A DNA stretch of 64,000 nt. Source: Psilocybe cubensis (taxonomy: Eukaryota). This document shows positions 1-64,000 of the stretch, one piece after another. Positions within the stretch are counted from its first letter, which is position 1. Each line of letters begins with the position of its first letter. Location of the stretch: contig CM039006.1 in assembly GCA_017499595.2 (NCBI GenBank), positions 2,170,001-2,234,000 of the forward strand, written 5' to 3'. A program made the translations under genes and the position numbers. Under the pieces are notes generated by a model. That model worked only from the letters and a program-made list of their open reading frames with translations. It did not search any database and was not told the origin of the DNA.

Positions 1-917
1 TCTTCAGATGGCGTAATGTTCTATGTAGGAACTGACGACATTTTGCACAAGTCGGGCAATGCTTTCGAACCTTTCCTAGGCTCCTCATTGAGCGAAGAAA
101 GGTTCAAAATCAGAAACGGTGCTATAATCGACATACCAGAGTCATCCGCCGTCCTCGACGTAATATTGCACACGCTGTACCATATTTCATGCGCCAGACA
201 TGCTCCTACAATTGACGACATCGAAGAAGCTGTATATCGTATGCCTGTCTACGGGATTGACCCCAAAGCACACATTGTCCCCGCCAACCCGTTATTCGAC
301 CTACTCCTGTCGAAAGCTCCCTTGTATCCATTGCGCATATACACCTTAGCCGGCCATTTTCGTGCCCACGAGCTGGCGCTAAAAACCTCATCCCATCTTC
401 TGTCATATAACCTTGCAAACTTGACGGATGAGATTTCGATTCGCATGGGACCCATTTATCTCAACAAGCTCATGGCGCTACACCTGAATACGGTTGATTC
501 GTTGAAAAAAATTATTCTGCAACCTCCCGACCCTCATGGGAGGAGCAACCTCTGTGGCTCCGATGAGCAAAAGGCGCTGGCGAGGGCGTGGGCTCTTTCG
601 GCGTCATATCTGGCGTGGGACTCCAATCCGGGTGAGTTGGCTCGTAATGCGCGCGTCCCTAATTTTCGGCATCGGTGCCACTATTCTAATTTTCTGACCG
701 TCGTTTTTTTTCGAATGGAGAAGATGTCTCGATAAACAAGATACAGTCCACTTTTGAAGCTTTGGGGGATCATTTAACTTGTGCCGACTGCGAAATGGCG
801 TTGCAAAAACGAATTAAAGAGGTTATAGTTCAGTGGGCCAAGGTTAAGGTAGGTCGTTTTCCATCATATAAAAATCATAAACACTTGTTTACTTTCATTT
901 GACAGAGGACAATTTAA
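1..917 (+). CDS. BTB/POZ-like domain protein (agaricomycete family), 5' end outside the window, spliced
   Basis: ORF 16..735 has IIDIPESSAVLDVILHTLY, PLRIYTLAGHF, LALKTSSHLLS and MGPIYLNKLMALH, typical of agaric BTB proteins. GT-AG introns start near 632 and 849, and the last exon ends TAA at 915-917. Confidence 0.6.
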
Positions 918-1131
918 CGTAGAATTTCGATTTATGGCGTGAAAAAATAAAGGGAAAACTGGTCTTGACCAGTACTATTACACTTCAGATAGCGATAGGC
1001 CTCTGAGGTAGGTGTTCGTAGTATACGGGTTGTTCGATGGGTCTCGATTGTTTCATAGATTATAATTCGAAAATACATGTCGTCTATATACATTGTAGTA
1101 TTTTGTAAAAAAACGGATACTTGATATCAAA

Positions 1132-2383
1132 TCAATCCTCCTGCAATGAGTCTAACACACTGTTGAACAGGGAGTCTATCCAGAGATTGTTCACCGTACC
1201 CCCTTCCATAACATCACTCACTGTAACTTTGCGCTGCATGGCCAAATTGGGGACCACAGAAAAGCTTTGTATCCGTTTGCTCTCTATAAGCCACGCATAA
1301 GCCTGGTCAATCGCGCGTGAGTAGGCAAATGGTGGATGCGTCAGATGCAGCAGTAGACGCCGGGCGCCTGCGCGGGAGACAGCGTAGGCATGTGTGCATT
1401 TGGGATCGGTAGAGGTATACATTTTCGACCATGTCGGGAGCGATCCGTTTGTAGGTGATTCTTTTGTGATTAGACTACCCCGGGTTTCGTCTGACCAGCA
1501 ATGACCTGATAGAGGATTAGAATTTAGACAAAAAAGAATACATTCTTCACATGAAGTGCTCAATACCTAGAAACACCATGTCCCAATCTTCCGGCAAATC
1601 CTTCCACAGGAATTCCATTTGCTGCATGATATCTCTTTCCATGTCGACGTCGTCTTCCAGAATCAACGCAATACTTCCTTTACCAGAAGCAGTTGGTAAA
1701 CTGTTTGCATGTAGGTGCAGGACCGATAAATGTGAGTGCCAGCATGCGACACGCCCAGAAGTCAGTCGCTTGTATTCCGGTACCTCGTCAGGCGCCTTGT
1801 CGAGGAGATAAAAGTCTTGCTCGCTGCACGTAAGAGGCTCATAGGGTGGACGCCTGACTGGCTGAGCCCAAATTAGTGGATCAAGGAGGGGGATCTCGAG
1901 GTTAGATTGTGCGATATCCTCTAAATATTCTGGCCAAAATAACACATCTTCTGCATGTATATCGCCATCGCTATAGGAGTCGTCATTGCCGAGAGATCCA
2001 GAGACGTCAGAGTCTGTAGATGGTATGGCAGACAGAAGCTTCGCTCGAACATTTTCAACCCAGTGAAGGATCTTCCCAATGAGAGCACTGTTGGAGTAAG
2101 TTGCGTCGTAGTATTTCCACTGTAGACCTAGGGCTCCACGAAGTCTCTCCATATCAGCCTTGCGTGCTCCACGTCCAGGTAACGAGACCACGTAAATCTG
2201 AAATTTGTCGATAAAGTCAACCGGTTTAGTCATGGCGTGCTGCTTAGGCTGCGTTTGTTTTTCCAGATGCACAGTGATCTCTGGAGATTTACCCAGGAAC
2301 ATGAATAAGACCATCGTTGAAGGAATAGAAATCATAACCATGACCCCTAAGAGCCGAAGAACCGCGAGAACACGGTGATTCAT
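1132..2383 (-). CDS. Glycosyltransferase family 25 protein (type II membrane)
   Basis: N-terminal TM segment and motifs IYVVSLPGR, ACWHSH, ALILEDDVD, DWDMVFLG|HCW and CTHAYAVS. One intron at 1506-1566 joins ORFs 1547..2383 and 1132..1563. Confidence 0.8.
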
Positions 2384-4107
2384 AATGGCGAGTTGACAGC
2401 GCGCGAGGCACTTTTATCTGAAGGTGTAAAAAAGTGCTTTGACTAGCAGATAATATGTAGATGACGGAATACTTTGAAAACTGATTTGAAAGTCCGGGAG
2501 AGTTTCGCACTCAGAGTCGCGTATGACGTAGCCACAATGGGCTGTAAATCGAAAGCTCTGGGAAGCTTTTATGTAATATTTTCCCACATGATGTACGCTT
2601 TAATTTATTCTCCTCACTGCCAAAAAAAAACCTCTGTAACGTTTCGTAAAAGGCAGAATCAGTATGTGACAAAATGCTTTGAATTTTAGGCGCTCTCAGT
2701 CCTAGCTTCAGCGTTTCAGCCTGGATCGGTGTGTCACTTGTATATCAGTCTATTAATAGATTGATATAATTAATATCCCAAACGGCAGGAATCCGGCTTT
2801 CAAGTTCAACAAGTAAGTAGCAAGATGGGGTGGGCGCTGTAAATCTAGACATCCGGCGGCAAGTATCTTTCAACGGCTTGAGTGCTGACTATAATTTGAT
2901 TCTGTATATGTGCATATGTCATTCGATGTCACTGCACAGATCATTAATTGCCTATGTAATCAACTTGTCGAACTGGCGATTCGTGAATGCTACAGGGCCC
3001 CTCTAAGTATAAGATTTGTGAAAGACTTTGAGGCTGTGCACATGGGTAAGTTAATCTGGTTTATCGATTTTTGGGCATGAATCTAAGATTGAAAGCGATA
3101 GGTGTATTACTCTCATGAGTTAGCCGGTACGAGTATCTATTTGGCCTGAAGAGGCTTCAGACTGGACGCCCTACGAACGGTTTAGAAGACTACTACTAAG
3201 ATTATTAAACTTAGGCAGAGACGAGAAATCGTAATAGCAACGTACATTTAGAAGAGCCACCTTGCGACAGTAAATGTCTCAGATGTAATTTAATTTTAGA
3301 TTGCTGCTGCTGCAAATTTAGACCAGAATACCGATGCAAAGTGTTTCAAAGTACCTAATGGCATGCACCCACAGTCAAAGTAGCCATGGATCCCCCTATA
3401 CATCATGATTCCGTAGATAATAGATGAACTGCGGGACGGCCACCATAATAGTGGCTTTGATATCAAGTAATGGAAGTCACTCTCAATATGACGAAAGCTT
3501 TGTTACAGACAAACCGTGTTCTGACGCTAGTACTCGGACACATATCCTAGTGTTTCAACATTCTGCATCGACGTCAATTGGAGAATAGCCTATGGTGCCA
3601 CTAACTTTGCCATCTAACGAGAAAATCTAAACGGTTTCAAGTGCGTATCAAGTATTGACACAATATCTTTTATCTTCCTTCTCAAACTACTCGTTGAACT
3701 ATGCGTGGAGTATAGAACTTAACAAGTGGTAGTAGGTCATTCCGAGTTCTCCGGCTTCTACACTACGTGACTCGTAATATATGGCTGCTGTACATACACC
3801 GGCAATCTTAGCAGTCGTAAATTCCAAACATTATAGTCACTTTGGATTGCGAATGGGAGCTTCCAGTTCAAATGAGTCCAAAACACAAATTGGTTCATTG
3901 AAGAATTTCCATTTTAAGGTATACCGTCGATGTTTGTCCATGCTTGGTTTAGAAGACTTCGACCAGTGTCCGCAGGCAAAAATCGGTTCCATTGAATTGA
4001 CCTCACCACTCTCTGCGACGCACTCAAACTATTTATCATCGAAAAAACTGCAACCACAGATTCTCGAAGTAACATAACCAGGTTTCCTCGACTTTATACC
4101 TCACGCA

Positions 4108-4490
4108 ATGGCTTCGGTGCCGCCTTCTCGGTTGCAGGCACTCACGAAACTTCGATGCAGCATTTTCCAGACAACATATAACCCAGACAGCCTGCGAACG
4201 GGCGCGAAATATTTGCGGGCGCGTTTAAGAGGCCCTTCTCTGGTTGGCTACTACCCTGAACGCGTCAATATTTCACAAATTGTTCGATCATACCGCAATA
4301 GACTGGAAATGGTGGATGACGACGAGGAGGAGCGTTTGCAGGATGTCATAGAGAGACGCAGGAGAGGAAAGGGTGCACCGCCAAAGGCTAAGAAGGGTGC
4401 GTACTGTGATAGACTCAATTTGACTGTTATTTGATCACGTCGTGTTTCTTCCCAACAGGTGAAAGTAGAAGATTGAACAAAAAACGTTGA
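4108..4490 (+). CDS. RSM27: Mitochondrial small-subunit ribosomal protein Rsm27/mS33
   Basis: Motifs IFQTTYNP..RTGAKYLRARLRGP...YYP and RRRGKGAPPK. One intron (~4398-4458), then a short last exon ending TGA at 4488-4490. Confidence 0.85.
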
Positions 4491-4885
4491 GGGATTAATT
4501 CCACGTTGGCAAGGTTGCCAGTCCGTGGGCAGTGTTCCATACCATTCTCTACCTTCTCTCGCTGCTGGTTCTGTATATTCTTGGTCCCAGATATACTCCC
4601 GAAACATCATCTTTGACCTTTCCTTTTCCCGGTTGTGCTAGAAACCCAATCAAGTACATCAAGAACATGATTGCGGGTTTGTGTTGTCATCAAAGTTCCG
4701 TGGGTTCACATTCTCAGCGTGGTAGCAGACTAACTACCTGAAAAACAGCGCGAAAGATAGACCGCAGAAAGTGTCTGTAATTTACATTGGTTCGGTAGAT
4801 TCTCGCGACTTACAGGGCATGAGATGCTCTCTCCAAACAAGGCAAATACAAAGAAGGATATCCATTAAATCAACCATCCAATGTT

Positions 4886-6630
4886 CTACGGTATTCTCCA
4901 CATAGCAATTCCACTTCGTTCGCCATCAATCTCCTTCTTGGCTTCCTTACTAGACCTGCTTCTTATTGCTGCAGCAACGAGTAGAATGACCGCATCTTTG
5001 AGTAGCTTTCGGGACAATGCCTCACCGCCTTTAAGATCCGACACCACTGTCTGCAAATTACCTTCTTGTTCCGTTTCCGACTCTGCAACCGGAATATTTA
5101 CCCTTTCCCAATCGACGCACAGGTCGATATATTCAAACACAACATCAACAATGCCTTCGAATTTTCCTGATGCACTTAGCGCTCCGTCGCTGGGTGGCAA
5201 ATCAATCTCCCAGAGTTGTTCAAGAGTTAGCCCATCCCACGCAACCAATGGCCCTCCCAGTTTGACGGGAACTACGATGGCTGGACAGCCATTGAGAAGA
5301 ATGTAATTCATGACGCTTTCGCTTGGGCGTGCACTCAGTGTCCACATTTTTCGGTGTGGTTTGAGTCCCACTAGGAGAATAACCATTCGACGCGGTTTCG
5401 GAGGGTTCGGCAAGGGTGTCAACTCCGGCTCTGGAGACGGCGTTCTGGACCGGTTAAACATAGTGGAAAGTGAAGGGATGGACAGATTCTTCAAACTCAA
5501 ATGATGATCCTCCTCCTCTACTTCAGTGGGCTCGGCCGGAGGTGCGTCACATAGTTCAATTACATGTGCTGATTCCTTTAGCAGCGTTTCTCCAATTTTG
5601 TAATCGCCTTTAGGTTCACATGCGACAGACGGGAGAATTGCATAGAGGTGGATTAGCTTCACGCGACACAATAAGATAAATATTACACCCAGGTGTACGT
5701 GCTCACCTGATAAAAATGGACCATGACAGAAGATAATATCAGGTTTCATGTTTCTTGGAATGATCGGTCGTCGCGCGCTCGCGAAAAGGTAGGGTGAGAA
5801 CCATCCTTTCTCAACCGATAGATAGTCTTTGACCGCAGCAAACAGAGAGTTATCCCTTTATAGGTGAGAACGTCATATTCAGCCCCTCTTTTCAGCCTTC
5901 TCTATAAAGGCAATTTAAATCAACTTACGAATGTAGAGAGCTACGGTAAAACCCCAGCGCAGCGTCTGTCATGGTGTGTTTATACTTGAGTGTTATAAGG
6001 AGCACTTTGACGGCGGTGGTTTCAAGTCTGTCTGAATGTATTGGGACTATTTTTTTGATAGTTTTATCGAAAACAAGATCGTTCGCAAGTTTCGTGGTGA
6101 GGCCAAATCCGGCGTGGAGGCCAAGTTCGACTAAAACTGTATCACCGAGCGACCCAACCACCACATCCGAAACTGGTCCCATGCTATTATAATTTAATAA
6201 ATCAGAACATATGGCCTTGGAATCAGCAGGAGCAAGGCACAAAATTGTCTTTCAGATCGAAAAAAATAGGTTGTGACGTACACCGGAGCTGCTACGGCTG
6301 CCATCCCTCCCTGAGAATCGTGATCATGATTTCGGATTAGTGGCTGGAGTGTAAAAAGGGGGGGCGCCGGGATGTTAATTTAGCGGCGGACTTACTGTAG
6401 CTGCTATAACAGTGTGTACGGCGAGGTCACGGAATCGTATGCAGGGCAAAAACAGCGGCGATGAATCTCCCCACTGTATTGAGTTGGAAATAGGCGACCA
6501 GGAGAAAGAAGAACGCGCGTCGTTGTTCTGATGGGTTTCATGATATCTGGAGTGTATTAACCCTGGGACTCACAGGAGAAAGGCAAATAATGTTGGTACC
6601 CGTCGCCCGTAGCGTTTCGTATGACGACAT
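4886..6630 (-). CDS. Conserved hypothetical protein, multi-exon
   Basis: ATG at 6630. Spliced exons read ICLSP|WGDSSPLFLPCIRFRD, then ORF segments 5925..6242 and 4886..5749 (WTLSARPSESVMNYILLNGCPAIVVP). No recognisable domain. Confidence 0.6.
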
Positions 6631-7730
6631 GACGATTCGTCCGGTCACTGACTAGATGGAAAAAACGGTTAGTTAATTCATTAATGGTTCCCTTTATTAG
6701 TAAGCCACCACAATAGTTGGTGAATGAAACATGGTGATAGCTCGCTTCATTTGAATGGGGTTTTGCGATCCACTTGCGAGGAGGCTGTTCGCCTGGCTGA
6801 GAAACCCTTGTAGACTACAGTTTCCCAGTCGGGGACAGCGACATATCGAGGCAACAAAGAAAAATACGAGCTAAAATCAACGCCCAAGAGTAAGGTAAGT
6901 ACTCACGCCTACTAGTTTTCTAACGATCCATGGTGCCGATTTTTCTTCCTCCTGGTCCTTTTTCAAAGATGCGGGGTCAATGGGGCCGAGGACCGACGTT
7001 TCGACCATGTTTCTCTGTATGTCGCCTGCAAATAATGTTAGGCCTGTGGAAAAACACAGAGGGATACGGCTTTTCTGACCTCTTGTACACCGTGTATCGT
7101 AATCAGCGGTAATCAGCAGGCTAAGAAGATCAGCAAAACATACGACTGATCGTGATCAACAATTTTGATCATGATCGTGATCGAAATGGACACGTTTAAT
7201 ATTTTTACAACCAACGGTAAGCGGTAAACCCGTTACTCGACACTCAATCACACATGTTTGCAGTCATACAGTGCCCACACTTTAGACACTGTGGCAACTC
7301 GGATACAATGCACGTCAACATTTCACCAACCCAGGCCAATCCGTTCCTGTTAACTTACCATGCAAACAAAGATACTTCACTCAAAATGTCGGTCAATCAT
7401 ATTTGAAGAAATGTTTTTTGCATCCATGAAATAATCCAAGTGATTATCAACATCACATCCACATCCAAGGCGTTGAGGCCTTCTGCAGCAACCGCAACAT
7501 CATCCCCAGGGACAAAATATTCCCTTGTCTGCGGTATACTTACTCCTAAACTGACGCTCTCAGCCACATGTGCTGATTTGTCCCTGCCTGCTTCAAGAGC
7601 ATTAAATAAAGACTCTGTTGAACGAATCACCGAAACATCCACTCGTTAGGACGTTGAAGATCCCATTCTCCCGTCTAATTGGCGAGGGCTCGTTGAGGCC
7701 GTCGATGAATACGGGTATCAGGCTACACGT

Positions 7731-9649
<1,919 letters not shown>

Positions 9650-10953
9650 TTTTGCGAGAGGATGAGAGATAGGATGAGAGTTTGTGGATAACCTCCAGAT
9701 TTTACGATCGAACGTTTTTGTTTTTTTTGGCACGTGATGCCGGGATCGATGGCATCTGCTTAGCTAAGCCAGTACAGGAGTGATGCGAGGCTCGAGACGA
9801 GTTTGCGTTTTGGCAATGGACAAGCAAGAGACTAAGAAGTGTGTCATTGCAGAAATAGTTCAGCACACATGCTCACTCAAGAATGAGCGCAATGGAACTC
9901 CTACGTTCCACTGTTTTCCACTGCCCCGTATCCTGAAACTGTACGAGCTCCATCATCTGTTGGCTTTCCGGTCTTCTCAATTCCTCTCCAGCTGTCCTGG
10001 CCAGCCTGCCGTCGAGCTGACCAAGTTCATCAACATCGACATGAAGAGCGGAGAAATTGATATTCCCCCAAACTTGAGGTCAGTAGTTTCAACTTCCAGG
10101 TGTTGGTCAAGTCATAAACTGTATTACGTGCTCCACACTTGAACTCTCCAGCGCTAGTTCTGCAAAGGCCCGCGCATGGAAAGACGTTATCCGGTCGAAC
10201 CCGGGACGTGGTTATCTCCCTGAAGATTTCTGGGCAAATGATTAGATTCAAATCATTCCTGTGCTTTGTGGTTCTCTCATTTTTCCTGCAGATTATTGGT
10301 TGGATCAAGTATTTTACGCACATTCTAGCGTACCTTGTCCATCTCGGGACATCAAATTATTTCAGGAACTTAATTCACCATGTATGTCTGTATCTTCCCT
10401 CGACCATACTCCATGTTCTTTTTATATCCCATTGGCTTGAGTTGACGTCTCTTCAGTGTCTTTTTTAATTGAATACAATGTTCAGGCCCAAGTCAAACCC
10501 GAGAAGCTGATCGTCGCGTTCATGCCTTTCCTACGGCCCTTGTGGGTCCGGGTATATTTGTGGGTGCAGCTGCTCATAGGCCATTGATCCGAAGACGCGG
10601 CCATCATCTGGATGGTATCCCAAACCACAGCTTACTCTGTTCAACAGGTCACGCTCTATGCTGAAACTTGACATTCAAGGATCGTGTAATTTTTTGATGA
10701 TTTCATCAATCTATTCAAAAAGCGGGCTCGCTAAGCATATTTGGGCATCAATAGATCTTATAATTACAGATTTGTGTCTCCATTCACAGCCCCACTGCAA
10801 GATCTCGTATTTGGCGGTTTCTAACGTTTGGTCGATCTCCTTCACGACATAGATGCTAGGCGAAGCGTGACCAAAGATTGAGTTGGTTCGTCAAGGTAAA
10901 TAGCCCTGTTTTCAACCTGTTGTTACTGTAGCGTCTGAAGCACTGCCCTCATC

Positions 10954-12387
10954 ATGGAGAGTTTCTTCACTGATTGCCTGGTGAACGAAATGGATATTAA
11001 AGAGGAGGTCTCCGACCTTGGTTCCTCATTACTTTCCCCTCCAATTACTCCTTCTCTCCCTTCCTACTCGTTGCCGAGTGTTCATTCGACGACGTCGCGT
11101 CGAAGAGGTTCCATATATTCCCTGGCTGGCCCAAAACGCCCAAGACCATATCCTTCAACTCACCGCTTAAAGATCTCACGAAAAGAATCACTTATTTCTA
11201 CAATGTCTAATAACGCGGCTTACGGAACATGGAACCCCACTGGATCCAAGTCTAGTCACAGCAGACATGGCCCAGTTGAACGCAGGACATCTGATGGAGA
11301 GGATCAGAGTTCTTACTCTGTTCCCTCATATGGCATGGCGGTATGTTTAATTGTATTTACCTCTTGACTTAAGCGCCTTATTTATGATATATAGGAGTCC
11401 TTCATACCGCCTGATCTTAGACCTATGTCATCCACCTCAAGTCTTACTGGTGCCATGGGCGATGCCAGCATCTCTAATTCGCGACACTCTCGTTCTCCCT
11501 CTTCGTCCAACAGCGGGAACGCATACTCCGGCAACCTCCAGACTCCAAATTCTGGCTTATGGAACACTTCCTCTCAAATGAACATGATTGCGATGAACAA
11601 CTCCGGCTACCCTGGTGTGGCAGGTCACGGCGGGATGGGATTTTCTAGCATGAGCCAATCCAGCCTTGATATGTCACTAAATGAATACACGACGACTCGT
11701 AACGTTTCACCGGAATCAATTTCCCCCCACTCTCCAAACTACCCCAGCGAATACGGAGGCGACGCGTACCGTCACCACCTATCCCCGCAACAAGGCGGAG
11801 CACCAATGGGGTACATTGGTACATACCCTTCTTCTCCTGACAGCAAAAGCAGCGAGATCGCAAGCCTCCGACGCAGAATCAAGGAGCTCGAGCAAGAGTG
11901 CAGCCGTGCGAAGGTTGCCCTGCAGGCCAAGACGGGGCTCCCCGCTGCACCGCGCTCGGCATCTTTCCAGGCTTCTTGGAGGGCACGAACGGAGACGCGC
12001 AAGAAGATGTTCTGCTCTCTTAACAGGGCCGGTAACGCCCTGTGCGCGTGGCACGACTCCCGACGTGAAAGGCGTGCATACCCTGCCAGGCACGCTCCTC
12101 CGGGATACCTCAACTGTGGCTGCACATACGAGGAGGCTCTTTTCGAAGAATCGCTCTCTAGGCACGGTGTTGGGAGCTATCTTCCTGGAGAGACTGTCAG
12201 GATGGATCCTGCTTTGCGCAACCCTCTATTGCGATTGCTCGAACAGAGATATGGGTACAAGGATGGCGACTTCGAACACGACCCGATCACCGAAACGTGG
12301 TTTGAAGGTGAATCCCCTATGGCATGGGAGCAAAAGGCACAGTCTGGCCAAGTTGTCAAGCGCCGAACCGACGCCGACCGCCATTAA
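10954..12387 (+). CDS. Conserved basidiomycete protein of unknown function: Ser-rich N-terminus, coiled coil, Cys/His-containing C-terminal domain
   Basis: ORFs 10954..11367 and 11425..12387 are joined by an intron at ~11341-11394. The C-terminal block reads CSLNRAGNALCAWHDSRRERR...LNCGCTYEEALFEESL. Confidence 0.7.
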
Positions 12388-12779
12388 TCTTTAAATTATT
12401 AACCATTGCTTTCCTTTGAGTCTCGTCACTTCATTCGTGTATTTTTTGTGCTGACTTTTACGACTCGCATCACCCACTGTAGCCCTAGTATCTTTGTCTT
12501 GATTTGTTCATTCTTTGTTGAACATTCACTAACTTATCTTTATCCATTAATAGTAGACTTCTCCTAGCCCTGTGCTCATTCCACCATTCGTTCGTTTGCT
12601 GTAGACACAGTCATTTCTTTCATGCACTACCATATTCACTTTATTGTTCATCACCTGTAGCAAAGTCCTATTTCTGTGTTTTAATACCCGCTTTACGAAG
12701 CATCCCCCCTCGATGTATTTATACCATTGCACTAATTTATGTAGTTCCCTGCCGTAGAAACTTTGAAGGACTAATATAT

Positions 12780-13903
12780 TCAAAGTTTTGCATACGAGTA
12801 CTTTCCACCCTTTTCAATCGCCTAATATTATTGGCATGATCAGTTCTGCGCAGAAGTTGCCATGGGATATGGACCTACCCTTTTATAAGCCGGTCTGTGA
12901 ACAAGATCAAACACATCAGTTACATTTGATGCGTGGGATGAACAGTGAGTATGATACTTGCCGACTGTGAACAGTTTCCACGTATTTCTTGATGTGCGGA
13001 CTGTTTACGACAAAGTTTGGAATTTCTGACGCAACTGCCTCAAGGGGGAAGGCCATCTGATAGTCTGCGGCCTACATGGTTTCGATGAGACCGAGCATTT
13101 GTCACTATTGGATGATTTCGGTAGCGAGGTTGCACTTACAGTGGGCTCTTCTCCACCGGCGAACCAGGTAGATTTCGATTTTGCCAGGTGTTCCTCGATC
13201 TGATATTATCAAACTTGAGCTTTCACGAAGTCATCGGTGATCAAGACATGCTTTACCATTTTGAGATGCTGTGTGATCTGGGGCTCTGCGAGCTGTTTGT
13301 CGAGTTGGCGAAAGATGAAACTAAGAAATGGTCTAATCAAGAAAGGTGATTTCTTGGGCACAATTGTAAAGATGAATTTGAGGATTAAAACAGGCATCAG
13401 GGAACCTTCTGCATAGTGGCTGACTAAATTAATGGGAGTAATTTTGACGGATTAATTCATGTAAACCACAGAGTTTGACTCGGTCCTCACAATAGAGATT
13501 GTGTATATATCCCGACTGTTGAGCGACGGCTCTACCATTACCATATGTGGCAATGATGTAGTCTATTCAGGCGACAGAGTACGTCAATGGGATAATGTAG
13601 GGTTTCATCATGACTTGGACCCACCAATGATGGCGCCGCTTTCTGCGAGGGTGACATCGCCATCCGTAATGAGCGGCGATTTCCCCAGAGGACTTATGGC
13701 TATGAGTTCCGGGGGCGCCAAACCATCAGGGGTTCGTTGGTATTTCTTCAACTCGTACGGGATTTCCAATTCCTCCTTTATGCGTGAACATCATTATCAA
13801 AGTCAGTTGCTGTTACCCAAGAGGAGACACTGGCAGATGGGCCCACAAGTAGCCATAGAATCCGTTGAGAACGAGAGTTATTCAAGTGATGAACAGTCAG
13901 CAT
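12780..13903 (-). CDS. Glutathione S-transferase (Gtt1-like)
   Basis: MLTVHHLNNSRSQRILWLL, PLGKSPLITDGDVTLAESGAI, WFAGGEEPT|AADYQMAFPLE and RPAYKR|AIEKGG...*. Several introns, including a GC-AG intron starting at ~12962. Confidence 0.9.
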
Positions 13904-14298
13904 ATCTTCGAGTTTTGAGGAAATACAGAGGCGTCAAAGATGCTGGTGGGAAGTAAAGTGAATACTACACGTATGTCGGCAAGACACTGAATCGAACTCG
14001 TAGTAACTGGATTACACGTGATATCGCAGATGTGATGCACTGAAATGCAACATTGGAGGCAGTAGGAACGAAGCGTAGCGGGTCTGCACCATTCTATGTG
14101 CAATAAGCTCCGACGTCGGTCTTGAAGTATAAAGTTTGAGGTCAAGAGTCAAGAGTCGAATCGATCCCTGAGGTAATACTTACGAGAATTCAAGTTCAGG
14201 GGCTAATCACGAGCATCGTGGGAATGCTTGCGCCAGTTTATCTTCAATGGCGCTTCCTTCTCGACCGGACAATAAAATCTCTAACCTTCTCTACTCTT

Positions 14299-27000: not shown

Positions 27001-28003
27001 GGTAGAACGAGGTATCTTGGGTGTTCGCCTTGAAAGGGACGCCTCTAGACGCACGTTGCGCGCTTTCGGCATCGCCGAAGTCAGGGCGCTTGCTAGGGAT
27101 AAAATCGTCCAGAAGATCACAGCGTTACGATCCCTAAATAGCTATATGATCCGTATGGATGGCCGCCTCACGTATGCCTTTTCAAGCGACGGTTATGCCA
27201 AATTGCGAGAGACACTTGGTGCGGAAAATCTAGTCCTGGATATTTGGAATCGAGAATTGCGCATCCACGGCAATCAGGATGCATTCGATATTGCAATGGA
27301 TGCCGTGGCTGCCTCGAGGCGCAGACTAGAGCTCAGTGACCGAGGCAAGAAGTCCATGTCGTCTTCTGCAGCAGTATGTCCTGTGTGCTTCCATGAACCT
27401 ACCAATCCTGTGCGCCTTGGTTGTGGGCACGAATGGTGCCGAGCGTGTATTCACAGATACTTGATTGCGTCCATCGACCAAAAATTCTTCCCTTTGACCT
27501 GCCTTGGAAAAGAAGGTAAATGCACGGAGCGGATTCCTTTGCTAACTGCAAGGACGCTTCTCAGTGCTGTTGAACTTGACTCTGTCGTTCACGCAGCATT
27601 TGCCGCGTATATCCAGTCAAACTCGAAAGAGTACCACTATTGTCCAACACCGGACTGTTCCCAAGTCTATCGGACTGCCCCCGAGGGTGTATTTATTCAA
27701 TGCCCCTCGTGCCTCGTCAGAACTTGTCCCAGTTGCCATAAGGATGCACACGATGGACAGACGTGCGCGGAGGTTAAGTCTGGGGACGACCTCTTCAAGA
27801 TCTGGGCAAGCAAACACGACGTAAAACGGTGCCCCGGATGCAGCGTACCGATCGAGAAAGACGAGGGTTGCAACCATATGGTGTGCACGATGTGTAAGAC
27901 CCACGTTTGCTGGGTGTGCATGAAGACATTCCCCAAAGGCGATGGGATTTACGGTCATATGCAAAGCCAGCATGGAGATTGGGGGTTAGGCCCAATTGTT
28001 TGA
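24036..28003 (+). CDS. RBR (RING-IBR-RING) E3 ubiquitin ligase with CCCH zinc fingers and RRM-like domains
   Basis: CCCH fingers (CYRWQRNECNLGFNCSYVH, CRRWQQKSCTYGYNCKRIH, plus one near 24700) and an RRM (WVNVSNLP...ARVQF). RING1 CPVC..CGHEWCRAC, IBR CPTPDC..CPSC..CPSC..H..C, and RING2 CPGC..EGCNHMVCTMC..CWVC with the catalytic Cys. Confidence 0.88.
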
Positions 28004-28647
28004 TCAGTAAAGTGTATTTTTTCTCGTTTTTCTTCTACCCACGCATGCCTTCTTTGAATTTTACGCTCTATTTATTTATTAGCCTCTGATCAGGTCCTTT
28101 CCCTCTATCCTCCCAATGTGTTCCGTTTCTCACTGTACGCAATGCGCTTCGTGCACCAGATATCGACGCATTTGTATGTGTATTCTGTTTTCTAACCCTT
28201 GCTCCTTGTATTTTGTACTACCTCTCTTTTCGCTGCGTTGGGCAATATACCGACAACGGTATTTCTATGGAGCTGTCTTACTGATTTGTAAAACTTTTAA
28301 ATTTGTATATTGTCTGTAGTTGTCTTTGTAATACCATTCCCCTTGTGAGTGGTACACGTATGAAGCGACCTTTCCCTGTTGTCAAAAATCTATAGAAAGT
28401 CTATGGCGATGGCATTGCAAGCGCACGGGCCACCATCGGAATTTTTGAACCTAGTTCGACACCTTTCGACACTTGGCTGGGATTTTTTACCACCAACAAT
28501 CGGCAACACTCAGAGCCCTTGTTCCTCCCTTACAATCTGCGTCCTTATGATCTTTATGGCTACAGAAACTGAACTGTCCAATGAAGATTCGCACCATGGA
28601 AGTATATTGTATGCGATAACGATATTATAATTAACACCCAATCTAAA

Positions 28648-28905
28648 GTGCAAGGGAAGAAATACAAGAGCGTGTTCTGTCATGGCGACCTTGGGCCTCA
28701 TAACATCATCTGGAATGATGGTAAAGCGGTTTTTATCGATTGGGAAATGGCGGGCTGGTTCCCAGAATATTGGGATTATATTCGGACACATGAAGCTCGT
28801 TGGTGGTTCACAAGTTGGTTGGATATGTTCAAGGAGGTAGTGGACAGATACGATGATGAATGGGATGTCCAGTTTGCAATGAAAGGGTATTTTGCTTTCC
28901 GATAG
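28648..28905 (+). pseudogene. C-terminal fragment of an aminoglycoside-phosphotransferase/choline-kinase-like gene
   Basis: FCHGDLGPHNII and FIDWEMAGWFPEYWDY motifs. I see no N-lobe exons or start codon upstream. Confidence 0.7.
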
Positions 28906-29675
28906 TTCTGGTGGTCATTTATATAAACGCATGTTAAGCGGGTTCATCATGTCCTTTGAAATGTTGCAAATTGTATTTCTATCTAGTCTGGACTGACAAA
29001 CAAACTTCAGAACTACCGTCGAGTGCGCATGAACAGAAATCTGAAGTTGTATTGTGTCACTTTGTGTGGTTATACGCCACCAGTTCACAAAGTGGTTTGT
29101 CGAAATTCATTTCAGTTTCGCACATGAGGCCCGATTTTGCTAGCGATTTGCCTGCTAGACATACCACACGTAGAAAGCCAGTCATCATGTACTGGAATCC
29201 CGCTTCCGTTTGTTGCACTGTTGACAAAGTTGGTTCCAATATTCCACAGATCCCGGCCAGTTCCATCAAATCTGAGTGGGATGGCCAGCTTGGAATTAAA
29301 GCGTATTTTATTACAAATTAACAAATTCTTGGGTATTTTACGGCAGTGGTACTTGCTTCATGCACTGACATTTACTAAAATATTCTCATGAAGGGCTCTG
29401 AAGTTTTAGATGGTGTTTTATGGAGACCATTTCCAAAAACTATTTCGTCGAAGTGCACGCGTAGATAATTCTGCTGATATGACTCGGATATTGATTTTAT
29501 TGTGCGGGCCATGCATTCCAGTCAGGTTTGAGTCAGGTTCGGAACATGCCATGCGTTCGCAGCACACGCACGGTGTTGATGTCCTTTCGTAATGCTGAGT
29601 CAGTTGTCCTGGCAGTCCTGACCCAAAATCGAATATAAAACCTTGTTGCTCATATGAAGGCATGCGTAGGGAGCC

Positions 29676-30649
29676 ATGTCCGCTGTGCCCTCACAGAAGG
29701 TTCAATCACTTGGAAAATATTTTCTTCAGAATCCGAACGGCAAAAGTGCACAAAGCGTAGCGTGGCAAATCGATCACCGACTTCATCTCGTGTCGTTCTG
29801 GGATATCAAGCCTGGTTCGCGGGTGTTAGAAATTGGATGTGGTCAGGGTGATTGCACAATTGTACTTGCAGATAGGGTTGGAGATGCAGGGCATGTAGAT
29901 GCGGTGGATCTCGGAGCGCCTGATTATGGTGCGTGGCTTGGTTGTTTGATAATGCTATTGAGCAATACTAATATTTACTAGGCGCACCATACACCTTATC
30001 CCAGGCGCAGGATTTCATAAAATCTGGTCCATTGGGACCAAGGGTGACATTTCATCTCACCGTCAATCCAATTGAATACCTAAACAACCTTCCGGAATCT
30101 TTTGTTCCATACGACTATGTGGTTTTATCCCACTGTATCTGGTACTTCGCTTCTCCAGAGGTCCTCTCCCGAACTATCAACAGCTTAATCGGCAAAACAA
30201 AACAACTCTGCGTCGCGGAATGGGGATTGCGAGCTACAAAAATCCAGGCGCTGCCGCATGTACTGACTGCGTTGCTGATGGCCAATGTGGAGGCGAAGCG
30301 AAAGGTTCCATCGACTTGGAACATCAGATCCGTATTCTCCCCTGCTCAGATTCTCTCACACATCACAGAAGGAGAAAAATTTGGGCTGGAGAAGCAGCAG
30401 ATCATACAGAGCAACGAGGGCCTTAGGGATGGATACTGGGAGGTATGGGGGATACGAGAGGAGAGGAAAGATATAATGCGTACTTTGCAAGCTGATGGTG
30501 TTGGAGAGAAAGAACTCGCGGCATTGATTGCTGCGTTTGACGCGGTGGACGTTAGTGTAGCACTTTTGGATGACAGTGGAGATGCAGCAGCGGGACTTAA
30601 GCAAGTCAAAAGTATGGACGTTTGGGCGGCTATTTTTGTAGCGTCGTAA
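29676..30649 (+). CDS. Class I SAM-dependent methyltransferase (UstM-like family)
   Basis: HRLHLVSFWDIKPGSRVLEIGCGQGD, GHVDAVD, DYG|APYTLSQAQ, SHCIWYF, AEW and NIRS. One intron at ~29929-29981. Confidence 0.85.
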
Positions 30650-32379
30650 ATTGATCCCAAATTCGTGATAAGTATTGTGAAATGTGCTTGGATGGAATCA
30701 GAGAGAGGAGTACTTTGTGTTGATAAAGTTAGTATAGTGAGATTGTATTGAAATTGTTGAAAATGACAACTTTTCATTATTGGAATATCCGTGGAGTTCG
30801 AGGACGCTAGCAGTGCAATGAAAGGACTCGATAGGTGTGATAGATTTGATGTACACTTTTAAACGTCAAAGAGTCGGATATGCACGGTTAGTCCTTCGGC
30901 GTCTGATGGGTGTTTCACAGACACTACCACAGTAAGTTTGCCACGCAGTATGTATACGTACACTCTCACTTCGTTCTGATAAGCTTTTTGAGATTTGATA
31001 GGGATTTTCTTTTTGAGTTGCCATTGTCACGCGGCTATGATATCCGTGTCAATATCGTTATTTGACAGGACAGGGCCCAGAGTCAGGACTGTTACAAGTT
31101 AAAAAAATCAAACTTAGCAAGGCAGGGTATTTTAGGACTTTCGGTTCGATGGCATGGCTCACCGCGAGTGTGAAAAGTTGTTATTTTTGAATTTAGACTC
31201 ACGGTGCAGAGTCCCGCCCGAACTTAATGCTGGCTTTATGGATTTTCATAAGTGGACCAGAGCGAAATCCTTTGCTACGATCACAATGCATTTTTTGTAT
31301 ATCCATAAGTACTGGTTTTACAAACATCCTGCCTTCATGGTATTAATTGCTATGTTAAATTTATAAATGGCATGCCCGCCAATCATATTCCATGACACGG
31401 GTTAGGGCCAGGGAAATGGTCCTTCGATTCCTCATTCTCGAAGGCTGGAACGAGCTAATGATTTGAATGAGATGGTATCGTATACAATGGGTTAGATGAT
31501 TATTGGGGTAAGATATAGATGCGCTCACTTTGGCAGCGCTGCGCAGCTTACGGACTCGGAATGCATGGCAAAACAGAGGCACGAAGCAGAAGAAAAAGCA
31601 AGAGAATTAGAAAAAACGGGTGCCGTTCACGTCAATACAAATTTGTAACCATAGTACAATGCGATGCCGGTGGAGATGCGGTGGAGAAACACAAATAAGT
31701 CAATGGTCATGTACGATTGGGCGGCTAATTTTGTTGCCTTCTACATAGACATAAATTGATGATACATATAGACGTATAATCCTGAGAAGGTATAGATGAT
31801 ACCAATACTTTGACACTGATGCTCCTAAAATCGTGGTAGATTACCGACTACCCTCGGACTCAAACAAAGTGCGAACATAGTGACAACAACTTGTATCCGA
31901 AGGGGTGTCTGATCTTATAACACTTGAGAGAAGGTGATAGATTTAGGGTCACTTTTAGACCGATAACGAGGGTCAGATCTCGGAGAAATAACAAGTTATT
32001 AAGAGCTTCCTGCAGGCAGGCTCTGGCACCCCCTCGGGCCGCCTTAGCATGTCCTATATCACGGAACTCAACAAAAATAACGTACACAAGCTCATCAGAC
32101 TTATGGTCAGACTCTGTGACCGAACTTGTGATAGAAGTGGCAGATTTTACGGCATAAAATATGGCTTAGAAAGCTATTGAGAGGTATGGGTGCTGGATAT
32201 TACTTCAGCTTCAGCTTAAGCAAGGAGATGATACAGGTCCCACACATACGGATTGTGTTCATATCTATTGACAGAGCGAGCAAAGCACATTGATCTATAA
32301 AAGCTATCTCTTGACAGAGCGAGCACAGAGAAAAGATCGGCCATATCCGTGTTATTTTATGGCAAGCCCAGATCCCACC

Positions 32380-32584
32380 GCTGGCGCTCATACATATTTT
32401 CAAGAAAATAAGACCCAGTGTTTATGTTTCCTACATTTTTTTGACGTATTTTATTGGAATATAGGCTTCGGGCTTCCCTAATTGGGTAACCCCGAACTCT
32501 ATATACGAGAAAAATACGTCAAAAACCAACAGGAAACATAATTACCGATACATATTTTTCTATCAAATATGTATCAGCGCCAGC
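32380..32584. repeat. Imperfect long hairpin / foldback element (MITE-like)
   Basis: Nested arms centred at ~32482: gctggcgct/agcgccagc, ttatgtttcct/aggaaacataa, ttttgacgtatttt/aaaatacgtcaaaa and ttcggg/cccgaa. Weaker pairing extends to ~32312/32650. Confidence 0.8.
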
Positions 32585-33189
32585 AGTGTCCGGTTGTCGA
32601 TCGAGAGGTATTTCAAACTTGTACCCATTTTCTAGTCGCCGCTCTATGGCCACCAAATTGCAGCCAAATCGAACATGATATCCATATATATAATACTAAA
32701 CAAACTTCAGAATGGTGTCCCTGAATATTTAGATACGATATATCTCACCCAGGTATCTTCTCCAGCAAACGATGTGTTTTTGTTGTAATGTTTGTACACC
32801 AGCGCATTCAATTTTTCACAAGTGCGTGCCGAGATGCCTGTGATGGCGTGTGAAGCGGCAGACTCCAGGTGCTCATTCAAGTTGAGGAGCTGATTCTAAG
32901 AAAACAAACTACTTCTTCTTGAATACAAAAACTCTGACGGTTCTAAAAGTGAAAAAGAAAAGCATATGTGCTAAATTCTCAGAGATAAGCAACGGATGTG
33001 CTTTACTTGTGCTTCACTCATTTTTTGTTGAAGATGCCGAGCCAAGTAATTCAGCTTTCACACGGCCTTACGGCGAGCACGGCATTCGCTTGGTGCGCGA
33101 AAATCAAAAAGGTGAGCCTCATTGGAAGTCATAAAAAATGTCATTGTATATTGTTTTTCTTTCAGATAGGTGCACATTCCAAACTCTCC

Positions 33190-33473
33190 TTAGCGGTCTG
33201 GGCAGGGAATTCCAGGACAATGACATCTAATAGTGCCTAGCACACCAATTGTCAGTACACATGTGAGAATGGTTAATCATATTAGAACAAATATGCGTAC
33301 AAGGAATAATAACTATGGATTAGGAGGGACAACAATCAGATAAAGAATTCATCGATATAAAATTTCTTGAGTATCTCACCGTCAGTATCGGGGATTGGAT
33401 TTGCCATTGCAGTAGCCAACATCATGGCGGCGACGATGGCCTGCAAAGCGGTTGAGAGTTTGGGAAGGTGCAT
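33190..33473 (-). CDS. Small secreted cysteine-rich peptide A (50 aa): MHLPKLSTALQAIVAAMMLATAMANPIPDTDVIIPCTIRCHCPGIPCPDR
   Basis: Exons 33473-33380, 33312-33301 (12 nt) and 33236-33190. Introns are GTGAG..TAG and GTACGC..ACTGAC..CTAG. The structure is identical to the neighbouring paralogue. Confidence 0.85.
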
Positions 33474-33539
33474 TGCTCCTTTGACTCGAGTAACTGCTTT
33501 GTTGTAGATCTGAGGGTCAGGTCCTTGGTTGAACTCCAT

Positions 33540-33596
33540 TTTATATCTTCAGCGATGCAAGTAAATTTAATTTAAAGAAGCAAGGGGATCCGCCAT
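33540..33596 (-). promoter_or_regulatory. Conserved upstream block of peptide gene A (includes TATAAA-like element)
   Basis: 49/57 nt identical, ungapped, to 34433-34489. Lies 67 nt upstream of the ATG. Confidence 0.65.
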
Positions 33597-34044
33597 ACCC
33601 GCTCTTTTTTTTGGAGAGGGTAGAACTAGAGGTATCGGGTTGTGTATAGTTGCCGGATTGCATATTTATCCCGTCTATGGAATGATGCAGTCCCATGTAT
33701 GTATATTTACCTTGAGAACGATTGTCATCATCATCATGAGCGCTGTTGGCGCCCTAATTGTATTTAGGAGGTAAAAATGAATCAGGTACGTGTCTTCACT
33801 TGTTGTTGTTCTTATGGGCGATGCGTGGTCAAGTGAGCCGGCGTTTGCACCGACTTTGTTTTGGGCGAGTGCAGCATCCAAATTTGGTGTACGAGGCGTT
33901 TTCTGACTCGTTCATTAAAATTTAATGTAAACATTGTATATTCCGTTATCAGTTGGCCTGAGTGGACATACAATATACTAAACGATAACATTCCTTTACG
34001 TTCTATCTTTGCTGGGTTTCGTAGAGCACTCGATCCAAAAGCAT

Positions 34045-34362
34045 TCATTCGGCGCAAGGGGGTATGGGTATACCAGGGCAAAAACACGGAGTAATACCTA
34101 GCACGCCAGTAGTCAGTACGCAGGCAAAGATGATCAGATCACATCCTTGATATCTAGCTAGCTATAGGGAAGAGGCGTACAATGTGGCATAACTAGAGTA
34201 GAAGGGATGTGTAGAGGCAGACTCAGAAACACATCTTGGGTAGCTATAGATGGAAGCCTCACGTTCAGTGTCGGGGATTGGATTCGCGGTTGCCACTGCT
34301 GTGGCTAGCGTTATGCCAGCGACGATGGCTTGGAGAGCGAATGAGAGTTTTGAGAGGTGCAT
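34045..34362 (-). CDS. Small secreted cysteine-rich peptide B (54 aa): MHLSKLSFALQAIVAGITLATAVATANPIPDTELMPHCITPCFCPGIPIPPCAE
   Basis: Exons 34362-34263, 34192-34181 (12 nt) and 34097-34045. Same intron phases, donors and branch site as peptide A. Confidence 0.85.
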
Positions 34363-34432
34363 TGTTCGGTTGACTTGTGTAGGGTGTTGCTTTGGCGGAA
34401 GTAAGTGTCGTGGATTCTTGGTTGGAGTGCAC

Positions 34433-34489
34433 TTTATCTCTTCCGTGATGTAAGTTAATTTAATTTAATGACGCAAGGGGATCCGCTAT
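34433..34489 (-). promoter_or_regulatory. Conserved upstream block of peptide gene B
   Basis: Paralogous to 33540-33596. Lies 71 nt upstream of the ATG. Confidence 0.65.
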
Positions 34490-35454
34490 GATCCATCCCC
34501 CGTTTATGTCGCGGAGAATTTTCAATTTTCAATTGAGGGAGATCCGAGTTGGTTGTATGTATCTTTATATTTATTTTGAGAGTGATCACCAGTGCTCAAG
34601 CTCAGCGCTGACGCCCATTGGAGCGACGCATATTGAAGCACATGCATATTTCTATGCGAAATGTTAGCTGTAGATGATTACGGGATGTATATCCAATTTG
34701 ATTTATTTTTACAGATGGGATTAAGCGCCCGCCCGGTGTGCCAGTGCCAGTGCCGGTCCCACTAGCCCGAGGCACCGAGCAGCCTGTCAGTTCAATCAAA
34801 ACCTCCCCTTTATTTGGACGCCAGTGTGCGACGGTACGAGCGATGACTCTAACCTTTTGGATCACCCAGCTCAGGCTAGCGCTCGGGGAATAACATTCTA
34901 GGTGTAGTGAGAACATGCATGCATACTACTTACTCAAGGCCAATGATTCCCACGAGGTATAGATACCGATGACACTTTAACTTTAAGCTTTAAGCTTTAA
35001 GCTTTATCACTGGCAGCTCAGACTCTTCTGCTACGATACAAGTGTAGTTTCTGAATATTCATGCAAATTAAGCGTAAGGACGCTCTTTTTTTTCTTTTTC
35101 TTTTTCTTTTTTTTTTAGTTTTCGCCTCCTCATTTGCACAGAAGCCTGCTATATATATGATCCTCCGATCCTCCGACGACAATGACTATGACCAGACAAT
35201 GAATGACATACAAATTCGATGCGATAGCATTTGATATGATATGATACGATACGATACGATACGATACGGTGTGATGTGAATGGTGATGTGATACGATAAG
35301 AAGAAGCCAGCTGTTAGAATGTTAAAAAATAGGCCAGGGCAGGGCAGGGTGGCAGGAAAATGCCTTTTAATATCCGAGTCTGCACGCATCCTGCACGCGC
35401 CCGGTATCCCTTCATGTCTACCTACCTACCTGCCTGCATGTATGTATGCTTATA

Positions 35455-36046
35455 AGATTGGGCTCATCAGGAACCAGCACCCCCTTAGGTAAGCAAAAGT
35501 TGGCTTACCTCCGAACCTTTTCAACCCTTCTGCACTCACACTATTCTACATTTTTGAACCACAGATATGTAGGTTATGCTTCTTTGAACACATCTGTGGT
35601 TTTTTTTTTCAAAAAAATTTTGATCTCAAGAAGTTATAAAGATTTTAATTTTTTTCCTTTTTTTTTAGTCTAACACGTCAGAAATGGTGTTTTCTCGAGT
35701 TTGGGAGATTTTCGAAAATTTGACAATGTTCTTTTGGCCGCTTATATAATGGTACACGTGACCACACGTGACAATAAGTCACGCCTAAGTAATACCTCTC
35801 AGACTCATTATGGACTTCCAGAGACTACAATTTGACCTCTGAGGTGTAATTCTATTATTGTGGGCATAAAGGCTAGTAGTAAGGATTGTATATGCACATT
35901 TATGAATTTTTTTTTTTTAAACTTTTTGTCTGAAACCATTTTCCGTCAACATAACTTTTGATTTTTTTTTCGAGCTGGATTTTGGCCGCTCTTGGCGCCA
36001 AGCCCATTGATTACGTAAGGGTGCTGGTTTCTGATGAGCCCAATCT
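35455..36046. mobile_element. MITE with terminal inverted repeats and TA target duplication
   Basis: Left end agattgggctcatcaggaaccagcaccc matches the reverse complement of the right end agattgggctcatcagaaaccagcaccc (27/28). TA flanks both sides (35453-54, 36047-48). The interior is AT-rich and non-coding. Confidence 0.85.
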
Positions 36047-38440
36047 TAGAATATACGTACATACACGCGCTTTCGTGAGAGTGAGAGTGTGTGAGAGTGT
36101 AGGGTGTAGGAACATTGGGATATTGGGATATTGGGACGTTGGGACGCTGGGAAGGTGGGAAGGTGGGAATCACGGAATCACGGCTAGGGATGTAGGGAAG
36201 TAGATAACCCCCTGACTCCCCGTAATATAAGCTGAACAGAGGTAGACCCTAGCTGAGATAGACGGATGGAGGGATGGAGGGATTAAGGGATAAGGGATAA
36301 AGGAATGAAGGGAATGAAGGGAATGGAAGGCAGCGACGGGACGGGACGGGATGCAGCTAAAAGAGGAAACCTTCGAGTTATGCAGAAGAGGTAGAAGAGA
36401 CAAAGAGGTGCAAAAAAGGTAAAACGCTAAAAGTGTTAAGCCATAAAATTTAAAATGTTAAAAAGCAAAACGAAGAACAATTACACGAAAAGCATAAAAG
36501 CAGGCAGACACATGGATTCGAGATTCGAGAAATGAAAATAAAAGGGTTTTAGGGCACCACCTTCACATTCACATTCACAATCACCTTATATCTCATGGCA
36601 TTTGCAAATTACATTTACCTTCACCTCACATTAACAATGACATCGCCTAGAAATCAGCGCATAATAACAATAGCAATTCACCTCGCATTCACAATCGTAA
36701 TTACCTCACAATCACAATTCACCTCACAACCACATCGCATCGCATCGCATCTGTGGCATAGCGCCGATATATTACAAAAAAAATGCATGTATATACGTGT
36801 ATGTATTGATAAGTAAAGAGTAAACAGTAGAAGTAACTGTAACTGCAACAGGAACAGGAACAGGAACAGGAACAGGAACAGAGTATCGAGAGTAGGAGAA
36901 TAGGATAGTAGGATAGTAGGATAGTAGGATGTTTGAGATAAAGTGTGAATCTGACTTGGAGATGGAGAGAGATGGAGATACCGAGCGGTTGTTGGTCACA
37001 TTGGTATCGGTATCTGTATTGGTGGTATTGGTATTGGTATCGGTATCGGCATTGGTGGTACAGGTATTGGTGACGTCTGTGTTGGTGTTGGTGTTGGGAT
37101 AGGCCAATACGGTATCAAAGCTGATCGAATCATAGGCTCGAAGGAGGATGAAGATGAGGATGTACACGGAGACAGAGAAAGAGAGAGAGAGAAAGAGAGG
37201 TAATGAACAAGAAAAAAAGCGATAAGAAAGAATATACAGATGTAAATTGGATGGTGGGAGGGTAGAGTACAGTACAACAACCAGAGTCATTGGCTCTCGA
37301 GTCGAGTCAAGTCGTGTCGAGTCGAGTCGAGTCGAATTTAGGTGAATTGTGACGAGGAGAGGAGAGTTGTGTCGTACTGCTGATCGTGTGTCGGAGTCAA
37401 AAAAAAGTCCAAGTTGAAGATATCATAAAGTCCAAGTCCTTAATCAAAGAATCAAAGAATCAAAGTAAAAAATCGAATTCGAAGTCGAATTCGAAGCCGA
37501 AAGGCAAAAAGGCAAAAAGGCAAAACGGCAAAAGAAAACCAATGCCCAATGCCCAATACTAATACCGATACCGATAGACGTGTGCATAGAACCGATAGGC
37601 GTGAGCAGAGATAACATCACCGTCGTTGGGTTCGTCGTTCCGAGTTGCAGTTGCAGTTGCAGTTCAAGTTGCAATTACAGTTTCGCAGCTGTAGACAGTA
37701 GATAGTACACGGGAGAAGGGAGAAGGGACTCGGAGATGGGACACTGAAATTCAATTCAACGCGCCCAACCTGAGCGTTGTGGGGCATGCGACAGACGCTG
37801 CTGCTGCTGCTGTTACGAGATGGGTAACGCGCATATATGTGATGCATAATCATATATCGTCGAGCGAACGTCCGAGTCCGGAGCCGAGAGTAGAAGGCAA
37901 AGGTAAAGGCAAAGTCGATATATGCGTGCATCCATCCTTCCAGTCAGACTATCAAGTATTGGGTATATATGCGCAACTTCAACGTCGCACGGTGTGTGGT
38001 GTGTGGTATTGGTATTGGAATTGGTATAATGCGCAGGACACGGTCAAGCCGCGATATATGCGCGATAATAAGGTATAGTAATCGAAATCGAACCGTAAAC
38101 GAAACACAACGTCCTTGAACAACGGGTTACGGCGTCATAAGATGATAAGATAATGAAGCGGACAGACGAAGCTGGCACGAGCAAAAGATGGAAAAAGACA
38201 CAAAGATATGGATGAGAGATGCACAGTAAATAGATGAGGCAGGGTGTATCTGTAGATGCGAGTGTCGTGGAAATGGAAACGGAAAACGCAAGGTTGCGAA
38301 GGTATGGTATGGTATGGTATGGTATGGTATGGTATGGTATTGTGCGTGCGTGTGTATTGGCGAGCTTTAGGAGTGTGGTATGCGAGTCTGGTCTATTCCA
38401 TTGAGGGGTATTGGGGTATCGGATGCGAGTTGGGTATACG

Positions 38441-40732
38441 TTACGTGTATTCATACACAACAAACTAGAACACACCATATCAACATCATCATGAAACCCA
38501 AACACAAAACCAAAAAAAAAAAAAAAACTGACCTTCTCATAAGGACACTCAGGCTCCCTCCCCCAACGCGGCAAACTCTGCGGCAGCTCGGGGCGCGCCA
38601 TATGCGCCGTGAACAAGCCATGGTGGTCCTGGTACCCCACACCCTCATCGGGGTACGACACCAGATCGTTCGGGTATGCCTGCGACGCGGGGGCGTAGAC
38701 GATGTACCCGTCCGCGGTGAGGTGGTCGCCGCGCCTATTCCAGAAGCCGCGGCGCATGCGCGTGTTGTACTTTGCAGGGGGCGTGCGGGGCGTTGGGAGG
38801 ATGGGCGGGCGTGTGGGGAGCTGCGGCGGTGGTGGGAGAGGGTTGCTGTTGGTGGGTGCGACGGCGGTGGAGGAGGAGGAGGGCGATGTGTGGGAGGGCC
38901 GCGATGACGGGCCGGTGGAGGAGGAGAGGGAGGAGGTGGGTGAGAATACGGTGTGTGACGCGGGCGATGTGACTGTGGCGGACGGCGAGGGGTACGCGGT
39001 GTGCGCGTGCTGTTGTGCGTACGCGTACGGCTGTGACTGCTGGTGGGGCGGCGATGTGGGATAGTTCGGGGGCGTGATGTTCGTCGGCGACGCGTGTGCC
39101 GAGGATGGATGAGACGGCACGTGGTTCCGCGGCGAAGGCGTCTTTGCGTTCGTCGTGGCGTTGGCGTTGGCGCTCAAAGGCAGATGCGGGTCGACGTACG
39201 TCGTATGTCGACTGCCCAAACCCCTTTCTCGTTCTCTTTCTCGTTCTCGCTCTCGTTCTCGGTCTTTCTCGCGCTCTTCTCTTTCTCGTTCCCGCTCCCA
39301 ATTGTGGTCCTCTGCCTTTTGATGTCGACTATGCGAATTGCTCGGGTAGATATACTGCGATTTCGGCAAATTCGGCATCGTGTGCGCGTGTTGCAGCGAC
39401 GAGCTACTGCTACTATAATAATTCCCATTCGTACCCACTCCTCCTCCTCCTCCTCCTCCCCCTCCAACCGCAGGTTGCTGCTGCTGCTGCTGTTGCGGTG
39501 GTGGTGGATAATACTTAATATGCTCCGGCGCGCGCACCGTCGAATTCAACGAACTTTGCCGCGCAGGGCCTTCAGGGATGGTATCAAGCGACTGCGTCGA
39601 CAACAGCGGGTTCGGGTGGTTCCTCACCGTGCGCGCAGGGAGCAGAGGCGTCTTCGCAAGCACAAGCGGCGAAAGCATGCTATCCGGCTCTTCAGACAGC
39701 TGATCAGCCAGCATCGGCTGTGCAGCCGCACCGAACTCGCGCTTGGTCGGTGACGCCGAGTTGGACCAAAGATACGACGACGTCGAGGAGGAGGAGGACG
39801 AGGAGCCGAGCGAGGTGGGCATCGTCGATTGTCGCGATAGTGGTGTAGGCGAGCTGGTTTCGCCTGTGCTTATGCTGAAAGAGCTCATGCGCGAGGAGAG
39901 ACTCGAGTCGATCGAGCTGTATGACCCCGCGCGCTTGGGCGACGGCGTGTTGCGGTAGTGCTCCGGCGTGCGTACGATCTTGCTGGAGAATGTAGGCTGG
40001 AGCTCGCGTTTCGCTGTGAATGACTCGGGCTCGCTGGGCTGGTGGGTGATATCGCCGTCGGTGTGCCGCCGCGGCGCGTTGGCGTTGGTGCTGGTGCTGG
40101 TGCTGCCGTTAGCGCTCGACTCGTCGTCATCGAGATCCCGCGGCTTCCAGATCCAGGGTGTTTGGTGCCCGCGCCGATAGTATTCTTCCCTGTATAGATA
40201 TCCACGTCAGATTCCCAGATCGTGATGAGAGAAAACAAAGCAGATGGACGCACACAGAGGCAGGAACCATGTTCTCCAATCCAAGCGGATTCGCGGACAG
40301 TTCTGTTTCTAGATACTCTTTACTAGGCGGCTTGGGTACCCGCTTGTACGGGTTATAGCTCGCTTGCTGCTGGGCGGCTTGCTGCTGATACGGCTGCTGC
40401 TGGTGCTGAGCCGGCGGCTGGTACTGCTGAGTCCAATGATGGCTCGGGATCCATGGCACATGCTGCTGCTGTGCGGGGGCGTTGGCGGGGTGCCTGTATG
40501 CGGGGTTGATTTGCCAGGAGCCGGCCTGCCACTGTTGCGGGTTGACAGAGACGCCCGCGGGTATGGGTGGCGGAGCGCCTGCGTATGGGACTGGGGGAGG
40601 TGCTGCTACTGCTGCTGCCGTGCCGCCGCGAGCCCAGCTGCTCTGAGAAGAAACGGGGGCAGATTGTAGTGGTGGATAAGTGCTCCTGTGAGCGTAGTGC
40701 TGGCTCTGGTATGGTTGAGCGTATGTGGCCAT
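38441..40732 (-). CDS. Hypothetical low-complexity protein with a conserved-looking C-terminal domain
   Basis: Exon 1 is ORF 40127..40732 (YNPYKRVPKPPSKEYL). An intron at ~40192-40250 leads to QTPWIWKPRDL and the ORF 38044..39888 frame with RRGFWNRRGDHLTADGYIVYAP. The last intron gives PYEK|FVVYEYT* (TAA at 38441-38443). Contains poly-Q, poly-G, poly-S and (RE)n tracts. Confidence 0.7.
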
Positions 40733-41112
40733 TATGATGTAGTTTAACTTTCGAAAATCGAAAACAAGGGCGATTGATGTGCGTTTCTTTTACAGCAGCC
40801 TTGAATGGAATGAATGCGAGGCTACTAAAAGGAATCAGAGGTCAGGGAAACATACACGCTATTTTCAATCTCCGACCGGCGTTAACGGTTGCGTGTGCTT
40901 TTGGGGTCCCTGCACAGCCTTAATTAGTAATAATAATAATTTCGAAATAGCATTAACGGAGGCAAAAATGCTCCCGGATTAGATAATTATTATTAAATCT
41001 CGGGGACGCGTTGTTTTGCTTTGTTTTCGTTGATTAATCCGTGCGATTGGGCTGTTCGTCCGTCTTGACGGTTCACATCTCACCTCCTCCTCCTCCACTA
41101 CCACCGCCCCCG

Positions 41113-41958
41113 ATGTCCTCCCCCTCCCCCTCCTCCTCCGCTGCCGCTGCTGCTAGCATGGACCGCTCGCTCTCGTCGTTGTCGCTCACGTCCACACAGT
41201 TCGAATCCGAAGACGACTGGGACAGATCGCTCCCCGATCCATCCGTCTCCTCCCTGGACGTCGACATCAACGATCAAGCTCAAGCTTCCTCCTCCTCCTC
41301 CACACCCTCCTCAACACCCGCACACGCATCATCAACGACCCCGCGCAACTCCGTCGTCTTCCCGGCAACCGCAACCACAAGCACCACACCCTCAAGACGC
41401 TCGCGCTACTCGTCGACGCACAGCCGCGGCCCGAGTCTGGACAAGGCGGGCAAGAAGCGCACGCTGAGCGAGCTGTTGAGGATGCATGCGGAGAAGGGGT
41501 GTAGTGCCCGTGTTAGCAATGAGGAGGCGGCGAGGATTGCGGATGTGTTGGGGCAGTGGGTGAGTGGCGGCTTCTTTTAAAACATTTTATTTTCCTTTTG
41601 TTCGTGTTCGTGTTACGGGCTTGTATTCTGTCTGCGCGCTCTATCCATTCATCCATTCATTCATCCATACATTACATCTATCTAACCAAACCCTCACCCC
41701 CCATTTCGTTTCCCCCAGATAAACGCGTCCTCATCACCATACGAGCTCCCAGAAGACGACTTCTTCTCACCAGCGCACTCGCAGGACGACCTCTCGATCG
41801 CAGCTAAACGGCCCATCCCCGTGCACGTCCAAGCTGCGCTGCGCCCGCGCGGGAGGAGCGAGAGCGGACCGTCGCCGTTGGCTATGACACCTGTGAATGG
41901 AGGTGGAGGTGCGGGATCGAGGCCGCCGAGCTCGGTTGGGTTTGTGGGCGCTTCGTGA
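41113..41958 (+). CDS. Hypothetical Ser/Pro-rich protein, two exons
   Basis: KRTLSELLRMHAEKG...EEAARIADVLGQW|INASSSPYE is joined across intron 41560-41719. Stop TGA at 41956-41958. The start could alternatively be 41158. Confidence 0.65.
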
Positions 41959-44318
41959 TTCCAATTTGAAATTTGGATCTTGGATTTCGGATTTTCGAAT
42001 TGGACGCGACGCGACGCGATGTGACCGTTCTTTTCTCGCTTGGCCGTGCCGTGCCGTGACGCCTTGACGCGTTGATATTTATTTTGTACCCCGCCAGGAC
42101 GCATACACTCTCGCGTCCTTCTGTTGTCTTGTCTTGCCTTGCCTTGTCTTCGTTCGCCTTCGCCTTCGACTTCGACTTGTTGTTTGCCTTATTGGCACTT
42201 GCTCTTGTTCTCGACGCATATCCATTCTATCCGGCTACAGCCCCCCACCATCCATCCATCCATCCATCCATTTGGTTATTGACGCATATATTCACGACCA
42301 CTCACGACAATCACGATTACGACCCTTTACGACCTCTTTACGACCCCGCAAAAAATGCATCGGTTCACGAACAGACCTTGACCGACTTGACCGAACTTGA
42401 CTTGACCGGACCTGATCTGATCTGACCGGACTGGATTATCTCAACCAACCACGGCAGAATACAGTGGTTCGAACTTTGAAAGTACATTTACTTATTCTAT
42501 TTTCCCTTTTTTTTTTTCGCATCGCGTTGCGCCGCATTGCATTGCATCGTATTGTATTGTATTGCGTTGCGTTGCATTGCGGTTTTTGCGAATTGTAGTT
42601 ATTTATTGATTGGTATTGGTATGTTTATGGCTTTTTAGTGTTTTTTGTTCTTTGTTCTTTGATCCTTTGTCCCTTGATCCTTTGCCCTTTGATCCTTGTC
42701 GTTGTCCCTTGTCTTCGATGTTATGACTTTTCCTCTTTTTCGCAATACTGTTGTTTTCTTTGCTGAAGCAACGTCTATCCCCAATCCCCCCCCCCCCCCC
42801 CAGTCTCTCAAGATCTCATCCCTCATCCATCATCCTTCATCGCTATTCCCTATAGCTAGCTACCTACCCACATACACCCGCTATCGCTATGGAATTATTA
42901 CATTGCACGTAACAAATCTCAATGCTCAATGCTCAATGCTCATTCTGCGTAGACACCGTTTGTGAAGATATAGATATGTGGTTGTGATGTGTTGTACATT
43001 GTATTTGTTGTGTGGTTGTTTTGTGTTTCGTCGTTTCGTGTGTCAGTGAACGACTGAAAGGTAAAAGGGTAACATTAAGTACTACTACTAATCATGTTCA
43101 AGAATCAAGATGATTCAAATGTACTTTTTTTCTATTTTGTGGTTTTCCCGAGTCTGCGTGTTTGCCAGTGCGTTTTTGCCATTTGGTCTGCGGCGACTGG
43201 CGACTGGCGACTGGTCGCGAGCTACAATGTCAATGATTAATTGTACGGCATCGCCACTCTGCTCAGTGATCCGAGCTCGTCCTAGTCAGTGCTCACCATC
43301 GCAATAGCCATCGCAATAGCCATCTACTGTAACATCGACATCATCGTTATCATAATTGTATATCAAAGGTATCGTGATGTAACTACCATCTCGTTCCTCG
43401 TTCCTCGTTTCTCGTTTCTCGTTCCGCGGCCCAGGGTTCGATGAATTCGCAGGATATCATTGATCATTGGAGGACTGGTCTAGCTATGACTCGGTGCGAT
43501 GCATTATGCATTATACGTTATGCAGCGATACAGCGATACAGCGATACCCATAGCATCTCCATTCTTCAATTACATTTCCTTTTCGGGGCGTTGTGTTGGT
43601 GTTTTTCTGATTTTATTGAGGATGGCAATTTAGAGGATCATGGATTAATTGCGTTGTCTCTCGGGGTCTTACCTGTCGAGTCAGTGTCGACTGTGACTGT
43701 TTAACTGTTTAATTATACTTAGGTTTGAGTGTTTTGGGCAACTGAGGAGTCGGGAAATGATAATGGACAATGGACAATGGACAATGGACGGTGTCGTGTT
43801 GGCCATGGGCGGGTGTACAGCTCGGATTTAATTCATTTGGATGATTTGATGACTCGATACTGTTACTTTTTGTGTTTTTACTCTCGGTTCCGAGGGTGTG
43901 TGTTATTATTAGATGAAGCACTGATATCTAATACTAATACTTGGACAATTAGGCTGCTGGGAGTGTAGTGCAGCCTGGGGAATTGAAAGGAAATAACGAT
44001 GTAGTGTGCAGTGAAGGACGCTAGTTCCAGTCCTCACGGCACCGATTGTGGAGTAAAGGGAGTCATGTCTGTTACAAAGAACGTGGCTTGTTTGTTTCTT
44101 ACTAGTAGTTGAACACGTCGGAGATCGCTGGAGTTTTTCGTTAATTAGTCTTGATATGTTCATGTTTGAAGTTCTAGCACGTCGTGTTCGAGGTTCAAGT
44201 TAGTATGACTAGAATGAGCCGCTCAAAGTCGAGGTCAAGAGCACGATTTTGACAGTCTTCTGACTCGATTTTTTTGACTTTGGTGGATTGGGTGCTAGTA
44301 CTTGAGTGATTTCTGCAC

Positions 44319-45490
44319 TGTAACTGCAGTGCTCCGCGGATTTGCTTTGTTAGTACAGTGCCGGTGCTAAAGGCGTCAACGTACTACGTAGCACCGGCGT
44401 CAACTTACCAAGAGCACTGATGATGCAGAATTTCAGAGCACTCTGACGTGTGCTGGGCGGAGACGTATGTAAACAGTGAATTAAATATATACATCTTCAG
44501 CTTCAGACCTCATTGCTCCGGCGTCAGGCGTCAGAGACAAGCCGACTCACCGAGGAGTCATTTTGATTTACATTGTAACACTGACATACAAACGACAATC
44601 ATGATGATGTCGCGTTACTAGCATCCAACACTCGACCTCTGAGAACACGCATTTATTAAAGCAAGTGGCGGATCGACAGGACAGGACAGCCGGCGCGGTA
44701 ATTTACTTCTCTCCTGATCTGCATTTTACGCGCATATACTTATGAGCAAGTGAGGATGTACATAGACGCCGCTGATCTGCCCCCGACGGTGACGCGCACA
44801 CGTGCCGTTGTTTTCCCCTGTTCCGTGTGTCCCCGTGTCCGTTGCGTGTGCAAAACGAAGTGCGGCGCTGCAGGTGCGCGGCACGTACGTATCGTGGTCT
44901 GTCTACGAGAGACTAGCGCGGCACTGCGCTGCACGCGCAGTACGCGGTGACTTTGCAGGGACACAGGGACCCCGGCGGAAAAAACAAAATAAGCTAACTA
45001 CATAACTTATCAAGACATGTAATGTCGTAAACGACTTACCAGTATGTACTTAGTTAACTTATTCACGTTGTCCCAAGCGGCGCGTGGCGCGTGCGTGCGC
45101 AGAACGTGTATGCCGATACTCGGGAGGAGCCGGAGATAAGTTAAGCACACTAACAGTGCCGTGCTGTGCAGTAGTGCATTTCTAGTGCACAATGATGGGC
45201 AACATAAGGCTGCCACGCTTAACAAGGTAATACGGTATTTAGTGGTCGGCCAGCTCGCTCCGTTGTTGCCCGCAGGCAAGTGAGGCGCGTCGGGCAGTGT
45301 AGCTGTGCGCAGTGCAGCTCCCGCTGCGCCAGCCGCTACCTCAAGTTCGGACACTATTGAATGGCGACTCGTGCCGACCCGAGTCATAGGCCAGTTCCAG
45401 GAACGCTATATTGTGATTGAGTATTTGTACGAGAAATCAATGATCGATATGAGAGTAATGCACCTCAAAGAGCCTCGGAGCGGCGTTACA
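44319..45490. mobile_element. Degenerate foldback element or solo LTR with TG...CA ends
   Basis: Ends tgtaac...gctccg..ctttg and caaag..cggagcggcgttaca are imperfect inverted repeats, flanked by tgcac/ggcac. An internal symmetric pair (44807 ttgttttcc..gtccccgtgtcc / ggacacagggac..ggaaaaaacaa 44988) shares the same centre (~44900). CpG-rich, with no credible ORF. Confidence 0.45.
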
Positions 45491-45789
45491 GGCACCGGAG
45501 GGCCGTGTACTGCGATGAATAATGGAGGATATTAAAACTCGAGTACAGGTGAGCATCGAGACATTATTTTCAGTCAAGTTAAAGATAGGAAAGGTATGAC
45601 AGTACGCGTCGACGCGACCTTGGACTGGGCCAAACTTGGACGCGACGCGTAAGCTTGGCAGGCGTCTTAGAATACTACCGCGCCAAGATCGCGCGAAAAG
45701 GGGTCAAGTGCTGCATGTCTGATTACGACCTCGAACAACACCTACGTACTCCAAGCCACAATTGTGTTCCATAGTACTCAAATTTCAGC

Positions 45790-46493
45790 TTATACAGTGG
45801 TTAAGAAGACAGCGCATGTTGCGACCCATCCCACAGCACCAGCGGTTAGCCGAGCGTAATGGAGCTGTCTCCACTTTTGCAGTAACGACTCGGCTTCATT
45901 TTCCTCAGCAGGAGTCAGAGGAGACTCTTTGGATGTTGACCGTGCTTTCACAATTTTGTCTCCTAGGGCAAGGAGACGGAGGTTCGTAGGAAGCACTGGG
46001 TTTTTAAAGCTTAGTTTTCTCATTTGCTTCCATTGATTCACTGATATAACTCACTGAATATTAACGTGTATACGCCATGTGCGAAGTTTAGTGGTGCCAG
46101 AAAGAGGAGGTAGTTTTTGGGTGAAAAGAAGAGCCCGGAAGGAGGCGTTAGAAATGCTGCAGTTAAAAGCACTAGGCCAGCCATAGTCCCTGCTCCACCA
46201 AAGTGTCTCTGCGGCGTTATGTTCCATCAGTGTCAACTGTGCGGATTTGCTAGTTCAGAACTTACAGCACCCTTCCTATAGCCATACCCGAATAACTCGA
46301 CTGCTTGAGCTGTGTTGAGTTGAAGTTTCTTGCGCTCCTCTGGATATATGGCCAGGGACATGGCCCCCATGTATTGCGCCGACATGTTTCCGCAGAAGAA
46401 GTACGACGTCAAGCCCACGCTAATGGTAATTGCGGCACTATATGGGGAGCCTAGCGCTCTAGCAATGAAGGTATTCAAGATGTAAGTAGCCAT
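45790..46493 (-). CDS. DUF1772 / anthrone-oxygenase-like small membrane protein
   Basis: Three exons: MATYIL...GYRKGA | RHFGGAGTMAGLVLLTAAF...GVYTLIF | LPTNLRLLALG...EAESLLQKWRQLHYAR. The PTN..L and LL.KW..LH..R patterns fit the family. Confidence 0.65.
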
Positions 46494-46979
46494 GCGGAGT
46501 GTTGAACACGAATCGGGTCTTAATGTGTAGCTTTTCGAGTTGGAGTCAAAAAAGTCTGGGCATTTTATATGCTTTATTCTTACCTCTGAGGCATGCCTTG
46601 ATCAGAGAAACAGGGTCGCTGACTCAACTTTTCAATGCCGGTAGGATGGGTATGTCTTTCCCCGCTTTTTTGCCCCAGGTATTACGTTGATCAGATAGGT
46701 CATCGGATGAACCGATCCGCGTTCGGTAATTGTTGCCGGCTCGGGCGACGGGCGCCCGATCGTTTTGGGCGCCAGTTTCGACAATGGGTCCAGTATTTCA
46801 TTCGTTGTCCTTCTGTATAACAAGACTCGAATGGGGATGTCGCTGAAAAACTATGACTGAAGGCTAGTTATCTCGAATGAGCATCCAATACCTTAAGGTT
46901 ACGATCACCTCAAATACATAGTAATTTACTATTATTTAACAAGTTTTAACATTCGAATCACTTGTGATGGTGATGGTTT

Positions 46980-49526
46980 CTAATTATCAGGATAATCGGT
47001 GCTGAATGTCAGTGCTTTCCATTTCTCCAGCCTAGCCAAAGTTTTCTCGCATTCTTCCTTCACCGCGTTATAGCAGTCTTGCCCGAGTGCAAACCCAGAC
47101 GGAATTTCATCGTCGCTCAGTACCGCCGCCAGTCCTTCCCTCTTGACTACGTCAATAATGACGTTCACCCCTCGCTCTGGGTCACCCTTCTGTTTTCCGT
47201 TAAGGGCTGTATGGATCCGTTATTAGCAGGTCAAATAATCAAAACAATATGAATAGGAATAGGCATCATACAAAATAGTAAAGTGTTATTGCTATGCCCT
47301 GCTTCATTGTAAGCATCAATGTTTGAAACTATCGGGGCAATGTGATCTATAATCTGTGTACGGAAGCACCCAGAATCAAAACAGATGCTGCGAAGTCCAA
47401 ACTGGGAGATCTCTTGGTTTAATGTATCCGCCATTCCTGCAGCATCAAAAACAAATTTTCAGTATGCGTTTAATTGTCTTATGGGCAGTTAGAATCTGTT
47501 TTTTTACCTCGAAGAGCAAACTTGCTCGCGTTGTATAGTCCAGTAAAGGGGAAGGGACTGGAAATAGTTTATTATTATTTGTCAAAAGTGGAATTGAAAG
47601 GAAAGTTGCGTACGCCCATCCAAAGCAGGATCCGATAAAGCAGATGGTGCCGGTGCCTCGCTCACGCATATGGGGAAGGAAAGTGCGAGAGACGTTAAGT
47701 GCACCAAATAGGTTTGTACTTTAAACGTATGAGCCCTTTTCCATATTATTGGATCACGAACATCGCGAAAACCGCCAAAAACATGCATTGCCTTTGTACC
47801 CTTTTAAGGTAAGTCAGGAATTAGCCGACCTTACCAAGCCAATCCAAACATTTGTTGACCTTGGATTGCCTTTGAAAGGTTAGTGAATTATTAACTGATC
47901 TTTGCTTGGGATTTTAATATCTGTTCTTATTGTAAGTCATAGCAAAATATTTCAGATGTATGTATAATCAGAGAATTATAAATTCTACCTTATTTTCCAA
48001 TATAATTATATGCTTTGCCTTATATTGTGTTGTAAAGCTTTAGAAAAATATTTCCTTGTTAATGAAATCTTACCTGAAAATTGAAAGGCAAACCAATATC
48101 TAGATTAGTAGTGTAGGTTATTCATTGATTTTTAGTTATTATATTGATTGTTCAATATTTATAACCACGGGGCGCTCCTCACTGCTCAGAGCAAGCTCAG
48201 AGACAAAGTTCCGTGAGAGATCACATGACATAGAGTCAGACATTGGGGCCACGGAAATTGGGGACGGGGACTCTAAAAGACCGTCGCACAACTCAAAACA
48301 ACTCTGTCAAGGCTTTTCACTTCCCCATCTTCAAGAAATTAAATGGTAAGAATTTCTTCCTAACTTGTGAGATTCCTGCCGTATAACCTCTAGCAAGTAT
48401 ACAGTTCCAACAGTACTAGCACACATGTGGGACTGGGTTTGGCTGGTCAGATAGTAAGTGCACATCATATTCTGTACCATCTATTCCACAATGTACTCGT
48501 TTTCAACACGAAGGTGACCGACTATCTGATTCTCGCACTCGGTCTCGTTCTTGCACTTGGTCTCATTCTCGCACTCGGTCTCGTTCTCGCACTCGCACTC
48601 GCACTCGGTCTCGTTCTCGCTTTTAGCGTAGTTTTTTTGCTCTGCTGTTTTGACTTCTACAGTAGCTTTTTTTACTACACGTGTATTTGTATTCAGTTGG
48701 TTAATAAGCAATTTGTACATTTCTGGATACCGGCGGCCAAGCCAGAAAGAGTGAAATAAGATTCATTAATGAGCGCACATCTTTGCAAAGTTACCCAGCT
48801 TTGCAAGGGCAATTAAAGATTTGCCCTGCCTTCAAAGGTCAACTAAGAATGACCAAAAGTTACAAAGGATTCGCAATGTTGCTAATTATAACGTGTCCTT
48901 ACTTGTAAGTGCTTACAAGTAAGGCCATTTATAATCTTTGTGTCCTTAGTGCCATTTGTTACCTTTATTAGCAATGTATTATCTGGCAAACTTATGGCGG
49001 TTTTCGCGATGAAGTGAAGCTTACTTGAACTGTGCCAATGAGTCCTCGTGTCTGAGGAAGTGTTAATATCAGAATCTTAAAATATAGCAATGTCAATGTG
49101 TACGATGTTTCTTCCAAGCTTCCACGCAAGGCAAACCCTAACCAAGGCCCGTGATAAGCACCACAGCAGTAAAAAGCAAGCATTATATAAAAATCTTACC
49201 AGCGTTATTCATGACGACGTCCACACGGCCATAGACCTTGACCGCTTCCGCTGCAACTTCCTTCAAATGATCTAAACTCGCCGTAACGTCGAGTTCCATT
49301 ATGTGCGCCCCAATTTCCGTCAAGTTCCTGATGGTGTCGAATGACTTTGCACGTGTAGTGGCTATGACAAGATCGCCTCGCTTGATGGCCGCAATCGCAA
49401 GCGCTCGACCTATTCCAGACCTGCAGTGTTAAGGTATAAGTGTTAATGCACTCCTGACAATTGTCTACTGATGTGATCAACATACGAGCATCCGGTGATG
49501 AGCCAAACAAGAGGTGCAGCAGGCAT
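46980..49526 (-). CDS. Short-chain dehydrogenase/reductase, copy 1, with a transposon in one intron
   Basis: MPAAPLVWLITGCS|SGIGRALA, VVMNNAG, TNLFGALN, catalytic YNASK and C-terminal STDYPDN*. The spliced frame appears intact. Intron 47719-49024 is enlarged by an insertion. Confidence 0.85.
47761..49011. mobile_element. Non-autonomous CACTA/Plavaka-type DNA transposon (1251 bp)
   Basis: Perfect 17-bp TIR catcgcgaaaaccgcca / tggcggttttcgcgatg with a 2-bp TSD AA (47759-60, 49012-13). Removing it restores a 53-nt intron. Contains a subterminal palindrome at 48897-48924. Confidence 0.88.
48530..48620. repeat. Minisatellite of ~18-bp units (tctcgcactcggtctcgt) built from 6-bp subunits
   Basis: Directly visible. 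It generates the spurious LALGLV / ENETEC ORFs. Confidence 0.85.
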
Positions 49527-51155
49527 GTTAGATAAAGTTAAAGCTGGTATGTGATGAGGGTTTCGTATCAAAGGGTTAAATGGCAGGGATTCCATGTCAG
49601 CTTTTTACTTTTATACTTCGACATTTCCGACTCGCCACACAGGGGGTACCAAAAAGCTTACAATGTCCGGTCCGATAAGCTAAATTTGCTGTCTGCAGCT
49701 GTCCAGCTAATGCGCTGCCGAGGCTGAGAAATTTGTTCGACAAAAACCCAACGGTGTCAGCTGGTTCCGTTAAGATTTTAATGTATCCATTGCTCACTTA
49801 CGCACCACATGGAGCTTGGAGCTACTGTAAAAGCAGAAATTGATACTAAGACTCGTCCCGTAGATGCCTATGTAAAGTATGTTTTAATTCCTCTCTATAT
49901 AAAGAACAGTCTTATCTTTGATTTCAATCTGTAAATTCGAAACTAGACAGCCCAAGTTACCCCATCAGGAATTTCACTCTCAGTCAACAAAAAAGACAAG
50001 ACATATTTTAGAAAATAAATGTTCCTTGGGACTTCGGTTCTTAATCAATTTGACAGCCAAAATGATTTCACGGCTGTATAAAATGTCAATGGACAAATTT
50101 GAACAAAGGAATTACTGAGTCCCGGAGTAGCTAGTTGCTGTCTTGAGAAAGATCTAACAGATTTTTTTTTAGCTATGGCCTCTATAGTCTAGAAATTCTC
50201 CCATACTATTTGATAAATTACTGGATGTGACACGGCGAGCCTACTACGTACTAACCGATGAACACTTACATGCCAGAGTGTTATTTCTTGCCATTGTAAT
50301 CCCATATATTCTACTTTTGAATGACGCGGCTCACCTTTTCTTATATTGCGCACGCATCCCAGTTCTTGATCTTTTAGTATCACGAGTGCGTCTTACCCCT
50401 GCACTTTCTTGGTGTTGTTACAATAGGCCACATGCAAATCATATTTAATGTGTGTGATGTAGTATTGACGTTGATAAAGTTGGGAAAGGTATACGAGAAC
50501 TGCAATAGAACTGCTAAGTACTATGGATGGAAGGAAGCTAATGTGAAGGGGCAGCTCCTTAAGCCTCGTTTGACTTAGACAACGTTCAAGTGCATGTGCC
50601 ACAGATGATCCCTTGACCTTTAGATATGCAGGTCCAGATAGCTAATACGTAGTAGATCTATGTAGAGCGGCCCTTAGGGCCATTCACTCGTGTATCTTAG
50701 CATTCCGATTGCTTGATACACGATAACAACCAGATTGAAAAAGCTTCTAGTTTCATCAGCAAAAGTGACCAGACGCCCAAATGCCTTTGAGGCCTTATAG
50801 GGCAGGTCAATCCTTGATGTGACGTAATTATGTTGCGCAAACATTTGAATAATATTTGGTGGTGTCGAAAACATTTGGAGGGCATTCAAATGCTCCACAA
50901 ACATTTGACATCCCAAAAATGCAGTATAAATTATTTCAGGTTCTTGCAGTGAACACCCAATCATTGGTTTACCATAGAACTTTCAGAGAATGCTTGAGAA
51001 AAATTAAAATGGAGAACAAAACATTGATTTTAAATTGACGTCCACAGCAATGATTGAAGGTCTTTCAAATGCACGCAAAACAAATGAATGGATTCAAATG
51101 CACTCAAAATGATTTATGCATCAGAAAACCTATTCAACGTACAGATAAGGTAAGG

Positions 51156-54100
51156 TTAAAACTCTGCAAAACCCACGGCTTCTGTATCATCCATATCCCA
51201 GGGCTCCTCCCCATCTTCTCCCACAAAACCTTCATCGTTCTCCTCATCTTGATCTTCTTTCTCTGACTCGTCACTGTTTTCAGACTCTGAAGCGTTCATG
51301 GCAGCCTCTTGCTCAGCTGTAACGGGTAAATCAACTTCTTCTTCGTCATCTAAAGGTTCTTCATCACTGAGGTTGAAGTAGGAACCAAAATACCACGGTC
51401 GCATGCTTCGCGTGTACTCGTTGGTGCCCTTGTGGCCAATACCGTAGCCTAGATAGCGTACAAACATGTCACGATCCACGAAACTTATCATACATTAGCA
51501 ATATGTATCAAATAGAATAAATAAAACAACACAGCGTACCGGTTAACATAATAGAAATTCCAGTCGTGGTCTGGATAGTTGTCATCTTCCCAGTAGGCTT
51601 GCCGAGCAATGGAGGGGGGAAGAAGGGAGTCAGTCATCCCCAAATTAAATGCCGGAATAATATGTGAGGCCCTGAGTATATCAGAGGGGTTGAGGAAGCC
51701 AAACGCATCCGGGGAATCCGAATCAATGAACTTGAGTCGGTCTAATCGGCGTGCAGTCCACCCCGCACGAAAGGCATAGTCGACTTCAAACCATCTTACC
51801 CACAGAAATTCAAAACGTTGTGTTTTACCTCCGTTATGCTGTATGTCAGCGTCGAAGATACCAAGAACTCGAGCATACGAATAAGGGTGGGCCATAGAGC
51901 GACCTGAGTCCCCGTCCCGAGAGAGAGTCATGATATTACAATGGTTCCGAGGATTGATAGAATCTTGCTCGCGTCGTACGTCGTAAGTTGTATAGTTGAC
52001 TCGCAGGACTTTGTGCAAGTAAATTCGGTCGCTAAGGATGTTCACCTGTGCGCGCTCTTGGTCTGAATATGTACGGACTTGTCCTGTATTCGAATGGCCA
52101 AGTATTCGAGATAATATATGATCTTCGAGGTTAGAAACAAAGTCCTAATGTTTGAGCGAGTATTATTAGCACAGGTTGCAGTAAAGAATGGAGAGAAAAT
52201 TACCTCCGTAACTGCTGGGTCATCACAGTATTCGTTCATAAACTGAAACAAATACAGTTTATGGCGCTTGCTGGTCGATATTTGATGGTGCTCGGACGGT
52301 GAGATAGGAGGGAGACTCTCAGATTCCGAAGCTGAGACGATGTGTGGGGGTTTGATATACGATTTCTTAACACGCGAAGCCCTCGGACGCTTCTTGGACG
52401 GCTGTGCAGTGGCCTGCTTATCCTTTGAAGTTGAATTGGCCTTTTCGCTAGCCTCACTTTCTTCCAGTCTTGAAACCCGTGCAGCAATAGAGCGGAGCAA
52501 CTGCTCACGACGCTCATGACGAGAAATTTGGCGCTCAAACTGAGACCCCTTGTTGCTGCGTACAAAAAACCGTTTGACGCGACGGTGTTCCAATTCGCCC
52601 TGAGAGTAGTTAATATAATGTTGTAGTAACAAAAAATGACATACCCGTTGAGTAGAATAACCCTCTGTTGGGCCAAACATCCAGATAGTCTTGACATAAT
52701 CTCCGAGAGCGTGAAGCTTATACGTGAAGAGGTTCAGCATTTTGGAAACCTTCGCATTCAGAGACCCAGGAGCGGTGGGCTTGCCCTTCTTTGCATTATT
52801 GGCGGCACGACGGGCGCGGGCAGCGGTCTCCTTTGGTAGTTCCTTGGTTGCGTACAGCGGACAGATCTTAGAGACAAAAGATCTGAGCTCCTTGCCTAGT
52901 TGACGAGTGGCGACACCAAGTCCTGTAAGCGTGGAGTTGGTATGCATGCGAAGCTTGGCGAGCGCGTGCCATTCACAGAATGTGAAGAGAATGTCTTGAA
53001 TAAATTTATCCTGCGCCGGAGGAAGGAGGCCTTCAAAGACTGGCATGGAGCACTAGATAGAGCATATTAGTGTTCCGTAACGTGGAACGATGGCAAATCA
53101 TTTATACGTACCTGAAGTAAGTCTTCAAAATCTCGGGCTGCAAGCTTGGTCATGTCCGATGCATTGCGGTGGAAACGGCGTATTGTGCTTCGGCCAAACG
53201 TAGACACTTTGCGATATCTATTGGCAGGTGAATGCACGAAATTTAAATGATAATATATAGTACTTACCTCCAGTTGAGACGCTGAACACAGTTGCCACCA
53301 GCGGCCAGAAGAATACGCATCATATGCGTGAAGAAAGACTTCCAAACACCAAGTTCGAACTCGTGTAGGAAGTCAGGTACAAACATGGTATGAAAATTGA
53401 ATCCAAATTTTGAAAGACGTGTTGAGAATGCATTCTACACAAAGGTTAATCGTTGTAAGAAGGGGTAAAATGGATCAACGTACCCGTGTTGGGACGGCCG
53501 ACGTATCCTGAAGGATATCTTCTACACGTGTGCTTTTGACCCCCTTTCCATGTTTGAAGATCCACTTTCGACTATTCTCAACCCTGTCGCGCCGTTGCTG
53601 ATCGTCTTTGCGAATGTGCGAGCGCCGCTGTTGATCAACATGAGTTCCAAGTCCACTTACCCAGCGCTTCTGAATAAAGCACCGAGGACAGACACATTTT
53701 GCGAGGTAGCGGATGGTGGCAAGAAGGACTCTGAAGGTATGACTTGGTACGGCATAGACCAGAGTAAACAAAACAGACTTACTTCTCAGGATAGTCGGCG
53801 GAGTATGTAAAAAACCGGGGAAACACACGACGTATGACACCATCGGCACATTTAATAATGATGCCATGTTCGTAGGCTTCCATGAATTCCTCGTCGAGAA
53901 GAATGAGCCATACGGCATGCATCAGCTCCCGCTTTAGGTGGGTGATTGTTGCTGCCGTTGCTGTCAGACCGTTGTAAGCTTTCATATAGATGTCTTGTAG
54001 GGTTTTGGGCAGCTAGTCACATATATAGTTAAACGAACAGAAAACAGAATGAGAACAATGAACATACCGATGGTAAATACGCAATGTGGTGCGCTGAGAA

Positions 54101-55495
54101 GCTATTGGGATTCGCACGTACGTACTTTGATTGATTGCCAAATAGCAGGTATAACGGCCAGAGTGATGCGTTGCCAAAGTTAGCAAGCTGGGTCGAGTCT
54201 GACCACAGCATCAACGCAACAATAGCAATTTCGTGGGTATCGCTAAGTTGCGCTTCCTGATTCTGCTGTTTACAAAGATCGACATATTCATCGTAAAATG
54301 CGTCGGAGTTGTAGATCTCCGTAATGACGCGCTCTGGTGGACTCGAGGGCGATGGCTTCCAGAAAAGATGATGCGGTGTGAAATGCCATGATTCCGCGCT
54401 TTCATCCTGAAGGGCGGCCTTGATCGTGCCTACCAAACTCCGATAATAGACATTTGGTACCTCAAGGACTGGTGCTGCATCCTCGGAAGGGTGTAGCGAC
54501 TGCTCGCAAGGAAGAGGTATTTTGACAGTTGCATTGATCCAGCCTGCTTCCTGTCTGAACGTTGATTGTGAACTTTCGGGTGCGGAAGTCGCATTGTCCA
54601 TGCGAGCGAGTTCCCGTTTCGCACTAAAGTTCTCCAAATCTTTGACACAGAAATCCTCGGCAAGCAGAACCTCCCGGACCAAGCGATCAAGCTCACCCAC
54701 GGATTTCAGGGTAGTATTGCCATAGAACCAATGCATAAGGCGAAAAACCGTAGCATTCAAGAAAGGCGCAAAGCGGTTGGACACAGAAGCTTTGTCTAGG
54801 GATATTCCCATAACCTTGGCAATCCGAGAACTTGATTCCTTTGGGATAGAGGTCGCCAAGCCAGGTGCATTGCAAAGATTGTCGAGTTCCTCGAAGTCAT
54901 CAACCTCCTGTCTGGGAAAAGTTGGATATTCCCGGTACAAACCAAACTCGTTGGGCAGAGTGCGTGTTACGGTGGGTTCAAAAGAAGGAGCCGGCTCCGG
55001 AGTTAGTTCGTGTGGAGAAACAGGCTTTGGAGCAGATCGTCGGACTCGAGGAATGGGGGGAGGCATATGAGGTATACGGGTCGACGAGTTGGGTAAAAAG
55101 TCAACATGTTTTTTGGGATATTTACGTACACGTCCCAAACGCGTAGGAGGAGGGACAAACCCCTCAGGAAATGGGTCAGGGGGATCAGATCTTGGAGGCA
55201 AAATAACACCGTCGTCGATATTCTCGTAGGTCATAGAAACATCCTCCCATTCGGCATCCTGAAAGTATTCATTTGTCAGTATAATGTGTGTCGAAGCGGT
55301 GGACCATACCTTATTGAGTTCATGATTAACGGTGGTGTCAATCTTGACACGCTTCGCACTTCCAGTATCCCGGTCAACATCAAGCGGCTTGCAGACATTT
55401 TCAAGGTCTGCTTGCACAGCAGCACAGGTGATGCGGTGAATTCGAACTGCGTGCTTTGTTTTGAATGTCTTCTCGCAAGCATCGCAAATGACCAT
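51156..55495 (-). CDS. Plavaka-family transposase, multi-exon, apparently intact
   Basis: N-terminal C2HC finger (CDAC...HRITC), LWSDSTQLANFGNASLWPLY, YSADYPEK|VLLATI..CVCPRC, PDFLHEFELGVWK, AARDFEDLLQ, YKLHALGDY, GELEHRRVK, NYTTYDVRR, FLWVRWF and FVDRDMF. All splice junctions I checked stay in frame. Confidence 0.9.
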
Positions 55496-55715
55496 GATGA
55501 TAAGAAACAACAAAATAGAATGCCGCATTGCAGCATGCAATGCGCATGGAGACAAAAAAGAGGTCAAGAAGGTAATATTGACCAGAAAACACGCGTCGCG
55601 ACGCATCAGAAAAGATCACGTGTCCGTTCTCAACGGGCTTTTTCGGAAAACCTGAAACCTTTTGCCCTGTCCCATCACCATCTCCCTACTCTGCAACCAC
55701 CTACCTCGGGATTCC

Positions 55716-57862
55716 ATGGCTCCAGCCTCACAGATTCACACTGCAGACGCACAACCCCCACATTCCACTCAGCATGCAAAATCTCGAGAATCAATCAGCA
55801 GCAGTGACGGCAGCAATGAAGACAGCAGCGGCTCGGATACTGACCAAGACCATAAAGAAGAGGTGGTTATCAAAAAGCGCAAGAAGGCTTTGAAGGTTAC
55901 GTTTCGTAAAAGGGCCTCTCGCAAAAAATTAAAGTCTTCGTGCGTATTGTGTTTTTTCAAGTTTAAGTTTACTACTGAATGCGCATTGCTGTCACCTAGC
56001 GCGGTACTCGAGCCCTTTATGCACCATTCGGCATGGCACATTCGCAATGGTGCTATCTACACCAACTGGGAACACGTTATTCTCACCGGCTTGAAGGCCG
56101 AGCAGGGGAAATTTGGCTCTCTTACACAGCAGGAGTAAGTAACTTTATTATTTACCCGATTTGGTCTCTTTTGTTTAAACTTTTTACTACTTTAGGTTTG
56201 CGGAGAAGCACAAAAAAGCACTTTCGGCTTACGACGATCTGCGAGCGGCTATTCCCACCTTTGACGATGATATAAAGGTCATCGCAAGGGACCCCGCTTA
56301 CCTAGACAGACTGTGCAAAACGGTATGAGTACCTATTTCTCATACACGTACATCTAATGTCCTATTCAGATGGTTACTGCCGCCGGAACCGCTCGTTCTA
56401 ACGACATCTCAAGCCTCAAGAAGGATGCACTTACCTATGCAGCACTGTGCCTGCCTGATGGTCGCCTGGATCCTCCCATTAACCCAAACGACTCCAAGAA
56501 GACGACCCGAGGCTTCAAGCACCCGCAACTTGGTGCGCTTTTAGTTCCCGCCGCCTGCTTTGAACAGTATCAAAATGATCCCGAGTAAGTCACCCGTATT
56601 TATATGCGTGTCATACTGATTTTGTTTTTGAGGTATCGTCGCAATCTCTCTCTCAACAAGGTTGTTATCAAGGCAAAGGCAATGCCACACCTGGTGTATC
56701 CGTATGGTAAGTACGACCCCGAGCATGTATTGGAAGGGATGTTCATGGCTCCGGCCTTGGTCGCGGTGCGTATTTTGTGTTGCTGTCTTCAGTACTACTT
56801 ACGCATGTTATCAGGTTTTTCAACATATATTTATGTCGCCATCCTCGGCGCTGAAGACACCTGGCATTACACGGACCGGACATGGGAAGGCTCGCAAGCA
56901 TCACATGAAGTCAGTTACGATACCGAGCATTGCATATGCATGCACACATGTACGTGTTTTTTTCCACATGTTGTATATACTAACCATGTCATCAGTATCG
57001 GTACGCTATTTCGGGATGTATGGACTGGCGTCAGAACGATAGGCATTTCAACTACGAAGAGTTCTACATGGAGGTTGTAAAAATGCTGGAGTGGGCTCGA
57101 GAAAATGATCCCGAGTGGTGGAAAGACTTTGTTACATGGTGGAACGCGTGCGTAGTTTCTTTTTTACAATTAAATTATATAACTCAAACAGTTCATCCTA
57201 GGCAAGTTTTCCCTGTCGAAGACGACTCCGTTACCGAGAGCAGTTCATCTGACGAAGAGATGACTACGTCTACCTTCAAGAAAATGAAGGCACAGGTGAA
57301 GGCCAGCCGTGCAGCGAGGGATATTCCTGCCAACTCTGCACCACCACCACCACCACCATCTCAATATCAGCGCGAGATGTTGTCGCCATCGCCGCCCTTG
57401 TCGTTAAGGCCTGTTCAGTCTCCGGCACCGGGTTCATCTATTCCACCAAGTGTAGGTATTCCTGGCCGGCAGCACCATGCTCAATACCTTGCCGGCCCAG
57501 TGGACGCCAACATTGACCCCCGTTTACAGATCCCAGGTCCTCATGTTGCTAGCAACCACCCACCTCTCGGTGGACCTTCTCGATATCCTGCAGGTGTTCC
57601 TCTGTTTTACAACTCATCGCACCCTATTGCTAGTGCCTCCACTCCGGCTCCGGCTCTGTCTCGTGGTCATCCAACCCCGCGCGCACTCTCTTCCAGTGTC
57701 TACACTCAACAGTTCAATAATTCTCCGGAATGGCAGCTGGAGAATACCTACGACGAGTCATACTTTGCCGACCACACAAGGAAGAAGAACCATATTGGTC
57801 ATCGTCATCCCAGTGTAGGTCCCCAGATGAATCCGGTCTTCCCTGACATAACAAACTGGTAA
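55716..57862 (+). CDS. Transposon cargo gene, DUF6698-like fungal protein with a Pro-rich tail
   Basis: Spliced exons with ARSNDISSLK, RGFKHPQLGALLVP, YDPEHVLEGMF, FQHIFMSPSSA, SIAYAC and FNYEEFY..WWN. Lies inside the TIRs, divergent from the transposase. The family name is from recall. Confidence 0.7.
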
Positions 57863-58614
57863 GCTCACCTAATCATTCTGCAAGTTATCATTACTGATAA
57901 GGCTTTAGATTCAACTGCTACTATTATTCTCTTGGTGCTCTGGCCTCTCTCGCTACTGTCAACTTCTCGTTCTTGCTCGGCTCTCCTCTCACTCATGTTG
58001 CATTTTGGACTTCTCGGCGACAGCTCTGGCTTCCATTCGACGGCGAAAATCATGTAATTATAGTCTGCTTGCATTCTGTTTGCTCGGTTACCTGTACTTG
58101 TAGCCTCCCTGTCTGTATTGTTATTTTTTAAATTGCAATTTCGCTTTCCATTGTTTATTACTGTGTGTGATGGCCTGAAGTAGCCGCTAGGAATAAGGGT
58201 ACCCAAGAAATGTGCATTGAGTGAATCCCAAATGATTTTGGGTCTCCTAAATGTTAGATAAATGATATTGGGACCCTCAAATGTTATCCAAATGTTTCAT
58301 GTACTCTTAAATGTTGCGGAATGATTTGGCTATATTTAGTACTACCTAAAACATTTGCTTTGAATAAAGAATTCGAAGCCTTTCAGTCTTCGGAGTCTCT
58401 CGTTACGAACCGCACAATGCCTTTCGGGCATTGGGGCCTTTGGACGCCTCCAAATGCCTTGTCAAGGCATTTGGGGATCCGGACACTTTTGCTGATGTTG
58501 GCTTGAAAAGGAAATTATGTTTCCCACAATATCTACATTGTACAATGTTCCCTATTCAATGAAAGCCCGGGCCTTGGACGCTATACTTTGTGACATCTTT
58601 GGGTTTGCTGTTAG

Positions 58615-59930
58615 CTAATTATCTGGGTAGTCTGTAGCCAGAGAAACGGGCTTCCACTCTTCAAGCCTAGCTAGCGTATTTTCGCAATGCTTCTTCACAG
58701 TCTCATAGCTATCACTTCCAAGTGCAAAGCCGGGATGGACTTGTCTCCCGGTTGCCATTCCCTCTCCCCTAATAATGTCAATTATAGTATAAGCACCACG
58801 GACTGTATCCCCTTTTTGAGTCCCTTTGTATGCTGTGTTGATGTATCGACAAAAAAAGTAAGCTCCAGACATGAATGTAACAGAATGATTCATACCGAGC
58901 AGAGTCGCATTGGCACTTTCACCGGCATCTTTATATGCATCAAGAATGGGAACCCATTTCGGGAGCTTCTCTATTATGGGAGTGCGGAAGGCGCCAAAGT
59001 CAAAACAAATACTGCGAAGTCCGAAAGGCGCAATTTCCTCATGTAGTGTGTCGGATATTCCTAAATGCAACCAGATGAAAAGGTGGTAAAATAAGGTGCA
59101 CTAAGTCTCTGTATGTGAAGTTCTACTGACCTCGAATGGCAAATTTGCTTGCGACGTAGAGCCCACAGAAGGGCACGGGTCTAAATTCGGATTGACAACT
59201 TGATCAAAAGTGCAACACATTAAAATAAAAGGGACTTACCTCCACCCATAGCAGGATCCGATGAAGGAAATTGTGCCAGTCCTTTGCTTGCGCATGTATG
59301 GAAGAAAAGCACGAGCCACGTTAAGAGCCCCGAAAACATTTGTACTATGGGATCCGTATTAGCATTGAGTGCACCTCTGGTATCATAAATTATACGCAGC
59401 CAAATAACTCACTTGAATTGAGTAAGAGTTTCCTCGTGGCTGAGTATTATTGCAGTAGTGAGCAGAGGTTTTGTAATATGCTGTTTACTAGAAAATACTT
59501 ACGTAGTTTCTTCAAAGCTTCCTGGCATGATAAATCCTAAACAATACAGACAGACAGTTGAAACGCTGAGCACCAAAGAAAAGTAATATAAAACCACCTA
59601 CCAGCGTTATTTACAACCACATCAACCTTCCCATAGACGACGATAGCTTCTGCAGCGACAGCTTTAAGCTTATCTATGCTTTCGGTGACATCAAGAACCA
59701 TGACGTGAGCACCCAGGTCCTTCAAGTCTTTGATGGATTCAAAGGATCGCAGTCGTGTAGTAGCTATAACATGATCTCCCCGCTCGAGTACTGCAATAGC
59801 GAGCTCACGACCTATGCCCGACCTGCAGCATCGTGAGTAAGTCGTTCATGCCGCATAAAATTAGAGGTTTGGGGTATAAGTAAACGCACGAGCATCCGGT
59901 AATAAGCCAAACGAGAGCTGTAGAAGACAT
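58615..59930 (-). CDS. Short-chain dehydrogenase/reductase, copy 2
   Basis: MSSTALVWLITGCS|SGIGRELA, VVVNNAG, TNVFGALN, YVASK and C-terminal ATDYPDN*. Same exon layout as copy 1. Confidence 0.88.
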
Positions 59931-61017
59931 TTTCAGTGGTTAAAGATGGTGGGAATAGAATCTTTCGGATAACCAGTCTTTATACAAATACCCATTGGTG
60001 TGAAGTGAACACATCAGGCAGATTATGGATGCACACTATACCTTGATAAGCTATATTATTTTGGGCGGATAAGCGTGCACACTCAATACCTTTGCTTCTG
60101 CATCTATCTTGACACTAAATTGATCCTAAGTTGACAGCAGCAATGAACCCTACTTGTGTTAGCAATGCAGGAGCGTAAGCTTCATTTCTGCATCCAAGGA
60201 TTGAGAGATATCATCCTCAAGAGAGATTCAACGCACAGACCGCATCCAACAATTGAGAGATATAACTTTTGAGAGACATAGGATATACCGTCAATAGTAT
60301 ATCTCCGCTGACGTCAATTGTCAAAGCAAGCTGCATGGAAAGGGTTAGGGGAAATATGGAGGTAGTAAGAACAAGGCCAGCTTACTTTCATTCATGCAGT
60401 AGCAATCGATATGGTCTCTTCGATCGCCGGTTCAAATCGAAATATCCTAGAAAGGCCAGATTCAAATAACCAGAGGTAGCAGCTAATTTTGGAGTTCCTT
60501 CTGAGCAGTACAGTAATATAGTGAAGTGGATGGGTACACTGCTAGCCCCTGAGCAAAGCGCAACGTTACTAGCATTTAATTTTGCGAAGTGGGTGGATAA
60601 TTCCTGTTCATTTATAAGCCCTATAGTATTCATGCGGGTTCCTAGTAGCTGAAATATACTGAATAGAATGGTCGTCCAGTGAATCAACTCATTGGTAGTA
60701 AATGTTCAAATCGGCGAGCAGTACCCGAAAGATGCTCTGATAGAGCATTAGAACTCTGAATAATCCCCAGATGAGTCCTACATCATAGTGGGTGGTCAAT
60801 ATTTACCTCGTTATATTTAATTCGCACTCAAGACAGCGAGTCCACATACCAACAGACCTTACGAGGCGCTATTCAACTTGTTACCACCACACTCCCAAGG
60901 CCTTCCATGGCGGCAACTGCCCACAGGAGTGCATCAGGGGCTAGAAAGTTGGCTCTTTTCCAAGAGAACTTTCTTTCTGCCATTTGCCAAATCGACAGTA
61001 TCCTGTTCGTCTTTGAT

Positions 61018-61980
61018 TCATCGGTCAATGTTGTAGGGCATCGGCGAAACAGCCGACGCGATTGCAGCCACACCACTGGCCCCTATTCCCCCTCGTCCTG
61101 CATTTGCGTCATGATTACCTTGTGTTGAAAGCCATTTTCGGAACACAAAAAAGGCTAGACAAGCTCCAACAGCAGCGAGAGTGCCTATCACCTTGGCACC
61201 AACAACCGAGCTCTCGTGTTCAACCTGCAGAAATTCGACAGTGAGATAAACGACAATACATTCATTGAAACTCACCACTGATGTGAAAGGCGACAGGATT
61301 GGGATTGTGAAATGTGAAGCACCTATCATTGACCACCATTTTTCCTGCTGTTTATGTTGTAATAACATTGAATGACGCGCGTAGTGTGTTGCAAGATAGA
61401 CCACGACGCCGATTAGTAGAAAGACGATCCCAACGAGAAGTCTCTGGAAAGAATACTGTGTTCAATGAACCGAATTGTGTATCAACGACAAGGGACATAC
61501 GACGAGTTTTTCTAATGTGTCGTGCTTTTCCTTCTGTTCCTTAGCGAGTTGTACAAGCTCGCGCTGTGATATGAATGATAATTATTCTTGTTGCAAAGTT
61601 CTACATATGGAGGTGCTCACCTCTCTCTTCATGTCGTGCGCATATCCCAAATTCTTAATCTCCTTCTTGTGGTCCTCGTGTGCAGCAAGTAATGCCTCTG
61701 CTTTCAAAGCACGTGTCGCCCAGTACTGTTCCTTCGCAGTTAAAGGCTGCATATGCATCGTATTCATATTCACATTTGTGATGTCGTCCAGAGTGGTCGT
61801 GGTCGAAACCAATGATGAATTGGCTATACTTCCTTTATACCGCTGCGGCAGCCAAGTTGACGAATGAGAGTTTGCTCCCTGAGAATCGTACTGGGACTGT
61901 TTGGTGTTGTAAGAGGAAGCCAGTGCGAGTGTAGCTGACATGGCGATGGGAGGTTGTTTCTTGAGCTTGTTGTTCGACAT
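61018..61980 (-). CDS. Hypothetical membrane protein (coiled coil plus 2 TM)
   Basis: EQYWATRALKAEALL, a TM segment LLVGIVFLLIGVVVYL, HFTIPILSPFTSV|VEHESSVVG and a second TM segment. Three introns. Confidence 0.65.
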
Positions 61981-62818
61981 TGGAAACGTGGTTCGAGTTC
62001 ATGGCGTGTTCAACGTCAAGCGATCGCGTTTACTGCATTCTCGAAAAGGAAGGCGCCATTCCCACGATGCATACAATGTCGCTACTTACAATCTTTATAA
62101 GGTCGTATGAACTTGAAACAGTAGCCTCAAAATAATCTTTTATTGAACGTCTACCAGAAAAATTAACTGCGGAGAATAGAATGGATGAAATGTATTGACC
62201 ATTAATCAAACACGAAAACTCTTCAGATTTCTTTGAGATTCAATCGCAGAGAATCAATGACCAACGGGTGTATTGAAGTTTTAAATGGATTCAAGTACAT
62301 GCCAGATAATGAATCAAAGCTAATCAGCTATTTAGTTAAGTTTGAGAGGGGTCCAGGATAAGAGAAAACACAGCCTTAGTAAGGAATTGTACGCCCAACC
62401 GCTCACTCGGTGATTACGGACTTAGACAACTCGAGTTGGAGTCCCCGCCTTACATTAGTTCAAAATTACCAATCTGAATTTTGGAGCTTGCTTCCCCGAG
62501 TTCATAATAGCTTCTGAGCAGCTTGGAAGCTGTCATCTGAGTAAGATCGCTATATTTTATCTTAGTGGTTGTGAAATACGCGGAGAATGGCGGGCTCACG
62601 GTCCAAATCGAGGTTGTCACCGTGGGACTTGTATCAAACTTGTGGTAGCCGAGTGAGCGAGATGAATTCACATTCCGGCACAGAAAGTGGGAGGATATGA
62701 CGTTAAGGTCCTTGTACTGGGGTATAAAAGCTGCTATGCTTTTCGTTTCCATTCAACGTATCAACTCTTCTTTTACACCTTCTCTAGCTTGATCGCATAT
62801 ACCCAATCGCAATCAAAC

Positions 62819-63844
62819 ATGCCTTCCGAGCTATTTGTTTTGACTTCAGCAGACAGAACCCTGACAGGAGCACAGACTTTACGCGTGATTTTAATTCAGT
62901 GAAGTATTCATGGTCTGAAACATTTGTCTGATTCTAGGGGTGGTACTTGCCTGAAGCAGCGCATCCCTACTACTTGCTCGCCCCACACGCAACCATCGAT
63001 TTTGCCGCGCCAAAGGGGGCCAATCCGCCGCTAGACGAAAGTAGCGTGAAAGTAATTAGCACTTTCTGTATTTACAGAAATACGGCACTCACCAGCGTAC
63101 GCAGCTATACAAAGATGAGGAGTCTGTCAGGTTTCTTACCGATCCTGTGGTACAAGAGAAACTTGCCAGCACAAAAAGCTGTCGGAGGTGCAGTTCCGCG
63201 ATTACGATGCTATTTTTTACGTTGGGGGGCACGGGCCTGTAATTGATCTTCCAACCGATAAGGACAACATCAAGTTGATTGGAGAGGTAAGCCCGCCAAA
63301 CAGAGGTCGTGCTGAAGAATGGGTTTACAACCTTTTGGGGAGTTAGTTCTAGGATTCTGGAAGGATTGTCTCAGCTGTTTGCCATGGACCTGCGTAAGAG
63401 TATTTTCGAGTGACGTCAGTGGGATGGCTTTACTGACACGTCTTTGGAAGTGCTCTTGTGAATGGTGTAGACGCCGACGGCAAGTTAAATTTTGCAGGAC
63501 GAACGTTCACTGGATTCTCAAACGAAGAAGAAGTTCAAGTCGACAAAGTCGCGGTAAGCATCAATTTATGACAGAGTTTCTGGGTTATTGACCGTTTGCA
63601 TTCGGTTCAGGACATCCCATTTTTGCTGGAGGATAGGATTCAAGATCTCGGAGGCAAATATGTCAAGGCTGATAAAGCTTGGGGTGTCAGTTAGCTCCTC
63701 AGCAGCAGAGACGTAAAAATTCTGACGCTGGTGATTATTTTTTAGGTGAAAATTGCGGTCGATGGGAAGCTCATTACGGGCCAGAATCCTGCCTCTGCTT
63801 CCGCTGTTGGAAAGGCACTTCTCCAGGCTCTTGGGGTACATTAA
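62819..63844 (+). pseudogene. DJ-1/PfpI (Hsp31-like glyoxalase III) gene, probably degenerate
   Basis: GWYLPEAAHPYY, YDAIFYVGGHGP, SAVCHGPA and LITGQNPASA. Lesions: first donor reads TT instead of GT (62879-80), a -1 frameshift in the A5 run at 63173-77, and TAG at 63350-52. Confidence 0.75.
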
Positions 63845-64000
63845 TGGATGCACTCACCTTTGAGATGCAATGGAACCAGACGTCGAACGCAGAATGATTA
63901 GAGATTTGGATTACGTACTCCTGTCATCGTTAGCCTTTAGAAGGCGTAAACATTTCTTTCATGAGTCCTTCGATGCGTTGTTGTGCTTGAGACTGACTGT

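Follow-up and report, generated by a model that had tools for sequence, protein, structure and literature searches.

On the minus strand of the 64-kb stretch of Psilocybe cubensis DNA analysed here (hereafter, the window), two three-exon genes lie head to tail, 889 bp apart: gene A (33190-33473, 50 codons) and gene B (34045-34362, 54 codons). Exon 1 of gene A (33380-33473, 94 nt) opens with an ATG at 33473 and encodes a signal-like hydrophobic segment leading to A-M-A and then to NPIPDTD, and it ends in phase 1. Intron 1 (33313-33379, 67 nt) reads GTGAGA...TAG and precedes a microexon of only 12 nt (33301-33312), which supplies the first base of the first cysteine codon. Intron 2 (33237-33300, 64 nt) reads GTACGC...CTAG and includes a TACTGAC branch-like site at 33251-33257, its acceptor being the first AG after that site. 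Exon 3 (33190-33236, 47 nt including the TAA stop codon at 33190-33192) encodes the remaining cysteine frame, with its P-G-I-P motif.

Gene B has the same parts. Its exon 1 (34263-34362, 100 nt) begins with an ATG at 34362, encodes a signal-like segment leading to A-T-A and then to NPIPDTE, and also ends in phase 1; the open frame extends further upstream with no in-frame ATG. Intron 1 (34193-34262, 70 nt; GTGAGG...TAG) is followed by a 12-nt microexon (34181-34192) and by intron 2 (34098-34180, 83 nt; GTACGC...CTAG), in which TACTGAC occurs at 34112-34118. Exon 3 (34045-34097) has 53 nt, including the TGA stop codon at 34045-34047.

Because exon 1 measures 94 nt in gene A and 100 nt in gene B, and exon 2 measures 12 nt, both introns of each gene are in phase 1. 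Intron 2 splits the first cysteine codon, as T/GC in gene A and T/GT in gene B. T at position +6, the commoner base in basidiomycete intron donors, is absent from all four donors. The original prediction had set the junctions at 33380/33312, 33301/33236, 34263/34192 and 34181/34097, and all of them delimit GT...AG introns, of 67, 64, 70 and 83 nt. The three-exon models, with their 12-nt microexon, phase-1 introns and split first cysteine codon, were found as described; the spliced frames are open and both encode the two motifs that had been reported, NPIPDT(D/E) and C-x3-C-x-C-P-G-I-P-x(0/3)-C.

The resemblance between the genes extends upstream of the coding region. A 73-nt putative promoter block, located at 33524-33596 in gene A and at 34417-34489 in gene B, is 84% identical between the two without gaps. 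In both blocks a TATA-type element precedes the ATG by about 66-70 nt; it is TATAAAA at 33539-33545 in gene A (66 nt before the ATG) and a TATA-like GATAAAG at about 34432-34438 in gene B. A 30-nt core pattern of the block occurs at only these two places in the 64-kb window, and a 20-nt pattern of the pro region also has exactly two occurrences there; none was expected for either pattern, as estimated from 100 shuffles.

A profile search with exon 1 identified gene A as the public 102-residue hypothetical protein JR316_0010115 of Psilocybe cubensis (E = 2.4e-16). The model of this protein was rebuilt letter for letter from segments 33663-33599, 33546-33380, 33312-33301 and 33226-33162 of the window, which is therefore the JR316_0010115 locus, with gene A already annotated. 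The pair had been presented as unannotated; this was wrong for gene A, which is in the public annotation with the same intron 1 and the same microexon, but it stood for gene B, not found in any form with exon 1 in the protein collections searched.

The public model and the proposed gene A have intron 1, the 12-nt microexon and the donor of intron 2 in common, and they part at two points. The acceptor of intron 2 in the public model is the second AG, 10 nt further on (33227/33226), which shifts the frame, so that the cysteine frame is lost. The public model also adds a 5' exon, with its start at 33663, and a 52-nt intron (33547-33598). Gene B shares neither of these differences: the donor of the extra intron is not GT there, and a second AG is lacking.

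That the public annotation is right, and gene A encodes a 102-residue non-secreted protein with start at 33663, the extra intron and the 33227/33226 acceptor, has on its side a deposited model that can be rebuilt exactly from the window, yet it appears highly improbable. Its first-intron donor has no GT in gene B; the extra intron removes the non-coding block that is the most conserved and turns TATAAAA into codons; and the acceptor it uses, the second AG downstream of the branch-like site, has no counterpart in gene B. Its C-terminal frame is identical to that of gene B at 4 of 10 residues, against 6 of 10 for the proposed frame, and the fold predicted for it in the Atlas is poor (pLDDT 0.39, pTM 0.15). 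A P. cubensis genome paper, whose assembly may not be the source of the record, names FunAnnotate and, in the available part of its text, mentions no transcript evidence (PMC8220353). The agreement of the public model on the microexon is at most an independent prediction, not evidence of expression. The proposed model of gene A was judged better than the deposited one.

The splicing pattern was also evaluated by ranking. All models with zero to two GT-AG introns of 40-200 nt were enumerated for both genes, and the C-terminal products of 26,196 A x B pairs were compared. The proposed three-exon pair ranked first, with a score of 45 (mean -10.6, sd 9.9). The runner-up pair, with a score of 44, uses a donor in gene A located 12 nt further on, which has no counterpart in gene B.

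Models without the microexon scored 37-39, only modestly below the proposed pair. Joining exon 1 directly to exon 3 would keep the frame in both genes, and microexons are often skipped or missed; the main product would then be a three-cysteine peptide. Skipping is nonetheless unlikely as the main outcome. The odd number of cysteines speaks against it, and so does the length of the single introns that it requires, 143 and 165 nt, about twice that of the four short introns (64-83 nt). The 15 bases flanking the microexon (TAG/TTAT and TT/GTACGC) are identical in A and B, whereas five of the six bases in its middle differ, and the microexon is also contained in the public model of gene A. The proposed three-exon structure remains the preferred one.

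Very short internal exons are frequent in mushrooms. According to the available text of a study on Coprinopsis cinerea, an internal exon of 15 nt or less is present in about 9% of the gene models, and its authors point out that misannotated microexons of that size can break gene models (PMC12230235). Taken alone, the 12-nt microexon of A and B is not a remarkable feature.

Comparison of the two copies revealed coding constraint. Exon 1 is 74% identical between A and B over all alignment columns (79% over ungapped columns), with a single in-frame indel of 6 nt, and exon 3 is 58% identical over all alignment columns, with a net length difference of 6 nt; every coding indel between the genes is in frame. 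The introns are 53% and 60% identical over all alignment columns and differ in length by 3 and 19 nt, the larger difference being that of intron 2. The 3' end of intron 2, with TACTGAC and the next AG, hardly differs between the two genes. At the residue level, 18 of 24 positions of exon 1 are identical in the proposed frame, compared with 10-14 of 23-24 when the other five frames are read; in exon 3 the corresponding figures are 6 of 10 and 3-4 of 10.

The substitutions agree with a coding role of the proposed frame, with third codon positions carrying 20 of the 39 (binomial p = 0.015). The dN/dS ratio between A and B is about 0.27 by the Nei-Gojobori method (0.22 in the signal and pro part and 0.28 in the mature part), with dS roughly 0.6-1.3; these values indicate that the duplication is old and that the frame was kept. 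In a neutral-drift simulation (20-30% divergence, 200,000 trials, with the in-frame indels left out of the reckoning), joint retention of the ATG, the eight splice-site bases, the open frame and all four cysteines was seen in 4.8e-3 to 2.9e-4 of the trials. The gene pair is real and tandemly duplicated, and has been under past coding constraint, with purifying selection on the spliced frame.

A contrast between a conserved signal and pro part and differing residues in the remainder, proposed earlier, was confirmed: 24 of 31 residues are identical between A and B in the signal and pro part and 8 of 18 in the cysteine-framed part. The toxin-like variable loops that had been read into it hold as a description only, as the dN/dS of the mature part, at 0.28, lies below 1 and is statistically indistinguishable from that of the signal part (Fisher p = 0.53). 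With dN/dS below 1, there is no sign of an arms race or of diversifying selection.

A weak candidate for a decayed third exon 1 occurs on the same strand at 32106-32198, with ATC for ATG, an in-frame stop codon and loss of the donor GT. A search with nhmmer using a profile of the A/B unit matched positions 32097-32197 (E = 0.0093), and an ungapped 93-nt alignment to exon 1 of gene A gave a score of 19, which none of 200 shuffles reached (mean 11.3, sd 1.4, maximum 18). This relic lies about 1.2 kb downstream of gene A and probably represents a third copy that is now dead. Because only two copies and one weak relic are present in 64 kb, the term family rests on one pair.

The probable relic suggests that copies of the unit do die at this location, and A and B might themselves be silent or decaying duplicates, with open spliced frames, but unexpressed or devoid of a functional product. 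The locus lies in a gene-poor, repeat-rich stretch, and no spliced product was found in the protein collections searched. Such silence is rather unlikely when set against a dN/dS of about 0.27 at high dS, indels that are all in frame, and the retention of the ATG, the eight splice-site bases, the branch-like site, the four cysteines and the promoter block, a joint survival of 0.03-0.5% under neutral drift. Two genes maintained for their spliced products remain the favoured reading.

The spliced products have 50 (A) and 54 (B) residues, each with four aligned cysteines. Their N-termini start with a charged part, continue with a hydrophobic core (about 18 residues) and have A-x-A before a conserved Asn, as judged by rule and hydropathy. 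The 11-residue Kyte-Doolittle maximum in exon 1 of gene A is 2.25, and small residues occupy positions -1 and -3. A hydrophobic N-terminus with small residues at these positions is expected to be a cleaved signal peptide, and the earlier assignment of a signal-like N-terminus is consistent with the hydrophobic stretch and the A-x-A present in both products. After the presumed signal cut, prolines make up 6 of 26 residues in A and 8 of 28 in B, and the net charge is about -1 and -3, so the peptides are slightly acidic. That they are not cationic argues against a classical membrane-active antimicrobial peptide. Their proline-rich, slightly acidic make-up would better fit a rigid ligand of a protein target.

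A pathway for the production of these peptides may be proposed. Transcription would start from the TATA-type promoter shared by both genes, and the two short phase-1 introns around the 12-nt microexon would be spliced out. The hydrophobic N-terminus would direct the product to the endoplasmic reticulum, where signal peptidase would cut after A-x-A, before NPIPDT(D/E). Pro-Gly-Ile-Pro is expected to be a turn and four conserved cysteines in a secretory protein are expected to form two disulfides; in A and B, the four conserved cysteines would form two disulfides around the invariant C-P-G-I-P turn, yielding a compact peptide of 26-28 residues. As an optional step, a Golgi STE13-type dipeptidyl aminopeptidase could conceivably remove two N-terminal X-Pro pairs, leaving 22-24 residues. 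The earlier statement that an N-terminal X-Pro can be trimmed has a precedent in Agaricomycetes, in which STE13-type removal of XP/XA from secreted peptides is reported (PMC9769878). Finally, the secreted peptide might bind an extracellular target through its variable residues.

The chances that A and B encode secreted two-disulfide peptides acting outside the cell, judged from their predicted sequences, are evenly balanced. As to their role, antagonism or defence (a ligand that inhibits or poisons competitors or grazers, for instance) is speculatively preferred to self-signalling; this is a leaning held at far less than even confidence.

A different fate of the precursors was also considered. 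[quoted passage not shown] A short precursor whose leader-like part is conserved and whose core varies would suit such tailoring, and an APH kinase-like ORF, a family-2 peroxidase and short-chain dehydrogenases occur in the window in addition to the methyltransferase-like ORF. Against this, the partners typical of fungal RiPPs are lacking, as no UstYa/DUF3328, tyrosinase or prolyl oligopeptidase was found in the 78 ORFs scanned, which comprise 15 ORFs and 63 of the 106 ORFs of at least 85 codons at 14-52 kb (the remaining 43 being among the 15 or overlapping longer frames), a set in which split exons may be missed. The precursors have neither Kex2 sites nor repeats; the genes next to them lie on the opposite strand and did not share in their duplication. 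Enzymatic tailoring is thus very unlikely, and disulfide folding of the predicted peptides is the reading retained below.

The predicted products were compared with known systems. [quoted passage not shown] Most fungal SSCPs are much larger, whereas the predicted mature peptides have 22-28 residues and four cysteines, arranged in a frame of their own, C-x3-C-x-C-P-G-I-P-x(0/3)-C, without a Pfam match.

Fungal KEX2-processed repeat proteins (KEPs) and alpha-pheromone-like precursors, known also in Agaricomycetes, are likewise secretory peptide precursors, with X-Pro at the expected new N-terminus, in the style of STE13 motifs. Unlike KEX2-processed repeat or dikaritin-type precursors, each gene has a single core, and neither product contains KR, RR or KK. 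The KEP-derived peptides are described without cysteines, the words cysteine and disulfide occurring 0 times in the main text of the report, as available (PMC9769878). In addition, the X-Pro pairs of A and B follow the predicted signal cleavage site, not a KEX2 site.

Further likenesses are with precursors from unrelated organisms. Cone-snail conotoxin and plant cysteine-rich precursors also have a conserved signal and pro part, a divergent cysteine-framed mature part, modules separated by introns, and tandem duplication; they have no sequence relation to A and B, which show no sign of positive selection. Copsin/plectasin-type defensins are secreted fungal disulfide peptides with CxxxC and CxC spacings, but they are cationic CS-alpha-beta peptides of about 40-57 residues with at least six cysteines, whereas A and B are acidic, with four cysteines and fewer than 30 residues.

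Other mushroom families can be set apart by simple features. Hydrophobins have eight cysteines in the family spacing, and the four cysteines of each product agree neither with this number nor with that of CS-alpha-beta defensins. MSDIN/cycloamanide precursors have no signal peptide, an MSDIN-type leader and a prolyl oligopeptidase partner; A and B have a signal-like N-terminus and no such leader, and no prolyl oligopeptidase domain occurs in the 78 scanned ORFs. Basidiomycete a-type pheromone precursors end in a CaaX box and have no signal peptide, whereas the N-termini of A and B are signal-like, the position of their last cysteine is not conserved (fourth from the end in A, where it is followed by Pro-Asp-Arg, and third from the end in B), and the residues after it are not aliphatic. 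A and B are most aptly classed as a sequence family that is new but belongs to a very common type, that of orphan secreted cysteine peptides.

The search for relatives gave little beyond the public model. Among 1.84 billion representative proteins, no other relative of exon 1 was found with a 33-position profile built from the two sequences, which can miss diverged relatives. A second match of this profile (E ≤ 0.001), to a 2,241-residue protein, covers the hydrophobic positions 2-22 only and is repeated in seven stretches; it was discarded as composition noise. In word-indexed searches, exon 1 of gene A with its read-through had no candidate among proteins of 24-79 residues, and the public model retrieved only itself among proteins of 56-179 residues. 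No proposed spliced form of A or B was present among predicted proteins of 24-179 residues. Small fungal genes often go unpredicted.

Searches of curated families gave similar results. No Pfam-A family was obtained at E ≤ 10 with exon 1 of A, exon 1 of B, the exon-3 frame of gene B (a 38-residue uninterrupted frame holding all of exon 3) or the public model, and no PDB chain was matched by the gene B exon-3 frame. The original prediction recognised no known family in the peptides, and the search for a match to a characterised one, with the four queries in Pfam and the gene B exon-3 frame in PDB, is in line with it. Two Rfam matches over 31500-35500 were far below the gathering scores (25.4 against 83 and 17.9 against 90). 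For residues 47-82 of the public model, the feature matches in the protein atlas were unusable, and the structural matches amounted to look-alike helices from bacterial families with no relation to it.

In the literature, NPIPDT, ANPIPD and JR316_0010115 were not found in the papers searched, and the matches listed included no corresponding small secreted or disulfide peptide of Psilocybe or other mushrooms. The matches listed for CPGIP, CFCPG and CHCPG could be put down to plant PGIP genes, to terms with CpG or to scanning noise.

The locus thus holds a plausible, partly mis-annotated pair of tiny genes for predicted secreted peptides. It is possible, as a tentative suggestion, that A and B are the tip of a Psilocybe-lineage family of 22-28-residue, two-disulfide, proline-rich peptides with a cysteine frame outside the curated families, forming a new structural type of bioactive ligand (inhibitors, toxins or signals), whose microexons cause automatic annotation to break or miss them. 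If made, the peptides would rank with the smallest disulfide peptides known to be encoded by fungal genes, and would provide a compact scaffold suited to straightforward synthesis and assay, in a genus that has been investigated almost exclusively for psilocybin. The locus also illustrates well how a short, predicted secreted peptide can be hidden by a microexon combined with an incorrect choice of acceptor. The weight of the find is tempered by the fact that both orphan secreted cysteine peptides and microexons are common in mushroom genomes.

The window consists of Agaricomycete DNA, with a Plavaka transposase, an NACHT/NPHP3 ATPase, a DUF6698 protein and an RBR-type ubiquitin ligase. Besides the SAM-methyltransferase-like gene, the neighbours of the gene pair include a fragment of an APH-type kinase (28585-28902), dehydrogenase-like stretches and, at 19959-20507, a family-2 peroxidase; each of them is either on the opposite strand or distant. 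One-mismatch pattern matches at 29188 and 29605 have no surrounding gene structure. Local tblastn matches at 49382-49426 and 59787-59828, which resembled a second signal/pro family, were rejected, being antisense to two paralogous stretches with a dehydrogenase-type glycine motif, recognised by eye. The ORF at 47448-47720, near those matches, was alone in matching Pfam adh_short.

Genes A and B, the tandem three-exon genes predicted to encode tiny secreted 4-cysteine peptides, have in common a 30-nt upstream core on the minus strand (33564-33593 for gene A and 34457-34486 for gene B), which reads GCGGATCCCCTTGC..TTAAATTAAATT and lies immediately upstream of the TATA-type element. The core has no further occurrence within the 64-kb window and is, judged from the sequence, a candidate regulatory site common to both genes. 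The public gene model at the gene A locus (33162-33663, minus strand; 102 residues) appears to be wrongly built. The conserved promoter block falls inside its 5' exon and 52-nt intron, and the second AG is used as the acceptor, which shifts the C-terminal frame.

A weak, ungapped match of 93 nt to exon 1 of gene A occurs at 32106-32198 (minus strand), with an E value of 0.0093 in nhmmer and a local score of 19 versus a shuffle maximum of 18. In this stretch the ATG is replaced by ATC, a stop codon lies in frame and the donor GT is absent; it is probably the decayed remnant of a third A/B unit. Local tblastn also matched the signal/pro motif to a pair of stretches that resemble each other and lie about 10 kb apart (49200-49540 and 59600-59950), and these matches were rejected as mimicry by antisense translation of dehydrogenase-like sequence. 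Read by eye, the two stretches would represent the N-terminal exons of two short-chain dehydrogenase genes on the minus strand that are paralogues of each other.

On the strand opposite gene A, at a distance of 2.5-4.6 kb, are found an APH-type kinase fragment (28585-28902, plus strand) and a SAM-methyltransferase-like gene (29670-30649, plus strand) with a glycine-rich SAM-binding-type stretch, VLEIGCGQGD, read by eye. The regions 36500-37450 and 38044-40800 comprise short tandem and dispersed repeats with units of 27-33 nt, whose translation shows Thr/Asn/Asp and Pro/Ile runs, and an adjoining G+C-rich (57%) open frame of 720 codons. This frame is of low complexity, rich in Ser/Pro/Gln, and gave no Pfam match. 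A Plavaka-type transposase fragment (54029-55615, minus strand) and a DUF6698 ORF (56984-57862, plus strand) are remains of mobile elements, of a kind typical for Agaricomycetes. The ORF at 17281-18657 (plus strand) contains NPHP3_N/NACHT ATPase domains and is a fungal NLR-like gene.

What the first reader, a model, noticed from the sequence alone, without database searches (positions are those of the whole stretch)
55495..57862. Second gene (DUF6698-like) carried head-to-head with the transposase inside the TIRs
Seen: a multi-exon gene starts only ~220 bp from the transposase ATG on the opposite strand, with a CGCGTCGCGACGC palindrome between them, and ends ~635 bp before the right TIR. It has an NLS-like basic stretch (KKRKKALK). 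Known: plant CACTA elements encode a second TnpA-like protein that binds subterminal repeats, and some DNA transposons encode anti-silencing factors. Inference: this uncharacterised fungal family may be the accessory (end-binding or anti-silencing) protein of a two-component Plavaka system, rather than a host gene.
Basis: inference. Interest (0 to 1): 0.7.

Follow-up and report, generated by a model that had tools for sequence, protein, structure and literature searches.

The report
Second gene carried by Plavaka transposons
A mushroom 'jumping gene' of the Plavaka type carries, besides its transposase, a second intact gene of the uncharacterised DUF6698 family, and this pairing recurs in several mushroom genera, so the family is most likely a transposon helper protein rather than a normal host gene.

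Summary
Window 50754-58497 is an intact 7.7-kb PlavakaB DNA transposon. It has 34-nt TIRs, CATCAG..CTGATG termini, a TT target duplication and CAAATG subterminal repeats.

It holds a ~1,270-aa Plavaka transposase on the minus strand. 220 bp away, head-to-head, lies an 8-exon, 593-aa gene. That gene is letter-for-letter an annotated Psilocybe cubensis hypothetical protein and a full-length Pfam DUF6698 match (E 3e-56).

The gene moves with the element:
- The identical protein is annotated at two loci.
- Two DNA runs of a diverged strain hold the whole element almost unchanged, with contigs breaking at its ends into several different flanks.

The pairing recurs elsewhere:
- 4 of 27 DUF6698 proteins looked up sit within two locus tags of a Plavaka transposase.
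- 3 of 86 Plavaka gene models are fused to DUF6698.
- 4 of 21 informative metagenome loci carry both genes.
- Linked members fall in four separate branches of a family tree.

The family is large (1,058 clusters at 50% identity) and under purifying selection (median dN/dS 0.20). A confident all-alpha model found no solved counterpart.

Function is untested. I favour a nuclear accessory factor acting on the element's own ends or chromatin. I found no paper naming DUF6698.

The parts
50752..50753 (.). Left copy of the 2-bp target site duplication (TT)
   Evidence: Read. It matches TT at 58498-58499. PlavakaB elements make 2-3 bp TSDs (PMC12730594, passage read). A 2-bp match is weak on its own (1 in 16 by chance).
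50754..50787 (+). Left terminal inverted repeat, starting CATCAGCAAAAG
   Evidence: 34 nt, 88% complementary to 58464-58497. The terminus fits the PlavakaB signature CATCA..TGATG. PlavakaB-2_PiTi in that paper's supplement starts with the same 12 bases.
50778..51100 (.). Left subterminal CAAATG/CATTTG repeats (8 copies)
51156..55495 (-). Plavaka transposase gene, about 1,270 aa, several introns, apparently intact
   Evidence: Pfam Plavaka PF18759 on exon pieces: E 3.4e-13 and 2.8e-8. tblastn of the 1,273-aa P. cubensis paralogue P0155 covers its residues 1-1273. Six HSPs carry no stop. The seventh (53732-53103) carries 2 stops and I read it as spanning introns, which I did not confirm.
55496..55715 (.). 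220-bp divergent intergenic region (presumed bidirectional promoter) with two palindromes: 55524-55544 (9-bp arms, 3-nt loop) and 55593-55604 (GCGTCGCGACGC)
   Evidence: The promoter function is inferred and was not tested.
55716..55939 (+). DUF6698 gene exon 1: Ser/Asp-rich start and basic NLS-like stretch KKRKKALK..RKRASRKKLK
   Evidence: The protein is identical to P0001.
56000..56134 (+). DUF6698 gene exon 2
56196..56322 (+). DUF6698 gene exon 3
56370..56584 (+). DUF6698 gene exon 4 (start of the Pfam domain)
   Evidence: (E 2.3e-11).
56633..56765 (+). DUF6698 gene exon 5
   Evidence: The intron before it ends in GAG, an unusual acceptor, but the annotated protein agrees with it.
56815..56949 (+). 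DUF6698 gene exon 6
   Evidence: (E 7.9e-12).
56996..57147 (+). DUF6698 gene exon 7 (end of the Pfam domain)
   Evidence: (E 6.2e-10).
57202..57862 (+). DUF6698 gene exon 8: acidic/Ser stretch, one predicted helix (residues 398-413), then a Pro-rich tail modelled as disordered; stop at 57860-57862
   Evidence: AlphaFold2 pLDDT is below 50 for residues 425-593.
58229..58473 (.). Right subterminal CAAATG/CATTTG repeats (6 copies)
   Evidence: In two DNA runs the stretch 58320-58460 has a much higher summed word depth than the rest of the element (1436 against 179; 328 against 59). That is consistent with many shorter relatives sharing it.
58464..58497 (-). Right terminal inverted repeat, ending CTTTTGCTGATG
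58498..58499 (.). Right copy of the target site duplication (TT)

Best explanation
The gene is the second, element-encoded gene of an intact and recently mobile PlavakaB (EnSpm/CACTA-clade) DNA transposon of Psilocybe cubensis. DUF6698 as a family is a Plavaka-associated accessory gene family of Agaricomycetes, not a host family.

Shown here:
- It lies inside the TIRs.
- It is copied together with the transposase.
- Its relatives are physically linked to Plavaka transposases in several genera and in four separate branches of the family tree.
- It diverges in step with the linked transposase.
- It evolves under purifying selection.

Inferred mechanism: the two genes are transcribed divergently from the 220-bp spacer. 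The protein enters the nucleus through its basic N-terminal stretch. Its ~300-residue all-alpha core then acts on the element itself as a helper of transposition. The most likely mode is binding the CAAATG subterminal repeats and helping to assemble the ends for the transposase, the role TnpA plays for En/Spm.

My odds: about 0.75 that it is a true Plavaka accessory gene. Within that, about 0.35 for end-binding or transpososome assembly, about 0.25 for anti-silencing, and the rest for some other role.
For: Inside the element:
- TIRs at 50754-50787 and 58464-58497, termini CATCAG..CTGATG, TT/TT duplication. These match PlavakaB as defined in PMC12730594 (passage read).

Co-mobilised with the transposase:
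- The exact 593-aa protein is annotated at two loci, JR316_0004757 and JR316_0010121, on 2 contigs.
- DNA runs X1 and X3 differ from the window by 16 letters in 548 (X1) and 19-28 in 780 in the flanks. They differ by only 2 letters in 3104 and 0 in 4514 inside the element.
- Their contigs start exactly at 50754. Loose ends at 50751 and 58498/58499 run into at least three different flanks.
- Summed depth is about three times the flank depth over both genes alike (the tool warns that depth is not a copy number).

Recurrent linkage:
- 4 of 27 DUF6698 proteins looked up lie within 2 locus tags of a Plavaka transposase from the list. The pairs are CVT24_009969/009970 and CVT24_007512/007510 (Panaeolus cyanescens), JR316_0001493/0001494 (a second, 46%-identical Plavaka family in P. 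cubensis) and LshimejAT787_0101390/0101380 (Lyophyllum shimeji). A fifth shares a 457-kb contig with one.
- 3 of 86 long Plavaka homologues carry PF18759 followed by PF20414 in one gene model: Gloeopeniophorella, Mycena venus, Mycena pura.
- 4 of 80 metagenome DUF6698 loci hold a Plavaka transposase. That is 4 of the 21 loci with at least 3.5 kb upstream.
- Linked members fall in four separate branches of a 112-row family tree built on 280 anchored columns (3 of 115 rows were dropped for fewer than 180 residues).

Co-divergence:
- Transposase and DUF6698 distance matrices of 7 linked pairs correlate (Mantel Spearman r 0.56, permutation p 0.011). L056 was dropped because it gave no anchored hit.

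Functional coding and TE-like family behaviour:
- Median dN/dS is 0.20 in 23 ORF pairs, with 21 of 23 below 0.5.
- The structured core is far better conserved than the tails among P. cubensis paralogues.
- 1,058 clusters at 50% identity match at E<=1e-3.
- At least 8 different DUF6698 proteins are annotated in P. cubensis.
- One A. bisporus cluster at 90% identity or more sits at four loci.
- Chimeric gene models join the family to unrelated genes.

Nuclear role (inference only):
- The basic stretch KKRKKALK..RKRASRKKLK.
Against: - No experiment or RNA data bear on expression or function.
- No DNA-binding or other known domain was found in the protein. Only DUF6698 and a sub-threshold DUF6532 match appear.
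- 17 of the 21 metagenome loci with at least 3.5 kb upstream show no Plavaka transposase. 0 of 6 loci with at least 3.5 kb downstream do.
- Only 3 of 86 transposase models are fused to DUF6698, so many Plavaka copies may lack the gene. Published PlavakaB families carry TET/JBP instead (PMC12730594).
- Gene order and orientation vary: head-to-head here, tandem in L057, L062, L071 and the fusions, and 4.5 kb apart in L056. That fits a cargo module as well as a core component.
- In 23 of 42 loci with at least 1.5 kb upstream, the divergent neighbour is a small Cys-rich gene, not the transposase.
- Host relatedness alone could produce the co-divergence signal, because kin share labels.
- The 2-bp TSD is weak evidence.
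Confidence: 0.7

Rival explanations
1. Anti-silencing factor. The protein protects its own element from DNA-methylation or heterochromatin silencing. It would act like VANC of plant VANDAL elements, and as a functional alternative to the TET/JBP dioxygenase carried by other PlavakaB families.
For: - Other PlavakaB families carry TET/JBP as cargo (PMC12730594, passages read).
- None of 59 ORFs of 100 aa or more around five DUF6698 loci with Plavaka signs (transposase in L056, L057, L062, L071; N-terminal finger only in L033) hit Tet_JBP. The window element has no room for a third gene. So the two cargoes may be alternatives.
- The family is fast-evolving and lineage-specific with no solved counterpart to its fold, as VANC is (VANC properties are recalled, not from a call).
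- A JmjC-domain ORF lies just upstream of the transposase in L062. This hints at chromatin-related cargo in relatives.
Against: - No catalytic or chromatin-reader domain was found.
- Mutual exclusion with TET/JBP was not really tested. The published TET-positive sequences are cut in the held supplement.
- There are no methylation or expression data.
Confidence: 0.2
2. Mere passenger. DUF6698 is a selfish or neutral gene family, possibly part of its own two-gene module with the small Cys-rich neighbour. Plavaka elements have captured it repeatedly, and it does nothing for transposition.
For: - Orientation and spacing relative to the transposase vary.
- Most family members with readable flanks lack a transposase nearby.
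- A conserved divergent Cys-rich neighbour accompanies 9 of 21 loci with at least 3.5 kb upstream. It sits between transposase and DUF6698 in L071.
- Gene capture by CACTA-type and other DNA transposons is established knowledge.
Against: - Linked members fall in four separate branches of the family tree, and their distances track those of the transposases. That fits long co-inheritance better than repeated capture.
- Purifying selection holds across copies.
- The gene is intact in every near-identical copy seen.
- No host-like, single-copy subfamily turned up among the 27 proteins looked up.
Confidence: 0.12
3. Ordinary host gene that happens to lie between two inverted repeats, or a mis-drawn element boundary.
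For: The window holds only one copy, and the 2-bp duplication is weak evidence.
Against: - Contigs of two other DNA runs break exactly at both termini and run into different flanks. The interior is near-identical while the flanks differ by 2-3%.
- The identical protein is annotated at two loci.
- The termini match the published PlavakaB signature.
Confidence: 0.02

Closest known systems
PlavakaB DNA transposons (CMCT clade: EnSpm/CACTA-Mirage-Chapaev-Transib; Kojima 2025, PMC12730594, passages and supplement searched)
   Same: The transposase has the Pfam Plavaka domain. The termini are CATCA..TGATG. The TSD is 2 bp. The host is an Agaricomycete. The first 12 bases equal those of PlavakaB-2_PiTi.
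   Different: The only cargo described for fungal Plavaka in the passages I read is TET/JBP (PMC12730594; the preprint 10.1101/2025.02.11.637652 says 'just one accessory gene'). This element carries DUF6698 instead and no TET/JBP.
TnpA of maize En/Spm (CACTA): a second element-encoded protein that binds subterminal repeats (recalled knowledge, not from a call)
   Same: It is a second protein encoded inside an element of the same broad clade. That element also has short repeated motifs clustered in both subterminal regions.
   Different: There is no sequence similarity: no Pfam family other than DUF6698 and DUF6532 at E<=0.01. This is a separate, divergently transcribed gene, not an alternative splice product of one transcription unit. 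Binding is untested.
VANC anti-silencing proteins of Arabidopsis VANDAL (MuDR) elements (mentioned in PMC12730594 and in 10.1101/2025.02.11.637652; their properties are recalled)
   Same: A lineage-specific, fast-evolving accessory protein without known domains, carried next to the transposase.
   Different: A different transposon superfamily and kingdom. No homology was tested or seen. No methylation data exist.
PAG1-3 accessory genes of red-algal giant Plavaka elements (preprint 10.1101/2025.02.11.637652, passages read)
   Same: Accessory genes that travel with Plavaka transposases. PAG1 also has no known function.
   Different: PAG2 and PAG3 carry methylase/SET and ParB/2OG-oxygenase domains, while DUF6698 has none. 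I had no PAG sequences, so homology between PAG1 and DUF6698 is untested.
Pfam DUF6532 (PF20149), another Basidiomycota-only family
   Same: It is the nearest other family. Matches are sub-threshold: 23.2 bits against a cut-off of 24 for P0001, and 4 of 50 family members at E<=0.01. The language-model feature score is 0.95. One paper lists it together with KDZ, Plavaka and CxC2 domains as extra in some Ganoderma genomes (PMC8955403, passage read).
   Different: It is a separate Pfam family. Only the C-terminal half aligns. Its genomic context was not examined here.

Membership tests
Pfam DUF6698 (PF20414) | Whole-protein score above the curated gathering cut-off (23.7 bits), covering the profile | tested here: met
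   P0001 scores 190.7 bits, E 3.3e-56, profile positions 2-206 of 206. All 50 aligned relatives also match.
PlavakaB transposon (Kojima 2025) | Transposase with the Plavaka domain (PF18759) | tested here: met
   Exon pieces score 50.0 and 33.8 bits against a cut-off of 26.3. The gene is 70% identical to P0155, a full-length PF18759 protein.
PlavakaB transposon (Kojima 2025) | Termini 5'-CATCA..TGATG-3' within terminal inverted repeats | tested here: met
   CATCAGCAAAAG.. and ..CTTTTGCTGATG, in TIRs of 34 nt at 88%.
PlavakaB transposon (Kojima 2025) | 2- or 3-bp target site duplication | tested here: met
   TT at 50752-50753 and at 58498-58499. This is weak: 1 in 16 by chance. No empty site was recovered.
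PlavakaB transposon (Kojima 2025) | [quoted passage not shown] | not tested
   I did not map the catalytic residues.
En/Spm TnpA-type accessory protein | Sequence homology to plant TnpA (Pfam Transposase_24) | tested here: not met
   The Pfam scan of P0001 at E<=0.01 returns only DUF6698 and DUF6532.
En/Spm TnpA-type accessory protein | Binds the subterminal repeats of its own element | not testable with these tools
   The repeats exist. Binding needs EMSA or DAP-seq.
TET/JBP cargo of fungal transposons | 2OG-Fe(II) dioxygenase (double-stranded beta-helix) domain, Pfam Tet_JBP | tested here: not met
   There is no Tet_JBP hit. The confident models are almost entirely helical.
Tyrosine recombinase / topoisomerase IB (considered because R, K, R, H and Y are near-invariant in the family) | The shared catalytic fold | tested here: inconclusive
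   Foldseek lists vaccinia topoisomerase 1a41 at E 6.8. It does not reach Z 2 in the second look. No recombinase appears in the top 50 of the wide search.
Host single-copy gene family | One copy per genome, outside mobile elements | tested here: not met
   At least 8 different proteins are annotated in P. cubensis, and the identical protein sits at two loci. This copy lies inside TIRs.

The most novel reading that the evidence does not exclude
DUF6698 defines a two-gene Plavaka system in mushroom-forming fungi. It would be a nuclear protein, with no solved counterpart to its fold, that recognises the element's own family-specific subterminal repeats. It would either recruit the transposase, like TnpA, or strip silencing marks, like VANC. 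In that case it is a non-enzymatic alternative to the TET/JBP cargo of sister Plavaka families. The ~1,000-cluster family, together with its small Cys-rich partner gene, would then be a previously unrecognised layer of the transposon-host conflict in Agaricomycetes.
Probability: 0.3. Interest if true: 0.7.

Novelty: new variant of a known kind. Interest (0 to 1): 0.55.

Why it matters
It gives a first biological context to a Pfam 'domain of unknown function' that is very large. 1,058 clusters at 50% identity match, apparently all fungal. Genome annotators now count these as host genes, which inflates 'lineage-specific gene family expansions' in mushroom genomes.

It also qualifies a statement in a recent preprint that basidiomycete Plavaka elements carry only one kind of accessory gene, TET/JBP.

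The window element looks intact and recently mobile, and it has only two genes, defined ends and defined repeats. That makes it a compact system for testing what a CACTA-clade accessory protein does, and possibly a starting point for a transposon tool in Agaricomycetes.

The confident predicted fold found no solved counterpart, so a structure would also be informative.

Tried and rejected
- RNA evidence: no RNA holder is listed for the stretch. Of two runs guessed to be RNA, X4 covers only the neighbouring spliced dehydrogenase gene and X5 laid nothing. This says nothing either way about expression.
- Complex prediction of the transposase N-terminal 488 aa with DUF6698 residues 75-420: verdict 'no answer', score 0.02. 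It is not evidence for or against binding.
- Solved-structure search by sequence profile: best E 0.45.
- Fold searches:
  - Whole-protein model: Foldseek best E 0.37, wide VIA search best Z 5.6 over 63 residues.
  - Domain-sized homologue P0038 (pLDDT 94.7): wide VIA best Z 5.5, Foldseek best E 1.8, second look best Z 2.8.
  - All are within the noise range stated for helical models. The searches mostly tested the N-terminal ~100 residues of the model, so I do not claim the fold is new.
- Tyrosine-recombinase/topoisomerase idea, raised by the conserved R, K, R, H, Y pattern: no structural support.
- TIRs around the relatives: inverted-repeat scans of L024, L027, L043, L056, L057, L062, L071 and L072 gave no convincing terminal pair enclosing the genes. 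The right flanks are mostly short.
- Homologues in the window of six ORF clusters from the metagenome loci (the Cys-rich neighbour, upstream plus-strand ORFs that are probably N-terminal DUF6698 exons, and the Plavaka N-terminal finger): none at E<=0.01.
- Whole-genome routes: no genome is held for the window, and the metagenome loci cannot be searched as handles.
- Iyer et al. 2014 (PNAS; PMC3918813) is not held. I could not check whether that paper or its supplement already notes this neighbour.
- The first locus scan failed because alignment A2 was too divergent. I repeated it with the 8-sequence alignment A3.
- The bacterial promoter/terminator scan does not apply to a fungus. I used it only to spot the second palindrome.
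- Literature: 'DUF6698' and 'PF20414' each give 0 papers. 'Plavaka' gives 20 papers. 'Plavaka' with 'accessory gene' gives 1 paper, the red-alga preprint.
Full report
**What is there**

The region is the right half of a 7,744-bp DNA transposon at window 50754-58497.
- Its ends are 34-nt inverted repeats, 88% complementary. They begin CATCAGCAAAAG and end CTTTTGCTGATG, and each is flanked by TT.
- These are the published marks of the PlavakaB lineage: termini CATCA..TGATG and 2-3 bp target duplications (Kojima 2025, PMC12730594, passage read). A family in that paper's supplement, PlavakaB-2_PiTi, starts with the same 12 bases.
- CAAATG/CATTTG is clustered in both subterminal regions, 8 copies in the left 397 bp and 6 in the right 317 bp. 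Over the whole window the hexamer is not enriched: 52 found, 55.7 expected.
- On the minus strand, 55495 down to 51156, lies a transposase gene with several introns. Pieces of it hit Pfam Plavaka (E 3.4e-13; 2.8e-8).
- The 1,273-aa P. cubensis paralogue P0155 aligns over its whole length. Six segments carry no stop. One segment carries 2 stops, and I read it as running across introns.

**The second gene**

- I built a model of 8 exons and 7 GT..AG introns of 46-61 nt, running 55716-57862 and giving 593 aa.
- It is letter-for-letter protein P0001, 'hypothetical protein JR316_0004757 [Psilocybe cubensis]'.
- It starts 220 bp from the transposase ATG on the other strand.
- The spacer holds the perfect palindrome GCGTCGCGACGC at 55593-55604, unique in the window and found in 0 of 100 shuffles. 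It also holds a second inverted repeat at 55524-55544.
- The protein has three parts:
  - a Ser/Asp-rich and then strongly basic N-terminus (KKRKKALK..RKRASRKKLK);
  - a structured core of about 300 residues, with pLDDT above 90 for most of residues 80-380;
  - a Pro-rich tail modelled as disordered.
- Pfam DUF6698 covers residues 166-377 at E 3.3e-56. The only other hit is DUF6532, just under its cut-off at 23.2 against 24 bits.

**Does it move with the element?**

- The window holds only one copy.
- The identical protein is annotated at two loci, JR316_0004757 and JR316_0010121, on two contigs.
- Two DNA runs laid on 49500-59500 come from a diverged strain.
  - Their flanks differ from the window by 16 letters in 548 (X1) and by 19-28 in 780.
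  - The element interior differs by 2 letters in 3104 and 0 in 4514.
  - Their contigs begin exactly at 50754.
  - Loose ends at 50751 and at 58498/58499 continue into at least three unrelated sequences.
- Summed depth over the transposase half and over the DUF6698 half is alike: 213 and 179 in X1, 66 and 59 in X3. That is about three times the flanks. The tool warns that this depth is not a copy number, so I use it only as consistent with several copies that all carry both genes.
- A 141-bp right subterminal stretch has far higher depth (1436 and 328). This suggests many shorter relatives share it.

**Is the pairing general?**

Four independent lines say yes, for part of the family.

1. Locus tags.
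   - I looked up names for 27 DUF6698 proteins other than the window's close paralogues. I compared them with the 86 long Plavaka homologues.
   - Four lie within two tags of a transposase: CVT24_009969/009970 and CVT24_007512/007510 in Panaeolus cyanescens, JR316_0001493/0001494 in P. cubensis, and LshimejAT787_0101390/0101380 in Lyophyllum shimeji.
   - The first Panaeolus pair shares one 19.7-kb contig and the second one 15.6-kb contig. The P. cubensis pair belongs to a second family whose transposase is only 46% identical to the window's.
   - A fifth protein shares a 457-kb contig with a transposase in Panaeolus papilionaceus.
   - The other 22 show no adjacency to a listed transposase. 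The list is only a partial catalogue, so 4 of 27 is a lower bound.
2. Fused gene models. 3 of the 86 transposase homologues carry Plavaka followed by DUF6698 in one predicted protein: Gloeopeniophorella convolvens, Mycena venus and Mycena pura. Among the 22 longest DUF6698 representatives none carries Plavaka. Their extra parts are unrelated genes or a Helitron.
3. Metagenome contigs.
   - A scan with 8 typical family members matched 531 stretches, of which 436 encode a relative; 80 loci were kept.
   - tblastn with the window's transposase pieces, and then with 82 Plavaka proteins, finds a transposase in 4 of the 80 loci: L056, L057, L062 and L071.
   - Only 21 loci have at least 3.5 kb upstream of the gene. 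The 4 are among them, and the other 17 show none. None of the 6 loci with at least 3.5 kb downstream has one.
   - Two more loci, L020 and L033, end in an ORF resembling the Plavaka N-terminal zinc finger. I do not count these.
4. Tree. In a FastTree of 112 family members on 280 anchored columns, the Plavaka-linked members fall in four separate branches (3 of 115 rows were dropped for fewer than 180 residues).

In addition, for 7 linked pairs the transposase and DUF6698 distance matrices correlate (Mantel Spearman r 0.56, permutation p 0.011). L056 was dropped because it gave no anchored hit. Shared host ancestry could contribute to that signal.

**Arrangement varies**

- In the window the two genes are head-to-head and 220 bp apart.
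- In L057, L062, L071 and the three fusions the order is transposase, then DUF6698, on the same strand.
- In L056 they diverge about 4.5 kb apart.
- In the clade sampled by the metagenome scan, the usual divergent neighbour is a small gene with two conserved Cys-rich exons.
  - The motifs resemble CLCP..C..CGYFG and RPGLTE.EF..LF.KC.CG..TRR.F..H.C, followed by V[IV]DLT and an acidic end.
  - It is present in 23 of 42 loci with at least 1.5 kb upstream.
  - It has no Pfam match and no homologue in the window.
  - L071 has transposase, this gene and DUF6698 in a row.

**What kind of protein is it?**

- The family is large and divergent: 1,058 clusters at 50% identity match at E<=1e-3, 450 at 1e-10 and 18 at 1e-30.
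- It is multi-copy within genomes. At least 8 different proteins are annotated in P. cubensis, and one A. bisporus cluster at 90% identity or more sits at four loci.
- It is under purifying selection. Median dN/dS is 0.20 in 23 ORF pairs, and 21 of 23 are below 0.5.
- A domain-sized homologue, P0038 (301 aa), folds with pLDDT 94.7 and pTM 0.92 into a mostly helical structure.
- Neither that model nor the whole-protein model finds a convincing solved counterpart.
  - Foldseek best E is 1.8 and 0.37.
  - The wide VIA search gives best Z 5.5 and 5.6, within the stated noise for helical models.
  - A sequence profile against PDB chains gives nothing better than E 0.45.
- The nearest other family is DUF6532, also Basidiomycota-only.

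**How it most likely works**

Shown: the gene is an integral, conserved and co-mobilised part of this Plavaka element, and of other Plavaka lineages.

Inferred:
- The two genes share a bidirectional promoter.
- The basic stretch takes the protein to the nucleus.
- The helical core acts on the element's own DNA or chromatin.

I rank the readings as follows:
1. A TnpA-like role at the CAAATG subterminal repeats comes first. The element has exactly the anatomy such a factor needs, and the transposase clade is the one where such a factor is known.
2. An anti-silencing role comes second. Sister PlavakaB families carry a TET/JBP dioxygenase, and none of 59 ORFs around five DUF6698 loci with Plavaka signs hits Tet_JBP.
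3. A passenger-gene reading remains possible. Orientation varies, and most family members with readable flanks show no transposase.

No tool result bears directly on function. The complex prediction gave no answer, and no RNA cover was obtained.

**Novelty**

- 'DUF6698' and 'PF20414' occur in none of the papers searched.
- The only paper holding both 'Plavaka' and 'accessory gene' is a red-alga preprint. It states that in basidiomycetes just one accessory gene, TET/JBP, was found with Plavaka (passage read).
- Kojima 2025 describes TET-positive and TET-negative Plavaka families. In the passages and sections I read, it mentions no other encoded protein. Its supplementary sequences are cut in the held copy.
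- The founding paper, Iyer et al. 2014, is not held, so prior mention there cannot be excluded.

**Verdict**

The reading 'element-borne accessory gene, not a host gene' is well supported. The specific function is open. I rate it a new variant of a known kind: a two-gene CACTA-clade transposon whose second protein belongs to a new family.

Noticed in passing
L007:902-1746 (minus strand); likewise L003, L008, L009, L013, L016, L021-L028, L071 and others: A conserved small two-exon Cys-rich gene lies head-to-head with DUF6698. Its motifs resemble CLCP..C..CGYFG, then RPGLTE.EF..LF.KC.CG..TRR.F..H.C, then V[IV]DLT and an acidic C-terminus. It is present in 23 of 42 metagenome loci with at least 1.5 kb upstream. 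It has no Pfam family. The Atlas gives only unnamed Basidiomycota clusters and a weak GRF zinc-ribbon lead (0.82). It is absent from the window element.
   Followed up: partly
L062:1535-1918 (+): An ORF with a JmjC hydroxylase domain (E 2.3e-6, 28.5 bits against a cut-off of 24) lies about 1.5 kb upstream of the Plavaka transposase in a DUF6698-carrying locus. It could be a host gene or chromatin-related cargo.
   Followed up: no
window 58320-58460: The right subterminal 141 bp has a summed depth about 25 times that of the flanks in two DNA runs (1436 and 328, against 54 and 17). A variant joint skips 58256-58431. This suggests many shorter (non-autonomous) relatives or related families sharing this end.
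   Followed up: no
window 55524-55544: A second inverted repeat (CGCATTGCA-GCA-TGCAATGCG) lies in the 220-bp spacer between the two divergent genes, beside the GCGTCGCGACGC palindrome.
   Followed up: no
window 49183-49428 and 58550-59845 (minus strand): The element sits between two paralogous short-chain-dehydrogenase-like genes. A contig of run X4, guessed to be RNA, covers 58550-59439 with four introns (63-70 nt) removed. So that neighbour is probably expressed.
   Followed up: partly
L024:16110-16517, L040:1251-1658, L043:2718-3092 and 4404-4769, L075:1826-2203: ORFs with a CCPxC motif recur near DUF6698 loci. Two of them give weak, sub-threshold matches to the OTT_1508-like deaminase family (19-22 bits against a cut-off of 27).
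   Followed up: no
protein P0089 (1,254 aa): One gene model joins DUF6698 to DUF6570 and a Helitron helicase-like N-terminal domain. Other long models join it to HSP70 plus AA9, or to ATP-citrate lyase. These are probably annotation chimeras at transposon insertions.
   Followed up: no
L005:8746-9605, L006, L030, L070, L073, L080 (+ strand, upstream of the domain): A subset of DUF6698 genes has extra conserved N-terminal exons not present in the window protein. Their motifs are HPGE..WCW...HIPLC..D.QLWA and YPQYE..L...G..YL...F.ADFY...VGM..GAA.
   Followed up: no
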